Below are positions 1 to 64,000 of a stretch of DNA of 64,000 nucleotides, one piece after another. A model generated the notes under the pieces. That model was not told where the DNA came from, did not search any database, and saw only the letters and a program-made list of their open reading frames with translations. The translations under genes were made by a program, and so were the position numbers. Source of the DNA: Candidatus Sungiibacteriota bacterium (GTDB lineage: Bacteria > Patescibacteriota > Minisyncoccia > Sungbacterales > HO2-52-23); NCBI GenBank assembly GCA_016180435.1, contig JACPBG010000001.1, positions 283,107-347,106 on the forward strand, given 5' to 3'. How positions within the stretch are numbered: position 1 is the stretch's first letter; each line of letters begins with the position of its first letter.

Positions 1-371
1 ATCCGGTATTCATTGCGCCAATGCTCAAGAATTTCCGGAGGCGTGCGATTCAAAAGTCCGGCATTCAATTGGGTGGAGCCGCCCAGACACCTGCCCTCTC
101 CGAATACCAGCGAAGTATTGGACATAATGGGAATTGCGCCGCCCTCGCGCCAAACGCGGGGAAACGTATTCGCAATGCCGCATTGGCCGTCTTCAAATTC
201 AATGAAAGGCCCTTCTTCAAGAATTAAAACCTCCCTCCCCTTTTCAACAAGAAATTGCGCGGTAAGCGCTCCGCCTGCCCCGCTCCCGATAACAACGCAC
301 TCAGCGTCAATGCCTTGCGCTGGCACGAAATCCAATAATGATTTTTTAAACGCAAAGTCAGTTGCCTGCAT
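1..371 (-). CDS. GMC-family FAD-dependent oxidoreductase, N-terminal part (gene runs past window start)
   Basis: Absent from the ORF track because no stop codon lies in the window. Minus-strand translation from ATG (369-371) gives MQATDFAFKK...ECVVIGSGAGGALTAQFLVEKGREVLILEEG, a Rossmann FAD-binding GxGxxG motif. It continues with GRCLGGSTQLNAGLLNR, which resembles the GMC oxidoreductase signature. Confidence 0.6.
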   Translation of the reverse strand, partial: MQATDFAFKKSLLDFVPAQGIDAECVVIGSGAGGALTAQFLVEKGREVLILEEGPFIEFEDGQCGIANTFPRVWREGGAIPIMSNTSLVFGEGRCLGGSTQLNAGLLNRTPPEILEHWRNEYR

Positions 372-487
372 ACCCGGTAGTAACTCTTCGGCTAGGCCAA
401 AAGCCCAAAAACCTTAGAAAATATCAAATCTAATTACCTAATAATAAACTATAGTTTTTTGTTATAAATCTTTATTGCCGAAGACTA

Positions 488-961
488 CTACCGGGCATAA
501 AAACATTGAATTTTCCGATGAGATTTTGTATCAACACCGAGCGAGTGCAGCGTATCGGCAGAATCATAATAAAAAAGAAGAGTCATGTTAAGAAAAAAAC
601 GAATAAAATCACGCTTGACGCCAATTGGACTTTTTAACCATTTCCGCATTAACTGCATGTGTTGCTCCGGGGTAAGCTCTAAAAATCCTCTTCCTCTACG
701 GATAGAAAAAGCAACCGCAAGTATAACAAGTCCGAAACGGTATAACGGCTGCATACTTTTATGCACCATGCATAGAAATGCCGCCGCGTCTTTAACAATG
801 CGTTTATCAAGATTGTGATTAATATCCCAAATCACCGCTTCAACCATGACATACACTATTTTTTTGAAAAAATTATTTTCCGCACCGCTCATAAATTGAC
901 ACATTTTCTTGATTATATATCTCATGCAAACATAATCCGTTTTTTTCCATATCACCCACAC
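488..961 (-). CDS. hypothetical small protein (start uncertain; the Met at 847 would avoid overlap with the upstream gene)
   Basis: 157-aa ORF overlapping the 3' end of the 632-aa gene in another frame. No recognisable motif. Confidence 0.3.
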   Translation of the reverse strand: MWVIWKKTDYVCMRYIIKKMCQFMSGAENNFFKKIVYVMVEAVIWDINHNLDKRIVKDAAAFLCMVHKSMQPLYRFGLVILAVAFSIRRGRGFLELTPEQHMQLMRKWLKSPIGVKRDFIRFFLNMTLLFYYDSADTLHSLGVDTKSHRKIQCFYAR

Positions 962-2771
962 TAAAAGAAAAACTCGTTTTCTCCATCAACCCTGCATATA
1001 TATACTCAAACGCATATTTTTGAAGCAGCGTTTCGGAACTTATGCGCCAACTCTCAAGAATTTCCGCCACAGAGGTTTCCACGTCCGAAAAGTCGCGGAA
1101 ACCGCCTCTCCCGAAATAAGTGTTCGGCTCCCGACTATAAAGTCCGTAATGAAAAAGATGCAGGGCAATGCCATCTTCAATTCCCCTTAAATCATCCTCA
1201 TGGCTTCTGGTTTCAAGAAAAGATCGGCTGAACCGTCCGCGAATCCATTGATCACCCATACCAAAAATTTTTGCCGCAATCACATAACGCTCCAGCATCT
1301 CCCGATCTGACGCACTGGTGATAACGCCGGTTGGCGGCACAAATACTTTGGCAGAAGTAAAGATAAGAAGATGGGTATTTGTAACCACCGAGGGAGAAAG
1401 CACAACTGCATCGTCCGGAATATTGGCTTGCATCCAAACAAAAGAATTCTCTGTAGACGAATCAAGGGTGAACCGCGCCACATTCTCTTTCGCATAAGCA
1501 AACTGAAGTTGAATGTTTCTTGTAACCATCAGAAGAAAAATCAGAACTAGAAATGTATACCCGAACCGCTGAAATTTTACCCCCATGAACTTATTCCATA
1601 AATGAGGGACTAACAGGATGTATGCAATAAAAAGAGCCAGGGCCAGCGGATAGCGCAAAAAATGCTCCGGCTGCGGCACATATCCCGTAATCACCTGAAT
1701 ATTCATAACCGTAAGCGCCCCCAAAAATATAGATGCGGCCGCGATTTCCAAACGCCTAAAAGCACTGATCGCTGCGGCGAGCCACACCAAAAAATGAGGC
1801 CAAAGCAACCAGCGGATTTCCCGTCCCACCTCAAGACCCGTTCTCCCGATGAGCTCGGCATAATGCGCAAACTGCCTAAGTTCAAAAAATGAGATAAAAA
1901 ATGGGATCGCAATAACGAATCCGATTACCAGAACCGCGGTCTGGAACATCGCCATCCGATACTCTCGCCTTAAAAAGAAAAGTACTGCCGCCATACCAAG
2001 TATTACCGTAACGCTAACCCAATCAAACGGATATGAATAAAAGAGGGCGCCATAAGCAATTCCGGTGCCTATAAAAAGAAACGGCATCTTTTTCTTAATC
2101 GCCATAAGCCATAAAAGAAAAAAAACTCCCAAAGGTATAAACGTCCACTCCGGAGTAAACAGCCGATCAAGCGGCAAATGAGTCACAACTGGATGCGCAA
2201 TCCACGGCTTAAAATACGCGGCAAAACTTTTGAACTGATAAAATAGGGAGAAAGGAAAAAGCGACGCCAGATCACGGGAAAAAATAAAAATTGCGCCGAG
2301 CAATAAAGAAAGCGTTGAATCGCCGCTTAAAAAAACAAGGACTGAAAAAATAATAAGAAAAATAATCGGAGGGAAAATAAAATCCGCTAAAATCCAGGCG
2401 TTTTCAAAGCCAATTAAACGAGCCGCAAATCCAAGCACAGACGCGCCCAAAGGCGCGCGAACCGAAGGGCCGTCCGCATGTTCGCGCAACGCCGGATCGC
2501 CAAATGAATTTATCCCCTCGGCCACCTCCCGGACCTGCGGCGCATAAATTTGCGCCTCGTCCATATCGGAAAAAAATGTGACCGGATGGTACGCCTTTCC
2601 CTCTGTAGCCAGGTTTCTTGAAATCAAAATGTGCGGCAGTCCGTAAAAAGCCGAAACAAAAAAAGCGCCCCCCAACGCCAGCCAAAAAACTTTCTTATTG
2701 AGAAATTGAAAAGAAAATAGACGCATACGAAGTAAAACGCATGGTAAAGATTGAAATGACAAGTAAAACAA
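873..2771 (-). CDS. large polytopic membrane protein, GT-C-like glycosyltransferase candidate
   Basis: 632 aa. The N-terminal half has about 10-12 hydrophobic helices and the C-terminal ~230 aa are soluble. It lies immediately downstream of a UbiA-family polyprenyl-phosphate sugar synthase and overlaps it by 77 nt, so the true start is likely internal. Confidence 0.5.
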   Translation of the reverse strand: MFYLSFQSLPCVLLRMRLFSFQFLNKKVFWLALGGAFFVSAFYGLPHILISRNLATEGKAYHPVTFFSDMDEAQIYAPQVREVAEGINSFGDPALREHADGPSVRAPLGASVLGFAARLIGFENAWILADFIFPPIIFLIIFSVLVFLSGDSTLSLLLGAIFIFSRDLASLFPFSLFYQFKSFAAYFKPWIAHPVVTHLPLDRLFTPEWTFIPLGVFFLLWLMAIKKKMPFLFIGTGIAYGALFYSYPFDWVSVTVILGMAAVLFFLRREYRMAMFQTAVLVIGFVIAIPFFISFFELRQFAHYAELIGRTGLEVGREIRWLLWPHFLVWLAAAISAFRRLEIAAASIFLGALTVMNIQVITGYVPQPEHFLRYPLALALFIAYILLVPHLWNKFMGVKFQRFGYTFLVLIFLLMVTRNIQLQFAYAKENVARFTLDSSTENSFVWMQANIPDDAVVLSPSVVTNTHLLIFTSAKVFVPPTGVITSASDREMLERYVIAAKIFGMGDQWIRGRFSRSFLETRSHEDDLRGIEDGIALHLFHYGLYSREPNTYFGRGGFRDFSDVETSVAEILESWRISSETLLQKYAFEYIYAGLMEKTSFSFSVGDMEKNGLCLHEIYNQENVSIYERCGK

Positions 2772-3621
2772 AAATGGCTACCGAGGCCTGCATGGGGAAA
2801 TCCTTAAAAATAATATCAGTGGGATTATCGCTCAACGTTCCTTTTGTTTCAGCCAGCCACAAAAATCGGAACATACCATAAAGCACGGGCAATACCGTGC
2901 TAAGAAACAAAATGCTTTTTATATCAAGCACGGCATAAAAAATAAATATAGCCAGCGCAAGGATTAAAGATACGAAAATAATGCTACGCAAAAATTCTAC
3001 GGCATAAAGAGAAGATGTAGCGGCGATTTTTATTTCCTGCGATCGCTTGATGGCAACAATGAAAAGCGCCAAAAAAAACGTGGCGGCTAAAATCCATGGA
3101 GAAAATTGGGCACCAATTGCAATGACACCGGCAACTACACGCAATACGAACCCAAGAGCAACCGAAAACATATCAAGAAGAAATGCGCGCTTCAGCCAAA
3201 ACGTATAACTTAAATTCAGCAGCAGATATGCGGCAATCGTCCAAAAAAATCCTTGTGATACCGCGAAACCTGCCGCAAGCGCGATCAAAGAAAGAAGAAT
3301 CGAAAAAAACCATGCGGCATTTACTGAAATATCTCCTCTTGCAACCGGCCGATTTCTCTTAAGCGGATGAAGACGGTCTCGCGGCGCATCAACGGCATCA
3401 TTAAAAACATACACCGCGCTGGAGGCGACGCAAAAAATCGAAAAAGCGAATAAAGACAGGATAACTTTTTCCGGATCAAAAAACGAGAACGAAAAAACAA
3501 CCGGCGCAATAACAAATATATTTTTCAGCCACTGCTTCGGACGAAGTAATTCCATAAAAGTTATAGCACTTTGCATATAGTTTTTATACGGCATCACAAA
3601 ATTAATATTTGACCGTAACAT
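2695..3621 (-). CDS. UbiA-family prenyltransferase, decaprenyl-phosphate phosphoribosyltransferase-like
   Basis: Multi-TM protein carrying the motif FNDAVDAPRDRLHPLKRNRPVARG, i.e. NDxxDxxxD followed by HPxKxxRPxAxG, as in DPPR synthases. The Met at 3594 (MPYKNYM) is the more likely start, since direct repeats cover the first 9 codons. Confidence 0.75.
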   Translation of the reverse strand: MLRSNINFVMPYKNYMQSAITFMELLRPKQWLKNIFVIAPVVFSFSFFDPEKVILSLFAFSIFCVASSAVYVFNDAVDAPRDRLHPLKRNRPVARGDISVNAAWFFSILLSLIALAAGFAVSQGFFWTIAAYLLLNLSYTFWLKRAFLLDMFSVALGFVLRVVAGVIAIGAQFSPWILAATFFLALFIVAIKRSQEIKIAATSSLYAVEFLRSIIFVSLILALAIFIFYAVLDIKSILFLSTVLPVLYGMFRFLWLAETKGTLSDNPTDIIFKDFPMQASVAIFVLLVISIFTMRFTSYASIFFSISQ

Positions 3622-3645
3622 TATTAATATTTAGCCGTAACATTT
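3601..3645. promoter_or_regulatory. tandem 21-nt direct repeats ATTAATATTT(G/A)(A/G)CCGTAACATT x2 directly upstream of the UbiA-family gene
   Basis: Two adjacent near-identical copies seen in the sequence, between the ArsR gene end and the UbiA-family gene start. Confidence 0.4.
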
Positions 3646-3663
3646 CAATCCTTTAATCTCCGG

Positions 3664-3987
3664 CTATTCCAATGTTCTTAAGAATTTAAGAATAGATTTT
3701 CCGCGCATCGTAAGCGCATGGCGCACCGAGTTTCCCTCGTTTCGCTTCATGACCAACCCCGCAATAGCCAGCCGGCGAATATGTTCGGAGGCGGTCTTAA
3801 AATTAATGCGGAGCATATCCGCAATTTCCATCACCGAAAGTTCCGGCATCCTATCGAGAAGAACCACAATTTCGATCCGCCGATGGTTGGCGCATCCTTT
3901 TATGATTCTTTCCAAATACCGCGGTTTTTCCATAAAAAAATTATACCACAATATGTTTATTTCCTTCAACCCCGTCTCTATTCTCAA
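3664..3987 (-). CDS. ArsR/SmtB-family HTH transcriptional regulator
   Basis: CANHRRIEIVVLL...SVMEIADMLRINFKTASEHIRRLAIAGLV is a winged-HTH ArsR pattern. The start is probably MEKPRY at 3933. The gene is flanked by palindromes. Confidence 0.7.
   Translation of the reverse strand: MRIETGLKEINILWYNFFMEKPRYLERIIKGCANHRRIEIVVLLDRMPELSVMEIADMLRINFKTASEHIRRLAIAGLVMKRNEGNSVRHALTMRGKSILKFLRTLE
3675..3696. promoter_or_regulatory. second copy of the operator half-site (TTCTTAAGAATTTAAGAATAGA) at the 3' end of the ArsR-family gene
   Basis: Shares TTCTTAAGAATTT(A/G)AGAATAGA with the 34-nt palindrome. It contains the 10-nt palindrome TTCTTAAGAA. Confidence 0.4.
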
Positions 3988-4010
3988 ATTCTTAAGAATT
4001 TGAGAATAGA
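3977..4010. promoter_or_regulatory. perfect 34-nt palindrome TCTATTCTCAAATTCTTAAGAATTTGAGAATAGA, candidate operator upstream of the ArsR-family gene
   Basis: Reverse complement is identical to the forward sequence. It sits ~45 nt upstream of the MEKPRY start of the regulator. Confidence 0.6.
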
Positions 4011-4075
4011 GATCCCCGAACCCGCTTCATTTTAACGCGGCGAGCAAGATAAATGATTTTCTATAATACTTAACA

Positions 4076-5227
4076 TTAGGGAATACTCGCAATAAAATGG
4101 AGGATGGATTGCGCGCGGACCCCCCACGAATATAGACACGATTTTTCAAATGCATTTACGGCGCGTGCAGATGCGGCGGCGTAATTTTGTAAAATGATTT
4201 TGACGGCCGCGACAAGTTTTTCCGAATTATCCGGTTCAAAGAAATAAACCTCTTTTTCGGAAACAATTTCCCGAATTGAAGGAAGATCGGACGCAACAAT
4301 TGGAACGCCGGATGCCATATATTCAAAAAGTTTTAGAGGAGAGGTGGCATAGCGCGATTCTTCGCTTTGGGAGGAATTGGGCAAAACTAAAACATCGGCC
4401 GCTTTCAGCCAAAGTGGAATCTCGGAATACGGACGCTGGCCCGCCATAATGATATTTTTTAAGCCGCCGAATTTATTTTTAAATGTATCCAGATCGCGTC
4501 CGGATCCGCCCACAAAAATAAAAATGATTTCAGGAAGCAGGCGCGCGGCTTCGGCCATTATTTCCACCCCCTTCCAGCCGTATAACTGGCCGGAATAAAG
4601 AGCATTTTTTTTATCCGCCGGAATTTTCAAACGGCTCCGCAATTCAATTTTAGTTTCTTTAATGTCAAATAGCTGCGGATCAAAACCGTTGGGACAAGTC
4701 ATAATTTTCTCCCAAGGTATTCCAAACATTAAATGCAATTTTTCAGTTTTCCAATTGTTGGTTGATATAATGCCGTCCAGACGCCGCAGGGCAGGCCCCC
4801 AAAACCAATAACCCCTTGGCGGCCAGTCATGCATTTCAAAAAATACTCCGCGGCGAAAATAAGATATCAGCCAGGCCAAAAAAATGTCACGCGAAAAAAT
4901 AATATCATGGTTTTTCCATTCATTTCTTCCTAAAATCATCAAAGAAAGCGCAAAAGTTAAAACCCGCAGCCAATATCCCCAAAAACCTAAAAAAAGCCAA
5001 TTCAGCGCCGGGAAACGGCGTATTACAAAATTTTTGCGGACGCCGTAGTAGGAATATGAATCTGCGCCTGATATGCCCTGTATTTCCGGAATGGCGAGTG
5101 TCACATCCAAGCCAGCACCGGACAATGCTTCACACATTTTCATAATTTGCAGTCCGTGTGCGCGCGGAGTCGGCAACCGGACGTTCGCGATATAAAGCAG
5201 TTTCTCCATAATTTCAGAGTTTTTCAC
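4076..5227 (-). CDS. glycosyltransferase family 4 (GT-B fold)
   Basis: C-terminal EX7E-type motif ESRYATSPLKLFEYMASGVPIVASD and a GGSGRD-type nucleotide-sugar binding region. Confidence 0.8.
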   Translation of the reverse strand: MKNSEIMEKLLYIANVRLPTPRAHGLQIMKMCEALSGAGLDVTLAIPEIQGISGADSYSYYGVRKNFVIRRFPALNWLFLGFWGYWLRVLTFALSLMILGRNEWKNHDIIFSRDIFLAWLISYFRRGVFFEMHDWPPRGYWFWGPALRRLDGIISTNNWKTEKLHLMFGIPWEKIMTCPNGFDPQLFDIKETKIELRSRLKIPADKKNALYSGQLYGWKGVEIMAEAARLLPEIIFIFVGGSGRDLDTFKNKFGGLKNIIMAGQRPYSEIPLWLKAADVLVLPNSSQSEESRYATSPLKLFEYMASGVPIVASDLPSIREIVSEKEVYFFEPDNSEKLVAAVKIILQNYAAASARAVNAFEKSCLYSWGVRAQSILHFIASIP

Positions 5228-6059
5228 AAAACAAATTTACATATTTTTTAACGGAGCGGATGAATTCTTCCTCGCTTTGCCATGATTCAAGCGGGGTTCT
5301 TGTACATTTTTTATCATCAATCGCAAAAATATGATATCCGAATCCGCGGATCCGCCGGATAAGATCAAGCGGACTTGTGCCGAGTGATCTGATAACGCCC
5401 GGGGCAAATTCAATAATAAGCGCCGGGGCATCGTTTCGCCCTAAAATATTTTTAGCTCCCTCCAAGACCTCAAGTTCCGCGCCCTCAACATCAATTTTAA
5501 TGAAATCAATGCGTCGATCGCCAAAATACGCATCCAGCGCAACGCTTTTTACGTCCAATTCCCGTGAAACCGGATAACGTCCCGCCTGCAAACTATGGGA
5601 CCCGCTGCCAACGGACGATTCATACAAAGTCAGCCGGCTATTTTGAGAGGCAACCGCCGCCTGAATCAAAACAGTATTTTTTAAACGCCGGGCATTCTTT
5701 TCAAGAAATCCGAAATTTACCGGATGCGGTTCAAAAGCAAAGACATTTCCCGAGGGCCCGACCGCGCGGGAAAAAATACGGGTAAAGTATCCCACATGCG
5801 CGCCGACATCAACCCCAACCATGCCGGGACGCAAAAAAGTCCGCGCCGCGGCCACGCTTCCTTTTTCCCAAACGCCCAGAAGCATCTCAAAACTGCCGCT
5901 GACTGTTTCGGGCAAAACCGCAAAACCGCGGATGCGGCCCAGAATCCAAATAATAGTCCGGGCCGCAATCTTTGCCGGAATTTTAATAAAGCGGTTCTGC
6001 CGCGAAAAAAATGCAATAATTTTTTTAAACACGATAAATTTCTTTAAGCTTTTTTTCAA
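5214..6059 (-). CDS. FkbM-family SAM-dependent methyltransferase
   Basis: VGAHVGYFTRIFSRAVGPSGNVFAFEPHPVNF, then IKIDVEGAELEVLEGA, the FkbM domain pattern. Confidence 0.75.
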   Translation of the reverse strand: MKKSLKKFIVFKKIIAFFSRQNRFIKIPAKIAARTIIWILGRIRGFAVLPETVSGSFEMLLGVWEKGSVAAARTFLRPGMVGVDVGAHVGYFTRIFSRAVGPSGNVFAFEPHPVNFGFLEKNARRLKNTVLIQAAVASQNSRLTLYESSVGSGSHSLQAGRYPVSRELDVKSVALDAYFGDRRIDFIKIDVEGAELEVLEGAKNILGRNDAPALIIEFAPGVIRSLGTSPLDLIRRIRGFGYHIFAIDDKKCTRTPLESWQSEEEFIRSVKKYVNLFCEKL

Positions 6060-7110
6060 ATACTTCTAATGAAAAATTTTCTTGCGCAAATTTGTGCGCG
6101 TTTTTACCCATAGTCCGGCGTTCAAATTCCGCGGACCTGAATATTTTACGAACCGCATCAACCAACGCTTGCGCGGTGTAATCGGTAAAAACTAACCCGC
6201 AACCGGCTTTTTCCAAAATCAAACGCTGATCGCTCGTATCCGAGGCAATAACCGGGCGGCCCGAAGCCAAATAATACGATAATTTATACGGATATTGAGT
6301 GTCGGATACTTCGCTTCTAATGCGCGGGGAAAGAAGTACGTGGCACTGTGAAAAAAATACGGGTTCGGCGCCGCGCGGCACAATTCCTTTAAGTTCTATA
6401 TTATCGGCAACGGCGCCAATATCCGGCTTTTTTTCAAATCCTCCCAAAACAAACCGGATATTTTTTTCCGATTGTAAAATTTTAGCCGCCTCCAAAATCA
6501 AAGGAAGCCCTTGCCAAAAAGAATCGTTGCCAAGATATCCTACGCAAAACGGCGGTGGTATCGGAGGATCACGATACGTATAAAAATCCATATCCACCGG
6601 CCCCCAGCTAATGAATATTTTTTGGGGGTTAACTCCCATATGGCTGCATAGAAATTTCCGCTGGGTATGGCTCATGACGATCAAAGCATCCGCCAGGCGA
6701 GTTCCAATCCAGTCCAGCACCCGGAAAAACAAACGTAAAATATAGGATAAGTTACGCGCCTCGTAAAAGGAGAGTCCGTGTATCTCAAAAATAAAACGCG
6801 TTCGGGGATGCAAAAGTTTATAGAGCGCGGCGGGCAAAACCGCGGCAGTTGTGACCGCATGCACCGCATCCGGCTTTGAAGAAAATAAATTACGCGCGAC
6901 CCCAAACGAAAATTTACCCAAACGCGCTCCGGGCACGATTCGCCCAAAACGCAACTTATCGGAAATCACAAAGGTATTGGAAAAAACGCCTCCGGTCGCA
7001 TAGGCGTTAACTTCGGCAAATTGGCTAATAACTTTTATATTCAATCGCGTGCGGGTCGGCGTGCCGGATACGCGATCAATATTGAATGGACAGATCAGGG
7101 CTACGCGCAT
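6025..7110 (-). CDS. glycosyltransferase family 4
   Basis: GT-B architecture with C-terminal SEVSDTQYPYKLSYYLASGRPVIASD (EX7E-like). Confidence 0.75.
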   Translation of the reverse strand: MRVALICPFNIDRVSGTPTRTRLNIKVISQFAEVNAYATGGVFSNTFVISDKLRFGRIVPGARLGKFSFGVARNLFSSKPDAVHAVTTAAVLPAALYKLLHPRTRFIFEIHGLSFYEARNLSYILRLFFRVLDWIGTRLADALIVMSHTQRKFLCSHMGVNPQKIFISWGPVDMDFYTYRDPPIPPPFCVGYLGNDSFWQGLPLILEAAKILQSEKNIRFVLGGFEKKPDIGAVADNIELKGIVPRGAEPVFFSQCHVLLSPRIRSEVSDTQYPYKLSYYLASGRPVIASDTSDQRLILEKAGCGLVFTDYTAQALVDAVRKIFRSAEFERRTMGKNAHKFAQENFSLEVFEKKLKEIYRV

Positions 7111-7146
7111 ATTTGATCAAGTGTTTAAAAATGATAATATGGTTAA

Positions 7147-8085
7147 ATGAATAAATACGCCAAAGACAATCAAGTATTATTACTGTCGGCGCTTTCAAAT
7201 TCCGAAAAACTTCTTGGGTTGTATCACAACAAAAATAGGGAACCGAGATATATAAACCGTCTGAAAAAATTCCTTAAAAACCCCTACAAATATCTGCGCA
7301 TAAATTTAGCGAAGGCGGGCATTATCAGCCACAATGGATATGCCGAAACTTTCTGGGGCGAAAATCTCTACCTGCCCCTGGCAGACGAAAACATCACAAC
7401 ACTTTACTATTGCGGGGCGCTGGGCGCATCCGAATGCCGGCTCACTCGATTTATCATTAAAAACATGAATCCTTCCGATATTTTCTACGATGTGGGCGCA
7501 AATTACGGATTTTACAGCACCCTGGCATCCTACCTCATTGGCCGCGAAACAGGCCAGGTGCATATCTTTGAACCAAATCCCTCGGCTATATATTATATCA
7601 GAAAAAATATGGACGCGGATGGCAAAAAAATTTTTATCAATGAAGTCGGGGTGGCCGATACCGAGGGGACGGCGGTTTTTTATGACACGGTTGAGGGCGG
7701 CAAGGGCGGCATGAGCACTATGCTCAAAGAAACCGTACTCCGCTGGAAACTTCCGTTCAAAGAAATCAGGGTAAAAACCATAACACTTGACGATTATGCG
7801 CTCGCGCACGCTCCCCCGACCTTCCTAAAAATAGACGTGGATGGAAGCGAAAAAAAAGTAATCCGCGGCGCTGTCAAAATGTTAAAATCCGCCGCGCCCA
7901 TTATTGCCATGGAGGTCTGGGATGCCAATCATGTAAAAGCCGACACCATGGAAGCGCTGAAACTTTTACAAAACCTTGGATATGAATCATACCGCATAGA
8001 CGAAAAAGGCGAAATCCAACGCGAATTCCTGGATGTATATAAAAATCCGGTGGGCGAGTTCAGTAATTTTATATTTAAAAAATAG
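7147..8085 (+). CDS. FkbM-family SAM-dependent methyltransferase (second copy)
   Basis: FYDVGANYGFYSTLASYL...VHIFEPNPSAIYY, then LKIDVDGSEKKVIRGA. Confidence 0.75.
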   Translation: MNKYAKDNQVLLLSALSNSEKLLGLYHNKNREPRYINRLKKFLKNPYKYLRINLAKAGIISHNGYAETFWGENLYLPLADENITTLYYCGALGASECRLTRFIIKNMNPSDIFYDVGANYGFYSTLASYLIGRETGQVHIFEPNPSAIYYIRKNMDADGKKIFINEVGVADTEGTAVFYDTVEGGKGGMSTMLKETVLRWKLPFKEIRVKTITLDDYALAHAPPTFLKIDVDGSEKKVIRGAVKMLKSAAPIIAMEVWDANHVKADTMEALKLLQNLGYESYRIDEKGEIQREFLDVYKNPVGEFSNFIFKK

Positions 8086-8905
8086 ATAAAAATATCCTGA
8101 CTCCCAATATAAGATGATACGCTATTCTCGCCGCTTCCGCCGAAATTGGCATTGAATCCTTAAAACCATGGAAGATATAGTTGCGAAACGCACGAAATCC
8201 TATTCCCAAAACAGGACGAAAACTATTATACATAAGGCGCCAGCGCTCAATTCGAGAAAGCGAGGACATGCGAGACAGTTCAAGTTCCATAAATTTTCGG
8301 TTGGAACCCCAGAATCTTCTCCAATATCCTCCATCCGGCATAAAATTGATCCAAGGATTTGTAAATCTACCCACTTTGATATCGCTATCGCCTTTTTCGC
8401 GATAACGGATTTTGGAGTGCGGTGATTTGTAAAAATACGCGCCGAATTTTTTGGTGAAAAATCTGCGCTGATATCCCGGGAAATTGGAGGAATATCTTAT
8501 CATTCGGCCATCAATGCGCTGATATGAGGTTGGAACTTCATAGACATCAAATATTTGGGCTGCACTTTCTTCGACAACCGAACGAATTTCTTGCACAAGC
8601 CCGGGAGATGCCGCCTCATCCGAATCAACATAAAGCACCCAGTCAAATTTAGCATGATTCATGCAATCCGTGCGGATGCAGGCAAAATCCGCGATATATC
8701 CTTCCGAAGTTAAACATTCTTTGGGCTGTAAAAAAACATTCGCGCCGCAGGAGCGCGCGATTGATAAAGTGTCATCGCCTGATCCGCCGTCGCACACCAC
8801 AATATCTTCAAAATCCTTGACGGATTCGAGCACCCGGCGCAGAGTACGGGCGGAATTTTTGGTTAAAATATAAACCGATGCTTGAATTTTTTTATTGGGC
8901 ATCAA
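8075..8905 (-). CDS. glycosyltransferase family 2
   Basis: N-terminal SVYILTKNSARTLRRVLESV...IVVCDGGSGDDT, with a DSD motif (YVDSDE). Confidence 0.8.
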   Translation of the reverse strand: MMPNKKIQASVYILTKNSARTLRRVLESVKDFEDIVVCDGGSGDDTLSIARSCGANVFLQPKECLTSEGYIADFACIRTDCMNHAKFDWVLYVDSDEAASPGLVQEIRSVVEESAAQIFDVYEVPTSYQRIDGRMIRYSSNFPGYQRRFFTKKFGAYFYKSPHSKIRYREKGDSDIKVGRFTNPWINFMPDGGYWRRFWGSNRKFMELELSRMSSLSRIERWRLMYNSFRPVLGIGFRAFRNYIFHGFKDSMPISAEAARIAYHLILGVRIFLSIF

Positions 8906-9959
8906 TGCGATCTAAAAGACGATTGATTTCTTCGCGCGAAAGCCGCGGGGCCAGACGGGTAGTATAACCCTGGGCGGCAAAAGGACGCGCGCCCTGGTAC
9001 CACTCCTCTTTTTGCGATCGTTCATAATCAGCCAGCGGCGGAATTACAAAAAAGTTGTCGGTCTCAAGAGCTGAAATCGCCTCCTCCGGCGTAACCAGAA
9101 GTTCATGCAATTTTTCTCCGGCACGCATGCCTCCTATGCGGATAGAGACCGATTTTCCCGAACCGTAACGAACAATACATTCCTCCGCCAAATCCTTGAT
9201 AAGGACCGCTGACATTCTGGGCACGAAAATATCCCCGCCGCGCGCCAGAGAAGCGGCCAGCACAATAAAGCCGGCGGCATCGCGGATGGTTGTAAAAAAT
9301 CTGATCATCTCTTCGTGGGTTATCACAATTTCTCCCTTGGCAATCTGCTCTCGAAAAATAGGCAAAACCGAACCGGAACTTCCCAATACATTACCGAGCC
9401 GCACCACCGCAAATATTTTCCGGCCTTTTCCGCGACTCTGATGCGCCGCCAGAACCAAACGTTCGGCCAGAAATTTGGAAGCGCCCATCACGCTGGCCGG
9501 CTGTACGGCTTTATCGGTTGAAATCAGCACAAAATGCGATACCGTGAGAGACGCTTGCGCGACCGAAAGAATATTATGCGTCCCCAGGAGATTTGTCTGA
9601 ATAACTTCAAACGGATTGAATTCTCCCTGCGGCACGTATTTAAACGCAGCCGCATGAAAAACAATATCAATATCCTCGCAAGCGGAGGAGAGCCGCTTCT
9701 CGTCGCGTATATCGCCGATAATTGAGGTTATGGGAGAACTGCCAAAACGATTTTCCAGCGCCGATTGTTTCAAAGGATCACGGCTGAAAATTTTAATAAC
9801 CGCGGGTTTATACTCCAAAAGCTCGCGCACAATTGCGCTGCCGATGGATCCCGTGCCTCCGGTAACCAAGATGCGCTTATTTTTTATGAAATCTCCGGTA
9901 TTCATAGTAGAAAAGATAACATTTTTAAGATAATCGCACAATTCTCCATATTCTCTCAT
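8892..9959 (-). CDS. CapD/PseB-type NDP-sugar 4,6-dehydratase/epimerase (polysaccharide biosynthesis protein)
   Basis: ILVTGGTGSIGSAIVRELL (TGxxGxxG Rossmann), plus DIRDEKRL...DIVFHAAAFKYVPQGEFNPFEVIQTNLLGTHN, a Polysacc_synt_2 pattern. Confidence 0.8.
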   Translation of the reverse strand: MREYGELCDYLKNVIFSTMNTGDFIKNKRILVTGGTGSIGSAIVRELLEYKPAVIKIFSRDPLKQSALENRFGSSPITSIIGDIRDEKRLSSACEDIDIVFHAAAFKYVPQGEFNPFEVIQTNLLGTHNILSVAQASLTVSHFVLISTDKAVQPASVMGASKFLAERLVLAAHQSRGKGRKIFAVVRLGNVLGSSGSVLPIFREQIAKGEIVITHEEMIRFFTTIRDAAGFIVLAASLARGGDIFVPRMSAVLIKDLAEECIVRYGSGKSVSIRIGGMRAGEKLHELLVTPEEAISALETDNFFVIPPLADYERSQKEEWYQGARPFAAQGYTTRLAPRLSREEINRLLDRIDAQ

Positions 9960-10740
9960 ACCAATCTGCGGCCCTTGTTAATTTGGTTTTGAACTCCAAA
10001 AATGACGTGGAGCGGTCAATCTGCAAACGAGGAATAGCATAATGATTTATTTTTGCTCCCGCCAGCCGCTGAATCGTGGTAAAGGCGGCGCGATACCGCG
10101 ATTTTTTTACAAGACCCGCGACAGACGCGTTAAAACTTCCCTTGGGATAGGCAAAAAAATCAACGGTTTTTCCGGTTGCCTTTTCAAGTAAAACGCGGCT
10201 TAGCGCTATTTCGTTTTCCGCCATCTGGGGCGGAAGCCGCGTTAATTTCCTATGCGTCAGGCCATGACTGCCTATAGTTACTAAAGAATCTTGGCTTAAT
10301 TTCTCTATTTCCTCCAAGGTCAAAAGTTGCGAATCGCTACCAAGATCTTTTGTATCAATTTCCCCGCCACAAACAAACAGAATTGCGGGAACATTATATT
10401 TTTGCAAGATTGGTAGGGCATTTTCCGAAAAATCCCGATATCCATCGTCAAAGGTAACAACCACCGCGCGCGGCGGCAATTCCTTTTTTCCGTCAAGAAA
10501 ATCAACAACATCGGAAAGGCAAACCGGATTTGCTTTTACTTTGATATAGCGGATTTGCCGTTCAAATTCTGCCTTAGATACCGCAAAAAACCATCCGCTA
10601 TCGGAAATTGAATGATACATTAAAACTGCGACTGCGGGTCTGCACAAAAACGGCCGGCAAAGCAAATAAACCGCATATAAAAAGAAAAAAATGATTCTAC
10701 GGATGAAATAATGCATGTCAATCAACGAATAACGAATCAA
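9925..10740 (-). CDS. polysaccharide deacetylase (NodB homology domain)
   Basis: VVVTFDDGYRDFSENALPILQKYNVPAILFVCGG. The likely start is MHYF at 10716, which abuts a TACGAAT-family repeat. Confidence 0.75.
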   Translation of the reverse strand: MIRYSLIDMHYFIRRIIFFFLYAVYLLCRPFLCRPAVAVLMYHSISDSGWFFAVSKAEFERQIRYIKVKANPVCLSDVVDFLDGKKELPPRAVVVTFDDGYRDFSENALPILQKYNVPAILFVCGGEIDTKDLGSDSQLLTLEEIEKLSQDSLVTIGSHGLTHRKLTRLPPQMAENEIALSRVLLEKATGKTVDFFAYPKGSFNASVAGLVKKSRYRAAFTTIQRLAGAKINHYAIPRLQIDRSTSFLEFKTKLTRAADWYERIWRIVRLS

Positions 10741-10800
10741 AATCGAATATACGAATTCGTATATTCGTACGAAATTCGATATTCGTTGATAAATTCTTAT
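10741..10800. repeat. TACGAAT-family palindromic copy abutting the deacetylase start
   Basis: Contains the perfect palindrome CGAATATACGAATTCGTATATTCG. Confidence 0.5.
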
Positions 10801-11840
10801 GGCATGGATGAAAGCGCCGATACAATCCTGGCTATGGTTTGCGAAAGATTATGGTTTCGCACCACGATCTCGCGAAGAGCCAAATTCGGCCGGTTTTCAT
10901 CCCCCAGAGTCCTGATACGCTCGGCCAGAAGCGCGGGATTCGGCTCTTCCAAGAAATACTGCGGCGGCAGAATGTTCCGATACGCCTCATTGGAGGTTAT
11001 CACCGTAAGACCCGAGGACATTGCGTCTAAAATTGCCTTATCCAGCGATCCGGTTCCGGAAGTATTCAAAAACATATCATGCTCGCGTAAAATTTCCGGC
11101 AATTCCGCATACGGCCGCGGACCATAAAAAGAAACATAGGAAACGAGCCCTTTTCCCTCAACCATTTTTTTAAGCGATTCAAGATATTCTTTGTCGCGCG
11201 CAAGCATGGGCCCGCCCACAATAGAAAGCGACCAGGGCCTCGGCCATTTTTCTTTAAGCATGGCGCAGGCGCCGATAATTGCCTCATAATTTTTCACCGG
11301 AGCGATCCTGCCTACGGTGATCAAACGAAGCCCCTGGCGATTAGAACCGATAAAATTTGCCAAAGGCGCAAAAAAATCAGTGCGGATGGCTTGGCCCACA
11401 TAAAGCACTTTTTTGGACGGCAGACGAAATCCTTCGGCGGACGAAGTAAAAATATAATCCACCATCCGCTCGGCAAATTTCAAGCGCGTAGTAACGGATT
11501 TATGCGCGTACCAGAGTCCGCTGGGACGGCGCAACGACAAAATAAACGGAGAGGCGGCCAGCACAAATTCCGGAATCTGATGAAAAAATACCGCATCGGA
11601 CCGGGCATAATGATATGAGAAAATCTCCCAGAATTTCCAGATGCGCATCATGCGTCCCCGGCCCTCATCTTTGCCAAAAGTAAAAACCTCTACTCCGGCG
11701 GGTGGAGAAGACCCGCCGCGCACTGCCGCAATCACAGTAACCGAACTGCAATGTTTTTTGAATTCTTCAAACCAATAGTAAAACGGTCCGAGATTTTCGT
11801 CATTTTTATCTACTTTTTGAGTAACAATCAACAACCGCAT
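10797..11840 (-). CDS. glycosyltransferase family 4
   Basis: GT-B fold with C-terminal GSLDKAILDAMSSGLTVITSN. Confidence 0.75.
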   Translation of the reverse strand: MRLLIVTQKVDKNDENLGPFYYWFEEFKKHCSSVTVIAAVRGGSSPPAGVEVFTFGKDEGRGRMMRIWKFWEIFSYHYARSDAVFFHQIPEFVLAASPFILSLRRPSGLWYAHKSVTTRLKFAERMVDYIFTSSAEGFRLPSKKVLYVGQAIRTDFFAPLANFIGSNRQGLRLITVGRIAPVKNYEAIIGACAMLKEKWPRPWSLSIVGGPMLARDKEYLESLKKMVEGKGLVSYVSFYGPRPYAELPEILREHDMFLNTSGTGSLDKAILDAMSSGLTVITSNEAYRNILPPQYFLEEPNPALLAERIRTLGDENRPNLALREIVVRNHNLSQTIARIVSALSSMP

Positions 11841-11843
11841 AAT

Positions 11844-13214
11844 TTATGAATCCAATTTATCGAATTTTTTAATAAGTATCCGCGAATATATCGCCCTTGC
11901 GCCAATTGCGGCATATACCGCATAAAATAGCAGAATGGGAAGGCGCAGGCGCGCATTTATCGCATATCCGGTGGTTAAACTTGCGGCCAAAAAATAACCG
12001 ATCAAGACAAAAATCAACAAATCGCGCCGGCGATTCCCTTTATCTCGCAACGACAACCAAACGCCGCCTAAGAAAAATAACATAACCATGATCCAAAACA
12101 TGCGTCCGGCAATAAAAATAAAAAAGAGCGGGTCGCGCAAAAATAGACCGGGAATCGTAGCCAACGAACGCCTAAGTTCAAGAATGGAAATAGGCGGACC
12201 GCCGGCTCCCCTATAAAATCCAAGATGCACCGCCAGGTCATAATATGCGTCATGGGTAAAAAATTGCCAGGCAGTCAGCGCATTCAGTTCCAAAAACGCG
12301 GGCAGGTGCGCAAATATTATTTTTTTTGCTTCCTTGCGGAAAAAATCCGGAAGCGCCGGGTCTCTTGAATCCAATCCGGCATCGTCGATCTTAACCATTA
12401 ACTTTTCTTGCTCAAGATCAAGCGTTGTGCCGTTGGCCATGGCCAGCGTTCCGCCGGCGTAATTGAAATAAAGATTTTTGGCATCAACATAGGTTAACCG
12501 CATAAATCCAAATTGATTATAATTTCTCCAGAGCCAGGGAAATACAGCCGCCGCTCCCACTGCGATAAATATTACCGCCCCGGCCAACCTCTGCCTTAAT
12601 TTTTTCTTTCCCCAAAATAGCAAAAACAAGGCGAAAATTGGCACAAGGTATAAACCGATTGGCCGCACCAAAGATACGATACCGATTAAAAACCCAGCTA
12701 CCGCCGGCGCCCAACGATAACCCTCATCTTTTAGATATGGAATAATAATCAACAGAAAACATAACAGCAGGGAAATAAAAATAATTTCGGTCAGCAAGAA
12801 TACGCTATGTGCGGCAAAAAACGGTTCTACCGCAAGGAAAATTCCCGCAATTCGCGAAACCGGCTCGGAAAAATCCAATTCTTTCAAAATTTTATATCCG
12901 AGAATCGGGATAACCGCCCCCAGCATAATCTGAATGAAAATTATCGGATAAAAACTGCCGCTAAACGCATAAGAAACCGCAAGAAACATAGGATATCCGG
13001 GCGTACGGTTGCCGTTTGGCAAAAACGGCGGCTCTTTTTCCCAACTAAATCCGTTTCCGGCGACTAGATTTTTAGCAAGAATCGTATAACCCCCCGCATC
13101 GCCATAATTTAAATAAAATTCGGGGCCGCTTTTTATATGCCCCGCAATAAAAATTAAAATCCGCACTGCGCATCCTGCAAAAAATAAAACAAAAAGGAAA
13201 TTTTTAACACTCAT
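11844..13214 (-). CDS. polytopic membrane protein, GT-C (ArnT/PMT-like) glycosyltransferase candidate
   Basis: 456 aa with about 11 TM helices. The N-terminal region reads YGDAGGY...GNRTPGYPMFL, and there is a DEG-containing first loop, as in polyprenyl-phosphate-sugar-dependent GT-C enzymes. Confidence 0.45.
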   Translation of the reverse strand: MSVKNFLFVLFFAGCAVRILIFIAGHIKSGPEFYLNYGDAGGYTILAKNLVAGNGFSWEKEPPFLPNGNRTPGYPMFLAVSYAFSGSFYPIIFIQIMLGAVIPILGYKILKELDFSEPVSRIAGIFLAVEPFFAAHSVFLLTEIIFISLLLCFLLIIIPYLKDEGYRWAPAVAGFLIGIVSLVRPIGLYLVPIFALFLLFWGKKKLRQRLAGAVIFIAVGAAAVFPWLWRNYNQFGFMRLTYVDAKNLYFNYAGGTLAMANGTTLDLEQEKLMVKIDDAGLDSRDPALPDFFRKEAKKIIFAHLPAFLELNALTAWQFFTHDAYYDLAVHLGFYRGAGGPPISILELRRSLATIPGLFLRDPLFFIFIAGRMFWIMVMLFFLGGVWLSLRDKGNRRRDLLIFVLIGYFLAASLTTGYAINARLRLPILLFYAVYAAIGARAIYSRILIKKFDKLDS

Positions 13215-14331
13215 ACAGGGCGTCTCTATACAAATTAAAGTAATCGGATTTGCTTTGGGCGCTTAATCCCTCGGCGGTTTTTCTGGCCGCGCTGGCCAAG
13301 CGCATTCGTTCAGCCCTATTTTTGTATAAACCGATTATGGCGCGCAAAAACGCATTTTTATCTCCAACCGGCGCCACCCTGCCATTTTCACCGTTTTTTA
13401 CGACTTCTCCGGCCAGCCCGACATCGGTCATAACCACCGCTAGTCCCGCGGCCATGGCTTCAATGGCCGTCCGGCCCCAACCTTCATAATTTGAAGGCAT
13501 AACGCAAAGATCAAATGATTTTAAAAAAGACGGCAAATCATTACGCCATGGCTCTATTATAATGTTTCTATCCAAAAGTTTGTAGTTTGTAGCTTGTAGT
13601 TTGTAGCGATCCCTATCCGGACCATCGCCTACAATAACCAATAATGCGCGGGGGCATATTTTTATGAAATCCCGCATGATTTCAATCAGCATGGAAAAAT
13701 TCTTTTCTTTGTCCACAAACCGCCCCACGGCAATCATTTTAAAATCATATTCTCTAAAACGTTCATCTATTTCTGAATTTCGTTCTGCACTAAGAAATTT
13801 AGAAACATCCGTAAAAATAGGCAATACCGCGATCCTTGAATCATGAATCATAAATCTTGAATCAAGAATTGATTTTCTGATCCGCTCCGATACCACCCGA
13901 ATGCAGTCCGCCCGGGGTATTAAAAATTTTGCCAATCCGTATCGCATCCATTCTTTCCAGGATGCGCGGCGATACCAAGGGCTCATAATATCCGTATGAA
14001 TTTGCAGGCGAAACGGCTTTCCGGTTAAATACGAAATAAACCAAGCCGCAAAACCGGATTCAGCCGGATCCTGCGCGTCAATGATGTCAATTTTTTGCTC
14101 ACGCGCGATTTTTTTTCCAAGCAATATCGCGCCCAGAGGCCACCCTAATTTATATCTGAAATTTATGGGCCAAAGATACAGTTTTCCTACATTAAAAGGA
14201 GCAACCCGGCGCAAGGTTTTACTGATAATATGATAAGAATCAAAGAAATCGGCATAAGCGCAAACCCGCATATGCGTCTCGGAATTTTTATCAAAAATCT
14301 GGGGGTCGTTTCCAATAACCAGTACCTTCAT
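13204..14331 (-). CDS. glycosyltransferase family 4
   Basis: GT-B fold with EGWGRTAIEAMAAGLAVVMTD (EX7E). Confidence 0.8.
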   Translation of the reverse strand: MKVLVIGNDPQIFDKNSETHMRVCAYADFFDSYHIISKTLRRVAPFNVGKLYLWPINFRYKLGWPLGAILLGKKIAREQKIDIIDAQDPAESGFAAWFISYLTGKPFRLQIHTDIMSPWYRRASWKEWMRYGLAKFLIPRADCIRVVSERIRKSILDSRFMIHDSRIAVLPIFTDVSKFLSAERNSEIDERFREYDFKMIAVGRFVDKEKNFSMLIEIMRDFIKICPRALLVIVGDGPDRDRYKLQATNYKLLDRNIIIEPWRNDLPSFLKSFDLCVMPSNYEGWGRTAIEAMAAGLAVVMTDVGLAGEVVKNGENGRVAPVGDKNAFLRAIIGLYKNRAERMRLASAARKTAEGLSAQSKSDYFNLYRDALYEC

Positions 14332-14340
14332 AAATGATAA

Positions 14341-14796
14341 TCAAATCTCTTTATTCTCGCTTCTTTTTAAGTAGTTACCAAGGAGCCAGGAACTTGATTG
14401 TATTTTCCCGCCCGCGCCAACATTAAACTCCATCCGGCAATTTATTTTCCGGCAGACCGAAACTTCCGGAATATTATCTTGGGTCCTATCCCCGCCATTG
14501 GAAAAAATATGCGGACGGATTTTTTCAAGTTCCGAACAGACGCTCATATCGGCTGGATCGGGCGGATGAGAAGTTAAAACAACCTCGTCCACATCGCCAA
14601 GCGCCTCAATTATTTCTTTTCGTTCCTCCTCGGACATGAAAATCCGGCCTTTTTTCTTACGCAGCCAATTATCATTATTTAAAATTACGATTAATCTGTC
14701 GCCAAGTTTTTTCGCCTCTTTAAACAATCGGATGTGCCCGGCATGCACCGGGTCAAATCCGCCGCTGACCGCGACTATAATTTTATTATTTTCCAT
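14341..14796 (-). CDS. HIGH-motif nucleotidyltransferase, RfaE domain II-like sugar-phosphate adenylyl/cytidylyltransferase
   Basis: VSGGFDPVHAGHIRLFKEAKKLGDRLIVILNNDNWLRKKKG...GDVDEVVL...NGGD parallels the ADP-heptose synthase adenylyltransferase domain. Confidence 0.6.
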   Translation of the reverse strand: MENNKIIVAVSGGFDPVHAGHIRLFKEAKKLGDRLIVILNNDNWLRKKKGRIFMSEEERKEIIEALGDVDEVVLTSHPPDPADMSVCSELEKIRPHIFSNGGDRTQDNIPEVSVCRKINCRMEFNVGAGGKIQSSSWLLGNYLKRSENKEI

Positions 14797-14841
14797 ATTA
14801 TTTTAAGGATTTATTAAATAAAGGAAATAAAGGTGTCACCT

Positions 14842-17046
14842 TTATTTAGCAATTTTCTTAAACAAATCAATCCATTCCTGCGCGGCATCTTCCCAGGAAT
14901 GAACAATATGCGTCTTTCTCAACTTTTCTCTTTGCGCCGCCCTATTTCTTTCATCCATCAGCCATTTCAATTTCCGAACGAGTTCGTCATCATTTAACGA
15001 ATCAACCCAAAATGAACTATCCGCAATATATTCAGTATAACCGGAATTTTTAGTAAAAAGAAACGGGGTGCCGCCCGAATATGCTTCGGCAATGACATTG
15101 GGCCCCACATCGGAAAACGACGGCAGGACGAGAAACGAAACTCCGGACATTTCTTGCAGAAGGTCATCGTGGCGCGCCGGCGGCGCAAAAGTAATGCCCA
15201 TAAAGCCCTTTTCTTTCACAAATTTTTCAACCCGGGTTTTCTCCGGTCCGTCTCCTATCAATTTAAGTTCATATCCACCCGCATTTGCGGCAGAAAACGC
15301 GCGGATGAGGCGATACAAATTTTTAAGGTAAAGCATTCTGCCGACCCATAGAATAACTTTGGTTACTGGTAACTGGTTACTGGTAACTGCTTGAGATGGC
15401 CAAACATTGCGGATAATAACGGTCTTTTGGCGATCAATTCCAAACGCCTGAATGATCATTTCACGGCGCCACTTAGATGAAAACACCAAGCGATCCGCGC
15501 GGCGCATAACCCAGCCGATCGTGGCGCGTATAATGCGCTCTTTATGGGTGAGTGCCTGAAAATTTGCATAAAAATCCGGCAGCGTTACCTCGCGTTGCGT
15601 TCGTTCCACAAAACTTTCCCATAAAAAATCACCCTCCACCCGCAACACGAATGGGATTCTGAATAATACGGACGCAAGCGCCGCGGGGAAACCTGCGCTA
15701 AATGAATCCAGACCCATAATTATATCGGCAAAAAAACATTTCCGGGCGAATTTTAAAAAATAGACAAAATGGCGCACCAGCGTCGGGAGAGATAAAACAT
15801 CCCCGAAAGAGACCACGGAAACGCGCATACCGGATGCGCGAAATTTATCTCCAAAATTTTTGGCATAAAGCGCCGGGCCACCCAACTGTGGCGGGTATAA
15901 AGGAGTAGCTATAAGAATGTTCAACACCCGGTGTTGAACAAAGCGAGAAAAGATTTCCCCGTAAGATGCCGCTATTTTATCCCACGAAAAGCTTTCCTCC
16001 ACCATTTTTCTGCCCCCCTCAATGGTCTGTTTGGCATCTTCGGGATGGCGCAAAACATATATGATCTTTTGGGCAAGATCATCGGCATCGTCCGGTTTTG
16101 CGAAAAAACCTGTTTTTCCGTCCTCAATAATGTCCGTAATACCGCCGACCGGAGTACCGATAATCGGGAGACCGGCGGCAAGCGCCTCTACAAACGAATT
16201 ACCCATGCCCTCGGAGCGGGAAGGACGGACGAAAACATCGGCTCCATGCAGATACTTTGAAATTTCGTCATGAGGAACACTGCCGAAAAACTTTACGTTA
16301 GTTTCAAGACGGTTACTGGTTACTAATAACTGGTAACTAGTTCTCTCGGGGCCGTCGCCAATAATATGGCATTGAATATCCGGAATTTCTTTTTTCACCT
16401 CGGCTACAGCCTTTATTAGCGTATCTATGCCATTTTTATACACCAGCCGAGACGTGGTTATTATGATTTTTTGTTTTAGATTCTTTTGAAAATTAGAAAT
16501 TGGAGATTGGAAATTTTTAACATCTACGCCATTGTGTATCACTTCACCCGGTTCGTTGTAGCCGTAGCGCCGCGCCAAATTCAAAAGATAACTGGAAATT
16601 GCAGTAACGTAATCAGCCCGGCCTAGAATAAAACGAAACATAAGAGATATTATACCAAACCGGCCATGGGATAAACGCTCCTCACTCTCGCCGAATTGAA
16701 TGTTCAATATAAAAGGAACGGAGGGATGTAATAGTTTATATATGGCAGCGGCAATTGACCCATGCGAAATATCCACTCCAATTACTATAGAGGCTAAGCC
16801 TCTATAGTAAAATTGGGCTAAAATAAGCCAATATTTATCAAGGGGGGTCCCGATACCGAATCGCACAATAGTGCCTTCGGGGCGGATCTCTTTTTTAGGA
16901 AGCTCGCGGCGAAAACGCGAAGTAAAGATTAAAAAATCAAAACGGTTTGATAACCGCTTGGCAACTTCCGAAATAGCGATTTCCGCGCCTCCGATAAACG
17001 GATGATAAGCGGTGGAAAAAACAATAATTTTAGGTTTTATGAACAA
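14842..17046 (-). CDS. two-module glycosyltransferase (double GT4 fusion)
   Basis: 734 aa with two consecutive GT-B units (…RPSRSEGMGNSFVEALAAGLPIIGT… and …LPSFSDVGPNVIAEAYSGGTPFLFT…). It contains three in-frame short repeat insertions. Confidence 0.75.
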   Translation of the reverse strand: MFIKPKIIVFSTAYHPFIGGAEIAISEVAKRLSNRFDFLIFTSRFRRELPKKEIRPEGTIVRFGIGTPLDKYWLILAQFYYRGLASIVIGVDISHGSIAAAIYKLLHPSVPFILNIQFGESEERLSHGRFGIISLMFRFILGRADYVTAISSYLLNLARRYGYNEPGEVIHNGVDVKNFQSPISNFQKNLKQKIIITTSRLVYKNGIDTLIKAVAEVKKEIPDIQCHIIGDGPERTSYQLLVTSNRLETNVKFFGSVPHDEISKYLHGADVFVRPSRSEGMGNSFVEALAAGLPIIGTPVGGITDIIEDGKTGFFAKPDDADDLAQKIIYVLRHPEDAKQTIEGGRKMVEESFSWDKIAASYGEIFSRFVQHRVLNILIATPLYPPQLGGPALYAKNFGDKFRASGMRVSVVSFGDVLSLPTLVRHFVYFLKFARKCFFADIIMGLDSFSAGFPAALASVLFRIPFVLRVEGDFLWESFVERTQREVTLPDFYANFQALTHKERIIRATIGWVMRRADRLVFSSKWRREMIIQAFGIDRQKTVIIRNVWPSQAVTSNQLPVTKVILWVGRMLYLKNLYRLIRAFSAANAGGYELKLIGDGPEKTRVEKFVKEKGFMGITFAPPARHDDLLQEMSGVSFLVLPSFSDVGPNVIAEAYSGGTPFLFTKNSGYTEYIADSSFWVDSLNDDELVRKLKWLMDERNRAAQREKLRKTHIVHSWEDAAQEWIDLFKKIAK
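16785..16807. repeat. 23-nt CTATAGAGGCTAAGCCTCTATAG palindrome inside the double-GT4 CDS (in frame, encodes YYRGLASIV)
   Basis: Exact copy of the intergenic palindrome. Confidence 0.6.
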
Positions 17047-17082
17047 GTAGATGACGACTTTAAAACTACCTTCACTGACTTT

Positions 17083-18381
17083 TTAACTTCGGCGTCTGAC
17101 AAAAATAAATCCTGCGGCAGCCGCCAAACCGAGGAACACCGCAGCAGCCAAAAAAATGGAAGGAGAAAACCCGGTATGCTTTGAAACTGTAGCTGTTTCA
17201 GAAATATTTTTTGGAGCAGGCGGTCTTGCCGAAAATTCTTCGCTCTTCACATTTTTACCCGCCCCAGACGCGTTTTCTACTTTTTGAGAAATCACGGGGG
17301 ACGGCAATAACGCCAATGTTTTGTCCGTGGCCGCCCGCAGTTCATTGCCCGCCTCTATTTTCGCTTTCTCCTCCCAACTAAACGCCAGCGATAAATTAGG
17401 ATAACGCATGCGCAACAGGGCCGGTCCCTTAAAAAGAATTCCGGTAATGCTATTGGCAAATGCGGTCTCGGATTTAGAATTAATAACGGTCCGTGGCGGA
17501 ATAATAAAGCTTTGGCCGGCCGCATCCTCCAAAATCCAGCCTCCGACATCCACCGCAACCGACCCTTCGTTTTTCAATACCGCAAATCCCGCCTCTCCCA
17601 TTAAAACGCGCGATACCGAAAATTGGTTTGGAATAACTTCTATAGCCGCATAGTCGGACGCGGAGTATTCGCCGGATGAGACATGCAAGCCCATGGTATA
17701 GCGCCCGGGAATAAGAAATGAATAATTAATCGTTTTTCCTTCTTTGGTCTCCCCATTGCCGAAATTCCACCAAAATCGGGCGTTGGTTAATGGTTCTCCG
17801 TTCACGCCTTTAGCGCTTCCGGAAAACTCCATATTGGCTCCCGCCACAACCGTCCGGTCTTCTCCGGCATATGCCTGAATTTTTTTATCCGATGCGAAAT
17901 TCGCTTCTCCGCCGGAAACAGAAGAGGTTAACGGCATAACCGGTGACGGATTTTCTCCCGACGAATCCGCAGACGGATCATTTGAATCGGATATAGTTAT
18001 GGGCTGGCTTGCGGACCATGATTTTCCCGAATCGCGCCCGGTGGCTTTAACCGTGATATTATAAATTCCCGCACGCGAATCGCGATAATAAAAAGTGCGG
18101 TTTGCCGTGTTTTTAGCCATAACCGCACTTACCGGATTGCCGCTTGAATTCAAAAATTCTCCGGATGAAGAAGTTGATAAAAATTCCAGGTCAATGGTTT
18201 CTTCGGTTTTTATTTCAAAACCCGCGGCATCCTGCGCCTGAATTTTTATCTCATCGGAAATCGCGCCCGGTTGCACCAGGCGCGATTCGGTAATAAAAAC
18301 AAAACGCGCAATGGATGAGGCGGCGGATATTTCGGCAAACGGAAAAAATGCCAGGAATAAAATTAAAATGACCCGCTGCAT
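17083..18381 (-). CDS. secreted surface protein with a PKD domain and a lamin-tail domain (LTD) and a C-terminal membrane anchor
   Basis: N-terminal signal peptide; FWWNFGNGETKEGKTINYSF (PKD); GWILEDAAGQSFIIPPRTVI (LTD-like); C-terminal hydrophobic stretch followed by RRRS. Confidence 0.55.
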   Translation of the reverse strand: MQRVILILFLAFFPFAEISAASSIARFVFITESRLVQPGAISDEIKIQAQDAAGFEIKTEETIDLEFLSTSSSGEFLNSSGNPVSAVMAKNTANRTFYYRDSRAGIYNITVKATGRDSGKSWSASQPITISDSNDPSADSSGENPSPVMPLTSSVSGGEANFASDKKIQAYAGEDRTVVAGANMEFSGSAKGVNGEPLTNARFWWNFGNGETKEGKTINYSFLIPGRYTMGLHVSSGEYSASDYAAIEVIPNQFSVSRVLMGEAGFAVLKNEGSVAVDVGGWILEDAAGQSFIIPPRTVINSKSETAFANSITGILFKGPALLRMRYPNLSLAFSWEEKAKIEAGNELRAATDKTLALLPSPVISQKVENASGAGKNVKSEEFSARPPAPKNISETATVSKHTGFSPSIFLAAAVFLGLAAAAGFIFVRRRS

Positions 18382-18439
18382 GGGGTTAAAGTAGCAAAAG
18401 GACGTGAAACAGTCAACCCCGTTAGAGATACGGAAATCG

Positions 18440-18486
18440 CTATAGAGGCTAAGCCTCTATAGTAAACTATTGAGGTTTAACCTCAA
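18440..18486. repeat. 23-nt palindrome CTATAGAGGCTAAGCCTCTATAG plus adjacent 17-nt palindrome TTGAGGTTTAACCTCAA
   Basis: Perfect palindromes. The same 23-mer, or close variants, recur at 16785-16807, 20418-20481 (two copies), 40183-40205, 50541-50563 and 51295-51317. Confidence 0.7.
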
Positions 18487-19291
18487 CTTTTTTCTTCAGA
18501 GATTCGATCGTTGTAACTACTTCCGAATTTTGCGGATCTTTTTCCAATACTTTCTGCCACCAGACAAGAGCCAGTGAAAATTTGCCCTCGGTTTCGTACA
18601 AACGCGCCAGATATTTCGTAAGATCCAAGGAATCCGGATTGGCCGCGATACCCTCAAACAAAATATCATCCGCCAAATCCTTTTTTTCCGCATAAGAATA
18701 TGAATATAAATCGGAAAGCGACATATAAGTTGACGGGTCATTCGGCTTATTTTTTATGGATATTTTGAAATTTTCCTCGGATTTCGGAAAATTCGGTATG
18801 TATCTCCAATAAAGCTCACCTAAATTCGCAAAAGAAACCGAATTTTTAGGGCTAATAACACCGGCGTACTCCCAAGCGTCCCGCGCCCCCTCAAAATCCC
18901 CGATCACTTTTTTAAGCAGTCCCACCTGGATCCAGCCGAAAAAATAATCGGGCTTTTCCTTTACGGCGCTTCCGTGCATGCGCAACTCGCCATAAATTTT
19001 TTCTTTCTGTTCCGCGCTGAATAATTTTACTTCCTCCGGGCTGGACCGCACCTCCTGCGGATCGCGGCCGGTATATGAAGGCGCCTCGTTTTTAACCACT
19101 TTACTCTTTTGATCCTCGGCAGATGGCGCGGACCGGGATGGAGGTAAAGAAATTTCCTGCGGATTAACCGGAGAAAAATCAGGACCGAACGAAAAAAGGG
19201 CGGAAATTTTGTCACGAAATACAAAAACCGCGACAATTAAAAAAAATGCCGCTATGACTATGCTGATTTTTTTAACAGAAAAACTTATCAC
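18467..19291 (-). CDS. membrane-anchored TPR-repeat protein
   Basis: N-terminal TM helix. The C-terminal half has TPR-like repeats (WEYAGVI..., LGELYWRY..., LARLYETEGKFSLALVWWQKVLEKDPQN). Confidence 0.55.
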   Translation of the reverse strand: MISFSVKKISIVIAAFFLIVAVFVFRDKISALFSFGPDFSPVNPQEISLPPSRSAPSAEDQKSKVVKNEAPSYTGRDPQEVRSSPEEVKLFSAEQKEKIYGELRMHGSAVKEKPDYFFGWIQVGLLKKVIGDFEGARDAWEYAGVISPKNSVSFANLGELYWRYIPNFPKSEENFKISIKNKPNDPSTYMSLSDLYSYSYAEKKDLADDILFEGIAANPDSLDLTKYLARLYETEGKFSLALVWWQKVLEKDPQNSEVVTTIESLKKKVEVKPQ

Positions 19292-19384
19292 GCTCTCTTA
19301 AGCCGAACACGAAACCGAGTTTCTTGTCGCTGGAAACTCGGTTTCTGACTATCGGGGTTCAACCTCTATAATTTTTATAGTTTT

Positions 19385-20365
19385 CTAGTCCCGCCTGAAA
19401 GTGAATGAAAATCCGCCGGTTGGACTTATCGGAACCGCGGCCAAAAATTCTTTAAACTCGAATTTCAGAGTGCCGCTTATGACATATTCCATTCCGTCAA
19501 TCCACAAGCCCAGCGCCTTGACCTCCCCCGGATTTATGATCACATCATACGAGAGACCCGCTGGCGCGCGATGCGGAGAATCAGATTGGGGAACAGTGGA
19601 ATTAAATTTAAAAGAAGTCCGGCTGATCACATCATCCGCGGTAGTCGTGCCTTTGCGCAAAATAAAGAATACTTCGCGTCCGCGGTTCAATTGCGCGTTC
19701 ATTTGATCCGTAACATTCATAATAATTTGCGAGAGCGGAATTTTTTCCGAAGTGCCGTTTCGTATGGTAATATCTCCAATTTTTAAAGAGGATACCGAAT
19801 TTGGCGGAAACTGCTGATCTCCGCTGCCGGACACCTCAAGAACCGGAGACGACGTAGGAGATGGAATAACCGGCTCTGAAATTGTAGGCGTAGGAACAGA
19901 CGTCGGAGCAGGCGCAAGGATCGGCGTAGGCGCGGGAGTTGGCGCAGGCACTGCGACAGATCCGCTCTGTAGAGCCGCTATTTGGCTCTGGAGCTCCTTA
20001 ATTTTGGCAAGAAGCTCTATGATCTGTTTGTCGGAAGTTGAAACCGGTATGGATGAAACAGGCGCAACGGGCTGTTTCACCAGCATTTCATTGGCTCGCG
20101 CCCTGGTTTTTGGCCCAAAATAGCCCGCCGGTGGCGTAATTTTTTCTCTTTCCTGAAACACCTTCACTCCCTCGCGCGTCAAAACCAGGAAATTGCCGGT
20201 TATGGGGCCGCTATATACGTTCTCGTTACGCAAAAACTCCTGCAGGCGTATTACATCCGAATCATTGCTCATGCCATAATAAAGGTCGCGCTCAAAACCC
20301 GCAGCGAATACAAAAAGAGGGGCAACCGCTAAAAGTAAGATAAGAATAACTTTTGATTTTTCCAT
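19385..20365 (-). CDS. secreted protein with a PG_binding_1 peptidoglycan-binding domain, a coiled coil and a Pro/Thr linker
   Basis: Signal peptide; DVIRLQEFLRNENVYSGPITGNFLVLTREGVKVFQ (PGBD); LLAKIKELQSQIAALQSG (coiled coil); PAPTPAPTPILAPAPT. Confidence 0.6.
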   Translation of the reverse strand: MEKSKVILILLLAVAPLFVFAAGFERDLYYGMSNDSDVIRLQEFLRNENVYSGPITGNFLVLTREGVKVFQEREKITPPAGYFGPKTRARANEMLVKQPVAPVSSIPVSTSDKQIIELLAKIKELQSQIAALQSGSVAVPAPTPAPTPILAPAPTSVPTPTISEPVIPSPTSSPVLEVSGSGDQQFPPNSVSSLKIGDITIRNGTSEKIPLSQIIMNVTDQMNAQLNRGREVFFILRKGTTTADDVISRTSFKFNSTVPQSDSPHRAPAGLSYDVIINPGEVKALGLWIDGMEYVISGTLKFEFKEFLAAVPISPTGGFSFTFRRD

Positions 20366-20417
20366 ATAAATCCATTATATATCATACAAGATTCTACTTC
20401 AACTCTCTCTTCACGGA

Positions 20418-20481
20418 CTATAGAGGCTAAGCCTCATAATCAACTATAGAGGCTTAGCCTCTATAGTTGCCTCTATAGTAC
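20418..20481. repeat. two tandem copies of the 23-nt CTATAGAGGC(T/A)TAGCCTCTATAG palindrome
   Basis: Intergenic, between two PGBD surface protein genes. Confidence 0.65.
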
Positions 20482-20535
20482 GCAAGAAACCGAGTTTCCC
20501 AAGGAAACTCGGTTTCTGGACTATTTTCAAAACAG

Positions 20536-21558
20536 TTATTGCCCTTGCAAAGCGTTGATTTTGGCCTGAATTTCCTGAATTTTCTGCATAATCGCATTAA
20601 TTTGGGCTTGATTGCCGGTTGTTCCGGTCGGAGCTGACTGCGGAACTGGCGGCGCAGTCGGAGGCGAAACAACAGGAGCGGACGAACCGCCAAAGATCTC
20701 GTTCAATTTTGCCATGGTCTTAGGACCAACTCTTCCATTGCCCAGATCATTCGCGCTTGCAATCACGCCGTATTTTAGCTGAAAACGGCGCACGGCATTA
20801 CGGGTAAGAGTCCCATAATATCCGGAGGCAGTTCCTTCAGGATAAATAGCCGGATCCTGCGCAAGCAACTGCTGGAGCCGATGCACTTCATCGCTCCTCT
20901 CCCCGGGATTCATAACTCTGGCAAATACTCCATATGCCGGAGGAACTGCGGTTGGAGCCGGAGTTTCCTGGCCGGAGCGCAAAGCCGTGATTCGCGCCAT
21001 AATTGCCGCAATTTGCTGCTGGATTGATGCTATGGTCGGAGATGCCGGAGCAGAAATCGGTGTCGGAGTTGGAACCACTAATCTTGGAGTCGGGGTTGGA
21101 GTTGGCGCTGGAGGAGAATAAGAACTCCCGCCACCGCCTCCGCCTCCGCCGCCGGTGGAAACCGAACCTGGGGCTCCACCACCGCCACTACTGCTACTGC
21201 AACTCCCCGAGGGACTTACAGTAATGGTTTCAGTTGTAGCGCCCTGACCCTTAGACAGAACAATCCGCGATTGACTGGACTCACATAGGGTAGTTGCACC
21301 CAATGAAGGAGAAACCGTAAAATTTTTCTTATCAGCCGAGGTTATCTCTATGCTTGATCCGGCGGACATCACAAAATCGAAACTTGAAGTGTTCACCGTT
21401 ACCGAATCAAACGTACTGCCTATGAACACCGTATATTGGGAACTATCGGAAGGAAGCACCAGAGTGAAACTATTCGCCACACTCACCTCGTTTGCCGCCC
21501 AAACCGCCCAAGGCGACACCAGCAGGAAGAAAACCGCAAAGAATTGCTTATTGGTCAT
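20536..21558 (-). CDS. secreted protein with a PG_binding_1 domain and two coiled coils, Gly/Ser and Pro/Thr linkers
   Basis: Signal peptide; GGGGAPGSVSTGGGGGGGGGSS; IQQQIAAIMARITALRSG; VHRLQQLLAQDPAIYPEGTASGYYGTLTRNAVRRFQ (PGBD); QKIQEIQAKINALQGQ. Confidence 0.6.
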   Translation of the reverse strand: MTNKQFFAVFFLLVSPWAVWAANEVSVANSFTLVLPSDSSQYTVFIGSTFDSVTVNTSSFDFVMSAGSSIEITSADKKNFTVSPSLGATTLCESSQSRIVLSKGQGATTETITVSPSGSCSSSSGGGGAPGSVSTGGGGGGGGGSSYSPPAPTPTPTPRLVVPTPTPISAPASPTIASIQQQIAAIMARITALRSGQETPAPTAVPPAYGVFARVMNPGERSDEVHRLQQLLAQDPAIYPEGTASGYYGTLTRNAVRRFQLKYGVIASANDLGNGRVGPKTMAKLNEIFGGSSAPVVSPPTAPPVPQSAPTGTTGNQAQINAIMQKIQEIQAKINALQGQ

Positions 21559-21635
21559 AATGATTACGCATGGCGCCTGAACTTATCATGTTGCAACACG
21601 AACAATCCGGAGCCACACGCTAAAAAAGGCGAGTG

Positions 21636-23393
21636 TTAGCGAATAATCAGATAGCGCCAGGTGGAAGTTGTAACGGTCCAGGCGGCATCGGTCATATTAT
21701 ACAATTCTGCCTGTATACGATTGGCCGCCGTGGTAGATGCTTTGCCGGTATAAATTACAGTGCCTCGGCCGGAACCAAATGAACCAGTACCCATAGCAGT
21801 CGTAGTTGCTGTAAGAAATACCGCGTCATTAGTGGCTACGTTACTAAGGCCTGTTGTACAACCGACAGTACCGGTTGAAGTAGCGGCGATAGATTGAGCA
21901 TCTAAAATGGGTCCGCAATCAACAAACCCGGTCAAAACCTGAGTCAAGGCCGTGCCATTTGCGCCCATTTTGGTAGTGCCAGTATGCGTAGTTACGCCAG
22001 TTACTCCCAGCGTGCCTCCTATTGTAGCATTATTGGATACGCTCAACGCGGATGTGGTGGCAAAGGAAGTTGCGGCAAAATTTGTGGAAGTAGCTTGAGT
22101 AAGAGTGGCGTAAGCGTTTACAGTCAGGGTGTCTACGGAATCAGTGCCCAAGGTGATATTACCTTGAATAGTGGCATCATTAGATACACGCAACGCGGAT
22201 GTGGTGGCAAAGGTAGTTGCGGCAAAATTCGTGGAAGTGGCTTGAGTAAGAGTAGTATAGGCGTTTACAGTCAAGGTCTGCGAGGAAGATTGTCCAACCG
22301 TAACATCACCCTGAAGAGTGGAGGCATTAGATACCCGCAACGCGGATGTGGAAGCAAACTGGTCTACGTTAAGAGTGGTGGTGGTTGCCAGAGTTGTGGT
22401 AGAACGAGTTAAGTTTAATCCGATCATGGTGGAAGAGGCATAGTTTACAATAATACCAACAGTAGTGGTAGGTCGAATTGAATCTTGCGCAACGGTTACT
22501 CCCCAATCGCGTCCGTCGCCCGGCGCATCCGTACCACAACCAAATTTTCCGGTAGAAAGGGTGTAAACCACTTTATTAGTAGAAGCCACACAGTCACCAA
22601 AAGTAGTTTGGAAAAATGCATTGGATACCGTGAGCTGGGAAGTGGAAGCAAACGAAGTCACGGCCAAATGCGTGGAAGTGGCTTGGGTAAGAGTGGCATA
22701 AGCGTTTACAGTCAGGGTGTCTACGGAATCAGTGCCCAGGGTGGTATTGCCCTGAATGGTTGCATCATTGGACACTCTCAAAGCCGAGGTGGTGGCAAAG
22801 GTAGTAATGGCAAAATTTGTGGAAGTAGCTTGAGTGAGCGTGGCATAGGCGTTTACAGTCAGAGTGTCTGCGGAATCAGTGCCCAAAGTGATATTACCTT
22901 GGATAGTGGCATCATTGGACACTCTTAAGGCCGAGGTGGTGGCAAAGGTAGTAATGGCAAAATTCGTGGAAGTAGCATTAGCCAAAGTTACATCGGTATA
23001 AAATGTAGCAACTCCGGTTACCAATAAAGTGCTGGATGCCCGCAAAGAGCCGTCAAACCACACGATTCCGTCATATTCGGCCTGGCCCTCCACTAACAAT
23101 GAATCTGTGGCAAGAGCTGTCAGGTGATCGCCGGTTGATCCGGTACCCACGCGCGCGCCTGACGTTACCGTAAGGTCATCGCTGGCAGTTACCGCTCCGG
23201 TCAGAGTAGATGCGCCATCCACGGTCAATGTTCCAGACACCGTAACATTTGTCCCGACAGACGTTGCCCAAACCGACATTCCAACAGCCAAAGCGGCGCC
23301 CATGGCAGCGGCCGATGCGATCTTCAAAAGATTTCTTTTAAGAAACTTTTTTTGCATAATAATTGTTTTTATAAATAGAACCGAATAAACCAA
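21636..23393 (-). CDS. secreted Thr/Ser-rich surface protein with ~46-aa tandem repeats
   Basis: Signal peptide. At least 5 copies of ATSTNFAITTFATTSALRVSNDATIQGNITLGTDS(A/V)DTLTVNAYATLTQ, encoded by ~138-nt DNA repeats. Confidence 0.6.
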   Translation of the reverse strand: MVYSVLFIKTIIMQKKFLKRNLLKIASAAAMGAALAVGMSVWATSVGTNVTVSGTLTVDGASTLTGAVTASDDLTVTSGARVGTGSTGDHLTALATDSLLVEGQAEYDGIVWFDGSLRASSTLLVTGVATFYTDVTLANATSTNFAITTFATTSALRVSNDATIQGNITLGTDSADTLTVNAYATLTQATSTNFAITTFATTSALRVSNDATIQGNTTLGTDSVDTLTVNAYATLTQATSTHLAVTSFASTSQLTVSNAFFQTTFGDCVASTNKVVYTLSTGKFGCGTDAPGDGRDWGVTVAQDSIRPTTTVGIIVNYASSTMIGLNLTRSTTTLATTTTLNVDQFASTSALRVSNASTLQGDVTVGQSSSQTLTVNAYTTLTQATSTNFAATTFATTSALRVSNDATIQGNITLGTDSVDTLTVNAYATLTQATSTNFAATSFATTSALSVSNNATIGGTLGVTGVTTHTGTTKMGANGTALTQVLTGFVDCGPILDAQSIAATSTGTVGCTTGLSNVATNDAVFLTATTTAMGTGSFGSGRGTVIYTGKASTTAANRIQAELYNMTDAAWTVTTSTWRYLIIR

Positions 23394-23748
23394 TCAATGG
23401 CGTATAAGATCCGTATTTACAATAATTACACCGATAAAATCGGCGTATCCTAAATTAAATTTAATTAAAAAACGATTTCGACGCTTTAATAAGTAAAAGA
23501 GTTGCTCAAATCCATATTTTCCAAAAGTAATCAAACCTTGCTTTGAAAATTAGGAATAGAGTAACTCTTTTTATTATATCCTCTCTGAAAACCCATGCAA
23601 TAGGGGGGGCTGTGGATAACTTTTCTCGCTCGCTATAGCGGTTTCGGCTGTTGCAATTTAGACATGGCTATCTACTCGGTAATCGCCTTTTCGTTCAAAA
23701 CTTCGGTCTGGACAAAGTTTTCGTTCGGCATCCTGCGTTTTTCGGCAA

Positions 23749-23957
23749 GGCTTCGGCCGCTCCTGCGGCGGCCTGCAGGGTCGGAAAAATTCTCAGACCG
23801 TCCGAAAACTGCAAAAACAGCACTTTCGTCATTCTGAGCGCAGCGAAGAATCTCGTATTTAAGCCATTATAAAAACGCATAGATTCTTCACGTTGTTCAG
23901 AATGACAGTTTTCGGACGGTCTGAGACCAAGCAATTTTTCCTCCCATTGCCGAAAAA
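23749..23957 (-). ncRNA. structured element copy D (expanded ~140-nt hairpin) upstream of the 585-aa surface protein gene
   Basis: Diverged but recognisable flanks (…CTCCTGCGGCGGCCTGCAGGGTCGG… and …ACCAAGCAATTTTTCCTCCCATTG…). They surround a near-perfect long hairpin whose outer stem is CTCAGACCGTCCGAAAACTG/CAGTTTTCGGACGGTCTGAG. Confidence 0.35.
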
Positions 23958-24180
23958 ATGCAGGGTGCCTCACTTATAGCAAAGATAGGCCTTCCGTTAA
24001 TTTCACGAAAAAAGCGGATTACCTCGCCAAGAAATTCATATTGCACATTGCAATGGCCAAAATCGCAGCTGACTCGCTTTTGGGGATTGCTGAATGTATA
24101 CGCCTTCGGCGGTTACTCCATTATATAAAAATGAAACAATTTATATCATAGATAAGCCATTTTCCCATCAGGAAAACACC

Positions 24181-24210
24181 AAAAAACCCCGCTTAAAAAA
24201 CGGGGTTTTC
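24181..24210 (-). terminator. second hairpin terminator (AAAACCCCG-loop-CGGGGTTTT), bidirectional in appearance
   Basis: GC stem flanked by A-run and T-run on both sides. Confidence 0.4.
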
Positions 24211-24423
24211 TATTAGTGAAGTCCGACTTCAATAGATTATCTATTGAAGTCGGACTTCGATAACTTAAATAATTACAAAGCCCCGCTGGAAGCGGGGCTT
24301 TGTCGAGCTCATTCACCCCGTTAGAGATCCGGCCCATCGCAATAGAATGTCAGAAATTATCTCTCCGGTTCCATACGCTTCACCACGATTTTACCGTTCC
24401 GCATCTCTAACGGGGCAAGCAAG

Positions 24424-24460
24424 GATAAAAAAACCAACCCCCAAGAGAGGGGGTTGGTTC
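24424..24460 (-). terminator. rho-independent terminator after the giant surface protein gene
   Basis: Stem AACCAACCCCC / GGGGTTGGTT with loop AAGAGAG, followed on the minus strand by a T-run. It lies 20 nt past the stop codon. Confidence 0.6.
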
Positions 24461-24479
24461 CAAGTCCACAAGGATGACT

Positions 24480-27400
24480 TTACTTCGTGAACGATTGCGG
24501 GGTCATTTCCGTACCCGGAAGTCCGGACACCTGGAAACCGTTCAGCCAGTCCACATTATCAACCGAAGAGGTCGTAGTGGTGTTTGGCGACCAGACAAAC
24601 TTACCGGTTGCGCCAGACACCGCATCAGATGTTTCGCGGCTAACCAAGTTGGTGTTGTTGGCCACTGCCGAATCACCCAAGAGCGCCACAGAGATATTGT
24701 CTCCGGCTGTTACCGAAGCGAATGTTCCAAGAAGCTGGAAGTAACGGGAAGTTCCTGCCGGGATATTAAGTGACTCAACCGATTCATCAGCCGCAGACGC
24801 GGTTGTAAGCGCCGGGTTGAAGAAGAACACTACGCTGTTGGAAGGCGCTCCATGCGTTCCCACACCTCCCCAAGTGCTCGTACCAACTGCAGATACGTTC
24901 GTTGCCGAGGAATACCCGGTATGAACAGGGTTGGTAGCATACGCTGCAGTAGAGAAGCTTGAGTCAGAGTAGGCATAGAGTTTGAAGACCGTGGTAGTTG
25001 CAACCGTAGTGGAAGATACGCGGAAAGACAAGCGCGACAAACCTACATCTCCGGCGGCATCGGCCGTTACCTTAAAGCGATACAAAGTCATTTCTCCGTT
25101 GGCAAGAGTGTTAGACGATATTGCCAAACGCTCAAGTGTCGGATAGGACTTCACTAGGCGCACTCCGCCTCCGGCAGTATTTCCACCAGCCGCCGGGTTA
25201 ATCGTAACTCCGGATGATTGCCCAATACCATCGCTTTCTGTGGCTCCGGCTTCACCATCATGGTTAACAGCAACCAAATGTCCGCGGGTTGCGGGCTGAT
25301 TCACGCCCAAGGTTGACATATCGCCTTTAATAGTAAGCAATTTGTCGCCGTCTTTCGGAACAATGAAGGAAGAAGACAGAGTTGAGGTAGCGCGAGTATT
25401 CGTACCCTGGAATAGGGCTTCACCCACCTTGGTTGCTCCATCCCACAACGTTACTTTCATAAGGTCGGAGGAGGATGCAGTGGAAGATGAGAGGACCAGC
25501 GCTATGCGGTCAAGCTTAATGGCCTCATTATCCGCATGGAACTTCAAGACGCTCAACAGAACATCGGTTTTGCCGGCAATGGCGTATCGTTCCTGGGTTG
25601 GAGACGAAACATCCAAAGCAACCGACAAAGTGCCGTTAGCCGCAACAGTCATGGTCGGACCTCCGCTGGAGTGAGCGGTAATGGTTGCGGTCACCGTAAC
25701 TCCGGTGTCTTTGCCAACCGCAGTCGGGGTGTTATTGGTCGCATCGGCAATTCCGACATTATAAGTGGAAGTGGTTGCAACCGAGGAAATGTTACATTTG
25801 ATATCCACAACCTTGGAAGTTCCTTTAGGAACAATCAAGTGGGTATCAAAGCTAATTGACTTGTCCGCTTCATCGGCGTCATAGGCGTGGCTGGAGAAAC
25901 CAACAACATTTCCGCCGGTGTTTAAGGCAAGCGAGCCATCCCAAATCTGACAAGTATTCAGATTATCAAGGTCCGCGCCCGCACCCGCGGCAAAGTCAAG
26001 TTTCTGCGAAGTTATGCGCACATCCTCTCCGGAATTAGTTCCGTCATACTGCAAGGTTCCCATAAGGAATCCGTTGATACCGCTAACCACAGTTTGCGCA
26101 ACCGGGTTAGTACCCATTGCCAAACGCAATGAAGCGGCGCGAACAGTCATGGTATTGGCGGAAACCGCAGTTGAAGGAGTAGCGGTAATGGTAAGTCCGG
26201 TGGTTTCGCCTTTGGCGGTAATATGGCTACCCGGAGTCACAGCCGCCACTACGGTATCACCATCCTCAAAGTCGGTAGTTAATTTACCTTTTAGCTTGTA
26301 GGCGTGCACTCCCACCGGCACGGTCCAGGAATCGGTGAAGGTTACGGTTTCATCCGCTAATACATCTTTGGGACCGGCAACTACAGCACCGTTTTCATCC
26401 ACAATGGACAAACTGTCAATCTGGGTTCCATCCTCGCCCGCTGAAAGGGTAAAGGTAACCTTGTAAGAACTTATTTGCACAGCTTCGCCCTTGGATTCCA
26501 AGGTGAATGCGCCAAGTTCGGTGTTAGATACGTCCAGCGCCACATTGCCTGCGGAAACCGCGTTGGATTTCTCCACACGCAAGGATCCTTTCTGGATATC
26601 ATGCTGATATGCGTCATAGTAGGGCTCGGTGTTGGAGAATGCGCCGGTGTCATCCGTCGGGTCAGAGGAGCCATTGGCCGGAGTTATGTAATAGCCAAAG
26701 GTTTTACCGCGGGCCACCATATCGGTTCGGCGCTGAATGTCAAAGTCAACATTTCGTCCGGAACCGGATACGATATCCGCTTTAATTGAGATATCCATGG
26801 TGGCGCCTTTATCATACTCAACACCCGATCCAAAGACCGCCGTGTAGTATTTGCCGTCCGAGGAAAGAGTGGTTTCATAATCAACTCCTTTAACGGATAC
26901 TTTAACATTGGCCAAGTCGCCGGATCCGGCTGAACCGGATTGATACCATCGCATTCTTTCAAGAATAACCGGCTCGGCTGATCCAACGCTCCACTTTACA
27001 CCGGAGGAAATAAACGCCATAGTGCCGATTTCAAGATTGGTTCGGGCCGAACCCGGATCAAGCGTTCCGCGCGAAGGGGACGCCAGCGAACCAATGGCCA
27101 AAGTGCCGTTGATAGTCATGCCATTGCCCACGATCGGGAATGATCCATTGACTGCGGAAGAACCCGCGTCAACCGATACAACCGCGAATTTCGCAACTTG
27201 TCCGGCTTCGCCGCCAAGATTGCCGGTTGTGTCCATATTGGCGCCAACCGTCATAGTGCGGGAAGTGCCGGCTTTAACCACAAAGGGTTCATTCAATAAG
27301 GCACGGTGAAGCGAATTCAAGGTCTTGGCAAGGCCAACCTGATTTCCGTTCTCATCCAAGAGAACTAAATCAAGAAATGCGCTGTCGTCCGCCAATCCCT

Positions 27401-28049
27401 GGCGTTCCACCGTGATTGATTTCACAGTTACGTCTCCATCGGCTGATGCCGTAAATACGGCCTTTACCATAGGAAGACGCGAGGCGTTTTCAACTGCAAG
27501 CGTTGCCGCCGGCTGATCGGTTGAGGAAACCGTAAGACCGGTTCCGGCCGGAACAACTACCGGACCAGGAGTTACCGGACCGGGTGTTACCGGACCGGGT
27601 GTTACCGGACCGGGTGTTACCGGAACAGGCGCAACCGCTAGCATTGAATTATACTTTGCGCGTGAAATTGCTCCGAAATATCCGGCTGCCGGAGATACTC
27701 CGTTAGCCGCCTGCCAGGCGGATACCGCCGATTGGGTGATTGAACCGAAATATCCGGTTGCACCGCCGGAATAAGTGAAGTGGCCGGTGGATGTCAAATA
27801 ATTCTGTAAGCATGTTACATCATCTCCGCGCGCGCCCACAGTGAGATCACGCGAGAAACTGCATCCACTCGCTGGCGCGGATGGACCGCCCTGAAGGGCT
27901 AAAATCTGGGCTTGAAGAGCCGCGATTTGCGCAAGCAACTGTTGGATAACCGAATCGGTTGTTTGAGCCGAAGTTACCGGGGCAAATACTGCCGCTCCTA
28001 TAATGGCGATTGCCGTAGCAATGCTCGCCACTTTAAGTTTTATGTTCAT
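24480..28049 (-). CDS. giant (1189 aa) secreted surface protein with N-terminal coiled coil, PG_binding_1 domain and PVTPG repeats
   Basis: Signal peptide MNIKLKVASIATAIAIIGAAVFA; QQLLAQIAALQAQILALQGG; DDVTCLQNYLTSTGHFTYSGGATGYFGSITQSAVSAWQ (PGBD); PVTPGPVTPGPVTPGPVTPGPV; then ~950 aa of beta-rich sequence. Confidence 0.65.
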   Translation of the reverse strand: MNIKLKVASIATAIAIIGAAVFAPVTSAQTTDSVIQQLLAQIAALQAQILALQGGPSAPASGCSFSRDLTVGARGDDVTCLQNYLTSTGHFTYSGGATGYFGSITQSAVSAWQAANGVSPAAGYFGAISRAKYNSMLAVAPVPVTPGPVTPGPVTPGPVTPGPVVVPAGTGLTVSSTDQPAATLAVENASRLPMVKAVFTASADGDVTVKSITVERQGLADDSAFLDLVLLDENGNQVGLAKTLNSLHRALLNEPFVVKAGTSRTMTVGANMDTTGNLGGEAGQVAKFAVVSVDAGSSAVNGSFPIVGNGMTINGTLAIGSLASPSRGTLDPGSARTNLEIGTMAFISSGVKWSVGSAEPVILERMRWYQSGSAGSGDLANVKVSVKGVDYETTLSSDGKYYTAVFGSGVEYDKGATMDISIKADIVSGSGRNVDFDIQRRTDMVARGKTFGYYITPANGSSDPTDDTGAFSNTEPYYDAYQHDIQKGSLRVEKSNAVSAGNVALDVSNTELGAFTLESKGEAVQISSYKVTFTLSAGEDGTQIDSLSIVDENGAVVAGPKDVLADETVTFTDSWTVPVGVHAYKLKGKLTTDFEDGDTVVAAVTPGSHITAKGETTGLTITATPSTAVSANTMTVRAASLRLAMGTNPVAQTVVSGINGFLMGTLQYDGTNSGEDVRITSQKLDFAAGAGADLDNLNTCQIWDGSLALNTGGNVVGFSSHAYDADEADKSISFDTHLIVPKGTSKVVDIKCNISSVATTSTYNVGIADATNNTPTAVGKDTGVTVTATITAHSSGGPTMTVAANGTLSVALDVSSPTQERYAIAGKTDVLLSVLKFHADNEAIKLDRIALVLSSSTASSSDLMKVTLWDGATKVGEALFQGTNTRATSTLSSSFIVPKDGDKLLTIKGDMSTLGVNQPATRGHLVAVNHDGEAGATESDGIGQSSGVTINPAAGGNTAGGGVRLVKSYPTLERLAISSNTLANGEMTLYRFKVTADAAGDVGLSRLSFRVSSTTVATTTVFKLYAYSDSSFSTAAYATNPVHTGYSSATNVSAVGTSTWGGVGTHGAPSNSVVFFFNPALTTASAADESVESLNIPAGTSRYFQLLGTFASVTAGDNISVALLGDSAVANNTNLVSRETSDAVSGATGKFVWSPNTTTTSSVDNVDWLNGFQVSGLPGTEMTPQSFTK

Positions 28050-28237
28050 AGATTTTATTAATTATATTTGAAACCCATCCGTTCTTCCCTGCGTTGCAAA
28101 GAATGAAAGGAGGGCTTCGTGGCACAAGCGCTCATCTTTTTTTATCTTCGACGATTAGATAAATTGATGGGCGCTATTTTATTACCTGTTAATGCTGATA
28201 ATTTCTGTTGGAGTCAAGCCTAACCCGCGCTCCGCGC

Positions 28238-28460
<223 letters not shown>

Positions 28461-28516
28461 CTCCGTGCGAAGCACAGGACCGACCGGACTTTGAAGCTCC
28501 ATCGTGATTCAATTTA

Positions 28517-28577
28517 ATTACTGATTACTGGTAACCCCTCGACCCGACTCGGGGCAAGCTGGTTACTGGTAACTAAT
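28517..28577. repeat. intergenic copy of the TTACTGGTAAC repeat flanking the hairpin CCCCTCGACCCGACTCGGGG
   Basis: TTACTGATTACTGGTAA, then CCCCTCGACCCGACTCGGGG, then GCTGGTTACTGGTAACTAAT. A similar hairpin, CCCCTCGACTCCGCTCGGGG, lies in frame in pilD at 40363-40382. Confidence 0.55.
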
Positions 28578-28805
28578 CAATTGTCAAAGTTCTCTCCGCG
28601 TGCATCCAGGTTACAATCATTACAATCCGAATTTTGCCTGCGTAACGAGAATTAATCCATACTACACAATCAAAATTCAGATTGCAAGCGCTTTCAGTTT
28701 TCTTTGCTCAAAACAGCCAAAAAATGGCTTCCTTTCAGAACTTTTTAGTACATACAAACATGCTTATATTCTTATTATATATCCATTCAAACCCCATGCA
28801 AATTC

Positions 28806-29030
28806 ACTTATCCACATATGCATGATGCCAATCCGATGCGAATTTAATGCCAATCTGGCGAATTGCTAATATGTGATGCCAATCCAATGCGAATTTAATG
28901 CCAATTTAGCGAATTGCTAATATGTGATGCCAATCCGATGCGAATTTAATGCCAATCTGGCGAATTGCGAATAAATATTAAGTTCATTTGTAGATTAGCA
29001 TAAGATTTGTAGATTGGCATCATATATGCA
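28806..29030. repeat. GATGCCAAT-family composite element (52-nt unit x3 tandem + inverted arm)
   Basis: TGATGCCAATCCGATGCGAATTTAATGCCAATCTGGCGAATTGCTAATATG x3, then TTGTAGATTAGCATAAGATTTGTAGATTGGCATCAT. Confidence 0.65.
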
Positions 29031-29898
29031 GGGATTTCAGATATTTCCTGAATTCAGGGCCTATTTCCGGATGTTTTAGCCCGAAACTTACAACCGCGCG
29101 CATAAAACCGGACTTATCTCCGCAATCATAATATTCGCCTTTTACCTCATACCCGTAAAGCTTGCCGCCGTTTTTCACATATTTATCAACTGCATCCGTA
29201 ATATATATTTCTCCGTTCGGAGCAGGTTTGGTCTGGGCAAGATAGTTAAAAATCGGCGGGGTCAGAATATATTTTACGATGATCATTAAATCCGACGGAG
29301 CATGGGCAGGATCCGGTTTTTCAACCAAACCATTTATTCTCCAAGTGCGCGCAGCTATTTTTTTACCCTTGATAACCCCGTATTTATATACGTCTTTCTT
29401 GTCAATTCGCTTTAATGCCACAACCGGAGCGCGATATTTAGAAAACACGCGCATCAACTGGGACAAGGCGGGCGGCTTGGCATCAATAATGTCATCACCG
29501 GACATTACCGCAACCGGTTCATCTCCCAATAAAGGACATGCCTGTAAAATAGCATCTCCAATGCCCTTGGGCTCTTTTTGGCGCACAAACGCAAAAAAAG
29601 CCATAGATGAAATGCGTCGAATCGCCTTAGCAAGATCCGCCTTGCCTCGCGACTCAAGAAATGCTTCAAGTTCCGCGGCATAATCAAAATGGTCTTCAAT
29701 GGCGCGTTTAGCCCGTCCGGTAACGATTATAACTTCTTTAATACCGGATGCCACAGCTTCCTCCACCAGATATTGAATAACCGGCTTATCCACTATGGGA
29801 AGCATTTCTTTGGGCTGGGCTTTGGTTGCCGGCAAAAAACGAGTTCCGAAACCGCCCACCGGGATTATGACTTTTTGAATATTATTCACATAAAACAC
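29020..29898 (-). CDS. galU: UTP--glucose-1-phosphate uridylyltransferase
   Basis: KVIIPVGGFGTRFLPATKAQPKEMLPIVDKPVIQYLVEEAVASGI is the canonical GalU N-terminus. The start is probably GTG. Confidence 0.85.
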   Translation of the reverse strand: MFYVNNIQKVIIPVGGFGTRFLPATKAQPKEMLPIVDKPVIQYLVEEAVASGIKEVIIVTGRAKRAIEDHFDYAAELEAFLESRGKADLAKAIRRISSMAFFAFVRQKEPKGIGDAILQACPLLGDEPVAVMSGDDIIDAKPPALSQLMRVFSKYRAPVVALKRIDKKDVYKYGVIKGKKIAARTWRINGLVEKPDPAHAPSDLMIIVKYILTPPIFNYLAQTKPAPNGEIYITDAVDKYVKNGGKLYGYEVKGEYYDCGDKSGFMRAVVSFGLKHPEIGPEFRKYLKSLHI

Positions 29899-29990
29899 AC
29901 TAATCCACGAATTGATACACTAATCCACGAATCATAAATACTTTTTAGTTATTTGTGGATAGGTGTGCTCATTGGTGGATTCGTGTACAG
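29895..29990. repeat. CACACTAATCCACGAAT / GTGGATTCGTGTACA inverted-repeat element abutting the galU start
   Basis: Copies at 39770-39858 (before the 150-aa gene) and 46681-46778 (before pilB) share >85% identity. Confidence 0.65.
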
Positions 29991-30034
29991 AATCTTTTTC
30001 ATTATGTCCTATAAACATTTTATGTCCTATATGT

Positions 30035-30976
30035 CTATTGGACACTATTCAAGGAATACACAGTCCATCTTTTTTCTCCATCTTTTTTAAGTATATTCCT
30101 TCCGACCAAATCCTGCAGGTCTCGCTGAATGGTCTTGGAACTTATATTGGAGAATGCCGTATAAAAATCGCTTATTTTTGCCTGTGAAGACAATTTTAAA
30201 TGTTCAAGTATTTGTTTTTGCCTGTTGCTTATCACTTCTGAAATACCCACAAAACTTCCGGCAATTATTTTTTCCGCCTTTTTTATTTTTTTATCCTTAA
30301 CATCGGTCTCCGTAGCTGAAATCCCGTCCCGGGGAACAAATTCATCCCAAGTAGAAAGCGCTTCCGGACGGGTCATCGCTTCTTCACGGCGATTTGTATC
30401 CGACTGTTTCCCAGCCACGTTAGAGATGCGGAATGAATTTACGCCAGTAGGAGCACGCTTGATTGCGGAGTTATTTTCACTTGGTGTTTCGGCGCTGACT
30501 AAATCTCTAACGGGGTCAAAAAAATCAGCCAGAGACGCATATTCCCGTTCAAGCACCGTGATATTAATAGGCCTGACCAATTTCAATGAACGCGCTAATT
30601 CTAAATATCCCTTGATTGCCTCAATCTTGCCTAAAATCGCTATGGCATCGCCAATATGCGAGTCCCCTCCATAAACGTACTCGGTCGCCCCGCTGAAAAT
30701 TTCATTGGCCTTCTCACGCAAGGATTTGCGCAAAACTTCGTCCTTGGGGAAAAAATCCGTAACGCGATAAAGCGCCAAGGTCAAATCAAAAATCTTCCTT
30801 TGAGCCCCGTTAAAAGTCCGATCCGCTCGCGGATCAGCAGATGCCTCTGGCGTCTGATTTTTAACGGGGTGAATATCTGAAAAATTAGATGAGGATCGCA
30901 TTAACATTCTTTTCAGCATACAAAAAACAGGCGATCCGTCAACATTGACCCGATTAAAGATCTGTTTCGTATTCAA
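30035..30976 (-). CDS. putative transcriptional regulator with a C-terminal winged HTH
   Basis: The C-terminus ISSKTIQRDLQDLVGRNILKKDGEKRWTVYSL is HTH-like. The N-terminal region is helical (four-helix-bundle-like). Confidence 0.35.
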   Translation of the reverse strand: MNTKQIFNRVNVDGSPVFCMLKRMLMRSSSNFSDIHPVKNQTPEASADPRADRTFNGAQRKIFDLTLALYRVTDFFPKDEVLRKSLREKANEIFSGATEYVYGGDSHIGDAIAILGKIEAIKGYLELARSLKLVRPINITVLEREYASLADFFDPVRDLVSAETPSENNSAIKRAPTGVNSFRISNVAGKQSDTNRREEAMTRPEALSTWDEFVPRDGISATETDVKDKKIKKAEKIIAGSFVGISEVISNRQKQILEHLKLSSQAKISDFYTAFSNISSKTIQRDLQDLVGRNILKKDGEKRWTVYSLNSVQ

Positions 30977-31626
30977 TTCATGACACCCAACTCGCGTAAC
31001 GCATCCTGATACGCGCGGAGCGCATTTATAATTATTTCCTTGGTGTGTTCAGTTGTGGGATCATGGGCAATGGTATTACGCAGACGATGCGCGGACCAGA
31101 CACGGTCAAGCGACGGAAGAGTTGCCGGATCCAAAATTTTCAGGCGGTCTGCCATGGTCTCGCCCTGATAGCCCTTGTGCTGAAGCATATCATCCAAAAT
31201 AGCATCGGCGCGCAATATAGACATATTCCAATCCGAAGGGTTGGAGGAGTTGGCAAGCTCGCGTATCCGCTCCCAATTAGCCACAACTTCGCTATCCGGA
31301 GATACTACATGGATTTCCGGCGGCTTGGGTGGAGCAATAACCGGAGTCATATACAAATTGAAATACTTATAAAGTACAGTTACGGCAAAAGCTATCAGCA
31401 ATAAATCAAGAACTATGAATACAAGCATGGGATAAAACAGCGTATCTTTGAAATCCTGCGATCCGAGCCATTCCAGCAGATCATTATATCCTCCCAAAAA
31501 TTGATTGGCCGAAATCCCCAAAACCGCGGCGATAACCAGCGCCACCATGAATGCCAGCCCAATATCCATTGAGGTATTGGTTAATTTTTCATCTGTTTTA
31601 GGATTTGGATTGGTATGAAGAGGCAT
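30973..31626 (-). CDS. membrane-anchored protein with a C-terminal HEPN-like (Rx4H) domain
   Basis: Two TM helices, then a soluble domain containing RLRNTIAH (Rx4-6H). Confidence 0.3.
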   Translation of the reverse strand: MPLHTNPNPKTDEKLTNTSMDIGLAFMVALVIAAVLGISANQFLGGYNDLLEWLGSQDFKDTLFYPMLVFIVLDLLLIAFAVTVLYKYFNLYMTPVIAPPKPPEIHVVSPDSEVVANWERIRELANSSNPSDWNMSILRADAILDDMLQHKGYQGETMADRLKILDPATLPSLDRVWSAHRLRNTIAHDPTTEHTKEIIINALRAYQDALRELGVMN

Positions 31627-31722
31627 ATATATGATGCCAATCTACAAATCTTATGCTAATCTACAAATTGCGAATCGGCTTGCGCCGGTATGATGCTAAT
31701 CTATGAATGATATGCCAATCTA
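31627..31722. repeat. GATGCCAAT-family element abutting the start of the 217-aa membrane protein gene
   Basis: TGATGCCAATCTACAAATCTTATGCTAATCTACAAATTGCGAAT…. Confidence 0.6.
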
Positions 31723-33198
31723 CTATATTATTTCAGCTGCTTTAGCTATTCCCAGCAATTTCCCCTCCTCAAACCACTTGCCCGCCAATTGCAGTCCCAC
31801 CGGCAATTTCTTTCCTTCCCGCTCCACAAATCCGGCCGGAATGGAAATTGCAGGCACGCCGGCAAGATTCGCGGCCACGGTATAGATATCCGCCAAATAC
31901 ATCTGAAGAGGGTTATCGGCTTTTTCTCCGAAACAAAAAGCCGGAGTTGGAGCCGTGGGGCCTAAAATTACATCTGTGGCATTTAAAGCGTGTTCAAAAT
32001 CCTGCCGGATAAGCCGCCGTACTTTCTGGGCTTTAACGTAATACGCATCATAATATCCGGCTGAAAGCGTATAGGTGCCGAGCATAATACGGCGTTTAAC
32101 CTCCGCTCCGAACCCATAAGCGCGCGATTTAGCATATACTTCATACAAGCTGGTAGCTGATAGTTGGTAGCTGGTAGCTGCGCTAAGGCCGTATCGAATG
32201 CCGTCAAATCTGGCTAAATTGGCCGAGATCTCGGAAGGCACCACAATATAATAAGTAGGCAGGGCATATTCGGAGTGCGGCAGAGATATTTCTTTTATTA
32301 TAGCGCCGGATGACTCCATTTTTCCAATCACCGCTTCTATAACTTTTTTCACGTCCGCATCCAATCCCGCGCCAAAATACTCTTTTGGGATGCCGATCCG
32401 AACGCCTTTTAGGCGTTCGGGAATTTCCAATTTCCAATTTCCAATTTCCAAACTTTCTTTTTTAACTGCTGTTGAATCAAATTCATCTCCTCCCTTAATC
32501 GCATCAAATAAAATAGCGGCATCCTCTACCGACTTTGCCATGGGTCCGATCTGATCCAGAGAAGATGCCATAGCAATCAATCCATGGCGGCTGACAATGC
32601 CGTACGTGGGTTTTAAGCCGACAATTCCGCAAAAAGACGCGGGCTGGCGGATTGATCCTCCGGTATCCGACCCCAAGGCGGCTATACAAAGATTTCCGGC
32701 AACAGCCGAGGCAGATCCGCCCGAAGATCCGCCGGGAACGCGAGACAAATCATACGGATTTTTAGTTGATACATATGCGGAATTTTCTGTGGAGGATCCC
32801 ATAGCGAACTCGTCCAGATTGGTTTTTCCAAGAAAAATTGCGCCTTGTTTTTTTAATTTACGTATCACCGTTGCGTCATAACTTGCAATATAGTTCTCCA
32901 AAATTTTTGATCCGGCAGTGCATTTTTTACCTTCAATCAGGATATTGTCCTTAATCGCCAGAGGAATCCCGAATAGCGGTGGGAGTTTCATCCGCTCTTC
33001 ATGATTCACGACGCCAAGCATCTCATCTGCCTTTTTTGCCTCATCCAATGCATCGTCAAATACTTCAAGATAAGCATGCAATTCGCTATTTTTTTCTTTA
33101 ATCGCCTGAAGGAAATTCGAAACCAGCTCGGATACCGAAAACTTTTTCTGGCGCAACCCGCCTGAGGCATCTTTGATTGTAAGTTCATTCAACTTCAT
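31723..33198 (-). CDS. gatA: Asp/Glu-tRNA amidotransferase subunit A
   Basis: Amidase signature GGSSGGSASAVAGNLCIAALGSDTGGSIRQPASFCG. It starts MKLNELTIKD and is followed by gatC. Confidence 0.9.
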   Translation of the reverse strand: MKLNELTIKDASGGLRQKKFSVSELVSNFLQAIKEKNSELHAYLEVFDDALDEAKKADEMLGVVNHEERMKLPPLFGIPLAIKDNILIEGKKCTAGSKILENYIASYDATVIRKLKKQGAIFLGKTNLDEFAMGSSTENSAYVSTKNPYDLSRVPGGSSGGSASAVAGNLCIAALGSDTGGSIRQPASFCGIVGLKPTYGIVSRHGLIAMASSLDQIGPMAKSVEDAAILFDAIKGGDEFDSTAVKKESLEIGNWKLEIPERLKGVRIGIPKEYFGAGLDADVKKVIEAVIGKMESSGAIIKEISLPHSEYALPTYYIVVPSEISANLARFDGIRYGLSAATSYQLSATSLYEVYAKSRAYGFGAEVKRRIMLGTYTLSAGYYDAYYVKAQKVRRLIRQDFEHALNATDVILGPTAPTPAFCFGEKADNPLQMYLADIYTVAANLAGVPAISIPAGFVEREGKKLPVGLQLAGKWFEEGKLLGIAKAAEII

Positions 33199-33200
33199 TT

Positions 33201-33285
33201 CTTTACGAAATACGAATTTTTACGAATATACGAATCAACGTGAATTTACTATTCGTAAATTCGTACTGATTGGTATTCCGTAAAG
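33201..33285. repeat. TACGAAT-rich 85-nt element with terminal inverted repeats (copy 1), abutting the gatA start
   Basis: CTTTACGAAATAC … GTATTCCGTAAAG termini. About 95% identical to copy 2 at 48504-48588. Confidence 0.7.
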
Positions 33286-33286
33286 C

Positions 33287-33583
33287 CTATTCAAACACCG
33301 CCTTCACCCTTACATATCCCCTTTCTTTCTCCGGCGCCGCATCCAAAAGTGCGGCCTCTTTTCCTTGCAAATTTTTATCGCCTGGCTCATCCTCACGCAT
33401 AATGTTTTGTAATATCGTTCCGCCGGTCATGGGTTCTATATTGTCGGTATTCACTTCATTTAATTTTTCCACAAATCCCAAAATCGCCGAAAGTTCTTTT
33501 TCAAATTTTGTTTCTTCTTCAGGCGTTAATTCAATACGGGCCAAATGAGCGATATGTTTTACGTCTTTTCTGCTAATTGACAT
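33287..33583 (-). CDS. gatC: Asp/Glu-tRNA amidotransferase subunit C
   Basis: 98 aa. MSISRKDVKHIAHLARIELTPEE and ILGFVEKLNEVNTD follow the GatC pattern, and it sits upstream of gatA. Confidence 0.8.
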   Translation of the reverse strand: MSISRKDVKHIAHLARIELTPEEETKFEKELSAILGFVEKLNEVNTDNIEPMTGGTILQNIMREDEPGDKNLQGKEAALLDAAPEKERGYVRVKAVFE

Positions 33584-33652
33584 ACAAAAATTAATGAGAA
33601 GTAACCATCAATATAGAAACAAAGAGTATAACACAAACAATATTAGATGAAA

Positions 33653-33916
33653 TCAAATCCTTTTATAAATCTTATCATGGTGGGCAAAATCCACCAATAG
33701 AACTGATTCACCCGCAATTTCATATACCAACACAAAAGAACCGACGTGCACACGCCGGTTATTTTTTAAATTATACCGCAGGGGTTTACCGATTTCCGGA
33801 TTTTCTAAGACCTTTTCGATTGACTTCTTTACTCGCGTTAAAAGCGTCTGGTCTTGTTGCTTTAATTTCTTTAATGCCTGCCGCGCCTCCTGAGAAATCT
33901 CAAGTTTATAACGCAT
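33653..33916 (-). CDS. RelE/ParE-family type II toxin
   Basis: 87 aa ending HVGSFVLVYEIAGESVLLVDFAHHDKIY. Confidence 0.6.
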   Translation of the reverse strand: MRYKLEISQEARQALKKLKQQDQTLLTRVKKSIEKVLENPEIGKPLRYNLKNNRRVHVGSFVLVYEIAGESVLLVDFAHHDKIYKRI

Positions 33917-33944
33917 AACCTTTTGGTTGTTATTCTGAAACTCA

Positions 33945-34172
33945 CTAAAGATTTCTGAAAAAATTTTTTAATTCCTTTTTAGTATGAATCGAGGTAGTAC
34001 CCTTTCCACCGCGCATATTTCGGCGAATTCGATCAATTCGCTGTAAATAATCCATACGTATTTCCGGTTCTTCCTCCATCTTGTTTCCAATAATTGCATA
34101 AAAAAAATCCTCCAGCTTGGATTGCCGCTCTTTTAATTCATTAAGTTGCCGTTCAATAGTCGCGGTAGTCAT
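33945..34172 (-). CDS. putative cognate antitoxin
   Basis: 75-aa ORF immediately upstream of the RelE-like gene. Predicted helical N-terminus. Confidence 0.35.
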   Translation of the reverse strand: MTTATIERQLNELKERQSKLEDFFYAIIGNKMEEEPEIRMDYLQRIDRIRRNMRGGKGTTSIHTKKELKNFFRNL

Positions 34173-34189
34173 GTTTTAATGATACCATG

Positions 34190-36268
34190 TTAACGGATAA
34201 GTTGCAAAAACTCTTTCTCATCAATAACTTTCACTCCCAATTTCTGGGCATGTTTCAATTTCGATCCCGGATCACTTCCTGCCACAACGTAGGAAGTTTT
34301 TTTACTTACGGTTTCCGAAATATCTCCGCCCCAAGCCCGAATGCGAGCTTTGGCTTCGTCCCGCGACATTGATTCAAGCCCGCCAGTTAAAACAAAGGTC
34401 ATGCCTTTCAGCTTATGGCTTGTAGTTGGTGGCTTGTAGGACTTGGGATTGACTCCGACTTTCAATAATTTTTTTATCAATTCCTTGTTCCGCGGCTCCT
34501 GAAACCACTCATAAATGCTTTGGGCAACCACCGGGCCTATATTCATAATTCCGTTCAATTTCTCAAACGATGCCCGCTCCAGCTTCTCCAGCGTACCAAA
34601 ATTTCCGGCCAAATCAATTGCGGTTTCTTCCCCTACATGTAAAATTCCCAGGGCATAGATAAAGCGCGGCAATTCTATTTCCTTTTTTTCCTGAATGGAG
34701 CGGATTAAATTTTCGGCGGATTTTTCGGCAAATCGTTCCAGCGGAGCAACATCCGATTCTTTCAATAAAAATAGATCCGCCGGGTCTTTAACCGGCCCCT
34801 CCTCAATCAGCCGATCCACGATCTTGGGACCAAGCCCCTGAATATCAAAAGCGTGCTTGGAAACAAAATGGTAAAATTTCTCATGCACCACGAGCTTGCA
34901 GCGCTCCGGATACAAAATTTTATGCGCCGATTCGCCCTCGCGCCGCACGACTTTCTGTCCGCAAAATATTCGAGGCATCCTGAACTCGCGGCTCCCTTTG
35001 GGACGCAAATTAGGAAAAACTTTCACAATATCCGGGATCACATCACCGGCTCTTTGCACGATCACAGTATCTCCGGACCTTACATCCAGACGCTTTATTT
35101 CGTCCATATTATGGAGCGTGGCGCGCGAAACCATAACTCCTCCGACATCAACCGGCTTTAACACGGCAACCGGCGTCAAAACTCCGGTCCGGCCAATTTG
35201 CACAATAATATCTTCAACCACGGTTGTGGCTTCTTTTCCGGGAAATTTCAAAGCAACTGCGCCGCGCGGCGCTTTGCCCACTACGCCCAGCCGCTCAAAA
35301 ATATCACCGCTATTTACCTGCGCCACTACGCCATCAATCAAAAACGGGAGTTTTTCGCGCTTATCTCCCACTTCCCGAAAAAATTTCATGACTTCTCCCA
35401 AATCATCGCATCTCCGCACCAAATCCATGGTTTTGAATCCGAAAAGCTTGGCAATCAGATGTTCTTCCTCGTGGGTTTTTTGCCCCAAATCCGTAACCAG
35501 ATCATACGCGAAAAAATCCAAACGGCGCGAAGCCGCAACCTTGGGATCGAGCTGGCGCATTGAGCCCGCGGCAATATTGCGCGGATTGGCAAAAACCGGC
35601 AAACCCTTTTTTTCTTGTTCTTTATTCACGGCTTCAAACGATTTTTTGGTCATATATACCTCGCCCCGCACTTCAATAATCCCGGGAATTTTTGAGACAG
35701 CCTCGCGAACCCGTGGAAATTTCTTGAAAATTTCGCGCACTTCTTTTTCTTTGGAAAATTCCTTCGGATCGTGCAAACGCAAAGGAATGGATTCGATTGT
35801 CTTTAAATTTTCCGTCACATCTTCACCTATTTTCCCATCACCCCGGGTTGATCCGGTTTTAAAAATTCCGTTCTCGTAAATTAACGATATGGCAAATCCA
35901 TCAACTTTCAGTTCGGCAAAGTAATCTAAGCTGGTAGCTGGTAACTGGTAGCTGGTAACTAACTTTTTGATTCTTTCTTCCCAGTCCCTTAGCTCCTCTT
36001 CCGTAAAAACGTCATTCAAAGAAAGCATGGGTGAGCCATGCTTTATTTTCTTGAAACCCGGAAGCGGACGCCCACCTACGCGCTGGGTGGGAGAATCGGC
36101 GGTTTTAAACTCGGGAAATCTCTCTTCAATTTTCGCAAGCTCGTGCTTTAACGAATCATTGGCCGCATCCGAAATCTCCTGCCGATCTAAAACGTGATAA
36201 AGATAGCGGTGATAATTGATCTCCTTCCTTAATTTTTCAATTCTTTCTTTAGCTTCTTGTTTATTCAT
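34190..36268 (-). CDS. ligA: NAD-dependent DNA ligase
   Basis: KxDG adenylation motif (AELKVDG), OB fold, Zn finger, HhH and a C-terminal BRCT domain (MTFVLTGGLESMSRDEAK). It contains two in-frame repeat insertions. Confidence 0.9.
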   Translation of the reverse strand: MNKQEAKERIEKLRKEINYHRYLYHVLDRQEISDAANDSLKHELAKIEERFPEFKTADSPTQRVGGRPLPGFKKIKHGSPMLSLNDVFTEEELRDWEERIKKLVTSYQLPATSLDYFAELKVDGFAISLIYENGIFKTGSTRGDGKIGEDVTENLKTIESIPLRLHDPKEFSKEKEVREIFKKFPRVREAVSKIPGIIEVRGEVYMTKKSFEAVNKEQEKKGLPVFANPRNIAAGSMRQLDPKVAASRRLDFFAYDLVTDLGQKTHEEEHLIAKLFGFKTMDLVRRCDDLGEVMKFFREVGDKREKLPFLIDGVVAQVNSGDIFERLGVVGKAPRGAVALKFPGKEATTVVEDIIVQIGRTGVLTPVAVLKPVDVGGVMVSRATLHNMDEIKRLDVRSGDTVIVQRAGDVIPDIVKVFPNLRPKGSREFRMPRIFCGQKVVRREGESAHKILYPERCKLVVHEKFYHFVSKHAFDIQGLGPKIVDRLIEEGPVKDPADLFLLKESDVAPLERFAEKSAENLIRSIQEKKEIELPRFIYALGILHVGEETAIDLAGNFGTLEKLERASFEKLNGIMNIGPVVAQSIYEWFQEPRNKELIKKLLKVGVNPKSYKPPTTSHKLKGMTFVLTGGLESMSRDEAKARIRAWGGDISETVSKKTSYVVAGSDPGSKLKHAQKLGVKVIDEKEFLQLIR
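35930..35963. repeat. in-frame CTGGTARCTGGTAAC-type repeat inside ligA (encodes VTSYQLPATS)
   Basis: GCTGGTAGCTGGTAACTGGTAGCTGGTAACTAAC. Related copies lie at 32149-32180 (gatA, TSYQLSATS), 15361-15389 and 16311-16340 (double GT4), 13578-13607 (GT4) and 34416-34440 (ligA). Confidence 0.6.
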
Positions 36269-36440
36269 ATCAATATGATGCCAATCTACAAATCTTATGC
36301 TAATCTACAAATTGCAAATAATTATTCTTCGAGTTAAATCGAGAAGATACCATCATAATGTATATTCTCGACAGGCTCGAATAATAACGATTCGCAATTC
36401 GCCAAATTGGCATTAAATTCGCATCGGATTGGCATCACGC
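36269..36440. repeat. GATGCCAAT-family palindromic element (long copy) abutting the ligA start
   Basis: Left arm TGATGCCAATCTACAAATCTTATGCTAATCTACAAATTGC… and right arm …GCAATTCGCCAAATTGGCATTAAATTCGCATCGGATTGGCATCA. Confidence 0.65.
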
Positions 36441-36845
36441 TTAATATGTGACCCTAAACGCCCTCCTCACCGAGCGAGTTCCCACATTACATCTATATTC
36501 GGCAGTCACCTGAATTTGCGTCAAAACGCCTACTTTAGTAACTCCCATGTCATAACATGCTCCGGATAATAATGGATAATCATTTTCCGTAGAACCGTTA
36601 GGCAGAGGGCCTATAACGCGATCGCGATAAAGCGTACGCTCGACCCCGTGGTCCGAACCGTTTATGGCATGAAAAGAATCCTCCATGGCGCCGGTAATTA
36701 AAAGCTCCCCATAAAGCACGTTAAATACTCCGATTCCGATAGAAAGTATGGCGGTAAGCAAAAAAACAGTTAATAATAGTGCGATTCCTTGGCGTTGCTG
36801 TAATTTCCAAATTCCAAATTTCATAAATTTCCAAACAATTTCCAA
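36441..36845 (-). CDS. pilin-like small membrane protein (no canonical class III signal)
   Basis: N-terminal hydrophobic helix after QRQG. Located at the head of the pilin gene run. Confidence 0.3.
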   Translation of the reverse strand: MEIVWKFMKFGIWKLQQRQGIALLLTVFLLTAILSIGIGVFNVLYGELLITGAMEDSFHAINGSDHGVERTLYRDRVIGPLPNGSTENDYPLLSGACYDMGVTKVGVLTQIQVTAEYRCNVGTRSVRRAFRVTY

Positions 36846-36883
36846 ATCTCAAACCAGTTGAACTTGGAAATTGAAAATTTCAT

Positions 36884-37648
36884 CTAAAAGTCCCTCAACC
36901 TTTGGGTCATAGTGGTTTGAATGTCAAGCATTGACTGCAGTTTGGTTTTCACGCCCCTGGAGCGCGCCCGAAGCGTGATTCGCACCCAGGGCTGGCCGTC
37001 ATCCGCGCCCGAGGCCTGTCCGAACAGATCAAATCGCAAACGTTCGATCGTAACATTATCCGTATCGGTAAAGGGGGCCGCATCCGAACAATTGAACGAG
37101 GCTTGAGTCACTCGCATAATAGTATCCGGAGCGCCGTTGTTATCGGTGTCATACAAAAAATAGGTTCGCGGCTGGGGAAATCCTTTATTCCAGTGGGTAA
37201 AACTAAACTCGGAATCCAAAGGAACCCGCGATGCGCCGCAAGCTGTTCTACCTTTGGTCGTTTTCTGATATGCGGCTCCGGTTCGGATCTCACGCGAAAA
37301 AAGCTCAAAGGTAAAACGGATGTTATCCTGCATAAGAAGCAGTGTCCCGACTTTTTCTCTGGCGTTTTGCGCCGCGATCATAACGCCGGTGGCCATCATT
37401 ACGGTAACGGAGAAAATGGAAAGAGAAACCAGCATCTCCAGAAGGGTGAAACCCCTCTTAAATGCAAAATGCAAAATGCAAAAATCAAAATTAAAGTATC
37501 GCTTCGCGACGTATTTTATATAAGCTAATTTTGAATTTTGAATTTTCATTTTGACTTTTGATGTTTTAAAACCAGTCCCCAAAAGTGATGCGGGCTCGGT
37601 TATTTTAATTTCAGACAATGGGAGGCAGGATTTGCTCGGACCGAGCAC
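36884..37648 (-). CDS. type IV pilin-like protein (minor pilin/pseudopilin)
   Basis: Prepilin class III signal KRG|FTLLEMLVSLSIFSVTV. Confidence 0.65.
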   Translation of the reverse strand: MLGPSKSCLPLSEIKITEPASLLGTGFKTSKVKMKIQNSKLAYIKYVAKRYFNFDFCILHFAFKRGFTLLEMLVSLSIFSVTVMMATGVMIAAQNAREKVGTLLLMQDNIRFTFELFSREIRTGAAYQKTTKGRTACGASRVPLDSEFSFTHWNKGFPQPRTYFLYDTDNNGAPDTIMRVTQASFNCSDAAPFTDTDNVTIERLRFDLFGQASGADDGQPWVRITLRARSRGVKTKLQSMLDIQTTMTQRLRDF

Positions 37649-37747
37649 TCAAAGCATTGAGTGCTCGGAAATCGTGCCGACCCTTAGTGAGGCCGCCGCA
37701 GGAGCGGCCGAATCGTGTCTGAAATTAAAATAACCGAGAAAACCGCA

Positions 37748-38449
37748 TCAACGCCAATTATACAATCTCTGCTCCAGCCGGGTTGATTTTAATAGGCCGC
37801 TTTCCATCCAGGCCACAATCGAAATTATGTCAATTTGAGCGGCCGAAGGAATACCCCCATCCGGAGTGCCGCCGCATACCGGCTTACCATCCAATCCCAA
37901 TGGCCCGCCCCCGTTCACCGGATTACAGACATAAACACAGCGCCGGAAAGGAGTGCGAGTGCCTGCGCCATAGGTATAAATACTGCTGGAATTAATATTC
38001 AGATATGTGGCATTGCAACTCCCGCCCAGCCGCGGCATGGCAAGAGTTATTGTTAAACCGCTAACCGGGTCCGTACAAGCAACCGAGGCAGTCATATCCT
38101 CCGTGTCAACAGTATACCCCTGGACGCTGTTTAATTTGGCGCCGCCCTGTTTACATTCCGGATTTCCGCTGGTACGGGGCTCCCGATCCCACGCGCAAAC
38201 ATCCTGCGGCTCATCCGCCCCGTTCAAAAAATCACAGAGCACGTTGTTTTCGCGTATAAGCCGCATCATTTCAATGCCTTCTTGCGCCAAATTAACCGCA
38301 ATCAGGTCCTGTTTCAGACGGGATGCGTTAAATACGCTCTTGGTGGTAAGGGAAAGCGCACTCACAATCCCTCCGGCAATAAGAGCAATCGCGACCAAGG
38401 CCTCAATCAAGGTGAATCCTTCCTTTTTGATGAATAGGTTTTTATTCAT
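37748..38449 (-). CDS. type IV pilin-like protein (minor pilin/pseudopilin)
   Basis: MNKNLFIKKEG|FTLIEALVAIALIAGGIV. Confidence 0.7.
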   Translation of the reverse strand: MNKNLFIKKEGFTLIEALVAIALIAGGIVSALSLTTKSVFNASRLKQDLIAVNLAQEGIEMMRLIRENNVLCDFLNGADEPQDVCAWDREPRTSGNPECKQGGAKLNSVQGYTVDTEDMTASVACTDPVSGLTITLAMPRLGGSCNATYLNINSSSIYTYGAGTRTPFRRCVYVCNPVNGGGPLGLDGKPVCGGTPDGGIPSAAQIDIISIVAWMESGLLKSTRLEQRLYNWR

Positions 38450-38469
38450 ATTACATGGGGTTTTACAAA

Positions 38470-38550
38470 ATATTGGTTTCAGAACTTAGAACTTAGAACT
38501 TAGAAAACTATCTGCTAAGTTCTAAAATCTAAGTTCTTTTGTGCTTTTAG
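38470..38550. repeat. AGAACTTAG hairpin element between pseudopilin genes
   Basis: AGAACTTAG x3, a loop, then CTAAGTTCT x2. Confidence 0.6.
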
Positions 38551-39221
38551 CGGAGCGTAACTTGCCCGCTGGTTCTCACCCTTAGGCGTGAGGTCATATT
38601 TCCGGAACGGTTAGAAAGAGTGATTTCAATCCATTCGCCAAGATTACCCCCGCTTCCGTTGGCGATTCTGACATCCGCCTCGGGGCTGGCGAATGAAAGA
38701 TAAACAGTGCCGCTGGAGGGATTAAATGCGTTAACTTTAATGCCTTTTTCCATAATTCGGTCTGATCCTATTTTTGTATCAGCCCCGTCAAATATCCGAT
38801 TGTTATTGGAATCGGCAAAAAGGAAATATGTGCTGCTGTTTTGCTGCAGCCGCACGCCGTACGCCGGAGCAGTAACTCCGCCGCTTAAAAGCCGTACGGC
38901 CAGCGCCATATTTTGCGCCTCGCGAAGTGCCAAGGCCACCTGATATCTTTCCCGGCGAAGCGCCAGGGCATCGCTTACGCCGCTAAAACTTATTAGGGTG
39001 ACTGAAGAAAGCATGGTGATGATGCCTAAAACCACCACGGCCTCCATAAGCGTAAACCCCGCACTAAATTTCGGCTGCGGCTTGCGTTTCCATCCAAAAT
39101 TATGAGAATTTACGAACCGCCACGAAGCCCTATCACGCCAGCTTAATCTGGGCCGCGACAGAAACGGCCGAAATTTTAGTGACGGGGTAAACCCCCGCGT
39201 CTTTTCTTGCATCAAATTCAT
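38547..39221 (-). CDS. type IV pilin-like protein (minor pilin/pseudopilin)
   Basis: …FSAG|FTLMEAVVVLGIITMLSSV. The true start is probably internal. Confidence 0.65.
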   Translation of the reverse strand: MNLMQEKTRGFTPSLKFRPFLSRPRLSWRDRASWRFVNSHNFGWKRKPQPKFSAGFTLMEAVVVLGIITMLSSVTLISFSGVSDALALRRERYQVALALREAQNMALAVRLLSGGVTAPAYGVRLQQNSSTYFLFADSNNNRIFDGADTKIGSDRIMEKGIKVNAFNPSSGTVYLSFASPEADVRIANGSGGNLGEWIEITLSNRSGNMTSRLRVRTSGQVTLR

Positions 39222-39319
39222 ACCTAAATTATACCAATTAGCGGCAAATCAAAAAAGCCCCGTCGGGGAACAGTATAAACTCACAAAACACAAGAGCCAT
39301 GTCTCTGATTTCGTGCGTT

Positions 39320-39772
39320 TTATTCATATTTAAGCACATACCTGTCTCCCGCCTCTACCACAAGCGCATCCGCCGGAGCATTCTGTTCCCGGCCATTTAG
39401 ATAAATTTTCCATGATCCGCCTCTATCATAAATCCCCGCAAGTTCCGCAATATCGCCGTTTCGCAGAGTTAAAGAAAATTTACCGTTGTTTGCCGCGGAA
39501 TTCAGCGCCTCGGAAAGCGTATACTGATATCCGTTTACGTCGCCTTGAAAATAGCGTTTTTTGCCGTTGCCGAAATCAACTTCAACCAAAGCATATTTAT
39601 TCCCGGCATCGGACCGGCTCTGCAATAAAATTTCCAAATCGCGATCAAGTTCGCGCTCATAGCGATTTTCCGCCCAAAGTATCAAAAAGGCCGCTGCCAA
39701 GGCCGCGATTCCAATGATAAACCAGTGATTTAAATTTACATTTTGCGGTTTTTTATGCATAAAACACACCAA
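39320..39772 (-). CDS. membrane-anchored hypothetical protein
   Basis: One N-terminal TM helix and no motif. It lies inside the pilus locus. Confidence 0.35.
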   Translation of the reverse strand: MVCFMHKKPQNVNLNHWFIIGIAALAAAFLILWAENRYERELDRDLEILLQSRSDAGNKYALVEVDFGNGKKRYFQGDVNGYQYTLSEALNSAANNGKFSLTLRNGDIAELAGIYDRGGSWKIYLNGREQNAPADALVVEAGDRYVLKYE

Positions 39773-39858
39773 TCCACGAATTGATACACTAATCCACGAA
39801 TCACGACTACTTATCCCATTTGTGGATTTGTGTGCTCATTAGTGGATTTGTGTACAAA
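39770..39858. repeat. CACACTAATCCACGAAT-family element
   Basis: See 29895-29990. Confidence 0.6.
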
Positions 39859-39860
39859 AC

Positions 39861-40661
39861 TTATCCCATACTCATTCCAATATACCACAACGCTGTCTCG
39901 CTGTAAAAATACGCTGCCGCGCTTCCCGCCAATATGAATGGTCCAAATGGGATTTGGGTTTTTAAATTAACCACGCGCAGGGCAAGCAAAATAACGCCGA
40001 ATGCCGCGCCGATCCAGAAAGAAAAAAGGACGGCCGGAATGGATGCCGGAAATCCCAAAAGGAAAGATGTCGCCAAAACCAATTTTACGTCCCCAAAACC
40101 CATCCACGCGCCGCGGGACAAAAACCAAAGCGCAAAGAAGAAAAAAGCTAGACCCAAAGCCGCCCCAACATCATATCCTATATCTACGAGGCTTAGCCTC
40201 GTAGATTCTCGGATCAGAGAAACAACTAAAAGAGTTACCACGGCGCCGTTGGGGATTATTTTCCAGCGAATGTCGCTAACCAAAATGACAATAGAGGCGG
40301 ATGGAATAACAAAAGCAAACATCAATTCAAAAGCTAAGCGCGGACTTAGCCATAAAGGTATCCCCTCGACTCCGCTCGGGGAATAATAAATGGCGATCAA
40401 GGCAAAAAGTAATCCGGTTGCAAATTCCACCAATGGATACTGCCATGACAATTTCGCGCCGCAGGAACGGCACCGTGCTTTTTGTATGAAAAAACTAGCC
40501 AAAGGAATCAATTCAAACCATTGCAAAGTTTTTCCGCACGACTCACAGCGTGAACGTCCCTTAACGAACGACTCGCCCCGCGCGCCACGTAAAATCACGA
40601 CATTCAAAAAACTGCCTACGCCCAAGCCGAAGAGAAAAGAAAAGATATAATATAAAACCAT
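39861..40661 (-). CDS. pilD: prepilin peptidase (A24 family)
   Basis: N-terminal Cys pairs CESCGKTLQWFELIPLASFF…CRSCGAKLS. Polytopic, with the GFGDVKL region. Confidence 0.8.
   Translation of the reverse strand: MVLYYIFSFLFGLGVGSFLNVVILRGARGESFVKGRSRCESCGKTLQWFELIPLASFFIQKARCRSCGAKLSWQYPLVEFATGLLFALIAIYYSPSGVEGIPLWLSPRLAFELMFAFVIPSASIVILVSDIRWKIIPNGAVVTLLVVSLIRESTRLSLVDIGYDVGAALGLAFFFFALWFLSRGAWMGFGDVKLVLATSFLLGFPASIPAVLFSFWIGAAFGVILLALRVVNLKTQIPFGPFILAGSAAAYFYSETALWYIGMSMG
40183..40205. repeat. variant palindrome TCTACGAGGCTTAGCCTCGTAGA inside pilD (in frame, encodes STRLSLVD)
   Basis: Same core GAGGCTTAGCCTC with compensated arms. Confidence 0.55.
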
Positions 40662-40879
40662 AAAAAAAATCAGGCCCTGCTCAAATTATACGATGCATAA
40701 CCAATAATGCAACGCGGAACTATGCGGATATACGATATGCTCACTTTTTCCGCTCAAGCGGAAAAAGTGAGCATATCAAAAACGCCATCAAAAAACCTAT
40801 AAAACAAACTTGGACTTCCCAACTGAGAAATCCAAGTTTAAAAATCTACCCCTTTAAATCTTCCGGCCAATCTCAAACT

Positions 40880-41377
40880 TTATGGCTGAACATCATAAAC
40901 ATCTGCGGCAGTACCATCAAACTGTCCTGAAGAAAACGAAACGCCCCCCGAACATCCGGCTCCGCTTGATGAGTTACAGTCCTTATCGCTTGCCATCAAC
41001 TGAACGTTATTGGCGGCATCTTCAATTCTTGTTCCAAGATGATAAGTGGTTCTTGAACCAGCTGCCGGAACCGCATAACAATAGTTAGGCCTACAAGTGC
41101 CGGAAGATCCTGACCCAAGAGGATCAATAGGAATACTTGGGATATAGTTACCGGTGACAAGATCAGTCAAAGCACCTGCATATTGCCCGGCTCCGGCGCC
41201 GTCAAAATAAAGCTCCGACGCCAACTGCAATTGTTTTATGTCGGTGATACGCCGCGCGTTACGCGATTTTAGACGGGCATTGTTAAGAGAGGCAAGCACA
41301 ATAGATGCCAATACTCCGATAATGGCGATAACTACCAGTAACTCAATAAGGGTAAAACCCTTTTTATTTTTAAACAT
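40880..41377 (-). CDS. type IV major pilin
   Basis: MFKNKKG|FTLIELLVVIAIIGVLASIV, a class III signal with Glu at +5. 165 aa with C-terminal Cys residues. Confidence 0.8.
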   Translation of the reverse strand: MFKNKKGFTLIELLVVIAIIGVLASIVLASLNNARLKSRNARRITDIKQLQLASELYFDGAGAGQYAGALTDLVTGNYIPSIPIDPLGSGSSGTCRPNYCYAVPAAGSRTTYHLGTRIEDAANNVQLMASDKDCNSSSGAGCSGGVSFSSGQFDGTAADVYDVQP

Positions 41378-41649
41378 AGGTTTTATTAGATAATTAACTC
41401 TGAATTTGTTGAAGTAATACCATGATGGTATGCCTTCGACAAAACTCAGGCAATAAATTCATATATTTCCTGAATGAAGTTGAAGGATTACCTTAATAAC
41501 TATCCTTGACTTAGCTCGGGAAATAATATTTTAGATTAAATAATAACGCTTTTGACCTTTGATTTTTAAGTGATAATAAAAGAATTTCGACCTTTATTCA
41601 TTATATGCGCTTATAAATGCGAATAAAAATGGGGATTATCCACAGGGGC

Positions 41650-41765
41650 GCGAGCTTCGCCCGAGAACTTAGCATTAAGAACTTAGAACTTAGACAAGCA
41701 CCTAGAACCTAGAACTTAGAAAATTAAACTATTTACTAAGTTCTAAACTCTAAGATCTAAATTCT
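41650..41765. repeat. AGAACTTAG hairpin element between the major pilin gene and pilC
   Basis: Shares the loop AGAAAATTAAACTATTTACTA with the copy at 28362-28382, in opposite orientation. Confidence 0.6.
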
Positions 41766-41777
41766 TTTGCGCTTTTA

Positions 41778-42995
41778 TTAGAGCGCCCCGACCAAATTAT
41801 ATAGCGGCACGAAAATGGCCAGCATAAGAAACGCCACCATAAGCCCCAAAACAAGGATCATGATCGGCTCAATCAAAGTAACCAGGTTATCCAGCATAGA
41901 ATCCACTTCTTTGCGGAAAAAACGCGATAAAGTCGCCAAAATAAAATCCAGGCGGCCGGTCAACTCTCCCACCTTGATCATCTGCACGACCATCACCGGA
42001 ATTTCCGGAACCCGTTCAAAAGCTGAAGAAATCGTATTACCGCCTTTGACCGAGACAATAGCATCCTGCAGGGCTTTTTTATAAATCACGTTTCCCACCA
42101 CCTCGGAGGTGATTTCAAGCGCCCGCAAAATCGGGATGCCCGCCACAATCAGGGTTTGAAGATTGTCCGCAACCCGCGCCATGTAAAGCTTCTGGAAAAG
42201 TTCGCCAAAAAGAGGCAAATGCACCTCCAGACGGTTTAAAAATACCTTTCCCTCCGCGGTTTCGGCCCAGCGCCATAAAAGAAAAATTGAGACAATTATC
42301 ACAATAATTACGGCAATTCCCCAGTCGCGCAGGAAAAACGATACGGCAAATATCATTTCCGTATAAAAAGGCAGGGGCTGATTGGTTTCTTTAAAAATAC
42401 TCGCCAGATCAGGGATAACAACCACGGTCATTACCGCCATAACCGCAACCATGGCAATCAGCACCACCAAAGGATACATAAGGGCATTACGCGCCTTGGA
42501 TGTTAAATAATAATTTCGCTCAATGTAATCGGCAAGGTAGGTAAATGTATCCTGCAATTTCCCGGCCTCCTCCGCGGCCCGCACCAAATTGATATAGAAG
42601 CTTGAAAAAATATTCGTATGCCGCGATAATGCCTGCGATAACGCCAGCCCGCCGGTAACATCCTTTAAAATTTCGGTAACAGCGCCGCGCAGTGAGGGCC
42701 GGAAAGATGTTTCGGCGGACAAGGTCTTCAGAGCGTCAAGTATGGGGACTTGCGCCTCGAAAAGAGTGGAGAGCTGGCGGGAAAAAACCATGACCTCCTT
42801 TTGCGGAACTTTGCCGCGAAAAAACGGGATTCTTGAACTAACTCCCCGGCCGGCAGTTTTTTGTTCCTTGATTTCCACCACCACCAAATTTCCCTGATGC
42901 AATCTTTCAACAGCCGCGTCTTTAGAGGAAACCTCAATAATGCCGGAGCGCAATTCTCCTTCTTTGGTGCGAGCTTTATATTCAAAAATAGGCAT
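41778..42995 (-). CDS. pilC: type IV pilus platform protein PilC/GspF family
   Basis: 405 aa with two GspF repeats and three TM segments. Confidence 0.8.
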   Translation of the reverse strand: MPIFEYKARTKEGELRSGIIEVSSKDAAVERLHQGNLVVVEIKEQKTAGRGVSSRIPFFRGKVPQKEVMVFSRQLSTLFEAQVPILDALKTLSAETSFRPSLRGAVTEILKDVTGGLALSQALSRHTNIFSSFYINLVRAAEEAGKLQDTFTYLADYIERNYYLTSKARNALMYPLVVLIAMVAVMAVMTVVVIPDLASIFKETNQPLPFYTEMIFAVSFFLRDWGIAVIIVIIVSIFLLWRWAETAEGKVFLNRLEVHLPLFGELFQKLYMARVADNLQTLIVAGIPILRALEITSEVVGNVIYKKALQDAIVSVKGGNTISSAFERVPEIPVMVVQMIKVGELTGRLDFILATLSRFFRKEVDSMLDNLVTLIEPIMILVLGLMVAFLMLAIFVPLYNLVGAL

Positions 42996-43002
42996 TCGTT
43001 AT

Positions 43003-43108
43003 AGCGGTTTCAACCATATTATTTTAGACACGCCTCGCTCGCTCCGGCGGCTCGCTCGCTAAGGGTCGGACGAAACTTTTCCGCCAAAGCGGAAAACCAA
43101 GCAGTTTC
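43003..43108 (-). ncRNA. structured element copy A (conserved flanks + covarying hairpin) upstream of pilC
   Basis: Minus-strand reading is UUUUAGACAAUGGGAGG, then the hairpin GGACGAAACU…AGUUUCGUCC, then GACCCUUAGCGAGCGAGCCGCCGGAGCGAGCGAGGCGUGUCUAAAA. Confidence 0.4.
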
Positions 43109-43199
43109 GTCCTCCCATTGTCTAAAATCATATGGTTAAAACCGCATGTATACTCACTTTATAGCTTTCTCAAGGTATCCGCCTCTGGCGGAATAAAAT

Positions 43200-43262
43200 T
43201 AAACGCAGAGTATTAGCAATTTGTAAATTGGCATTAAATTCGCATCGGATTGGCATCACATC
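43200..43262. repeat. GATGCCAAT-family half element downstream of pilT
   Basis: GCATTAAATTCGCATCGGATTGGCATCA. Confidence 0.5.
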
Positions 43263-44353
43263 TATCGCTTCAGAAGCGATTTAAGTTCTCCGGGATTTAA
43301 GGAGTACAAAATAGCGTTTTCCATGGATATTTCGCCTCGGCGCACCAAATCCGAAAGCGAGCGGTTCAAACTCACCATCCCCTGCTCAAGATTGGTCTCA
43401 ATCACCAAATCAATCTCATGGATTTTATTTTCCCGGACAAGAGTACGCACCGCCGGATTGGCAATCATGATCTCAACTGCCGGAACCAAGCCCCCGCCGA
43501 TCCGAGGAATCAAGCGCTGGGAAACAATACCTATGAGAGTAGAGGCAAGCTGGGCCCTGATCTGCCCCTGGCGGAAAGATGGAAATGTGTCAATAATCCG
43601 ATCGATGGATTGGGCCGCATTATTGGTATGAAGCGTGGATAAAATCAGGTGGCCGGTTTCGGCGGCCGATACCGCGGTTCCCATGGTTTCGGCATCGCGC
43701 ATTTCGCCGATCATCGCCACATCCACATCTTCGCGAAAAACCGAACGAAGCGCCCGGTCAAAACCAATCGTATCCAGCCCAACTTCGCGCTGGTCAATGA
43801 TCGCACGGTCGGACACAAAAAGGTATTCAATCGGATCCTCAATGGTTATAATATGGTCCGAGCGCGAATGATTGATAAAATCCACTATGGCCGCAAGCGT
43901 AGTTGATTTCCCGTGCCCGGTAGGTCCCACCACCAAGAAAAAACCCTGCTGGATTTGGGCAAATTCCTCCAAAATCGGAGGCAGATTTAATTCTTTCAGG
44001 GAACGGATTTTAGTCGGAACTACGCGAAGAGCCGACCCCATAAAACCTTTTTGATAAAAGGTATTAACGCGAAACCGCACCCGATCTTTAAAGGTATAAG
44101 AAAAATCGAGTTCTTTTTCCTGCAAAAAACGCTCGCGCTGCTCATCGCTCATCAGGGATAACACAAATTCCTCCGTGTCTGCAGGAGTCATTACCGCATG
44201 CTTCACCAGAGGCACGAGCGCCCCATCCACCCGCAAAGTTGGATTGCGTCCCACGGAAATATGCAAATCAGATGCATTTTCTTTCAGGACGGCGTTAAAT
44301 AAATCCTCAAATTTATTTTGCAACGTTGGCTCGCCATTACACTTTCTCGACAC
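43262..44353 (-). CDS. pilT: type IV pilus retraction ATPase PilT
   Basis: Walker A GPTGHGKSTT, Asp box, His box and the N-terminal NASDLHI. The start codon is GTG or TTG and overlaps the upstream structured element. Confidence 0.8.
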   Translation of the reverse strand: MSRKCNGEPTLQNKFEDLFNAVLKENASDLHISVGRNPTLRVDGALVPLVKHAVMTPADTEEFVLSLMSDEQRERFLQEKELDFSYTFKDRVRFRVNTFYQKGFMGSALRVVPTKIRSLKELNLPPILEEFAQIQQGFFLVVGPTGHGKSTTLAAIVDFINHSRSDHIITIEDPIEYLFVSDRAIIDQREVGLDTIGFDRALRSVFREDVDVAMIGEMRDAETMGTAVSAAETGHLILSTLHTNNAAQSIDRIIDTFPSFRQGQIRAQLASTLIGIVSQRLIPRIGGGLVPAVEIMIANPAVRTLVRENKIHEIDLVIETNLEQGMVSLNRSLSDLVRRGEISMENAILYSLNPGELKSLLKR

Positions 44354-44446
44354 GCCTCGCTCGCTCCTGCGGCTCGCTCGCTAAGGGTCGGCGCGATTTT
44401 CCGCCCATGGCGGATCCAAGCAAATCGCGCCTCCCATTGTCTCGAA
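44343..44446 (-). ncRNA. structured element copy B upstream of pilT
   Basis: Same flanks as copy A. Inner hairpin GGCGCGAUU…AAUCGCGCC. Confidence 0.4.
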
Positions 44447-44476
44447 AGTACAATGGACTCGCTATAAAAAATTATT

Positions 44477-44845
44477 TTATTTCTGCAACACCTGTTTAAC
44501 TTTTTCGACAACCTCGCTAGGGGTAAAATGCGCCTTGATCACATAATCATCCGCCCCGAATTCCATGCCTTTTTCCACGTCTTCTTTCTGGCCGAGATTG
44601 GTAAGAAGTATAACTTTGGGAGTGCCGCCTTTTTTGCCTTTTTTTAATTCACGCAAGACCTCAAATCCATCCATCTCGGGCATCACTATATCAAGCAAGA
44701 TGCAATCCGGGGTTGCTGTTTTTAATTTCTCAAGCGCTTCTTTGCCGTTTCGCGCCGAGTCCACGCCAAAACCGCACTCCCGGAATTTGAGCGTGTACAT
44801 ATCCAAAATAAAAGGGTCGTCATCGATTAAAAATACATTAGCCAT
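44477..44845 (-). CDS. single-domain response regulator receiver (CheY/PilH-like)
   Basis: DDDPFILDMY…LLDIVMPEMDG…KVILLTNLG has the phospho-acceptor Asp and the conserved Lys. Confidence 0.8.
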   Translation of the reverse strand: MANVFLIDDDPFILDMYTLKFRECGFGVDSARNGKEALEKLKTATPDCILLDIVMPEMDGFEVLRELKKGKKGGTPKVILLTNLGQKEDVEKGMEFGADDYVIKAHFTPSEVVEKVKQVLQK

Positions 44846-44960
44846 AAATGTGATGCCAATTTACAAATCTTATGCCAATCTGGCGAATTGCGAATACGCT
44901 AATGATTATTATTCGCAATTTGTAGATTAGCATTAAATTCGCATCGGATTGGCATCATAT
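44846..44960. repeat. GATGCCAAT-family palindromic element between pilB and the response regulator start
   Basis: The arms are inverted repeats, with central loop CGCTAATGATTAT. Confidence 0.65.
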
Positions 44961-44963
44961 ATA

Positions 44964-46688
44964 TTACACCACTTCCAGCAACTCTTCCATACCCATAATC
45001 CCCTTCAACACTTTAAGCGCTCCGTCTTGGCGCATGGTAATCATACCCTGGCGTTGGGCTTCTTCCAGAAGTTTATTCTCCGTGGCACCGGCCAAAATTA
45101 TTTTTTCAAGCTCCGGAGTCATAGAATACATCTCATAAATCCCGATTCGTCCCCGGGTTCCTTTGGGGCAAGCCGATGAGACCTCGGCTTGATAAATCTC
45201 GGAAGGGATATTCTTGCGGGCCGCCTCCCCCTCTTCGCCCGGAATTTCACTGATCTCTTTAATAATCGTGTCTTTGATTTTTCCCGTAAGTTTGACTTTT
45301 TTGCGCGAATCCGGACAAAGGCGCCTGGTCAGACGCTGGGCCATCATCAAAACAACGGTGGAGGGAATCAAATAAGGGTCAACGCCCATATCGATCAAGC
45401 GCGGAATCACACCCGTCGCATTATTGGTGTGAAGAGTGGACAACACCAGGTGTCCGGTAAGCGCCGCATGTACCGCAAGAGTTGCTGTTTCTTTGTCGCG
45501 TATTTCACCAACCATAATAATATCCGGGTCTTGGCGTAAAATATGGCGAAGGCCCGTGGCAAAATCGTAATTGATTTCCGGACGAACTTGCGACTGATTG
45601 ACTCCGTTGACGTAGTATTCTATGGGATCCTCCAAACTAACGATATTGACTCCCTCTTCATTCAGCATCTGAAGCAGGGCATAAAGCGTAGTGGATTTAC
45701 CGGAACCGGTGGGTCCGGTGATCAAAATCATGCCAAAAGGCGCCTTGATCGCCTCCTCAATCGCGGTTTTATTCCTTCCCGTGATCCCGAGATCTTCCAG
45801 ATTGGAAATGCCGGATGAAGGATCCAAAATACGTATCACCACTTTTTCTCCGAAAGACGTTGGAAAAGTAGATACGCGGAAATCAATTTCCCGGTCAAGA
45901 ATCTTAGCATGAAACCGCCCATCCTGCGGGACCCGGGTCTCATCAATTTTTAAATTTGTCATTACTTTGATCCTGGAAACGAGCGCCGCATGCACTCCCT
46001 GGGGAAGAGTAAGATTGATGTGCAATATGCCATCCACTCGGAATCGGATGCGAAGCTGGTCGCGGCCGGGTTCAATATGAATGTCGGACGCCCTGCCCTC
46101 CACGGCGTGCCGCAAAATTACAGCGACTATCTTGGTCACCGGAGCATCCTCCACGATCTTGGTTTCAGACCCCTTGCCCTTGCCCACTATATCGCCCAGC
46201 GACTCATATTCCTTTTCAAATTCGCCTAAGGCCTTAGTGACCTCTCCGGTCAAATTCTTATACTGCATTAGTACATTCTGAAAATCTGACGGCGTTACAA
46301 TAAACATGCGCAAAGGCAGATTTATGCGCGACGCGATGAATTTTACGGCTTCGCGCGCCGAAACATCCTCCGGGAAAAGCATTCCCGCATCAAAATACCC
46401 TTCGGATTTTCCCAAAGGAATTACGCTGTAATGACGCGCCGATTCTTCCGGAATATCGTGCAGCGCTTCAAGCTCCACCGAAGCCCCTTGCAGATATTTA
46501 ACCGGAAATCCGGTAAGTTCGGCTTTGGCATCTGCCACATCCCCCTCTTGAATCCCGCGGGCATAAAGCACGTCATCTATTGAAATGCTCTTATCCTGCG
46601 CGTCTAAACGAGCTTGCGCGGCTTCATTCAAATCAATTACGCCGCGGGAAACCAAAATGTCCAATAATGAACGGGCCATAGAACACAC
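44964..46688 (-). CDS. pilB: type IV pilus assembly ATPase PilB/GspE family
   Basis: N-terminal GSPII_E_N-like domain, Walker A GPTGSGKSTTL, and a CxxC…CxxC tetracysteine. Confidence 0.85.
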   Translation of the reverse strand: MCSMARSLLDILVSRGVIDLNEAAQARLDAQDKSISIDDVLYARGIQEGDVADAKAELTGFPVKYLQGASVELEALHDIPEESARHYSVIPLGKSEGYFDAGMLFPEDVSAREAVKFIASRINLPLRMFIVTPSDFQNVLMQYKNLTGEVTKALGEFEKEYESLGDIVGKGKGSETKIVEDAPVTKIVAVILRHAVEGRASDIHIEPGRDQLRIRFRVDGILHINLTLPQGVHAALVSRIKVMTNLKIDETRVPQDGRFHAKILDREIDFRVSTFPTSFGEKVVIRILDPSSGISNLEDLGITGRNKTAIEEAIKAPFGMILITGPTGSGKSTTLYALLQMLNEEGVNIVSLEDPIEYYVNGVNQSQVRPEINYDFATGLRHILRQDPDIIMVGEIRDKETATLAVHAALTGHLVLSTLHTNNATGVIPRLIDMGVDPYLIPSTVVLMMAQRLTRRLCPDSRKKVKLTGKIKDTIIKEISEIPGEEGEAARKNIPSEIYQAEVSSACPKGTRGRIGIYEMYSMTPELEKIILAGATENKLLEEAQRQGMITMRQDGALKVLKGIMGMEELLEVV

Positions 46689-46778
46689 TAATCTACTAAT
46701 GTTTACACTAATCCGCGAATCATAAATAGTTATCTTATTTGTGGATTGGTGTGCTCATTAGTGGATTCGTGTACAGGA
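46681..46778. repeat. CACACTAATCCACGAAT-family element abutting the pilB start
   Basis: See 29895-29990. Confidence 0.6.
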
Positions 46779-46790
46779 TTTATTTCAAAT

Positions 46791-47123
46791 TTATCTCAAT
46801 GTTTGGCCGGATGCCGGCGCGGATGATGCGCCGCCCACTGCCGCCGCATACGGATTCGGGCGTCCCAAAACCTGTCCCTCCGGCACCAAGGGCGTTAGCA
46901 AATCAGGAATTGAAACAAGCTCACGGAAAAATTCATCCTGAAACGCCGACATATCAAGCTCCACGCTCTCCAGACGCCTATACGAAACCAACCGGGTTTC
47001 CAAATCCGCATCAATAACTGCCGGCGTATCGGATCCGCCCGGAAGTACGGATGTAAACCACCAAAATCCTATGCCTGCGACGACAACAAGCAAAATTATT
47101 ATGATGAGAAGTTGAGTATTCAA
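46791..47123 (-). CDS. small membrane protein of the pilus locus (TTG start)
   Basis: 110 aa with one N-terminal TM helix. It sits between pilB and pilO. Confidence 0.4.
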   Translation of the reverse strand: MNTQLLIIIILLVVVAGIGFWWFTSVLPGGSDTPAVIDADLETRLVSYRRLESVELDMSAFQDEFFRELVSIPDLLTPLVPEGQVLGRPNPYAAAVGGASSAPASGQTLR

Positions 47124-47140
47124 GTTTCGCTCGCCGATGC

Positions 47141-47247
47141 GTTTTCAAGACACGACTCGCTCGCTCCTGCGGCTCGCTCGCTAAGGGTCGGGCAAAATTT
47201 CGCGTTTCGCGCGAACCAAGCAATTTTGCCCTCCCATTGTCTTGAAA
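47141..47247 (-). ncRNA. structured element copy C upstream of the 110-aa membrane protein gene
   Basis: Same flanks. Inner hairpin GGGCAAAAU…AUUUUGCCC. Perfect outer stem GUUUUCAAGACA/UGUCUUGAAAAC. Confidence 0.4.
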
Positions 47248-47286
47248 ACGTATCGGACTCGCTTATAACACAAACTCCATATGTAT

Positions 47287-47862
47287 TTATTGAAAATACG
47301 TTCTCGCTCTTATGGTAAATGTTGGCGCGTCTTTAGATTCTCCGCTCGCCCCGCCGAAATTAATATCCTGCACATCGGTAAAACGCACGCTTTTTTCAAG
47401 ATCCGACAAAAAGTTCTTAAATCCCTCATAAGTTGAGGCCAGGGTTACGGCGAGCGGTATTTCTTTAACCGCAGACGCTAAAAGAGCCGGATCCGGCGAT
47501 CCCTCGGGCAAAGGCTGTCCTGCGGTAACTACTGGCGCAAGCGGAGGATTTAAAGAAACGGTTTTTAACAGCACTCCGCGCGCCTTGCCGATATATTCAA
47601 GAAATGCGATATATTCGGGACCCTGCGGACCATTGGGAATCAATTTGTCTACCCGTTCCAAATCATCCGGCGGGATGGATGCCATGGATGAAGATAATGA
47701 ATCACGAATCTGCAAGAGTTTATCCAGTTCTTCGCTGATCCGTGATAACTGCGTATTTTCCTGACGCAACGCCTGAAAGTCGCGCCACTCCGGCACTAAG
47801 TAAAAAAAGGTTGCAAGCGCCGCACCGAGGATGAAAATTATTAGAATAACTGGTTTGGTCAT
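47287..47862 (-). CDS. pilO: PilO-like pilus assembly protein
   Basis: N-terminal TM, then a coiled coil (FQALRQENTQLSRISEELDKLLQI). Confidence 0.55.
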   Translation of the reverse strand: MTKPVILIIFILGAALATFFYLVPEWRDFQALRQENTQLSRISEELDKLLQIRDSLSSSMASIPPDDLERVDKLIPNGPQGPEYIAFLEYIGKARGVLLKTVSLNPPLAPVVTAGQPLPEGSPDPALLASAVKEIPLAVTLASTYEGFKNFLSDLEKSVRFTDVQDINFGGASGESKDAPTFTIRARTYFQ

Positions 47863-47943
47863 AAACTAGAATTATGAATAATGAGTCACGGAAACTTACG
47901 TCAGTCACAAAAACAATAATCTTGATTCATGCTTCAACTCCAT

Positions 47944-48501
47944 CTATTGCGGTTTTAAATAAAGTAAATCCGGTTTCACAATAATCGATGCCGTAAAACT
48001 CACGGTATTTTTTTCGCCCAGAGACAATCCGCCGAATTCTACACGCTCAACCATCGGATCATTTTCCAAAATAGTAATCTGGCGCGCAAGCGCGGTATAG
48101 TCAAGCGCCTTGCCGGAAACATCAACTTTTCGGCTGCCGGCCAAAAACGCAAAATCTCCGAATTGCACCTGCGGATGAGCTTTATCTTCAACCAGTTTTA
48201 AAACATTTGTGGCGAAAAGATGGCCGGCAAGCAAAGACCGCAGATTCTTAAGCCGCGCATCCAATAGAAATACTTCCTCGGTCGCAGAAGAATTAAGATC
48301 TTCCTCTTTTAATTTAACTTCGGAACGCAAGGTGTCGCGATTATCTGTCTGCTTCTTATTTAATATCGTAAGCGCCCCGTAACCGCCGGCGGTTACCAAA
48401 AAAATGAAGAAAGCCAAAAAATAAACAAAAGCCGGCGCGCCTTGCGGAAGGGGCGGAGCAGTTCTTGGCAGTTGCTCTTGTCTTAATAGTAAGTTTGGCA
48501 T
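47944..48501 (-). CDS. pilN: PilN-like pilus assembly protein
   Basis: TM anchor followed by a periplasmic domain. It lies immediately downstream of pilM. Confidence 0.55.
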   Translation of the reverse strand: MPNLLLRQEQLPRTAPPLPQGAPAFVYFLAFFIFLVTAGGYGALTILNKKQTDNRDTLRSEVKLKEEDLNSSATEEVFLLDARLKNLRSLLAGHLFATNVLKLVEDKAHPQVQFGDFAFLAGSRKVDVSGKALDYTALARQITILENDPMVERVEFGGLSLGEKNTVSFTASIIVKPDLLYLKPQ

Positions 48502-48503
48502 GC

Positions 48504-48588
48504 CTTTACGAAATACGAATTTTTACGAATATACGAATCAGCGAGAATTTACTATTCGTAAATTCGTACTGATTAGTATTTCGTAAAG
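48504..48588. repeat. TACGAAT-rich 85-nt element (copy 2) between pilM and pilN, abutting the pilN start
   Basis: Near-identical to 33201-33285. It ends 2 nt before the pilN ATG. Confidence 0.7.
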
Positions 48589-49749
48589 TCATTTGGAAGT
48601 TATTTCTCGGAGCGCCGCACCCACTGCCACGGAAAAACTCTGCCCTATTTCGCGAAATATCGGCTGCATAAAGACCGGGGCCACCACTCTGGCGAAAGGA
48701 TTTCCGCGAGCAACCTCTATGCCGAATTTAGTGGCGGCAAATTCCACAAGTCCGCGCAAATTGGATCCGCCTCCGGTTAAACTTACTTTTTGCACGCGCC
48801 GCGGGCCTTTGCGGTTATACAGCGAAAACATCCGGTGAATATCAGAAAAAAGCGATTCAACCAAAGGCGATATGACCGAGGTAATTTCGCGCTCCTCAAT
48901 CCGCTCCGATAAACCAACTTCCCGCTTCATGGCTTCGGCCCTTTCCTCACTAACTTCAAGGCCCCGGGCAAGCGCCCTTGTCCATTCATAAGATCCGCGG
49001 TCAAAATTATGCGAAATGCGCACACGCCCCATATCAATTACCACCAAAGATGTGGACAAATGCCCTATATTTATGATGGCAGTGGGCAATGGTTCAATTT
49101 TGGCCAAAGACCGCATCAAACTGAACGTCTCAACCTCCAAAGATCTTATATTCACGCCCGCCAGACCGGCAATCCTTTGGATCTTATCAGTGGTTTCACG
49201 CGGCACCGCGACCAAAAGCACTTCAATTTCTTCATGATTCTCGTCCGGCAAATAAATTTCCCAGTCAAGCAGTACTTCCGAAATCGGAATAGGTACGTAT
49301 TTGCGCGCTTCAAAATGAATTGCGCTCTCAATTTCCTGATCGGTCAGCTTCGGAAGAGAAAGAAGTGTTACAAAACTTGCCGCTGCCGGCACCGGAAAAA
49401 CCACATCATTAGTCGCGACATTCGACTCTTTCAGCAGGTCTTTGATGAGTCCGGCCGTATCTTCCTCGGCATAATGTAAAAACCCGCCGCCGCCGATCGG
49501 AGAACCTTCCTTAAAATATCCGGCCGAGAGCAGTTCGCCATATGTCTCAAGAACCGCCCTCTCGGCTTCGTACTTTAATTGTATCACTTTGGCCGAATAG
49601 GTACCAATATCAAGACCGGCAATCCGTTGCGGCTTGCCTCTGGAAAAGAAAGGCAGAGAAAATTCGGGCAGTGACAGCTTTTTAATAAATGATAGATCAA
49701 CCAAATCATTTGTATTATACCATAATTTATGGAGGTTAAGCCCCCACAA
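48589..49749 (-). CDS. pilM: type IV pilus assembly protein PilM (actin-like ATPase fold)
   Basis: IAGLDIGTYSAKVIQL…, an actin/FtsA-like fold, and the expected pilM-N-O gene order. Confidence 0.75.
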   Translation of the reverse strand: MWGLNLHKLWYNTNDLVDLSFIKKLSLPEFSLPFFSRGKPQRIAGLDIGTYSAKVIQLKYEAERAVLETYGELLSAGYFKEGSPIGGGGFLHYAEEDTAGLIKDLLKESNVATNDVVFPVPAAASFVTLLSLPKLTDQEIESAIHFEARKYVPIPISEVLLDWEIYLPDENHEEIEVLLVAVPRETTDKIQRIAGLAGVNIRSLEVETFSLMRSLAKIEPLPTAIINIGHLSTSLVVIDMGRVRISHNFDRGSYEWTRALARGLEVSEERAEAMKREVGLSERIEEREITSVISPLVESLFSDIHRMFSLYNRKGPRRVQKVSLTGGGSNLRGLVEFAATKFGIEVARGNPFARVVAPVFMQPIFREIGQSFSVAVGAALREITSK

Positions 49750-49783
49750 CTTATTGATATTCCATTGCGGTTGACTTGATGTA

Positions 49784-50536
49784 TTGACAACATCAAAATT
49801 TTATCGTACCTATGCTATTATGAACCCTTTGCTACGCGCTAAAAATGAAATCCTTGATCTTTTGTTCCCTCCCATATGCGCCGGATGCGGAAAAGAAGGT
49901 GAATTTTTCTGTAATTTATGCAAAAAAACGCTTATACAAGTGCCGCCCAAATGCTTCGCCTGTGGAAAACTATCTCCGGGAACAAAACGCATTCCGCAGG
50001 GAAGAACCTGTACTTCATGCCGCGCCCATACCCCGATTTATGCTTTTATTTCTCCATTTTTATACCGACAGGAGCCGGTACGCGAACTTATCCACAATCT
50101 TAAATATCTGCGGGTATATGGCATAAGCCGAGTTCTTGCAAAATTGCTTATTAATTATTTAAGCCGTTTCAAAATACGCTTTCCTAAAAATTCCATATTA
50201 GTTCCCCTGCCGCTTCATTCCAGGCGCGAACGTACGCGAGGATTCAACCAATCGCGTTTAATCGCGGAGTCGCTAGCCGAATCATCGGATATCCAAATAT
50301 ACAATAACGTACTCATACGTACAGAAAACACCAGACCCCAGATCGAACTTCGCGCCGAAGAACGCCGCGCCAACATCATCGGAGCGTTTGCGGCCATATT
50401 TCCTGAAAAAATCAGGGATAAAACCGTAATTTTACTGGATGACGTAAAAACCACCGGATCCACTTTGGAGGAAGCCGCCCATGTTTTAAAATCCGCCGGA
50501 GCTAAAAAAATATGGGCAATTACGATTGCCCACTGA
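49784..50536 (+). CDS. comF: ComF-family competence protein (phosphoribosyltransferase domain)
   Basis: N-terminal CAGCG…CNLC…CFACG zinc ribbon. C-terminal PRTase motif VILLDDVKTTGSTL. Confidence 0.8.
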   Translation: MTTSKFYRTYAIMNPLLRAKNEILDLLFPPICAGCGKEGEFFCNLCKKTLIQVPPKCFACGKLSPGTKRIPQGRTCTSCRAHTPIYAFISPFLYRQEPVRELIHNLKYLRVYGISRVLAKLLINYLSRFKIRFPKNSILVPLPLHSRRERTRGFNQSRLIAESLAESSDIQIYNNVLIRTENTRPQIELRAEERRANIIGAFAAIFPEKIRDKTVILLDDVKTTGSTLEEAAHVLKSAGAKKIWAITIAH

Positions 50537-50566
50537 TTTACTATAGAGGCTAAGCCTCTATAGTAC

Positions 50567-51286
50567 TTATTTGAATTTTTGGATGATTTTATAAATTTTT
50601 CCCCGATGGTTGTAAAGAAACGTATTCTCAACATTCGGGTAATCTTTGAAATTATAAACTACCTCCTTGGTTACGTTTCCCAACGAGTCATATTCCACGA
50701 TATGCGTTTGAATAATTTTCTCGCTGGATATATCCTTTAACGTTCCTCTTATCGGACGCCACTTATCACCAAACTGCACGGATAGTTCCCAAAAATCCGG
50801 ATACACTGCTTCTCGACTACATGGAGCAGATGAAATATGGGTCATAGTCAAAGGAAGCGTTCGGTTTTCACGCGAATTAAATTCCAGTTCATCCACAAAA
50901 CACATCTGTCCTTCATCTTTATCCCAGAGCCATGTTTTTCCTCGTACCAGTTCCAAGGGCTGATTAAAATCAATCCGGCCGTAAGTATATTCAATCCTTA
51001 ACGCCAGTCCTCCATTGGGATAGTACCAAAACGCCGTTGCGGCATCTTCTTTTTTCTCCACCTTCACTGCGTATTTCACAATCTGTCCGGTTGGATACTG
51101 CCATTCAATCACATCACCCCACACATCCTCGGCACGAAGTACTGACCCAAAAAATACATCCAGAGTTTCCGCCTTGGCGATTCCCGAGAATGAAAATAGG
51201 AAAATTACCGTCCCAATCACAAAATTCATCCCGATTCTCCTAAAACGAACTGCGTAAAAAGTAGCATATTCTACATTCTTTGGCAA
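50567..51286 (-). CDS. secreted hypothetical protein with YD-like repeats
   Basis: Signal peptide (MNFVIGTVIFLFSFSGIAKA). VEYDSLGNVTKEVVYNF…YNHRGKIYKI. Confidence 0.35.
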   Translation of the reverse strand: MPKNVEYATFYAVRFRRIGMNFVIGTVIFLFSFSGIAKAETLDVFFGSVLRAEDVWGDVIEWQYPTGQIVKYAVKVEKKEDAATAFWYYPNGGLALRIEYTYGRIDFNQPLELVRGKTWLWDKDEGQMCFVDELEFNSRENRTLPLTMTHISSAPCSREAVYPDFWELSVQFGDKWRPIRGTLKDISSEKIIQTHIVEYDSLGNVTKEVVYNFKDYPNVENTFLYNHRGKIYKIIQKFK

Positions 51287-51626
51287 ATAAAAAACTATAG
51301 AGGTTTTAGCTCTATAGTAACTTCACGAGGATTCGACTAATTGAATTTTAATCGCCTTCGCAGGGGCCGCTATAGCCAGAAATATTTTTCGTCGCTATTT
51401 CTCTAATCTCATTCTCGTTCGCGCGGCGAAAATGGTGTTCAGAGTGCAAACTGCACTCCAGCCATATCCCTCAATGGCTCGACAAACGAAGTTCTCCGCC
51501 ATCTCCAGTAGGACACGGGTCTCCGCTATGCGCTTCTTCGGAAATTTTTATATAACTTATATCCATACAACACCTCTAACCAAGGAACTTATTATAAAAT
51601 AGCACACCGCATTTCATATTGCAATA

Positions 51627-51660
51627 AAATAAAAAATACCGCAGGGCGAACCCGTGCGGC
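51627..51660 (-). terminator. rho-independent terminator after the GNAT gene
   Basis: CCGCAGGG-CGAA-CCCGTGCGG stem with a GNRA loop, followed on the minus strand by a T-run. Confidence 0.55.
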
Positions 51661-51666
51661 TATTTA

Positions 51667-52080
51667 TTACAAAGCAACCTCAGCCATATCAACATATTGC
51701 TGATGGCACTTCCACCAATCTTTAATAATTACTCGTTGAGGATATAAAACCTGCATCTTTTGAGAAAAATTCCGCGACACTAAATCCCACCCGAACAGAA
51801 TAATAGTTAAAAAATCTTCTAATGCCTCTACCACCAATCTTTTCGCCACACCTTTTTTCCTATAGCGGGAATGTACGAAAATACTCAAACTGACCTCATC
51901 TCCATGAGGCAAAGCAAACGCCCATCCCATAATTCGTTCCTCGTCAAATAAAACAATGGTCGGAGAATCCGGAAACGCCCGGATAAAATGCCTTAAAGCC
52001 CCGTAAGGCAGCGTGGCGTATTTCAATTTTCTCTTGGTATTATTATCCCAATCGCTAAACCGCTTTTTAACGATTTTCAA
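51667..52080 (-). CDS. GNAT-family N-acetyltransferase
   Basis: …SIFVHSRYRKKGVAKRLVVEAL, acetyl-CoA binding motif A (R/Q-x-x-G-x-G/A). Confidence 0.7.
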   Translation of the reverse strand: MKIVKKRFSDWDNNTKRKLKYATLPYGALRHFIRAFPDSPTIVLFDEERIMGWAFALPHGDEVSLSIFVHSRYRKKGVAKRLVVEALEDFLTIILFGWDLVSRNFSQKMQVLYPQRVIIKDWWKCHQQYVDMAEVAL

Positions 52081-52151
52081 GGTGCAATTTTCCTTTGCTA
52101 TATAGGATTATTACCAAGTAAATCACAAAAGGGCTTTTGTCGCAATCGTAA

Positions 52152-52186
52152 TAAAAAATTTGTGCCGATCTAAGATCGGCACAAAT
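52152..52186 (-). terminator. rho-independent terminator (13-bp stem ATTTGTGCCGATC/GATCGGCACAAAT)
   Basis: Perfect stem with loop TAA, followed on the minus strand by TTTTTTAT. It ends a ~200-nt structured region downstream of rny. Confidence 0.55.
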
Positions 52187-52391
52187 ACATTAAGCGAACT
52201 CCACACGCTCTCTCTTCAGGGATTGTCTTTAATTTCGAGTGCGCGGTCGAGGCGGTTCTTTTTAAAAACCATTGAGAAGCCGATTGGCACGGTCTCCGAC
52301 CGCAGTCGGAGCAATCGGCTGATCATTGAGAACAGCCGCCCGCTGGGGCGGCTGTTCGTGTTTTCAAAAAGAATCGCCTCGAAAACCGCGC

Positions 52392-53921
52392 CTATCGAGC
52401 ATACTCCACAACCCTTGTTTCCCTTATCACATGCACTTTTATCTCTCCCGGATACTTCAATTCCGCCTCCACTTGTTGCGCGATTTTTCGCGCAAGTTCC
52501 CGCGCTTCAAAATCGCTGATTTTCTCCGGCGTCACAAAAATTCTGATCTCTCGTCCTCCGGAAATCGCGTAGGCCTTCTCCACTCCGTCCATGGCAGCTG
52601 CAATACGTTCCAAATCCTCTAAACGCTTTAAATATGCTTCAATAGTATCTCGGCGCGCACCCGGGCGGGAAGCGGAAATCGCATCCACGGTCTGCACGAT
52701 CACGGATTCAAGGGTCTCATACGGATATTCCTCGTGATGCGATTGCATGGCCTGGATCACTTTAACGTCCACCCCGAATTTTTGCAAAATCCTGCGACCG
52801 ATCTCAACATGCGTTCCGGTGACTTCATGGTCCACGGCTTTTCCAATATCATGCAAAAGCGCGCCTTTCTTAGCGATTGCCACATCCCCTCCGACTTCGG
52901 ATGCCAGCATTCCGGCCAAATGCGTCATCTCAATTGAATGTTGTAGCACGTTTTGGCCGTAACTTGTGCGGAATTTTAAACGCCCCACCAGCGTCAATAG
53001 CCGCGGATCCAAATCAAAAATCCCAACCTCATACGCGGCTTTTTCTCCGGCATCCTTTATTTGCTTTTCAATTTCTTCGCGCGCCTTCTCTACCGTTTCT
53101 TCGATCCTGGCGGGCTGTATGCGGCCATCCTGAATCAGCATTTCCAGAGATGCTTTGGCGATCTGGCGCCGAACCGGATCAAAAGAAGATATCACAATTG
53201 ATCCCGGGGTATCATCCACAATCACTTCAACGCCGGCCGCGCGTTCCAGCGCCTTAATGTTCCTACCCTCACGGCCGATGATTTTTCCTTTCAAATCATC
53301 CGAAGGAATCGCAACCGTTGTGGTAGTAACTTCGGATGTCGTGGGAGTCGCCAAACGCTGGATAAGCGCGGCCAGAGTATTTTTGGCTTTACGCTCCAGT
53401 TCCTCCATTCCGGATTGTTCCATTTTTTTCACGCGCACCATAAGATCCTCGGCGTGCTCTTTTTGCACTTTTTGCATTACGGCATTAACCGCGTCTTCCT
53501 TGGAAAGCCCGGAAATGCGTTCAAGCTCTTTCAGGGACTTGGCTTTGGCATCTTCTATTTCAACTTTAATTGTCTTCAAACGCTCAATTTTATCTTCCAA
53601 GTCCTTTTCTTTTTGCTCAAAATCGGCTCTGCGTTTATCAATCGAGGTTTCCCGCTCCAAAACCCTCTCCTCCAATTTACGAATTTGGCTAATGCGCTCT
53701 TTTTCCTCTTTTTTGGCCTCGTCCACAACCCTGCCGGCCCTTTCCTTGGCATCCAACAAAATTTCCTTGGCTTCGGTTTTGGAATCTTCAATAAGTTTCT
53801 TTAACTTGGCCTCTATTGAGGATTTCCGGCGCTGAGCCACGAGTTGCCGCAGCAAATACCCGCCGCCAACGCCCGCAACGAGTATAAGAATTGCCCCTCC
53901 AAATAAAAATAGCGGATCCAT
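52392..53921 (-). CDS. rny: ribonuclease Y
   Basis: N-terminal TM, a long coiled coil, KH domain (IIGREGRNIKALE) and HD domain (HSIEMTHLAGMLASEVGGD…LLHDIGK). Confidence 0.9.
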   Translation of the reverse strand: MDPLFLFGGAILILVAGVGGGYLLRQLVAQRRKSSIEAKLKKLIEDSKTEAKEILLDAKERAGRVVDEAKKEEKERISQIRKLEERVLERETSIDKRRADFEQKEKDLEDKIERLKTIKVEIEDAKAKSLKELERISGLSKEDAVNAVMQKVQKEHAEDLMVRVKKMEQSGMEELERKAKNTLAALIQRLATPTTSEVTTTTVAIPSDDLKGKIIGREGRNIKALERAAGVEVIVDDTPGSIVISSFDPVRRQIAKASLEMLIQDGRIQPARIEETVEKAREEIEKQIKDAGEKAAYEVGIFDLDPRLLTLVGRLKFRTSYGQNVLQHSIEMTHLAGMLASEVGGDVAIAKKGALLHDIGKAVDHEVTGTHVEIGRRILQKFGVDVKVIQAMQSHHEEYPYETLESVIVQTVDAISASRPGARRDTIEAYLKRLEDLERIAAAMDGVEKAYAISGGREIRIFVTPEKISDFEARELARKIAQQVEAELKYPGEIKVHVIRETRVVEYAR

Positions 53922-54147
53922 AAAAATAGTCCGAGAAAAACCGAAAGAATAGGAGAAATTTCAAATTACCGATTACGTAAAATCGGTTCGAAAAACACGA
54001 TAATTCTGGATGAGAGAATTTTTAAAAGCACGTTTAGAAGTGAAAAATCGGGCAAATTATCCTTTTCCTCTGCGTTTTTCTCGAGTCCTTAAATTTAGTA
54101 AAAATCGATAATATATTTCTATAACGCTAAGTTTAACAAGGATGGTT

Positions 54148-54630
54148 TCAAATGTCAAGCACGCGCGTCATTTCTCTGATATCAATTTTATCCACGCGCC
54201 GCCGGAGTTTGGACTTATAGACAATCAAATCCTTTTTGGGAATAATGCGGACGCGCTCCCCGAAAACTATTTTAGTCCTGTATTTATGCAAATTATCATC
54301 GGCAGGCACCCAGCGCTTTTTCTTTTTATCAAATAGTTTGGCGCGGCTTGCGGCAACATCTATTAACTGGCCGCGATATTTAAGCGTCATCAAAAATATA
54401 TCAAAGCCCTCGCCCCTATACTGTTCCGGCCCAAAAACAATATATTTTTTAACGTCCGCCAAAATGTTTTTAAATTTCTTTTCGGGAATATCAATATCAA
54501 TGTCAAGCAATTTACGTTTTGCCCCGTAAATTTCAGCGGCCAAACCGCCCTCAATCAAATACGGCACGCGGTGCTTTTTCAAAATGCGCATGATCCAATG
54601 AAACGCGGCTTTGATATTTCGCATATGCAT
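54148..54630 (-). CDS. nucleotidyltransferase-fold protein (Pol-beta superfamily, Lnu/ANT-like)
   Basis: YLIEGGLAAEIYGAKRKLLDIDIDI has the hG[GS] and DxD motifs of minimal nucleotidyltransferases. Confidence 0.4.
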   Translation of the reverse strand: MHMRNIKAAFHWIMRILKKHRVPYLIEGGLAAEIYGAKRKLLDIDIDIPEKKFKNILADVKKYIVFGPEQYRGEGFDIFLMTLKYRGQLIDVAASRAKLFDKKKKRWVPADDNLHKYRTKIVFGERVRIIPKKDLIVYKSKLRRRVDKIDIREMTRVLDI

Positions 54631-54666
54631 ATTTTATCATAGCTAACGATGTGCTAAAATAGCTAA

Positions 54667-56253
54667 ATGACCAAACCCAAACCCCTAATATTAGTAATTC
54701 TTGACGGATTCGGCATATCAACCGAAAAAACCGGTAATCCGGTGGAAGTTGCCAAAAAACCTGTTTGGCAGGAACTGGAAAAAAAATTCCCTTTCACGCT
54801 TTTACAGGCATCCGGCGTTGCTGTCGGACTTCCCTGGGGGGAATCCGGAAATTCCGAAGTGGGGCATTTAACCATTGGCGCCGGGCGCGTGATTTACCAT
54901 CACCTGCCGCGAATCGTGTATTCTATTTATGACGGATCGTTTTTCAAAAACAAGGCATTTTTACAGGCAACCGCGCATGTAAAAACACACGGCTCGCGCC
55001 TGCATATTGCGGGACTCGTGTCCTCCGGTTCGGTCCATAGCTACATTGACCATCTTTATGCCCTGCTTGATACGGCCGAACGCGAAAACGTGCCGGAAGT
55101 TTTCATCCATATATTTACCGACGGCAAAGACGCCTATCCGCAAGAAGGCGCCAAATTCATCGGAATGCTGGAGGAGCGGATGAAAAAAGAATGGCCGCAT
55201 GCGCATTTGGCGTCCGTGATCGGAAGATTTTTTGCGCTGGATCGGGACAACAACTGGGACCGGGTAAAAAAAGCGTATGATCTTCTAACCATAGGGGCTG
55301 GAGAAAAAATAACATCAATCCCCCAGCATATCGCCGCATCCTATGCGCAAAATATCACGGATGAATTCGTGGAGCCCGCTATTGTCGTTGGGGATGATAA
55401 AAATCCGGTCGGCGTAATCCGTGAAAATGATGCCCTTATATTTTCTGATTTCCGTGAGGACTCCATGCGTGAAATTTCACGCGCCTTCGCGGATGCAGAA
55501 TTCTCGCAATTCCCGCGCGAACCCATAAAAAACTTGCGGGTAGTCACCATGACCGAATACCAAAAAGGGACAGAAGCCCTTCCGGCATTTCCCACGCTGG
55601 ATGTTACCTGGCCTCTCACCCGCGTACTTTCCGATTCGGGACTTTCACATCTGCACATTGCCGAGACCCAAAAATACGCCCATGTTACTTATTTTCTAAA
55701 CGGCGGCCGGGAAGAGCCGTTTCCGCATGAGGAAAGGATCTTGATTCCTTCGCTGGTTGCCGCGCATTATGACGAGATGCCGGAAATGCGCGCGCGCGAT
55801 ATTACTAACAAAATTCTTGAGCGATTCAATGATTATGATGTTATTATTGCAAACCTGGCTAATACCGATATGGTCGGGCATTCCGGAAATTTTGAGGCCG
55901 CGGTGCATGCGATTGAAACCGTGGATGAGTGTTTGGGAGAACTTCTGAATGCCGTGATGAATTCCGGGGCATTGCTGGTAATTACCGCGGACCACGGAAA
56001 CATTGAACGCAAGCGGAATATAATAACCGGAGAAGCCAGCACCAAACATTCGGTGAATCCGGTTCCGCTTTTTCTGGTGAGCCGGGAATTGCGGCGGGAA
56101 AAGTTGCGGACCGAGGAGGAAATCTTGCAGAAAAAATCCGAGATTGACGGAATTTTAACGGATATTGCGCCCACCCTGCTGGAAATTCTGGGGATAAAGA
56201 AGCCGCAGGAAATGACGGGAAAAAGTTTGCTTTCAATTCTTTTATCTCGGTAA
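54667..56253 (+). CDS. gpmI: 2,3-bisphosphoglycerate-independent phosphoglycerate mutase
   Basis: ILDGFGIS…GNSEVGHLTIGAGRVIYHHLPRI, and C-terminal ITADHGN. Confidence 0.9.
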   Translation: MTKPKPLILVILDGFGISTEKTGNPVEVAKKPVWQELEKKFPFTLLQASGVAVGLPWGESGNSEVGHLTIGAGRVIYHHLPRIVYSIYDGSFFKNKAFLQATAHVKTHGSRLHIAGLVSSGSVHSYIDHLYALLDTAERENVPEVFIHIFTDGKDAYPQEGAKFIGMLEERMKKEWPHAHLASVIGRFFALDRDNNWDRVKKAYDLLTIGAGEKITSIPQHIAASYAQNITDEFVEPAIVVGDDKNPVGVIRENDALIFSDFREDSMREISRAFADAEFSQFPREPIKNLRVVTMTEYQKGTEALPAFPTLDVTWPLTRVLSDSGLSHLHIAETQKYAHVTYFLNGGREEPFPHEERILIPSLVAAHYDEMPEMRARDITNKILERFNDYDVIIANLANTDMVGHSGNFEAAVHAIETVDECLGELLNAVMNSGALLVITADHGNIERKRNIITGEASTKHSVNPVPLFLVSRELRREKLRTEEEILQKKSEIDGILTDIAPTLLEILGIKKPQEMTGKSLLSILLSR

Positions 56254-56530
56254 TATGCTCTCCGCTCAAGAGTTTCAGTGTGAAAAAAATGGAGCCGAAA
56301 ATGTAACGGGAACCCTCCGGCAAAGCCGGTTTCCCTTGTTACATTTTCTCACCATTTTTTATCCACACTTCCACAATTTCGCGAAAGAGCATATTACCTC
56401 GCCTTAACAGAATTGAAAGATTGGGATAGAAATATGGTTTGCTAAATGTATCCGCCAACGGCGGAATTTTATATAAGATAGGGTTGAAAAAACTGACCAT
56501 AGATGTTATGTTCATTCCAGTTCGTTTCAA

Positions 56531-57196
56531 ATGACTGTCGGGCTGGAAAAAAATATGATTTCACAAAGCATCTCTTTGATCGGAATGTCAAATGTCGGAA
56601 AATCACACTGGAGAGAAAAGATTGCTCCTTTGGGTTTTACCCCATTTTGCTGTGATGATCTTATTGAGAAAAAACTCGAACCGTATCTCCGCACAAACGG
56701 ATTTCACGGAATAGAGGATATTGCCAAATGGATGGGGCAACCCTATGATCAACAATATCCGGCTAATAGCGCGCTTTATCTGAAAAAAGAGGCCGCTGTG
56801 ATGAAAGAGATTATCCGAGAATTACGAAAAGGACGGAAACGCTTAATCATTGATACAACCGGCAGCGTAATTTATCTGGAAGAGAAAATCTTGGATGCGC
56901 TGCGAAAACTAAGCATCGTGGTCTTACTTGATACGCCGGAAAATTTCCAGCAAGAACTTTACCGCAAGTATCTTTTAAATCCTAAACCGGTCATCTGGGG
57001 AGACGCTTATCAACCTCTTCCAGGCGAAAATCCTAAAGACGCGCTAACCCGCTACTATCCGTTACTGCTGAAAAGCCGTAACAAGATGTACCGACGCCAC
57101 GCCCAAATTATCCTTGATTATGACAAGTTAAGAGCGCGGGAATTCAATGCCCAAAAATTTCTGGAAGAAGTTGAGCTTCTTCTTGGACAAAAATAA
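56531..57196 (+). CDS. P-loop kinase, shikimate-kinase-like (AAA_33 type)
   Basis: LIGMSNVGKSHWREKIAPLGFTPFCCDDLIE parallels the shikimate kinase Walker A region. Confidence 0.4.
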   Translation: MTVGLEKNMISQSISLIGMSNVGKSHWREKIAPLGFTPFCCDDLIEKKLEPYLRTNGFHGIEDIAKWMGQPYDQQYPANSALYLKKEAAVMKEIIRELRKGRKRLIIDTTGSVIYLEEKILDALRKLSIVVLLDTPENFQQELYRKYLLNPKPVIWGDAYQPLPGENPKDALTRYYPLLLKSRNKMYRRHAQIILDYDKLRAREFNAQKFLEEVELLLGQK

Positions 57197-57283
57197 TGTT
57201 AAACACCGAGTGTCACACATTTTATTGACAGATTTCGTGGCGGCCGTATACTGACAATAGTTCTAAAGCTTATCGGGGTTTTT

Positions 57284-57550
57284 ATGCCGGATCCGAAAAT
57301 TGGAGATCTTTGTCTGTTCGATCAAATACCAGTGGGTGCGGTATTTCAGGCCTATAATAAGAAAGGCGAGCCGTTCCAGGCCTACTTCGTTAAAGACACG
57401 CCTGAATGGGTATTTCAGGCACGGCAACTCGAGAAAAATAAGTGGAAACGCGCAGGCGGAGCTGGCGGTTATGTCGGACGCATATGCAAATATATTGCCG
57501 GACCCGAAAACGTCGAACCCGATTCGCCGGACATAATCCGCCCCCTCTAA
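57284..57550 (+). CDS. hypothetical protein
   Basis: 88-aa ORF with no motif. It follows the kinase on the same strand. Confidence 0.3.
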   Translation: MPDPKIGDLCLFDQIPVGAVFQAYNKKGEPFQAYFVKDTPEWVFQARQLEKNKWKRAGGAGGYVGRICKYIAGPENVEPDSPDIIRPL

Positions 57551-57602
57551 GCCGCAATCAAAGTTAATTAATTCGCCAAAAGGTGTCACCTTTGGCGATT
57601 TT

Positions 57603-58838
57603 TTATTTCTGAATTTCTACTTTCCGCAAAAAGAATAATCCAATGGCGACAAATATAGCCATGGAGGCAACGGCCAAACGATAACGCGCCGGGCCCAACC
57701 CAATGAAAAAATAAGTTATTGATCCCCAAGCAAGCGGCCCCACCAGGGTTGAAACACGCTCCGCCAAAGTATAAAAGCTGAATCCAAAGTTTAATTTTTC
57801 CGGAGGACAAAGCGCCGTCATGGCTGCCCGGGTTACCGTCCAAATTGCTCCGAAAAGAAATCCCATCAAAACGCACAAAACCACAAAAACAGTAAAGTTT
57901 GTTGTTAAGCCAAAAAGCGGAAACAACAATACCCAGCTTCCCAAAACAATCAGAAGTGCTTTTTTAAGTCCGATCTTATCCGCAACCCATCCGGAAAAAA
58001 GAGCGCCAAATATAGACGTAAAGAGTATGCCGACCAGAATCAGCGATTTAATACTATCAGAAACCGCAAAAACATTTTCAACATAAATGGGGAAATTACC
58101 TGAGGCGGTAATAATAGCATCGCTAAAAAAGAAATATGCAAGAAGAAAAAATCCCATATGCGGAGCGCGAATCAACTCATTAAATTTTCTCCATTGATTT
58201 TTATACTCCGCTACAAGTTTAATTTTCTCCGCCGCTTTTACTTCTTTCTTTGGTATCTTGAAAAAAACAAGCATGGGCAACGCCAGAAGAAAAAATATAA
58301 AAACTGCCGGAAGAAACGTCTGCGCACGCCCGGGTTCGCCGAAAAGATATAGCGCGCCTCCGGCAAAAGGAAGCGCCAACAAAAGTCCGGCAATTTGCCC
58401 CGAATAATTCCCGGCCTGCCCGATACCGGACGCCATCCCCTGTTTATCCGATGACGCAACATGGCGGAGAAGCGCGTTATAAAAAACAAAAGAAAACTGA
58501 TAAAAATAATTCGCACCAAGAAACAAGGCGGCTGCCAAAAATACTTTCTGCGTAAAAAAGAGAGTGGTAATCGAAGTCAGAAGATAGAAAATGAACACCA
58601 AAACTGTAATCACATTAAAATAAAGAAGCTGTCTTCCGGTTTTATCCGCAATACTGCCCAGTACCGGCGCAGTAAGAAGAAGGATCGCCGATCCTATCGT
58701 AAAAATCATATTATACCAAAAATCCGGGACCCCCTTATCCACCACCAGCCACTGGGAAAAATAAAGAAAGAAAACGATACTGACTATAGAATTGGCAAAA
58801 TCATACAGAGTCCAGAAAAAAATATTTTTCCTATTCAT
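57603..58838 (-). CDS. MFS-type membrane transporter
   Basis: 411 aa with 12 predicted TM helices, and a GxxADKxGRQ-like motif (GSIADKTGRQLL) in loop 2-3. Confidence 0.75.
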   Translation of the reverse strand: MNRKNIFFWTLYDFANSIVSIVFFLYFSQWLVVDKGVPDFWYNMIFTIGSAILLLTAPVLGSIADKTGRQLLYFNVITVLVFIFYLLTSITTLFFTQKVFLAAALFLGANYFYQFSFVFYNALLRHVASSDKQGMASGIGQAGNYSGQIAGLLLALPFAGGALYLFGEPGRAQTFLPAVFIFFLLALPMLVFFKIPKKEVKAAEKIKLVAEYKNQWRKFNELIRAPHMGFFLLAYFFFSDAIITASGNFPIYVENVFAVSDSIKSLILVGILFTSIFGALFSGWVADKIGLKKALLIVLGSWVLLFPLFGLTTNFTVFVVLCVLMGFLFGAIWTVTRAAMTALCPPEKLNFGFSFYTLAERVSTLVGPLAWGSITYFFIGLGPARYRLAVASMAIFVAIGLFFLRKVEIQK

Positions 58839-59113
58839 ACAAATAATAATAACACAACAAATATTTAGACAGAAACGAAAAATAAAAAGCGCGGAATGCG
58901 CTACCTTGAGAAAACTCTCACCCTCTCCGCAGAAAATGGAATAAGCGAGGCACTATGCATTTTTGCGAAATTTGCGTAGGTGCGGATACAAATAAATGAA
59001 CGAGGCAACAAGGGAAGCCGCGAGCGGACGTAGCGGAGGGCTCCCGTTGCCGAGCGAATATTATTTGTCCGCACCGTAGCACTTGAGCAAAATGCATGGT
59101 GCCGAGCAAAAAC

Positions 59114-59731
59114 CTATTTACCACTCACCTTCCTTTTTATTATCTCATCAATCAACCCGTACTTTTTCGCCTCCTCGGCATTCATCCAAAAATCCCGATC
59201 CGTATCTTTTTCCACCTGCTCCAACGGCCTGCCGGTATGTTTGGCCAGAATCTTATTTAAACTATCCTTGATTTTTACGATATGCCGCGCGGAGATTTCA
59301 ATATCAATGGCCTGCCCTTCCGCGCCTCCCATGACCTGATGCAATAAAATTTCGGAATTTGGCAGCATAAAGCGCTTGTTTTTAGCGCCGGATGCCAAAA
59401 GCACGGCTGCCATGGAGGCCGCCACGCCAACGCATACGGTTGAAACATCTGGCTTCACATACTGCATGGCATCATAAATTGCCATCCCGGCGGTTACCGA
59501 ACCACCCGGAGAATTTATATATAGTTTAATATCTTTTTTCTCATCCTCGGATTCAAGAAACAAAAGCTGGGCAATAATCGCGTTTGCCACCGGATCCATA
59601 ATCGGCCCGCCCAAAAATATGATCCGCTCTTTCAGAAGCCGCGAATAGATGTCATAGGCCCGCTCCCCATAATGAGTCTTTTCCACCACGGTCGGTATTA
59701 AAAATTGATTGTAATATTGTTCGTCTTCCAT
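59114..59731 (-). CDS. clpP: ATP-dependent Clp protease proteolytic subunit
   Basis: …[20 protein letters not shown]…, with the catalytic Ser-His-Asp arrangement. Confidence 0.9.
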
Positions 59732-59732
59732 G

Positions 59733-59776
59733 GATTTTACGAAATACGAATTACTACGAATTTACGAATAATTTTA
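59733..59776. repeat. TACGAAT-family short copy abutting the clpP start
   Basis: TTTTACGAAATACGAATTACTACGAATTTACGAATAATTTT. Confidence 0.5.
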
Positions 59777-60031
59777 ATAAGTACTTGAGGTGCGGCGTTT
59801 AATTTCAAAAATATATATTACCATCCGTTCTTCATAAATTTCAAATTTAATACGATAAGAGCCAATTCTCTTTCTCCACACCCTATCATCGCCCGCCATC
59901 TTTTGTACATCTCCATCATGGGGATCCACCCCGATTTCATCAATAGCGCGCAAAATATGTTCGGAATAATCTTTTGGAACTTTTTTAAATTGCTTTTTTG
60001 CTTTTCCGCGTATGTATAAGTGCCAATTCAT
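59774..60031 (-). CDS. RelE/ParE-family type II toxin
   Basis: WRKRIGSYRIKFEIYEERMVIYIFEIKRR. Confidence 0.6.
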   Translation of the reverse strand: MNWHLYIRGKAKKQFKKVPKDYSEHILRAIDEIGVDPHDGDVQKMAGDDRVWRKRIGSYRIKFEIYEERMVIYIFEIKRRTSSTY

Positions 60032-60272
60032 GTTTTAGGTCCTCCCATTTAATAAATTTACCTTCGCTAAAATCCCGTCGTGCGCGAGCCAATTCTCGTA
60101 ATTCTCCGGCTGTGGGTTTGAATGTGCGTGAGGATTTAACCCATTTCTGCCATTGCAAAAATTCCTCATACATATTGGGTGTCACCGCAATAAGGTTTTT
60201 ACTTTTGGTAAATTCTTTCGGAATCGTGATGGTGGGCATGTTCATTTTGCTCAAATTAAATTCAAAGCTCAT
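59985..60272 (-). CDS. putative antitoxin (paralog of the 60983-61228 product)
   Basis: Likely start MPTITIPKEFT at 60239. It overlaps the toxin gene. Confidence 0.45.
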   Translation of the reverse strand: MSFEFNLSKMNMPTITIPKEFTKSKNLIAVTPNMYEEFLQWQKWVKSSRTFKPTAGELRELARARRDFSEGKFIKWEDLKHELALIHTRKSKKAI

Positions 60273-60277
60273 ATTTA

Positions 60278-60625
60278 TTATGCGGGGCGATTCCCCCAGA
60301 GGCCATCAATTTCTTTAGATTTTTCCTGAAAGAATTTGGTTAATTTCTCCATAGCTTCTTTGCCTAGGGGTTTGGTCTCATCTCCATATCTCGAACGGCG
60401 ATCCAATGTATCAAGAAAACCATTTATTGCGTTAGTGAGCTCTGAATTATCCTCGGTACGGGACATCAACCTATACAAAATCGTTTCATGCTTTGCGGCC
60501 TGAATCTGTCCTGTTTTTTTCTGTAATTCTGATGCATGCTCTTTATATTTATCCCGCTGTACGAGTATTGGATTCTTAATTTGTTCTTGGGATTTTTGTG
60601 ATTCAACTTTTGGTAGTCTTTCCAT
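60278..60625 (-). CDS. hypothetical helical protein
   Basis: 115 aa, charged and helical, with no motif. Confidence 0.3.
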   Translation of the reverse strand: MERLPKVESQKSQEQIKNPILVQRDKYKEHASELQKKTGQIQAAKHETILYRLMSRTEDNSELTNAINGFLDTLDRRSRYGDETKPLGKEAMEKLTKFFQEKSKEIDGLWGNRPA

Positions 60626-60715
60626 AATTGTTACCTTTATTTATCCTTTTCCAAAAACTCAAATACTTTTTCATTGCGCAGTATACCAATCTAATTTAAA
60701 ACAAATTCTAATGTT

Positions 60716-60976
60716 TCAATACGGCGTTCTCAAAATTGCATGGGTTCCGGCGCGACGCATAATATACCTATTTCCGGAGATCTGAAACGTGAACCGCCAC
60801 TGTCTGCTTATGCGTCCCTCCCAAACCGAGGAATGTCCTTCCATTTTCTTAATTCCCAGCGAGAAACGCCGAGAATTTTCCAAAAGGTAAGCAAGTTGTT
60901 TATCCAAGCGTTTCTGGATACTTACAGGTAAATCCCGATAGTCGCGCTCAAAAGATTTCGTTAACTGAATTTCCAT
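60716..60976 (-). CDS. RelE/ParE-family type II toxin (second copy)
   Basis: WEGRISRQWRFTFQISGNRYIMRRAGTH. Confidence 0.55.
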   Translation of the reverse strand: MEIQLTKSFERDYRDLPVSIQKRLDKQLAYLLENSRRFSLGIKKMEGHSSVWEGRISRQWRFTFQISGNRYIMRRAGTHAILRTPY

Positions 60977-60982
60977 GTCATA

Positions 60983-61228
60983 TTACTGTTTTTTAAGTTT
61001 ATGCAGAGCGAACACAAGTTCCCGCCTCGTCCTATAGGGCTTACTCATTTTTCCAAATTTTATATCGTTCTCGGCCTCATGCTCTTTTTTTTGCCACTCC
61101 GCGCTCCAAAACCATTCTTGGCTTTTGGGAATAATTCTGGCAATCCGAAGCAAGTCCTCGTATTCTTTCCGAGGAATGGTGACCGTATTCCCATTCGTTA
61201 TTTTTTTCGGAATCGTGATGGTGGGCAT
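60983..61228 (-). CDS. putative antitoxin (paralog; MPTITIPKKIT…)
   Basis: Shares the N-terminal MPTITIPK with the 59985-60272 product. It sits directly upstream of the toxin. Confidence 0.45.
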   Translation of the reverse strand: MPTITIPKKITNGNTVTIPRKEYEDLLRIARIIPKSQEWFWSAEWQKKEHEAENDIKFGKMSKPYRTRRELVFALHKLKKQ

Positions 61229-61252
61229 AAATTAAATAATTTCCATTTTTTA

Positions 61253-62065
61253 CTATTTATGTTGCGAGCGCCATTGTTTAAAAATAGGGTCTTCTTTCAA
61301 TTTTTGATGCCAATTTGATTGATAAAATTTATTTAAAGTGGTTTCCCATTCCAGCTGATGACGCATAATTTCCGGATCATTCCTGTGTTCCGCATAAAAA
61401 TTATAGATCGGAATTGCTCCTCCATACAAACCCACCAAAGGAATAGCGGCGTCCGTTAGTTCTTTTCCATGTTTTTCTTTGTGGCTTTTTTCCTCTGCGA
61501 AATCATAAATTGCCCTATCCGGATATCCTTTCTCAAATCCTACATTCAGCGAATCCACTTTTAAATGCCGTGGAATTACACCCTCCTGTTGCAGCCGTTT
61601 CATATTTTCCTCCAAACTAATTCTCCATTGGGGAACCGCATCCCATCCTTTTGACGAATCAAATGGAGTAATACCTGGGATTTTACTCCGGCGTGATGTA
61701 AATTCGTATCCTTTTAGCGACTCAACTTCAACACCGATAAATTTTCCCCCATTATGCAATTTTTCACTAAACTCGCGAACATTGAATCGCACTCCCTGCG
61801 GCTCCGATAACGCATTAAGTTTTTTAATGGTTTCTAAATCCTTTTCCTCGGCATTATCAATAAAAAGTTCGGTCTGCCCACGCGCGCCCGCAACCGTGAG
61901 TACCACATTTGCATCTACTAAGTAAGTTCCTATTTTAGGATCAATTTGGGTATACCACTCTTCAGCCCTCTCCGCCGCCCATTCCGCAGCTTTCTCAACA
62001 TTAAATTCAGTCTTTCCATCCCGCCTGATCAGACCGGCACCTTCAAATTTTCTCAGTCCTTCCAT
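61253..62065 (-). CDS. hypothetical protein (270 aa), embedded in the TA island
   Basis: No confident motif. Confidence 0.3.
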   Translation of the reverse strand: MEGLRKFEGAGLIRRDGKTEFNVEKAAEWAAERAEEWYTQIDPKIGTYLVDANVVLTVAGARGQTELFIDNAEEKDLETIKKLNALSEPQGVRFNVREFSEKLHNGGKFIGVEVESLKGYEFTSRRSKIPGITPFDSSKGWDAVPQWRISLEENMKRLQQEGVIPRHLKVDSLNVGFEKGYPDRAIYDFAEEKSHKEKHGKELTDAAIPLVGLYGGAIPIYNFYAEHRNDPEIMRHQLEWETTLNKFYQSNWHQKLKEDPIFKQWRSQHK

Positions 62066-62070
62066 AAAAT

Positions 62071-62397
62071 TTATTTCATGGATTTTTCCACAAAATATTT
62101 CAACTGCACATTTCCCGCACGATCCATTCGTACTATCAAAACAAGTCCTTTTGCGCCCTTAAACTGTTTTTCCACATAGGCACCAGCCCATTCCTTATTA
62201 TTTTGATTCCAGCTATCAACCATCTTCCCAATATTTTCCATGGTAAAATACTGGTTCTTTATCACTTCAATCATCGCTCGAAGTTCTCTTGATCCCTCTA
62301 TAAAATTATCCAGTCGCTCCTTTTGCATCTCAAGTTGCGGCACTTTCATTTCTATTATCGGACCAATATGAAATTTTTCCTGTTTTGGCCTTTCCAT
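62071..62397 (-). CDS. hypothetical protein (108 aa)
   Basis: ORF only. Confidence 0.3.
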   Translation of the reverse strand: MERPKQEKFHIGPIIEMKVPQLEMQKERLDNFIEGSRELRAMIEVIKNQYFTMENIGKMVDSWNQNNKEWAGAYVEKQFKGAKGLVLIVRMDRAGNVQLKYFVEKSMK

Positions 62398-62402
62398 AAA
62401 AA

Positions 62403-62675
62403 TTAATCTGCATTAAAACCCACCCATATAATTACCAAATTCAAAATTGCAAGTAGAGTATACGTCGTCAACAGTAAAATATCAAAATCTTTCCGAATAT
62501 CAAGCTTTTTGCGCAGTGATTCACCTAAAAATATTGCCACACTCACTGATACTACACTAAACGCCTTTGCAGCACTTTCCGGTTTTCCCCAATAAGAATA
62601 AAAATAAAAAATTATGCCAACAACCACGATCAAGACACCTATAAAAATCCTCGGTAAATTATCTTTGTCGTACAT
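62403..62675 (-). CDS. small membrane protein (2-3 TM)
   Basis: Hydrophobic 90-aa ORF. Confidence 0.3.
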   Translation of the reverse strand: MYDKDNLPRIFIGVLIVVVGIIFYFYSYWGKPESAAKAFSVVSVSVAIFLGESLRKKLDIRKDFDILLLTTYTLLAILNLVIIWVGFNAD

Positions 62676-62729
62676 AAATTAAGATGCTCTATAAAAACTA
62701 AAACACTTTTTCGTTGCGCAATATGCAAA

Positions 62730-63068
62730 TTAAAATTCTTGGATTATGTGCTTGATTTGTTCCTTCAATCTCGGCAGATCATCCTGAATCGTGTCCCATA
62801 CGGCGCGGATATCTACCACAAAATATTCATGTATTAACACGTCTCGCATCCCGGCGATTTTCTGCCACGGAATCTCGCTATGCTTATCTTTAAACTCATC
62901 CGGAATATTTTTAACCGCCTCGCCGATTATCTCCAATCGCCGGATTACAGCATCCTGGTCGCGTTCGGAAACAAGAAAAGTTTTAATTGTCTGTCCTTGG
63001 GCGTAATTCTCAATCGCTTCAATACTTTCCAGAATATGCTCAAGATATATTTTAGGATCTTTAGCCAT
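62730..63068 (-). CDS. HepT-like (DUF86) HEPN toxin
   Basis: C-terminal Rx4HxY motif (RDVLIHEY). Confidence 0.7.
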   Translation of the reverse strand: MAKDPKIYLEHILESIEAIENYAQGQTIKTFLVSERDQDAVIRRLEIIGEAVKNIPDEFKDKHSEIPWQKIAGMRDVLIHEYFVVDIRAVWDTIQDDLPRLKEQIKHIIQEF

Positions 63069-63379
63069 TATAAAATTGAAACAGCATCCGGTTCAATATG
63101 TTTTTTTAATGCGGGATAAACAGAACGTCGGGTAATTAAATCAACACTACGGCCCAGCGCACGTTCAAGTTCTTGCTGCAATCCTGCTAAATCCAAAAGG
63201 GTTTTTTTCCCCTGAAATTCAACTAGGAGGTCAACATCGCTTTCCGCACTTCCTTCCCCGCGTGCTATAGAACCAAAAACCGACGAACGCGTAATCCCCG
63301 CTTTTTTGAGAATCGGCACTGCTTTTTTTTTAATCTCATCAATAGTTATTGAATTACCGAAAGATTGTAACGCGGTCAT
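63068..63379 (-). CDS. MntA-like minimal nucleotidyltransferase antitoxin
   Basis: SSVFGSIARGEGSAESDVDLLVEF (GSxxRGxxxxxSDxD). It overlaps the hepT stop. Confidence 0.7.
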   Translation of the reverse strand: MTALQSFGNSITIDEIKKKAVPILKKAGITRSSVFGSIARGEGSAESDVDLLVEFQGKKTLLDLAGLQQELERALGRSVDLITRRSVYPALKKHIEPDAVSIL

Positions 63380-63391
63380 AAAATAAGTATA

Positions 63392-64000
63392 TCACACGCC
63401 CTCAAGAAATTCAAATACCCTCTCATTGCGCAAAATTCCGCGGCTATACTCGCGCAAGGATTCCGGGTCAAACTTTTTGGCCGCCTCTTCCACGCTCTCA
63501 AATTGCTTCAAAAAATCATTGGCACGCGCATCAATTTCTTCGCGTGTGGGCTCAATTTTCTCTATTTTTGCGATTTCACGCAAACATAACGCAATTCTTA
63601 CGCGCCGTTCCGCCTCACTTTGCCACTCGCGCCGCAATTCATCCTGATTTTTCTTGATATGCAGGAGATAATCCTCCCATTTCATCCCCATATTACCGAC
63701 TCCTGATTTCAACTCCTCAAGCATTTTATCCAATTCGGATTCAACCAAAATTTGCGGAACTTCAATTTTCGCGGATTTAGCAATTTCGCTGATAATTTCG
63801 GATCGCACACGCTGGCTTTCTTTGTCCTTTTTTTCGGAGGTCAAACCCTCACGTATATTTTGTTTCAGCGCCTCAAGCGACTCAAATCCTCCCAAATTTT
63901 TGGCAAATTCATCCGAAACTTGCGGTAATTTCCGCTCCTGCACCAAATTCATTTTTACCGAAAAATCCAGCGCTTTTCCGGCCAAGGCTGTTTCCCGCCA
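63392..64000 (-). CDS. tig: trigger factor, C-terminal part (gene continues past window end)
   Basis: Helical C-terminal domain (LDKMLEELK…REEIDARANDFLKQF…). There is no upstream stop before the window edge. Confidence 0.5.
   Translation of the reverse strand, partial: WRETALAGKALDFSVKMNLVQERKLPQVSDEFAKNLGGFESLEALKQNIREGLTSEKKDKESQRVRSEIISEIAKSAKIEVPQILVESELDKMLEELKSGVGNMGMKWEDYLLHIKKNQDELRREWQSEAERRVRIALCLREIAKIEKIEPTREEIDARANDFLKQFESVEEAAKKFDPESLREYSRGILRNERVFEFLEGV

Follow-up and report, generated by a model that had tools for sequence, protein, structure and literature searches.

S-layers have been reported in some Patescibacteria (PMC13293708), and cryo-EM has revealed an apparent S-layer on a parcubacterium (10.1101/2022.04.20.488981), to which no gene has yet been assigned. 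Knowledge of what makes up the CPR/Patescibacteria envelope has an acknowledged gap: its formation and structure have been said to 'remain unclear', with S-layer genes not recognised (PMC5220378). In three Paceibacteria, genes for secreted PGBD proteins rank with the most highly expressed of those whose function is unknown (PMC10936435). Elsewhere, SbsC offers an example of a Bacillus-type S-layer protein, comprising nine domains (PMC13635256). The locus described here lies in a 64,000-nucleotide stretch of DNA (the window) from a Candidatus Sungiibacteriota bacterium and contains three genes, A, B and G, of which the last encodes a good candidate for the main cell-surface protein of ultra-small Parcubacteria. 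The genes are arranged as follows.

24480..28049, minus strand: gene G, encoding 1189 aa; signal peptide and heptad helix, then PG_binding_1, a PVTPG spacer and an all-beta body
27966..28049, minus strand: G signal peptide, Sec-type, residues 1-28 (MNIKLKVASIATAIAIIGAAVFAPVTSA), read from the sequence; an equivalent N-terminus is kept in homologs
20536..21558, minus strand: gene B, encoding 340 aa; after the signal peptide (1-22), a beta-rich N-domain without assignment (23-121) and a poly-Gly and Pro/Thr linker; then helix 1 at 175-194, PGB at 212-289 and, past a further linker, helix 2 at 316-339
19385..20365, minus strand: gene A, encoding 326 aa; PGB (23-97) and helix (110-133) follow the signal peptide (1-21), and a Pro-rich linker (134-175) leads to the beta-sandwich (176-326)

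A preliminary description of this DNA had placed three genes at these positions; its coordinates hold, and every peptide string that it cited is found in the translations. Judged by eye, the N-termini of A, B and G resemble Sec signal peptides, with a K-rich n-region, a hydrophobic core and small residues at -3 and -1. The picture drawn there of secreted, beta-rich, linker-bearing proteins in which a conserved heptad helix adjoins a PG_binding_1 (PGB) domain is borne out, as is the permuted order of the domains, which is helix-PGB in G, PGB-helix in A and helix-PGB-helix in B. The anchors of G and A contain the following elements.

27900..27956, minus strand: G heptad helix, residues 32-50 (IQQLLAQIAALQAQILALQ); AF2 helix, pLDDT about 55
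27639..27863, minus strand: G PG_binding_1 three-helix domain, residues 63-137; Pfam 34.8 bits, AF2 pLDDT about 90
19967..20038, minus strand: A heptad helix, residues 110-133 (..IIELLAKIKELQSQIAALQ..); AF2 helix, pLDDT 77-91, conserved a/d positions

The PGB assignment is secure in all three proteins, since the PF01471 scores of A, B and G (32.2, 33.8 and 34.8 bits, respectively, over residues 35-89, 222-285 and 74-119) exceed the Pfam gathering cut-off of 23, and in the B family PF01471 is matched by 27 of the 27 aligned members. Comparison of our own PGB HMM with a six-frame translation of the window produced no further ORFs containing the domain. As modelled by AF2, PGB is a three-helix bundle, with helices at residues 76-87, 103-115 and 127-137 of G and 36-47, 61-73 and 85-97 of A; the A model superimposes on the N-domain of SleB (PDB code 6tci) with a TM-score of 0.81 and an RMSD of 2.2 Å. 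When the G profile was compared with solved structures, only PGB domains were matched, for example those of 1lbu, 4lpq, phiKZ gp144 and SleB. Within the G family, C63 and C80 are conserved in at least 90% of sequences.

A pattern search of the window found four Q/A/L/I-rich heptad helices, every one within A, B or G. They are short, at about 18-24 residues or 2.5-3.5 heptads, and a helix flanks PGB in 109 of 119 members of the G family (on the N-terminal side), in 103 of 120 sequences from the A search (on the C-terminal side) and in 66 of 114 from the B search. These counts come from a heuristic scan for heptads and composition; an earlier, stricter regular expression found 21 of 120. In the A family (41 sequences) the hydrophobic residues L118, I122, L125 and L132 vary little or not at all, which argues that the heptad pattern reflects selection and not low-complexity noise. 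The coiled-coil periodicity of the a and d positions is conserved among the aligned homologs, and the helices may be capable of oligomerisation. The helix is missing or replaced in about 10 of the 119 G-family members, and also in entire clades, and is therefore not essential to G.

The preliminary description regarded A, B and G as paralogs with shuffled domains, a relationship that is not supported by BLASTP or by hhalign comparison of the family profiles: sequence similarity among the three is restricted to the anchor module, A and B being homologous across the PGB-linker-helix part, and outside the anchor hhalign finds the profiles unrelated to one another. The hhalign comparison also led us to reject the idea that a domain of G had been copied to give the C-terminal domain of A, no relation being seen beyond the anchor. 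The anchor cassette itself is present in many architectures of 210-565 aa, in company with PG_binding_3, fn3, LTD and other domains. Clades of the G family differ in their N-terminal anchor, which has been swapped, but keep the body, and exchange of the anchor on a retained body has precedents among S-layer and wall proteins. Pfam matches nothing in the alternative N-terminal domains that distant homologs of G carry. An LPXTG motif with hydrophobic segment and basic tail is absent from the C-termini of A, B and G, according to the translations and NCBIfam. The PKD/LTD protein encoded nearby does end in a transmembrane segment and an RRRS tail, yet its score lies below the cut-off (14.0 against 15.9). 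The helix and PG_binding_1 cassette appears as a compact, reusable module for wall display, and it could account for the retention on the cell of many patescibacterial surface proteins that are free of a sortase signal.

Beyond the anchor, G continues with a spacer and a long body, whose landmarks are listed here.

27555..27635, minus strand: G (PVTPG)n spacer, residues 139-165; predicted disordered, pLDDT <50; gap-rich and variable in the family
24483..27554, minus strand: G beta-sandwich chain, residues 166-1189; about 6-7 domains (AF2), without an enzyme fold
24810..24899, minus strand: hypervariable, indel-rich loop 1 of the last domain, G 1051-1080; entropy 2.27, about 10 inserted columns, pLDDT <50
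24630..24719, minus strand: hypervariable loop 2 of the last domain, G 1111-1140; entropy 2.15, about 10 inserted columns
24483..24602, minus strand: conserved C-terminal motif FxWSPNTTTT..DWxNGxxVxGLP..QxFxK, G 1150-1189; from the family alignment of C-termini

The AF2 model of G (mean pLDDT 82) consists of the anchor, a disordered spacer, encoded by a 15-nt unit repeated 4.5 times at 27558-27624 (TRF), and an all-beta body. Foldseek searches of PDB and BFVD with the body returned generic Ig-like or MG-like chains alone and no enzyme, and the solved S-layer proteins SbsB, SbsC and Sap were not among the top 50 PDB matches. No catalytic domain was found in G by Pfam, NCBIfam, PDB profile search or Foldseek, and neither SLH nor any other S-layer family was found among Pfam, NCBIfam and PDB profile matches. 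As the preliminary description had supposed, the parts of the three proteins outside PGB are covered by no characterised family in Pfam, NCBIfam, Foldseek and PDB profile searches. Self-BLAST detected no internal sequence repeats in G. The alignment of the family is nearly indel-free over residues 181-1020 (about 850 residues), and variation in the body is limited to the two loops of the last domain. The composition of G (pI 4.86, Cys 0.3%, Ser+Thr 22%) is typical of the S-layer type, whose members are acidic, very low in Cys and rich in Ser, Thr, Ala, Gly and Val, a feature that is only weakly discriminating.

To judge from sequence similarity, G is a member of a large uncharacterised family spread through Parcubacteria, with representatives in more than a dozen named candidate phyla. 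Full-length homologs number 758, with identities of 42-89%, and the body alone as query retrieves at least 623 representative clusters (50% identity) at E<=1e-30. Members are known from Sung-, Yanofsky-, Giovannoni-, Lloyd-, Ryan-, Taylor-, Yonath-, Zambryski-, Vogel-, Niyogi-, Kaiser-, Komeili- and Portnoybacteria.

Several neighbouring genes enter the comparison of G loci.

18467..19291, minus strand: TPR protein of 274 aa that carries a transmembrane helix at its N-terminus; Pfam TPR matches
21636..23393, minus strand: gene R, Thr-rich repeat protein between G and B, without PGB; ATG 23357 is the likely true start
30035..30976, minus strand: DeoR-like HTH protein, 313 aa; HTH_DeoR 20.8 bits, just below the 21-bit cut-off

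The TPR gene is positioned 3' of G on the same strand in 48 of 49 loci and, reciprocally, a search from the TPR side placed G upstream in all 22 of the 22 loci having at least 5.7 kb of flank; the pattern used in the latter search was derived from a 20-sequence alignment, a 39-sequence alignment being too diverse. G and the TPR gene are thus a reciprocal gene pair, one that went unnoticed in the preliminary description. The topology of the TPR protein is weakly predicted: the K/R values (2.09 against 2.07) give no orientation by the positive-inside rule, and the asymmetry of acidic residues favours N-in/C-out. On the 5' side of G, the DeoR-like gene is present in 44 of 62 loci, and near G there is a same-strand glycan cluster with glycosyltransferases including PMT_2.

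The condition set in the preliminary description, that the three genes be conserved together in related genomes, gives a mixed result: among loci with sufficient flank and G, A is present in 9 of 49 and B in 6 of 49, both being essentially confined to a clade near Sungbacteria. Where found, A lies between G and the TPR gene, directly upstream of the latter in every case, and B, where found, is likewise inside this interval. In the Sungbacteria clade, and essentially there alone, the two genes have thus been inserted between G and the TPR gene. The G proteins across the A-bearing genomes are just 43-59% identical and the site of insertion is nevertheless fixed, which argues for a functional link of A and B with G. 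The AF2 model of A has a pLDDT of 88, its C-terminal domain finding structural matches limited to generic CBM-like or jelly-roll folds, and the N-domain of B has no Pfam match across its family. Gene R, found in a few related loci, yields beta-solenoid and bactofilin matches in Pfam, all of them sub-threshold.

The flanks of G contain candidate regulatory structures.

28070..28118, minus strand: hairpin conserved in the G 5' leader, some 20 nt upstream of the ATG; 13-bp consensus helix from a 12-locus alignment
24180..24461, minus strand: three tandem terminator-like hairpins 3' of the G stop codon, at 24461-24430, 24303-24275 and 24212-24180; 13-15 bp stems (consensus scan)

Pairing in the leader hairpin reaches 85%, compared with 37-68% when the partners are slid, and its covariation is 0.47 as against 0.36 for shuffles, none of 500 shuffles reaching 0.47. 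Rfam at its gathering threshold matches nothing in the window, and there are no tRNAs there. The gap upstream of G is long, with a median of about 650 bp in related loci. Promoter and terminator scans overall showed no enrichment relative to shuffled sequence, and of their results only the three hairpins directly after the G stop codon were used, as a hint. Taken with the long region upstream and the tandem terminators, the conserved structured leader suggests that the G gene is insulated and strongly expressed.

A wall-anchored surface role, already proposed in the preliminary description, is the best reading of the set. In G, a signal peptide (recognised by eye) is combined with a wall-anchoring module that is distinct from a large putative assembly region, and we put at about even the chances that G is a self-wall-anchored envelope protein of the S-layer type, with A and B as accessory proteins bearing the same anchor. 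G would be exported by Sec, and its N-terminal module would serve as a non-covalent tether to the cell's own peptidoglycan, oligomerisation of the heptad helix multiplying the weak affinity of a single PG_binding_1 domain. The flexible PVTPG spacer would take the remainder of the protein through the wall, the rigid chain of six to seven beta-sandwich domains would form the outer layer, perhaps as a lattice, and the last domain would display its hypervariable loops outward. The membrane TPR protein, encoded directly 3', may be a dedicated partner in assembly or anchoring, and the adjoining glycosyltransferase/PMT_2 cluster may glycosylate G. In the Sungbacteria clade, A and B would reuse the helix and PGB anchor to hold beta domains of other kinds within that zone of the wall. 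Several observations count against an S-layer reading: G is 35-60% identical between candidate phyla, whereas conservation among S-layer proteins is usually poor; SbsB, SbsC and Sap are missing from the top 50 Foldseek PDB matches; the helix is short, modelled with low confidence in G and lacking from some of its family; the promoter and terminator scans are unenriched overall; and the topology of the TPR protein is weakly predicted.

A more specific version can be offered only tentatively: G might be the Parcubacteria/Paceibacteria S-layer protein of a new class, in which a trimerising heptad helix and a single PG_binding_1 functionally replace SLH/CWB2, assembly proceeds via the membrane TPR partner (possibly through recognition of the C-terminal '..DWxNGxxVPGLP..QTFSK'), the mRNA has a structured leader, and A and B are docked under or within the layer.

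It is unlikely, in our estimation, that G, together with A and B, should instead be a host-attachment adhesin set of episymbiosis, its PGB or distal domain binding the host surface and its Ig-like chain acting as a stalk. That chain does resemble Gram-positive stalks such as PrgB and Antigen I/II (Foldseek), the distal end of G bears hypervariable loops and the C-terminal domain of A is CBM-like. Adhesin stalks, however, usually vary in repeat number, whereas G is near-universal in the class, with fixed length, an indel-free alignment and non-repeated domains. Highly expressed PGBD and Ig-like proteins of Paceibacteria have been read by the authors who described them as host-attachment factors (PMC10936435), but wherever the host of cultured or enriched Paceibacteria is known, it is a methanogenic archaeon without murein (PMC10936435, PMC12281837), making it unlikely that PGB targets the host. 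Envelope biogenesis is suggested by the constant presence of a membrane TPR gene beside G and by the nearby envelope glycan cluster. The adhesin role, one of the options named in the preliminary description, has weaker support than a structural envelope role; the two are compatible, since an S-layer may mediate contact too. It is also doubtful that A, B and G are functionally unrelated wall proteins sharing a mobile patescibacterial anchor cassette and adjacent only incidentally. Such a view would explain homology in the anchor alone, the variety of architectures containing the cassette and the many G loci without A and B, but it fits poorly with the location of A always, and of B when present, within the fixed interval between G and the TPR gene across diverged genomes.

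Two further functions appear highly improbable. PG_binding_1 is typically attached to wall hydrolases, homologs of G bear the JGI name 'peptidoglycan hydrolase-like protein with peptidoglycan-binding domain', and the PGB of G matches carboxypeptidase 1lbu, an L,D-transpeptidase, endolysins and SleB; a role for G as a peptidoglycan-remodelling enzyme is nevertheless contradicted by the failure of the searches described above to find a catalytic domain and by a body that is wholly beta-sandwich. It is equally improbable that the set is accessory to the type IV pilus whose genes lie 9-20 kb away, a link raised as an option in the preliminary description. A complete T4P locus is indeed present in the window at about 36.9-49.7 kb, but PilB or PilT homologs occur within 10 kb of G in just 2 of 82 related loci, and the prepilin N-methylation motif (N_methyl) was not found in A, B or G by Pfam.

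As an envelope protein of the S-layer type, G is a concrete and testable candidate, being a class-wide protein of around 1200 aa whose anchor is defined, whose TPR partner is constant and whose leader is conserved, and the newly available co-cultures of Paceibacteria are systems in which it can be tested.

Of the known systems, the Bacillus-type S-layer proteins (SbsC, SbsB, Sap/EA1) resemble G in being secreted, acidic, Cys-poor and about 900-1200 aa long, and in joining a wall-binding domain at the N-terminus to beta domains strung like 'beads on a string'. Glycosylation is frequent among them, and glycosylation genes are commonly close to theirs, as G adjoins a glycan cluster. G differs from them in having as anchor a heptad helix and PG_binding_1, not SLH or the helical SCWP-binding domain of SbsC, in being without sequence similarity to them, and in being much more conserved between lineages than is usual. 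The SLH pseudo-trimer and the coiled coil of Braun lipoprotein Lpp offer an analogy in that wall attachment via a helical oligomer may be common to them and to the A/B/G anchor; there is no homology, Lpp being covalently joined to peptidoglycan and SLH binding pyruvylated SCWP. PrgB and Antigen I/II, the Gram-positive Ig-like stalks, are the best Foldseek matches to the G body, at TM-scores of about 0.1-0.17 and identity of about 10%, and carry a C-terminal LPXTG/sortase anchor, whereas G has no LPXTG and is anchored at its N-terminus. The three-helix domain of A, B and G is common to wall enzymes containing PG_binding_1, such as the Streptomyces albus G DD-carboxypeptidase (1lbu), SleB, phiKZ gp144 and L,D-transpeptidases. 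In these its task is to bring a catalytic domain to the wall, whereas in A, B and G its companions are non-catalytic beta domains and a conserved flanking heptad helix, the helix being no regular feature of the enzymes.

In the part of the PMC10936435 supplement that was searchable for G orthologs with measured expression, PF01471 does not appear and one highly expressed PGBD gene is present, PMX_810_sub_00350, which at 2079 nt (about 692 aa) is not G-sized and thus, on these data, not a G ortholog. The secreted PGBD, Ig-like and PKD proteins of Ca. Yanofskyibacterium, Microsyncoccus and Minisyncoccus (PMC10936435) belong to the same class and, as described, have an architecture similar to that of A, B and G, with signal peptide, PGB and beta domains.

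The three minus-strand genes of the preliminary description, termed A, B and G, are present as open reading frames in this Candidatus Sungbacteria (Parcubacteria, CPR) contig:

19385-20365, minus strand: gene A, ORF of 326 aa
20536-21558, minus strand: gene B, ORF of 340 aa
24480-28049, minus strand: gene G, ORF of 1189 aa

In each product a PG_binding_1 domain (PF01471; PGB) exceeds the Pfam gathering score, and no further ORF in the window contains one. A pattern describing the second common element, a short Q/A/L/I-rich heptad helix, matched the six-frame translation of the window four times, always inside A, B or G. The order of these elements is indeed permuted (helix-PGB in G, PGB-helix in A, helix-PGB-helix in B), and all three N-termini resemble Sec signal peptides when judged by eye. 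Homology, assessed through BLASTP and profile-profile comparison of the three family alignments, is confined to this anchor module: G has the PGB domain alone in common with A and B, and A and B have PGB, linker and C-terminal helix in common. The A beta-sandwich (residues 176-326), the B N-domain (23-121) and the 1024-residue body of G are mutually unrelated, and none has a Pfam or NCBIfam match. Since homology stops at the anchor, the earlier view of the genes as paralogs with shuffled domains is ruled out; as judged from sequence, they appear to be three different proteins using one wall-anchor cassette. The preliminary description stands as observation and in part as interpretation.

The cassette was sought in all retrieved PGB proteins, a heptad helix being scored if it lay 45-60 residues or closer to PGB. 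It was present in 109 of 119 G-family proteins, always on the N-terminal side, in 103 of the 120 from the A search, always on the C-terminal side, and in 66/114 from the B search, on the N-terminal side, the C-terminal side or both. Many proteins bearing it differ in architecture; they span 210-565 aa and contain PG_binding_3, fn3, LTD or further domains. Among 41 A-family sequences of 36-66% identity, L118, I122, L125 and L132 of the helix, with 4-3-7 spacing, are invariant or nearly so. The cassette helices span just 2.5-3.5 heptads; AlphaFold2 (AF2) modelled residues 110-133 of A as a single helix with pLDDT 77-91, and residues 32-50 of G likewise with pLDDT about 55. The A PGB superposes on the solved SleB N-domain (6tci) with a TM-score of 0.81, an rmsd of 2.2 Å and 33% identity. 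The cassette is genuine and widespread.

G belongs to a large family. A word-indexed search detected 758 homologs, the best 120 of which are full-length (1048-1262 aa, 42-89% identity). An exhaustive search using the body only (residues 166-1189), counted as representative clusters, yielded 1942 at E<=1e-3, 1423 at E<=1e-10 and 623 at E<=1e-30, mostly proteins of 1100-1290 aa in which the body begins at residue 140-260. In GTDB species genomes, one peptide pattern retrieved 101 relatives, distributed over Sung-, Yanofsky-, Giovannoni-, Lloyd-, Ryan-, Taylor-, Yonath-, Zambryski-, Vogel-, Niyogi-, Kaiser-, Komeili- and Portnoybacteria, so that the family covers much of the class. The AF2 model of G, based on a 48-sequence alignment, has a mean pLDDT of 82 and the following parts:

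residues 32-50: helix
residues 63-137: three-helix PGB, pLDDT about 90, with conserved C63 and C80
residues 139-165: (PVTPG)n spacer, disordered
from the spacer to the C-terminus: body, all-beta

Foldseek comparison with the PDB and BFVD returned only Ig-like or MG-like sandwich chains with TM-scores of about 0.1, including PrgB Ig domains, alpha-2-macroglobulins, integrin legs and Antigen I/II, and PGB domains were the sole matches of the family profile to PDB sequences. No internal sequence repeats were found in G. The family alignment is nearly indel-free over residues 181-1020, hypervariable indel-rich stretches being limited to about 1051-1080 and 1111-1140 in the last domain, and the extreme C-terminus carries the conserved motif FxWSPNTTTT..DWxNGxxVPGLP..QTFSK. 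The protein is acidic (pI 4.86), with 0.3% Cys and 22% Ser+Thr.

Within this family the body is constant and the N-terminal module variable. Most members have an 'AQIAALQAQL' helix followed by PGB; some have another helical motif ('LTQAQVDSII..FGAD..TINNV') ahead of PGB, and in others PGB directly follows the signal peptide. In Portnoy-/Komeilibacteria-like members (loci L073, L074, L078, L080, L075 and L084) the whole anchor module gives way to an unrelated N-terminal domain of about 130-220 aa. Repeated 'VY.V..G.K' motifs characterise this domain, which matched nothing in Pfam and is a candidate for a new wall-binding type.

The gene neighbourhood was assessed by comparing the window proteins with the ORFs of 85 related loci. 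In 48 of the 49 loci having at least 5 kb of flank, G is followed downstream by a same-strand gene for a membrane TPR protein (18467-19291 in the window), the start of which is mostly 15-350 bp past the G stop codon. Reciprocally, fishing a metagenome collection with the TPR alignment gave 80 loci; G lay upstream in 31 of the 45 with at least 1.5 kb of upstream flank. Thirteen of the remaining 14 carried A upstream, alone or together with B, on contigs that broke off before G could be reached. Where the flank reached at least 5.7 kb G was present in 22/22, which makes G and the TPR gene an obligate pair. The pair can also be duplicated as a unit, since the Komeilibacteria MAG JAZDLR01 (L075, L081) has, on each of two contigs, a G-family gene with a TPR gene after it. 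Conservation of A and B together with G is confined to the clade nearest the window: A occurs at 9/49 G loci, B at 6/49 and the Thr-rich repeat gene R at 4/49, in that clade only. Their position is invariably the interval from G to the TPR gene, A being the immediate upstream neighbour of the latter. The trio is a local elaboration of the pair. Upstream of G a DeoR-like HTH gene (30035-30976) recurs in 44/62 loci and its product may regulate G; less constant neighbours are an NTP-transferase (14/62), a double GT4 (16/49) and a PKD/LTD protein (8/49). The DeoR-like gene (313 aa, minus strand) overlaps by 4 nt the end of a gene for a 217-aa membrane protein (minus strand, region 30035-31626) that has no family match.

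On the minus strand, from 30976 to about 2700, these genes form a unidirectional envelope cluster of about 28 kb, running from the DeoR-like gene through NTP-transferase, G, R, B, A and the TPR gene to the PKD/LTD protein, double GT4, cytidylyltransferase, GT4s and PMT_2 GT-C enzyme, and ending with deacetylase, CapD-like dehydratase, GT2, FkbM methyltransferases and UbiA-like prenyltransferase. Further parts of it are:

21636-23393, minus strand: gene R, 585 aa, between G and B
17083-18381, minus strand: PKD/LTD surface protein
2695-17046, minus strand: about 15 kb of clustered glycan-biosynthesis genes, oriented like the surface-protein genes

The last, a candidate protein-glycosylation or wall-polymer locus, encodes several GT4s (one the 734-aa double GT4), a GT2, the PMT_2 GT-C enzyme, two FkbM methyltransferases, a CapD-like dehydratase, a polysaccharide deacetylase, a cytidylyltransferase and a UbiA-like prenyltransferase. 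R, found in few related loci, is 22% Thr with about five 49-aa repeats (ATSTNFA.TTFATTSALRVSNDATIQGN.TLGTDS.DTLTVNAYATLTQ) and exclusively sub-threshold beta-solenoid/bactofilin matches; it may be a fibre. In the Sungbacteria clade the PKD/LTD gene is found repeatedly downstream of the TPR gene; the C-terminal end of its product, a hydrophobic segment and RRRS tail, resembles a sortase/exosortase-type sorting signal (NCBIfam LPXTG score 14.0, just below the cut-off of 15.9; weak GVDTG_CTERM match).

The non-coding gap upstream of G has a median of about 650 bp (51 loci), and across 12 loci with G proteins of 43-59% identity its last ~110 nt ahead of the ATG can be aligned. In the window this leader (28070-28160, minus strand) comprises a 'GTCGACAGATAAAAAAGATGAGCG'-like box and, following it, a 13-bp hairpin, with an A-rich spacer leading to the ATG. 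The hairpin is 85% paired, compared to 37-68% with partners slid, and its covariation of 0.47 (0.36 for shuffles) was reached by 0/500 shuffles; the leader has no Rfam match. Three strong hairpins follow the G stop codon. Long gap, leader hairpin and 3' hairpins fit, without proving, a strongly expressed, insulated gene. The hairpin and three tandem-repeat arrays, which fall within 28253-28973 of the 970-bp upstream region, are:

28118-28070, minus strand: 13-bp leader hairpin, GAAGCCCTCCTT...AAC loop...GGATGGGTTTC
28253-28362, upstream of G: 43-bp unit x2.6, palindrome-containing
28377-28459, upstream of G: TTCTAAG x12
28823-28973, upstream of G: 51-bp unit x3

The arrays could be putative operator sites for the conserved DeoR-like regulator. 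The 1.08 kb between G and R holds a long imperfect palindrome (23700-23960; GTCATTCTGAACAACGTGAAGAATCT ... AGATTCTTCGCTGCGCTCAGAATGAC), which gives rise to a spurious ORF of 92 aa and resembles a REP-like repeat element. Between B and A (20366-20535) lie, in this order, a 15-bp-stem hairpin (20485-20517), repeated 'CTATAGAGGC' palindromes and a promoter-like TTGAAG-17-TATAAT (20402-20374), so that A may have its own promoter.

The best-supported reading of G is a conserved, self-wall-anchored major surface protein of Parcubacteria, of S-layer type. Helix and PGB would tether it to the cell's own wall, PVTPG would serve as wall-spanning spacer, the beta chain would make up the layer and the variable last domain would be turned outward, with the TPR protein as dedicated partner; A and B would be accessory proteins relying on this tether as well. 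A role as host adhesin is possible, and compatible with a structural one, but several features argue for the structural role: the length is fixed, the alignment is free of indels, the family occurs class-wide, the archaeal hosts of the Paceibacteria studied lack murein, and the neighbouring genes point to envelope biogenesis. An enzymatic role has essentially no support, no enzyme fold being among the PDB and BFVD matches. The same is true of a pilus role: the window itself contains a full T4P locus at about 36.9-49.7 kb, yet pilus genes occur near G in only 2/82 loci, and the suggested link to that locus was not borne out.

Groundwater ultra-small bacteria reportedly have S-layer-like envelopes (Luef and colleagues, 2015). 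S-layers are reported for some Patescibacteria (PMC13293708), and for the apparent S-layer of Ca. Nealsonbacteria the authors suggested a role for three PG-binding proteins (10.1101/2022.04.20.488981). In a curated parcubacterial genome no S-layer genes were recognised (PMC5220378), and secreted PGBD-bearing proteins are among the top-expressed unknown genes of three Paceibacteria (PMC10936435). The proteins would be of the wall-anchored surface or S-layer type; their anchor cassette is previously undescribed, and the class-wide, uncharacterised G body family has an obligate TPR partner. G has no SLH domain and no match in sequence or among top-ranked folds, which places it outside the Bacillus-type S-layer group, although such proteins are its closest architectural analogue, as in SbsC, where an N-terminal wall-binding domain precedes 'nine domains like beads on a string' (PMC13635256). 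In swapping the anchor on a fixed body, the G family resembles the Firmicutes S-layer/wall proteins, described as having a swappable anchor on a fixed body (10.1101/2025.04.02.646754).

Follow-up and report, generated by a model that had tools for sequence, protein, structure and literature searches.

A predicted three-way-junction element with an expanded hairpin arm upstream of a threonine-rich repeat protein gene in a Candidatus Sungiibacteriota genome

The DNA analysed here, a chromosomal segment of 64,000 nt from a Candidatus Sungiibacteriota bacterium (in the following called the window), carries a long inverted repeat upstream of a gene for a threonine-rich repeat protein. In a preliminary description this locus, here named O, had been placed at 23749-23957 and had been regarded as the fourth member of an element family of the pilus locus, which was said to tolerate a structured insert of variable length between fixed flanks, in the manner of a cassette; in O this insert is a hairpin of about 140 nt. 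It had also been proposed that the element might bring the pilus genes and the surface-protein block under common control. Three questions are thus raised by this locus: whether O belongs to such a family, what its insert consists of, and what kind of element the family represents.

A search of the window verified one exact match for each of the two flank strings of O, both on the minus strand (23927-23948 and 23749-23784), and no further match was found in the window at up to three mismatches. With relaxed patterns for the cores of the flanks, the 5′ pattern ATGGGAGG-N5-15-GCTNGG was present at five loci of the window versus 0.01 expected from shuffled sequences, and the 3′ pattern CGACCCT-N3-14-GCCGCNGGAGCG was present at the identical set of five loci versus 0.00 expected. 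The flank similarity is thus beyond chance, and copy O contains both the 5′ and the 3′ core in the right order on one strand. The outer stem of its insert is, as had been described, 20 bp long and an exact inverted pair (23792-23811 and 23906-23925), and the inner arm GTCATTCTGAGCGCAGCGAAGAATC was located at 23828-23852. The minus-strand RNA of 23735-23965 was predicted to fold with -105.8 kcal/mol (z = -8.75), which was not reached by any of 200 shuffled sequences. In the MFE as well as in the centroid fold the flanks adopted the same architecture as in the short copies, and O was folded into P1, a GGG/CCC helix, P2, a 7-nt bulge, an extended P3 and P4. The flanks and the long hairpin were therefore confirmed at their described positions, but two details had to be corrected. 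The hairpin had been called near-perfect, but its inner stem contains a mismatched stretch of about 5 nt, and the element extends well beyond 23749-23957, because nested helices reach to about 24111-23625. Folding of 23640-24080 (minus strand) yielded -176 kcal/mol (z = -8.47), and the outer helices paired 24028-24014 with 23688-23676 and beyond. Copy O was divided into the following parts:

23625-24111, minus strand: full extent of O, with nested long-range helices and GCGAG/CGAGC-type clamps around the three-way-junction core
24093-24111, minus strand: 5′ module, a small GC hairpin (24111-24101) followed by TACATT (24098-24093)
23949-23973, minus strand: 5′ strand of P1, opening with a GUGAGG clamp and pairing with 23746-23723 in the MFE and centroid folds
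23927-23948, minus strand: conserved 5′ core AAUGGGAGG, comprising the 5′ strand of P2 and the 7-nt bulge UGCUUGG; exact match, invariant alignment columns
23791-23926, minus strand: P3 arm, expanded in O, a continuous hairpin in the fold
23801-23916, minus strand: insertion of 116 nt relative to the ortholog L198 (blastn and pairwise alignment), consisting of the H1-core palindrome TCCGAAAACTG...CAGTTTTCGGA, which bears H2
23828-23906, plus strand: H2, a copy of a cosmopolitan palindromic repeat with the arms GTCATTCTGAGCGCAGCGAAGAATC / GATTCTTCACGTTGTTCAGAATGAC, of which stand-alone copies exist elsewhere
23773-23790, minus strand: 3′ strand of P2 and conserved 3′ core CCGACCCUGCAG (CCGACCCUUAG in other copies)
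23755-23773, minus strand: P4 hairpin GGCCGC-CGCAGGA-GCGGCC with the conserved 7-nt loop CGCNGGA; the P4 pairs covary
23723-23746, minus strand: 3′ strand of P1 with a terminal CCGAAC clamp, as seen in the folds

All five copies of the window that match the patterns were predicted to fold alike, into a three-way junction. The long outer helix P1 is closed by one or more Y-GA-R (tandem G.A) clamps and is followed by the J1/2 linker AAU, the GGG/CCC helix, a 1x2 internal loop (A / GA) and P2. Beyond P2 the bulge UGCUYGG, the variable hairpin P3, the linker UUA, the hairpin P4 and a short linker to P1 complete the junction. A tandem G.A module (YGAG / CGAR) forms the base of P4, and the P4 loop was CGCNGGA in 50 of 53 parsed copies, though it lay outside the pattern used for the metagenome search. 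The stems differ in every copy, and conservation is limited to the unpaired core of junction, bulge and loop. An RNAalifold analysis of 55 copies yielded 45 pairs, and compensatory changes were seen in 37 of these. When 87 distinct sequences were compared, 94.4% of the cells were paired, 41 of 42 pairs exhibited double changes, and the covariation score was 0.68, versus 0.18 for shuffled sequences and at most 0.135 for slid partners. Covariation was observed for all 16 modelled pairs of P1 across the family, and the pair that closes the G.A module at the base of P4 covaried without exception (C..G 36, U..A 17). The assignment of the flanks to the element family of the pilus locus was thus upheld, and the family is a genuine one with strong covariation.

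As the preliminary description had suggested, a covariance-model search was performed. With the model R1 six members were found in the window, so that O is not simply a fourth copy. O itself was aligned by cmsearch only in part (20.8 bits) because of its 116-nt insertion. The other five members are:

37601-37731, plus strand: member A, 115.3 bits; antisense to both flanking pseudopilin genes, with an ortholog in L119
43015-43135, minus strand: member B, 123.1 bits; upstream of a PilC-like gene
44337-44454, minus strand: member C, 116.4 bits; between the stop codon of a response-regulator gene and the start codon of a PilT-like gene
47137-47254, minus strand: member D, 120.5 bits; its ortholog is L017:4087-4214
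52254-52374, plus strand: member E, diverged, 58 bits (E = 5e-12); antisense to its neighbours, with the GGG/CCC helix replaced by UGA/UCA

In 725 kb of related DNA (Parcubacteria and groundwater contigs) the model found 124 matches, representing the 87 distinct sequences analysed above. A stricter two-gap pattern identified 86 metagenome loci, largely from groundwater, and 66 distinct pattern-defined copies were extracted. At least three loci in Parcubacteria genomes are also known. A scan of GTDB genomes was performed with the GC-rich 3′ pattern, and among the matches listed 4 of 116 were true members, the rest being chance matches in high-GC DNA, so the taxonomic breadth is under-sampled. 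The true members among these listed matches came from two Parcubacteria MAGs only (LCKU01 and VMFQ01). In this lineage there is roughly one copy per 6-10 kb. Rfam 15 yielded no match in the window at the gathering score, and at E<=10 the copies O, C and A gave hairpin noise only, with none of the hits on either strand matching the element itself. Literature searches by topic and by sequence string did not find a published description. The element appears to be previously undescribed.

The long hairpin of O sets it apart within this family. In all other copies P3 comprises about 17-32 nt. It had been asked whether the long variant occurs elsewhere, and O turned out to be the only genuine case with more than 75 nt between the core motifs among 66 copies, since two further candidates (L175 and L176) were due to spurious upstream motif matches. 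The origin of the expansion could be traced with the ortholog L198, a full-length family member (81.3 bits) that has a short P3 and shares the unusual CCGACCCUGCAG and GCCUUGCCGAAAAAC features of O. The flanks of O are 83-92% identical to L198 over 23675-24027 of the window, and blastn gave identities of 91.7% and 83% on the two sides of a gap at 23794-23917. At the apex of P3 the sequence CAGACCG|CAGTCTG of L198 corresponds to CAGACCG-(116 nt)-CGGTCTG in O, and thus the two differ by 116 nt and one G>A change. The arms of H1 alone, with a different interior, are present in L126, L199 and L121, and H2, with the arms GTCATYCTGARCGNAGYGARGRATC, stands alone in L057, L162 and L119. The H2 arm pattern matched more than 120 contigs of the viral database IMG/VR with GC contents of 42-65%, and for 15 of 151 H2-arm matches the partner arm was found 2-83 nt downstream, while the three-way-junction family and H1 were absent from IMG/VR. 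A BLAST search with the whole element against phage and plasmid collections retrieved only a 44-nt match of the H2 region, to a Calothrix plasmid. The insert of O is composed of two unrelated palindromic repeats, H2 being nested in H1, and the site of insertion is exactly the apex of P3. The arms of H1 and H2 are terminal inverted repeats common to dispersed copies, as in MITEs. A CG dinucleotide is present on both sides of the 116 nt. The empty site of L198 reads CCG-CA-GTC, so that these dinucleotides may stem either from a target-site duplication or from the palindromic target, and no duplication is evident.

P3 is not the only variable tip. The copies L141, L156 and L191 contain extra hairpin-forming sequence inside P4, directly after the loop motif, and in D and its ortholog in L017 P1 and P2 are identical while P3 is wholly different. 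These observations argue that hairpin tips are the sites at which the family accepts foreign palindromes, and in the predicted fold of O the junction stayed intact. Of the proposed insert between fixed flanks, one part therefore stands: P3 is the length-variable part of the element and its expansion is tolerated, as the comparison with the short P3 of L198 illustrates. In contrast, the insert is not a family-specific cassette, since H1 and H2 are unrelated repeats that are found alone elsewhere. Together, O and L198 represent a precise pair of a filled and an empty site for palindromic repeats that insert into the centres of hairpin tips, nested three deep, and O marks P3 as the arm that can be altered in experiments.

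The surroundings of O bear on the question of a regulatory function. The gene downstream starts with an ATG at 23357, 268 nt past the end of O, and encodes a 574-aa Thr/Ser/Ala-rich repeat protein. Upstream of O there are three terminator-like hairpins of the preceding gene (1189 aa) and, directly adjacent to O, a promoter-like site ATGATA-18-TATAAT (24149-24120, minus strand); such sites occur at chance frequency. The 5′ module, a hairpin followed by TAC[AC][TA]T-AAGAAAA, precedes 20 of 83 distinct copies (about 24%), and in O its hairpin together with a U-run resembles an intrinsic terminator on the opposite strand. No Pfam matches were obtained for the ORFs that overlap the O element, and these ORFs are broken by the 116-nt indel.

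One explanation of this arrangement would be a cis-regulatory leader, i.e., a riboswitch or a protein-binding 5′-UTR, which would subject the pilus genes and the gene of the Thr-rich surface protein to a common regulation and would have P3 as an exchangeable cassette. The position of O upstream of the gene for the 574-aa protein agrees with this, as do the copies B, C and D, which lie directly upstream of genes of the pilus locus and on the gene strand. The wider context of the family does not. The neighbours of 78 distinct copies are diverse and functionally unrelated, including DnaK, MreB, PPDK, ClpP, RRF, S19, S4, RecA, FtsW, PBPs and pilus proteins (Pfam), and in 49 of 70 copies a gene on the opposite strand ends, with its stop codon, at the 3′ side of the folded strand (median distance to the end of the model, 27 nt). 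In the window A and E run antisense to the adjacent genes, and C is missing without replacement from the same operon in L017. O ends as far as 268 nt before the start codon, and L198 adjoins frr on the opposite strand, unlike O with its 574-aa gene. The insert, moreover, is made of unrelated repeats. The proposed common control of pilus genes and surface-protein block thus found no support. Neighbours are diverse, both orientations and sites behind stop codons are used, and copies turn over; therefore a control element specific for pilus or surface-protein genes is ruled out, and a leader of any such kind is considered highly improbable.

This turnover was seen when the window was compared with related DNA, to which it is syntenic at 76-82% nucleotide identity (LCKU01000009 and a metagenome contig of 37 kb). 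Its gene content according to Pfam includes the type IV pilus locus, glycosyltransferases, ClpP, trigger factor, RNase Y and DNA ligase, among others. Among seven comparable syntenic intergenic sites only two, those of A and D, have a copy in both genomes. At the C site of L017 the TAA of the response-regulator gene is directly followed by the ATG of pilT; B is absent from L119, where a different palindrome occupies the site; and L017/L154, L017/L143 and L119 contain copies that the window is without. Copies have thus been gained and lost between genomes that are about 80% identical. With respect to orientation, 33 of the 78 copies are antisense to both neighbours, only 14 are on the same strand as both, as a leader would consistently be, 11 are in convergent and 3 in divergent regions. 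The window is a single replichore as judged from the GC skew, but with four copies on the minus and two on the plus strand both strands are occupied, and copy orientation in the window does not agree with the direction of replication.

The element is best explained, in our view, as a dispersed, strongly structured intergenic repeat of REP/REPIN- or ERIC-like type in a groundwater Parcubacteria (CPR) lineage, of which O would be one copy; this is regarded as the probable reading, with considerable reservation. A putative protein would recognise the element on one strand, with the conserved unpaired core and the G.A clamps as its contact surface, and this partner protein would maintain or spread the element. 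The effect on neighbouring genes would be a generic one, namely that a long hairpin is transcribed into a 3′-UTR or an intercistronic region, and the element would not act as a gene-specific switch for pilus or surface-protein genes. The tips of P3 and P4 would be neutral, so that other palindromic repeats could land there without breaking the junction.

The comparison with known repeats is instructive in both directions. REP/BIME elements and the RAYT-mobilised REPINs of proteobacteria are likewise extragenic, hairpin-forming and high in copy number, and they are likewise concentrated past the 3′-ends of genes in both orientations and variable in presence between related genomes. They are also transcribed into UTRs, as is predicted here, and recognised on one strand as a folded structure, as may be assumed for the present element. 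In contrast, REP elements have conserved stems and a conserved 5′ GTAG, whereas the stems are copy-specific here and there is no GTAG consensus, and a REP is a hairpin of 20-40 nt or a hairpin doublet rather than a three-way junction of 120-300 nt. The top Pfam families of the window (64 kb) included no RAYT-like, transposase, integrase or reverse-transcriptase gene, which within this scope speaks against a REPIN-like repeat, as does the lack of an evident target-site duplication. ERIC elements are imperfect palindromes of about 127 bp in transcribed intergenic regions and resemble the present element in this respect. ERIC copies that have gained insertions of about 70 bp at particular internal positions exist as well, and they are the closest analogue to the expanded P3 of O. 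Unlike the present element, ERIC copies share their primary sequence over the whole element and are without a three-way junction, tandem-G.A clamps and copy-specific stems. Copy-specific stems combined with a conserved unpaired core are typically seen in functional RNAs, whereas copies of REP, ERIC or MITE have conserved stems, so that this feature, too, counts against a repeat.

The position of the copies next to stop codons is compatible with a simpler explanation as well, according to which each copy would be a generic hairpin of a 3′-UTR or an intercistronic region that is active as RNA in either orientation, as a terminator, as a block for 3′-exonucleases or as an RNase III site, and the core would be incidental. 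Copies abut stop codons and avoid divergent promoter regions (3 versus 11 in convergent regions), the stems are almost perfectly Watson-Crick on both strands, and syntenic sites without a copy often carry another long palindrome. In addition, at about a quarter of the copies a hairpin with a U-run that resembles an intrinsic terminator follows on the gene strand; therefore the reverse complement of the element is predicted to be transcribed within the 3′-UTR of the upstream gene. The tails flanking the element, however, are not U-tracts, the mean number of U in the 10 nt after the outer helix being 2.5 on the forward strand and 3.6 on the reverse complement. An incidental core would also leave unexplained about 40 conserved unpaired or non-canonical positions as well as the strand-specific bias in G.A and G.U described below. 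A generic hairpin is thus viewed as rather unlikely. The element as an intrinsic terminator in its own right was rejected, as no U-tract follows the outer helix on either strand, and the terminator scan reported none at the copies apart from the P4 hairpin of copy E.

The strand on which the element folds was deduced from the non-Watson-Crick combinations at the modelled pairs. G.U was counted 83 times versus 43 for A.C, and G.A/A.G 105 times versus 11 for C.U/U.C. The bias persisted in the 33 copies that are antisense to both neighbours (G.U 29 versus A.C 13; G.A 41 versus C.U 4), which argues that the AAUGGGAGG strand is the folded one regardless of the local direction of transcription. The fold and its strand, which does not depend on the direction of the neighbouring genes, are therefore considered as shown.

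For a fold of this kind in antisense copies an RNA with its own transcription would be a simpler explanation than a repeat. The main rival to the dispersed repeat is, accordingly, a new class of independently expressed, multi-copy structured ncRNA, either a protein-bound scaffold or a self-cleaving ribozyme, and O would then be regarded as a functional gene whose P3 is decorated. Beyond the folding of the forward strand irrespective of the orientation of neighbours, this is favoured by the extreme covariation with simultaneous conservation of junction, bulge and loop nucleotides, and by the retention of orthologous copies at about 80% genome identity. A TAnnnT-type motif (the TAC[AC][TA]T-AAGAAAA of the 5′ module) stands 5′ of the helix base, always at the same position, in the 20 of 83 copies, and the promoter-like site upstream of O, which contains TATAAT, lies past the three terminators of the preceding gene. 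On the other hand, G.U makes up only 2.4% of the paired cells, which is unusually low for an RNA under selection. Position profiles, a sigma-70/terminator scan, tracing of the outer helix and the flank composition revealed no consistent promoter, in particular no consistent -35 box, and no terminator of a forward transcript beyond the TAC[AC][TA]T motif. Of the 7 syntenic sites, 5 have lost their copy or carry another palindrome in its place, and a tertiary contact of the variable P4-loop nucleotide with the bulge or its neighbours did not receive any support from covariation. Furthermore, we know of no precedent for about 100 paralogous RNA genes in a genome of about 1 Mb, which was counted against an RNA class. 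An ncRNA would therefore account better for the strand-specific fold and the conserved unpaired positions, and worse for the low G.U content, the turnover and the absence of promoters and terminators. It is judged to be a serious possibility, albeit a minor one. In a more specific and equally tentative form, the folded strand would give rise to an ncRNA class of the CPR bacteria with K-turn-like tandem-G.A clamps as its ends, and the core might be protein-binding or catalytic.

A further explanation, at the level of DNA, would be a recombination site of the integron attC kind that folds as single-stranded DNA, has a variable terminal structure and is active on the strand antisense to the upstream ORFs. 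The family resembles attC sites in several ways: its structure is kept while the stem sequences vary, folding is strand-specific, the tips vary in length, and the copies are located just 3′ of ORFs with the folded strand mostly antisense. Unlike attC sites, the copies have no R and L boxes (RYYYAAC / GTTRRRY), the consensus next to P1 being UUUUNAGAC / GUCUNAAAA. They are not arrayed, their neighbours are housekeeping genes in conserved synteny rather than cassettes, and the integrase that such sites would need was not among the top Pfam families of the window. A recombination site is thus hardly to be expected here. The CPR-associated TIGR guide-RNA arrays were considered separately and were rejected, being tandem arrays with unpaired 9-nt spacers.

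Irrespective of which explanation holds, the genomes of CPR/Parcubacteria are tiny and densely coding, and despite this dense coding the lineage keeps an element of 120-300 nt about once per 6-10 kb, with one of the clearest covariation signals obtained from sequence only. If it is a selfish or domesticated repeat, its copy-specific stems, conserved junction and tandem-G.A clamps would represent a new architecture, and it could readily serve as a marker for the dynamics of genomes of uncultured bacteria. As a family of RNA genes it would represent a new ncRNA class, and would then either correspond in bacteria to dispersed small RNP genes or be a new class of ribozymes; in that case the dispensable arm would be apparent from the expanded copy O. 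Like the riboswitches, ribozymes and Weinberg/Breaker motifs of Rfam 15, the element has a compact multi-helix junction, conserved unpaired nucleotides and abundant covariation; unlike them, it matches no family and has no consistent gene association or orientation.

The clamps were also compared with kink-turn and box C/D modules, which contain tandem sheared G.A pairs and are bound by proteins of the L7Ae family. K-turns define the ends of C/D-box sRNAs. Common to both are tandem G.A pairs in a Y-GA-R context flanked by covarying Watson-Crick pairs; in the present element they are located at the helix base, which would define the ends of an RNA, and at the base of P4. Unlike box C/D RNAs, the element has no RUGAUGA / CUGA boxes and no unpaired guide segments, the organism is a bacterium, and a partner of the L7Ae, Nop or fibrillarin type was not found. 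Most of the modules, unlike kink-turns, are also without a 3-nt bulge immediately 5′ of the G.A pairs. A box C/D or K-turn RNA was rejected as a candidate, as the modules are symmetric (YGAG / CGAR) and the alignments do not contain C/D boxes.

A separate observation concerns the clamp at the base of P1 and the 7-nt bulge. The 3′ strand of this clamp, CCGAGCA, is exactly complementary (Watson-Crick) to the bulge UGCUYGG, and the bulge equals the 5′ strand of the clamp with GA replaced by UY. This complementarity hints that an alternative pairing between bulge and clamp might exist.

The insertion in the P3 apex of copy O, the expanded member of the three-way-junction family, consists of an outer palindrome (H1) that carries an inner one (H2). 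The two are represented at the following sites.

L126:159-229, L199:12314-12384 and L121:8219-8300 (related loci), H1 hairpin family
Window 23828-23906, L057:6992-7046 (a related locus) and the IMG/VR contigs L203-L322, H2 palindrome with arms GTCATYCTGARCGNAGYGARGRATC

The H1 arms CAGACCGTCCGAAAACT and AGTTTTCGGACGGTCTG surround two AACACCGGGTGTT palindromes, and the H1 flanks are similar to CCGACCGNAGTCGG, the common native P3 apex of the family. The H2 arms are cosmopolitan. They are present in more than 120 viral-database contigs (IMG/VR) with GC contents of 42-65%, and of the 151 matches in such contigs, 15 have a detected partner arm located 2-83 nt downstream. Each H2 arm includes GCGAAGC, a very stable DNA mini-hairpin. 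A literature search for the arms by sequence string yielded no paper.

Extra hairpin-forming sequence was also found inside P4, directly 3′ of the CGCNGG loop motif, in three members (L141, L156, L191), and therefore both junction tips accept insertions. The syntenic spacer upstream of pilC at L119:1200-1317 is devoid of a family copy and instead has a hairpin of GAACAG/CTGTTC units; different palindromic repeats appear to be interchangeable at a given site.

Throughout the family the conserved bulge UGCU(U/C)GG is complementary, by Watson-Crick pairing, to CCGAGCA, which forms the 3′ strand of the Y-GA-R clamp found at the base of P1; examples are the bulge at window 23933-23927 and 3′ clamps such as L121 ...UACCGAGCAAAC. 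This complementarity suggests a possible alternative pairing or strand exchange.

Three terminator-like hairpins follow the gene for a 1189-aa protein with a PG-binding domain and precede a promoter-like site upstream of copy O. The sixth family member, copy E, is diverged (58 bits); its cores are CAUUGAGAAG ... CUGAUCAUUGAG, and UGA/UCA takes the place of the GGG/CCC helix. Copy E is antisense to the minus-strand genes on either side of it, and a terminator-like hairpin is present on the gene strand.

24180-24461, minus strand, three successive terminator-like hairpins
52254-52374, plus strand, copy E
52186-52158, gene strand, terminator-like hairpin

The window contains further repeats.

28233-28472 and 41650-41765, tandemly repeated units of 43 nt and runs of the heptamer CTAAGTT
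28823-28975, 31629-31734, 36273-36444, 43211-43265 and 44848-44964, 51-nt tandem repeat (TGATGCCAATCCGATGCGAATTTAATGCCAATCTGGCGAATTGC...) and related copies
33196-33285 and 48499-48588, with a partial third copy at 59736-59769, 90-nt repeat of TACGAA(A/T) units
16780, 18435, 20413, 20439, 50536 and 51290, hairpin ACTATAGAGGCTAAGCCTCTATAGT, recurring after genes

The 43-nt/CTAAGTT repeats have an inverted partner at a distance of 13.3 kb (69 nt, 94% complementary), and the pair brackets the pseudopilin gene block. Copies related to the 51-nt repeat occur in several intergenic regions in either orientation; one copy occupies the RR-pilB spacer, where relatives have a three-way-junction copy instead. 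Two copies of the 90-nt repeat are 93% identical. The recurring hairpin looks like a shared terminator-type repeat.

Follow-up and report, generated by a model that had tools for sequence, protein, structure and literature searches.

The three elements that precede type IV pilus genes in the window (the whole 64,000-nt stretch of DNA analysed here) are members of a large, apparently undescribed, non-coding interspersed repeat family of Patescibacteria, which is tied neither to pilus genes nor to the sense strand. Our leading interpretation, a tentative one to which we give slightly less than an even chance, is that the element is REP/REPIN- or attC-like and acts as a folded single strand, more probably of DNA than of RNA. 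The 3′ block common to the three copies (GACCCTTAGCGAGCGAGCCGC) occurs exactly three times, with none expected from shuffles, and, besides three instances of the 5′ block GACAATGGGAGG-N7-TGCTTGG, there is a fourth at 37614 on the plus strand that deviates at one position. A pattern scan recovered 32 genome loci and 88 metagenome loci, and the covariance-model search of related genomes called for in the original prediction returned 51 + 105 matches, which collapse to 108 distinct copies across Patescibacteria genomes and groundwater metagenomes, and no copies in viral contigs. The family matches no entry in Rfam 15, in line with the initial impression that it belongs to no described family, and neither coding capacity in the element nor a recurrent neighbouring ORF was found.

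On the strand that had been read originally, the element folds into a Y-shaped three-way junction of ~135-185 nt (typically ~150 nt); the ~105 nt first assigned to it cover the conserved blocks but fall short of the full length, which includes a further outer stem, P1, of 18-27 bp with a different sequence at each locus. Two sheared-type G·A pairs, in a YCGAG/CCGAG clamp, close P1 at its base, a further outer helix lies beyond it in some copies, and the junction reads (R)ACA-AU / UUA / G. Arm 1 runs from GGG-A-GG through P2 (7 bp) and the fixed bulge UGCUUGG to P3 (6-13 bp), closed via CC-GA-CCC; the spacer between GGGAGG and UGCUUGG, previously put at 4-5 nt, is actually 7 nt and forms the 5′ strand of P2. 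Arm 2 comprises a YGAG/CGAR clamp, P4 (5-6 bp) and the fixed loop CGCNGGA. P4 is a fourth helix, made of the GCGAGC...GCGAGC segment of the former "3′ flank"; copies A-C have tandem G·A mismatches there, where copy D and most relatives have Watson-Crick pairs. Tandem G·A pairs occur in the context 5′-Y-GA-R-3′, which favours sheared pairing. Stems vary freely in sequence, while the unpaired nucleotides of junction, bulge and loop hardly change even between diverged subfamilies, one of which reads GUGAUGA-[P4]-GAA.

The originally proposed selection on secondary structure is supported by very large covariation, both in 33 genome copies and in 77 independent metagenome copies. Paired cells reached 84.6% in alignment A2 (63.2% in shuffles) and 90.4% in alignment A7 (61.6% in shuffles), with 371 versus 128 and 1008 versus 291 double-change cells, respectively, and slid-partner controls were 37-53% paired. 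At the P4 clamp, both closing pairs covary (CG:40, UA:31) and the G·A/A·G pairs inside stay fixed. Pair changes are mostly flips from one Watson-Crick pair to another, with few G·U intermediates. No two copies from different loci exceed ~90-95% identity, which gives no indication of a recent burst.

Five copies in the window are intact, three of them on the minus strand (A-C) and two on the plus strand (D and E); another two, G and F, are degenerate or related. Copies A-C lie where they were first reported, with the nested hairpins as described, are sense to the pilus genes, and fold at -59 to -62 kcal/mol (z -4 to -6). Copy A (43008-43191, 132 bits) starts with a 5′ extension, in which a small hairpin CCGCCAGAGGCGG (43191-43179) is followed by UACCUUGAGAAA (43177-43166) and UAAAGUGAG, and continues with an outer helix GCGG...CCGC, P1, the core, the P2/bulge/P3 arm, P4 and the P1 3′ strand. 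It ends 12 nt ahead of the ATG (42995) of pilC (T2SSF; 41778-42995, minus strand), and four same-strain Logan contigs carry the identical sequence. Copy B (44328-44463, 146 bits), ordered as AGCGAG, P1, core, P2/P3, P4, P1 3′ strand and GGCGAGCC, sits between the stop codon of a response regulator (44477) and the TTG (44323-44321) that is the likely start of a pilT-like ATPase (T2SSE; 43262-44323, minus strand), an ORF open further upstream to a GTG at 44353 within the copy. Copy C (47128-47264, 148 bits) separates a PilO-like gene from the TTG (47123) of a 110-aa membrane ORF (46791-47123, minus strand), which has no Pfam match and is conserved in L002.

The plus-strand copy D (37585-37750, 139 bits) is antisense to both flanking pseudopilin genes and folds at -94 kcal/mol (z -11.6), and its outer helix GUGAUGCGG/CCGCAUCA spans the stop codon of the opposite-strand gene (37748-37750). 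Copy E (52160-52394, core 52240-52391, plus strand; 68 bits, E ~5e-15) belongs to a diverged subfamily, with UGA:UCA in place of GGG:CCC, and is antisense to RNase Y, whose stop codon (52392-52394) it abuts; upstream on its own strand, a hairpin (52160-52184) precedes AUACAUUAAG, and this hairpin together with a U-run, read on the opposite strand, is an intrinsic terminator. Element F (58889-59107, plus strand) is related but not the same: located antisense, directly after the ClpP stop codon, and matching L014 at 5592-5730, it shares with the family the 5′ extension, made up of hairpin GCGCGGAAUGCGC and UACCUUGAGAAA, as well as two nested sets of UAAGCGAGG...CCGAGC clamps, which enclose a different, rod-like interior (-80 kcal/mol, z -7.7). 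Copy G (23711-23952, minus strand) is partial or decayed (15 bits, or 23 bits with E 0.002), retaining CCGACCC, P4 (GGCCGC-CGCAGGA-GCGGCC) and the P1 3′ strand and missing the 5′ core.

Across the family, the neighbours are unrelated housekeeping genes, and include those for L11, RRF, L3, EF-Tu, MreB, Pol III delta', RNase Y and ClpP, along with an ATP-synthase-like operon. Most copies directly follow stop codons and are antisense to their neighbours: between co-directional genes, 37-42 copies are antisense and 9-17 sense. Copies were found downstream of L11 in three different genomes. One and the same gene family can be followed by copies of either orientation, and the single 64-kb window also has both. 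In several sense-oriented copies other than A-C, a start codon lies directly 3′ of the 3′ clamp. An intrinsic terminator on the opposite strand follows the element in 23 of 98 copies, such that the complementary RNA would fit a 3′-UTR element, an observation that runs against a REP/attC-like reading. Finally, a conserved A/T-rich, TGnTATAAG-like motif lies just upstream of type-1 copies; as a candidate -10 motif it usually ends in G, and a consensus promoter scan yielded no enrichment.

The fold signature is strand-specific in every orientation class, independent of the direction of transcription. Mismatch counts overall were 356 for G·A, 123 for G·U, 59 for A·C and 13 for C·U; an unbiased ungapped count of P1 gave 56 G·U versus 22 A·C and 54 G·A versus 0 C·U, and copies antisense to their neighbours gave 38 versus 17 and 97 versus 6, respectively. 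Model scores were 132-148 bits on the correct strand versus 13-22 bits on the other. The reverse complement also folds well, with similar z-scores, a point against the REP/attC-like reading. At the P3 tips, C-GNA-G triloops make up 17 of 78 and the complementary class none, stable RNA-type tetraloops are almost absent (GNRA 1/78, UNCG 0/78), and G·U pairs are rare throughout (~2.5% of pairs), which together suggest a DNA-like hairpin. Mini-hairpins of the d(GCGAAGC) type melt at ~76 °C, versus 39 °C for r(GCGAAAGC), and mark single-stranded-DNA initiation sites (PMC13037366; PMC3201870). The 5′-Y-GA-R-3′ context of the tandem G·A pairs also counts among the DNA-like features, but the clamps that they form, like the architecture as a whole, would suit RNA just as well.

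Between close strains, copies are present, absent or internally deleted, and the P2-P3 hairpin is swapped as a block. The window and L002/L015 show reciprocally filled and empty copy sites: the site orthologous to copy B is empty, with an overlapping TAAATG junction in L002, and the syntenic genome GW2011_GWA2_45_30, in which these pilus genes are retained, lacks an element at the copy A site as well. One copy of L011, complete with 5′ extension, faces a clean empty site in L115; another has an internal deletion in L011, whereas L081 and L115 have it intact between flanks of 96-100% identity. No target-site duplication was visible at the empty copy B site or at the L115/L011 site. As for exchange, the copy C ortholog in L002 is 97-98% identical except for a replaced P3, the copy D ortholog in L015 has P2-P3 replaced, and L115 and L081 are ~97-100% identical in flanks, P1 and P4 but carry unrelated P2-P3 modules, that of L115 being close to the one of the paralog L012. 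Across copy pairs, P1 similarity and P2-P3 similarity are uncorrelated (r = 0.03). Since P2-P3 is swapped as a block, the compensatory change originally read from the three pilus-gene copies is at least partly module exchange and not stepwise compensation. In orthologs, 117 of 120 nt of the locus-specific stems are conserved, versus 262 of 321 nt in adjacent flanks, which argues for selection on copies in place, a pattern that a purely selfish element would not show.

If the element is indeed REP/REPIN- or attC-like, the folded single strand would be the substrate of a putative trans-acting, structure-specific enzyme that spreads, deletes and recombines copies, and these may persist chiefly where a short gap separates a stop codon from the next signal. 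For sense copies inside operons, such as A-C, the same fold must also form in the mRNA, 4-12 nt before start codons, and probably affects processing, stability or translational coupling; such effects on pilus mRNAs would then be a by-product, and not what conserves the family. The sequence open to inspection around copies amounted to only ~0.9 Mb, and no transposase, recombinase or reverse transcriptase was seen in it. Some observations go against this reading: neither a recent burst nor a target-site duplication is visible, and ortholog stems are better conserved than flanks. In IS200/IS605-type ssDNA elements, the active strand is expected on the lagging-strand template, i.e., the strand that is sense for co-directional genes. 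In the present family, GC skew agrees with a leading-strand position of the genes, and the folded strand is mostly antisense, contrary to movement of the IS200/IS605 type.

An unlikely but by no means negligible alternative is a structured RNA functional at its own locus. This could be an sRNA from the folded strand, or an intercistronic or 3′-UTR punctuation structure serving as RNase III-type processing site, exonuclease barrier or translation insulator, either of them bound by a protein that would recognise both GC(N)1-2GG loops along with the tandem G·A clamps. Such an RNA would be in keeping with the covariation around a fixed junction, bulge and loop, the conservation of ortholog stems above their flanks, the recurrent placement after stop codons (frequently ahead of a terminator, and in three genomes behind L11), and the near-perfect P1 duplex, 18-27 bp being the size accepted by RNase III. 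The A/T-rich motif upstream of type-1 copies also points this way, although its usual final G and the unenriched promoter scan do not. However, the signature is antisense to mRNA in most copies, copies are dispensable between strains with ~97% identical flanks, and both orientations follow the same gene family; moreover, DNA-type triloops dominate the P3 tips, with stable RNA tetraloops essentially absent and G·U pairs rare.

It is improbable that the fold is not selected at all and that the family is a palindromic MITE-like repeat, with stems and covariation produced by intra-strand template switching (quasi-palindrome correction) and gene conversion, and conserved blocks that are simply shared ancestral sequence. 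Block exchange of P2-P3, uncorrelated similarities between parts of the element, the predominance of Watson-Crick flips with few G·U intermediates, and loss by internal deletion could all arise in this way. Yet this would leave unexplained the near-invariance of unpaired nucleotides across diverged subfamilies, the GGG:CCC to UGA:UCA replacement in copy E, the clamp pairs that covary around fixed G·A, and the ortholog stems conserved above flank level; in addition, mismatches and loops are asymmetric between strands, which symmetric DNA processes would not produce.

Quite improbable is a host ssDNA signal that is not a mobile element, such as a priming or "ssi"-like site or a replication/recombination landmark: the P3 tips are mini-hairpin-type loops as at primase-dependent origins and ssiA, the fold is strand-specific regardless of transcription, and copies are conserved in place, but most copies fold on the strand other than the presumed lagging-strand template, close strains dispense with copies, and both orientations occur within one 64-kb stretch. 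Very improbable is a self-cleaving ribozyme that cleaves operon transcripts, or a retro-element RNA templating a reverse transcriptase. The compact three-way junction, its invariant nucleotides and the many copies per genome are suggestive, and the GUGAUGA-[P4]-GAA subfamily superficially resembles a hammerhead core, but that core requires CUGANGA, the canonical subfamily has UUAGYGA and junction strands of 2, 3 and 1 nt, searches with E relaxed to 10 matched no Rfam 15 ribozyme family, the surroundings of copies that were examined yielded no reverse transcriptase, and most copies are antisense to transcription. The idea put forward originally, a cis-acting type IV pilus leader working as a leader-peptide attenuator (MGG..DP*) or as a riboregulator through the Shine-Dalgarno-like GGGAGG, is barely credible and already largely refuted: copies A-C are sense, the start codons of pilC, pilT and the small ORF follow them at 4-12 nt, their mini-ORF (ATG..TAG, 18-19 codons) is intact, and several other sense copies abut a start codon, but only 14 of 36 copies preserve that frame (~12 expected by chance), GGGAGG is base-paired in the conserved fold, most copies are antisense beside functionally unrelated genes, and the syntenic relative has the same pilus genes and no element at the copy A and B sites. 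A family so scattered, gained, lost and recombined is thus not a pilus-specific riboregulator.

Among known systems, REP/BIME/REPIN elements with their RAYT (TnpA-REP, HUH Y1) are likewise high-copy, non-coding extragenic palindromes found after genes and inside operons. REP/REPINs are recognised as folded single strands and not by sequence, and display hairpin-preserving variation, mosaic or modular make-up and long persistence without bursts (PMC3116915, PMC8266576, PMC3733652); the last three are shared by the family described here, and on our reading recognition as a folded strand would be as well. However, a REP unit spans 20-40 nt and bears a GTAG or CGTC tag, and REPINs consist of inverted doublets, whereas the present element is a ~150-nt three-way junction with fixed internal loops, TTAG at the tag position and stems that differ at each locus. 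No RAYT was seen in the limited ~0.9 Mb around copies. Integron attC sites are similar in that structure rather than sequence is conserved, one strand folds, short conserved basal boxes and extrahelical or unpaired bases are present, a "variable terminal structure" is comparable to P3, and exchange is cassette-like. Unlike the present copies, which lie in both orientations within ribosomal-protein, ATP-synthase-like and pilus operons, attC sites have R''/L''/L'/R' boxes (RYYYAAC / GTTRRRY) and separate promoterless cassettes in single-orientation arrays beside intI, none of which was seen here. ERIC, Correia (CREE/NEMIS), BOX, RUP and Rickettsia palindromic elements are also 100-200 nt intergenic non-coding repeats of small or host-associated genomes, co-transcribed with their neighbours, forming long hairpins that are possible RNase III substrates, and polymorphic in presence and absence; they are conserved in sequence, including terminal inverted repeats, often with TA or other target duplication, whereas in the present family P1 arms vary by locus, only unpaired nucleotides are fixed, and no duplication was seen. 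The phage G4 origin, RSF1010 ssiA and plasmid sso hairpins are, similarly, strand-specific folded DNA of ~100-200 nt with GNA-type mini-hairpins, and the parvovirus ITR is Y/T-shaped, ~145 nt long and has GAGC repeats, a comparison we offer as a lead only. Unlike these single-copy parts of replicons or viruses, the present family is dispersed in the chromosome at more than ~1 copy per 10 kb.

The original prediction described three minus-strand copies of a ~105-nt element, and their positions proved exact. Its conserved 3′ flank was recovered as a 21-nt block present 3× in the window and 0× in shuffles, its conserved 5′ flank as GACAATGGGAGG-N7-TGCTTGG (3× in the window), and the nested hairpins between the flanks were found as described in copies A, B, and C. 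The element is thus real but larger than proposed, and the spacer in the 5′ flank is 7 nt rather than 4–5 nt. A window scan also detected a fourth 5′ block, on the plus strand at 37614, that carries one mismatch. With R1, a covariance model of the repeat (filters off), five clear copies were identified in the window, namely A (43008–43191, minus), B (44328–44463, minus), C (47128–47264, minus), and D (37585–37750, plus) at 132–148 bits and the diverged E (52160–52394, plus) at 68 bits, along with one partial copy, G (23711–23952, minus); the opposite strand at the same five loci scored only 13–22 bits. We refer to this ~135–185-nt repeat as the Y element; one of its strands, on which the copies were originally read (the reading strand), folds into a Y-shaped three-way junction. 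The host is a Parcubacteria-type member of the Patescibacteria related to GW2011_GWA2_45_30. Almost all genes of the window lie on the minus strand, and the plus strand has a negative GC skew throughout. The pilus cluster, in minus-strand order, reads PilM, a 185-aa ORF, a PilO-like protein, copy C, a small membrane ORF, PilB, a response regulator, copy B, PilT, copy A, PilC, pilin, prepilin peptidase, pseudopilins, copy D, and a pseudopilin. The decayed copy G lies between two large surface-type ORFs with repeats (21636–23393 and 24480–28049, minus), one with 147-nt in-frame repeats and the other encoding a 1189-aa PG_binding_1 protein with 15-nt repeats at 27558–27632.

Beyond the conserved blocks, each copy carries a different long outer inverted repeat (in copy A, GCGGUUUUAACCAUAUGAUUUUAGACA ... 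UGUCUAAAAUAAUAUGGUUGAAACCGC), and whole units folded at −59 to −62 kcal/mol for copies A–C (z-scores −4 to −6) and at −94 kcal/mol for copy D (z −11.6). RNAalifold, applied to an alignment of 33 copies, yielded a three-way junction with strands AU, UUA, and G, in which the outer stem P1 (18–27 bp) ends in (R)ACA/UGU(Y). Arm 1 leads from GGG-A-GG through P2 (7 bp), a fixed bulge UGCUUGG, and P3 to closure via CC-GA-CCC. Arm 2 is P4, whose base (Y-G-A-G/C-G-A-R) places two G·A pairs between two covarying Watson–Crick pairs and whose loop is fixed as CGCNGGA; its stem includes one more tandem G·A in copies A–C (GCGAGC/GCGAGC), and is Watson–Crick in copy D and most relatives (e.g., GGCCGC/GCGGCC). 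The base of P1 is closed by a CGAG/CCGAG clamp like that of P4, and “type-2” copies possess an additional outer helix (UGCGG/CCGCA). About 1/3 of copies are preceded by a 5′ extension composed of a small GC hairpin, UAC(M)UURAGAAAA, a short spacer, and UAAGCGAG. Across the fetched loci, 21 of 24 occurrences of the 12-mer of this extension adjoin copies, 1 is non-adjacent, and 2 are in loci that were not scanned; the 12-mer also occurs within the inserted DNA of a filled-versus-empty site comparison. Element F (58889–59107, plus) is a related, rod-like element, with a hairpin of −80 kcal/mol and two nested CGAGG...CCGAG clamps. Since it has the clamps and 5′ extension of the Y element around a different interior, the clamp-plus-stem “shell” may be a module common to several element types.

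We next consider how widely this structure is distributed and conserved. A pattern scan identified 32 loci in Patescibacteria genome assemblies (13 in Parcubacteria GW2011_GWA2_45_30 and 8 in one other assembly) and 88 in groundwater metagenomes; with 0 matches in viral contigs, a phage origin was rejected. Searches of Patescibacteria genomes and groundwater metagenomes with R1 returned 51 + 105 hits, corresponding to 108 distinct sequences, which include diverged subfamilies with UGA:UCA in place of GGG:CCC (e.g., copy E). All 108 are intergenic, high-copy palindromes whose fold signature is strand-specific. Their P1 arms vary from locus to locus with covariation, and are shared only within small subfamilies. 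In the A2 alignment (MAFFT, 33 copies), 84.6% of helix cells were paired vs 63.2% in shuffles and 40–49% in slid-partner controls, with 371 double-change cells vs 128 in shuffles. The A7 alignment, an independent, model-fitted metagenome set of 77 distinct rows, gave 90.4% paired vs 61.6% shuffled (slid-partner 37–53%) and 1008 vs 291 double-change cells. Within A7, the P4 clamp is closed on its outer side by C-G in 40 rows and by U-A in 31; both G·A positions are unpaired in 65–68 rows and Watson–Crick in a few. This covariation, far above shuffles in both alignments, indicates that the structure is real and selected, as first suggested from copies A–C.

The family also matches nothing described, in line with the initial assessment. 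The 64-kb window contained no tRNA gene and no Rfam 15 family at gathering score, and searches at E up to 10 around copies A–D and in L002, the locus with the copy C ortholog, returned nothing relevant. Families covered without a match included hammerhead, twister, pistol, hatchet, HDV-like, T-box, 6S, and Y RNA, and no description of the Y element was found in the literature on Patescibacteria repeats, RNA motifs, MITEs, and hairpins. One diverged subfamily (L013 257–415, L002 4656–4817, L032 7322–7498, and L056 8643–8801), with GUGAUGAG as the strand into P4 and CGAAGG as the strand out, shows a likeness to hammerhead and box C/D cores, with no Rfam detection; a hammerhead-like core was rejected as a superficial resemblance.

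Several features are informative about which strand, and which nucleic acid, is folded. Across all copies, helix mismatches were G·A 356, G·U 123, A·C 59, and C·U 13. A model-independent count, based on ungapped extension of P1 from the GACA/UGUC anchor, gave G·U 56 vs A·C 22 and G·A 54 vs C·U 0, and copies antisense to their neighbours displayed the same asymmetry (G·U 38 vs A·C 17; G·A 97 vs C·U 6). As this asymmetry holds regardless of gene direction, the folded, selected entity is the reading strand, which argues against action within mRNA for most copies. Folding energy was also lower on the reading strand in 88 of 100 copies, yet this strand is rich in G and z-scores hardly differ between the two strands, so we do not rely on the energy difference alone, and take the ungapped count and a loop census as its unbiased versions. 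G·U makes up only about 2.5% of pairs, and the tandem G·A context is 5′-Y-GA-R-3′, which favours sheared G·A pairs. For 78 P3 tips, the census found 35 triloops, 17 of them C-GNA-G, and 0 of the reverse-complement class, along with GNRA 1 and UNCG 0. Mini-hairpins of the d(GCGAAGC) type are exceptionally stable as DNA, melting at about 76 °C vs 39 °C for r(GCGAAAGC), and are found at single-stranded-DNA initiation sites (PMC13037366, PMC3201870). These loop and pair features favour a single-stranded DNA form, with RNA being compatible with each.

Comparisons between related loci (designated by L-numbers) revealed gain, loss, and deletion of copies. Synteny links the window to contig LCKU01000009 of GW2011_GWA2_45_30 (~76–85% identity); there, the response-regulator stop overlaps the pilT ATG (TAAATG), and copy B is therefore absent. 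Copy A is likewise missing, and three other gaps of the same operon hold copies missing from the window. L011 displays an internal deletion of a copy intact in L081 and L115, with flanks 96–100% identical and the 3′ arm and 5′ extension kept, and at a site where L011 has a full copy between two ATP-synthase-like genes, the genes of L115 meet in a clean junction of 9 nt. No target-site duplication was visible at two empty/filled comparisons, where flanks are 77–97% identical and short duplications could be masked. No two copies from different loci exceed about 90–95% identity, as opposed to what a recent transposition burst would leave. Copy A is identical in four same-strain Logan contigs carrying identical PilC, so that active hypervariation within the strain was rejected, and a look-up of the response regulator found nothing. 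Taken together, these comparisons show turnover without a recent burst or hypermutation.

Copies also exchange parts. Between the L115 and L081 orthologs, flanks, P1, and P4 are about 97–100% identical, whereas the P2-bulge-P3 module (GGGAGG to CCGACCC) is different throughout; except in the loop, the paralog L012 has a module matching the one in L115. Similarly, copies C and D depart from their orthologs in P3 or P2-P3 alone. Near-identical P2-P3 modules were found with unrelated P1 stems in different genomes, and P1 similarity was uncorrelated with module similarity across all copy pairs (r = 0.03). Each module in A, B, and C is indeed a perfect hairpin, but given this block exchange, part of what had been read as compensatory change is module shuffling. 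Locus-specific stems P0/P1 are identical between the window and GW2011 at 117 of 120 nt, compared to 262 of 321 nt for adjacent flanks, so copies are constrained where they are located.

The genomic context of copies is heterogeneous. Neighbours include PilO, PilB, a response regulator, PilT, PilC, pseudopilins, RNase Y, and ClpP within the window, and L11, RRF, L3, EF-Tu, MreB, and Pol III delta′ outside it, i.e., unrelated housekeeping genes instead of a coherent gene set with copies upstream in sense. Of the 108 copies, those flanked by co-directional genes comprise 37–42 antisense and 9–17 sense cases, with 11–14 convergent and 4–7 divergent contexts. For antisense copies, a median of 14 nt separates the 3′ end of the element from the stop codon of the opposite-strand gene, and in type-2 members (e.g., copy D) this codon comes immediately after the outer helix or falls within it. 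No U-run follows P1, so the Y element itself is not built as an intrinsic terminator; terminator activity is predicted only for the optional small 5′-extension hairpin on the opposite strand, where a terminator-like hairpin and U-run after the element occur in 23 of 98 copies vs 4–12 in three control configurations. A consensus scan for a sigma-70 promoter of the element itself showed no enrichment, and a TGnTATAAG-like candidate motif mostly ends in G. Feature tests excluded a riboswitch, an attenuator, a known ribozyme, and a terminator.

Overall, the Y element is a dispersed, modular, non-coding repeat family that is strand-specifically folded, and whose copies are gained, lost, deleted, and recombined. 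By analogy, it could work like REP/REPIN or attC elements, a reading to which we give somewhat less than an even chance. The folded single strand would then be handled by a putative trans-acting, structure-specific enzyme, which would account for the spread, loss, and cassette-like exchange of copies, and the stop-codon-proximal, mostly antisense placement would be where such DNA is tolerated. For the sense copies A–C, the fold must form in the polycistronic pilus mRNA too, 4–12 nt before start codons. Two of these starts are TTG, and the copy B junction stands where the coupled TAAATG occurs in the relative, so the fold is likely, as a secondary consequence, to influence how pilT, pilC, and the small ORF are processed, how stable their mRNA is, or how their translation is coupled. 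Several observations count against a REP- or attC-like mode of action. All-against-all ORF clustering of ~0.9 Mb, covering only the surroundings of copies, recovered syntenic housekeeping genes only, with no transposase, reverse transcriptase, or other recurrent ORF, and no candidate enzyme within that range. Identical copies were not found and target duplications were not visible, copies are conserved where located, and, if genes are co-directional with replication, orientation is opposite to that of IS200/IS605-type single-stranded DNA elements. A more specific and rather unlikely version is that the family is the substrate of undiscovered structure-specific Patescibacteria machinery acting on single-stranded DNA or possibly RNA. 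Such machinery would recognize the tandem G·A clamps and two GC(N)1-2GG loops, copy the element to new intergenic sites, and exchange the P2-P3 hairpin like a cassette; if true, the most reduced bacterial genomes would harbour a mobile or recombining element of a new kind, or else a new class of ribonucleoprotein.

The main rival, a genuine contender which we nonetheless consider doubtful, is an RNA function at the locus, either as an sRNA from the folded strand or as an intercistronic or 3′-UTR punctuation structure. Conservation of copies in place and the terminator arrangement support this reading, and the strand data and loop types weaken it. That the copies are a structureless palindromic MITE is improbable, and we hold a host single-stranded-DNA signal to be more improbable still. 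A ribozyme or retro-element RNA is very improbable. The original leader-peptide or riboregulator cassette of pilus genes is scarcely credible: an 18–19-codon ATG..TAG frame does exist in A, B, and C, but a frame with the conserved TAG occurs in 14 of 36 copies (~12 expected by chance), so a leader peptide was rejected for want of a conserved reading frame, neighbours are unrelated, and copies are mostly antisense to them.

Patescibacteria (CPR) genomes are among the most streamlined known, and yet the window averages about one ~150-nt element every 10 kb; copies lie within pilus operons in this case and, in relatives, within ribosomal-protein and ATP-synthase-like operons. The combination of fixed unpaired nucleotides, free helices, and a cassette hairpin implies a dedicated protein partner and a mechanism undescribed for these organisms. 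In practical terms, these repeats seem to fragment short-read assemblies of the genomes that carry them, as many metagenome contigs end in or beside a copy (metagenome/Logan contigs L048, L049, L052, L089, L113, and L033–L036). Copies can also shift start-codon calls, such as the GTG/TTG choice for pilT, and can be mistaken for a riboswitch or leader from sequence alone. The covariance model provides a handle for a family census and a search for a co-occurring enzyme.

Other repeats occupy further gaps of the window. AT-rich “words” (TGATGCCAAT / ATTCGCAATT ...) form long imperfect hairpins at 44847–44961, 43211–43265, 28823–28973, 31629–31734, and 36273–36444, including the pilB–response regulator gap and the one after pilT, with only chance miRNA-precursor hits in Rfam. 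With further pilus-cluster gaps filled by such word hairpins of other repeat families, long intergenic hairpins seem to be a widespread feature of this genome. Another intergenic repeat, the third, is 124 nt long (61–79% identical) and likewise a long hairpin; it occurs at 46677–46800, 39758–39881, and 29889–30012, with one copy between the small membrane ORF and pilB. Positions 28233–28472, 38474–38537, and 41650–41768 hold a 43-nt unit, GCGCGCCATGCGCGAGAATTTAGATCTTAGAGTTTAGAACTTAG, in three tandem copies followed by AGTTCTA/AACTTAG word runs, and related words, which lie downstream of pilC and near pseudopilin genes. A 90-nt AT-rich repeat (TTTACGAAATACGAAT words) has two copies 93% identical, at 33196–33285 and 48499–48588, one of them immediately upstream of the gap on the pilM side of that cluster of pilus genes. 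Finally, a perfect palindrome, ACTATAGAGGC-TAA-GCCTCTATAGT, has six copies (16780, 18435, 20413, 20439, 50536, and 51290); it is conserved in sequence, unlike Y-element stems, and may be a terminator or protein-binding site.

Among known systems, TIGR-Tas arrays were rejected on architecture, as these are tandem edge/spacer/loop/spacer units by a Nop-domain Tas gene (PMC12045711), whereas Y copies occur singly at scattered sites and have self-complementary stems as their variable parts. IS200/IS605-derived PATE have their active strand on the lagging-strand template, subterminal LE/RE hairpins, and a tetranucleotide target; the folded Y strand is mostly antisense to the genes, with a negative plus-strand GC skew, which would be opposite to expectation if genes are co-directional with replication. 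Classical MITEs have terminal inverted repeats conserved among copies, whereas Y-element P1 arms vary by locus. Integron attC sites are alike in relying on structure rather than sequence, in their variable terminal structure, and in exchange, but they have R/L boxes and form arrays by intI with cassettes in one orientation; Y elements end without RYYYAAC/GTTRRRY, lack arrays and intI, and are dispersed in essential operons in both orientations. No RAYT gene flanked by repeats was seen in the fetched loci around copies, and REP/REPIN-RAYT systems have a 20–40-nt unit, a GTAG or CGTC tag, and inverted doublets, compared to a ~150-nt three-way junction with TTAG/GTGA at the foot of P4. Like REP, BIME, and REPIN sequences, which are high-copy palindromes recognized as a folded single strand, Y elements are extragenic, folded, and mosaic, and we file them among the bacterial structured interspersed repeats.
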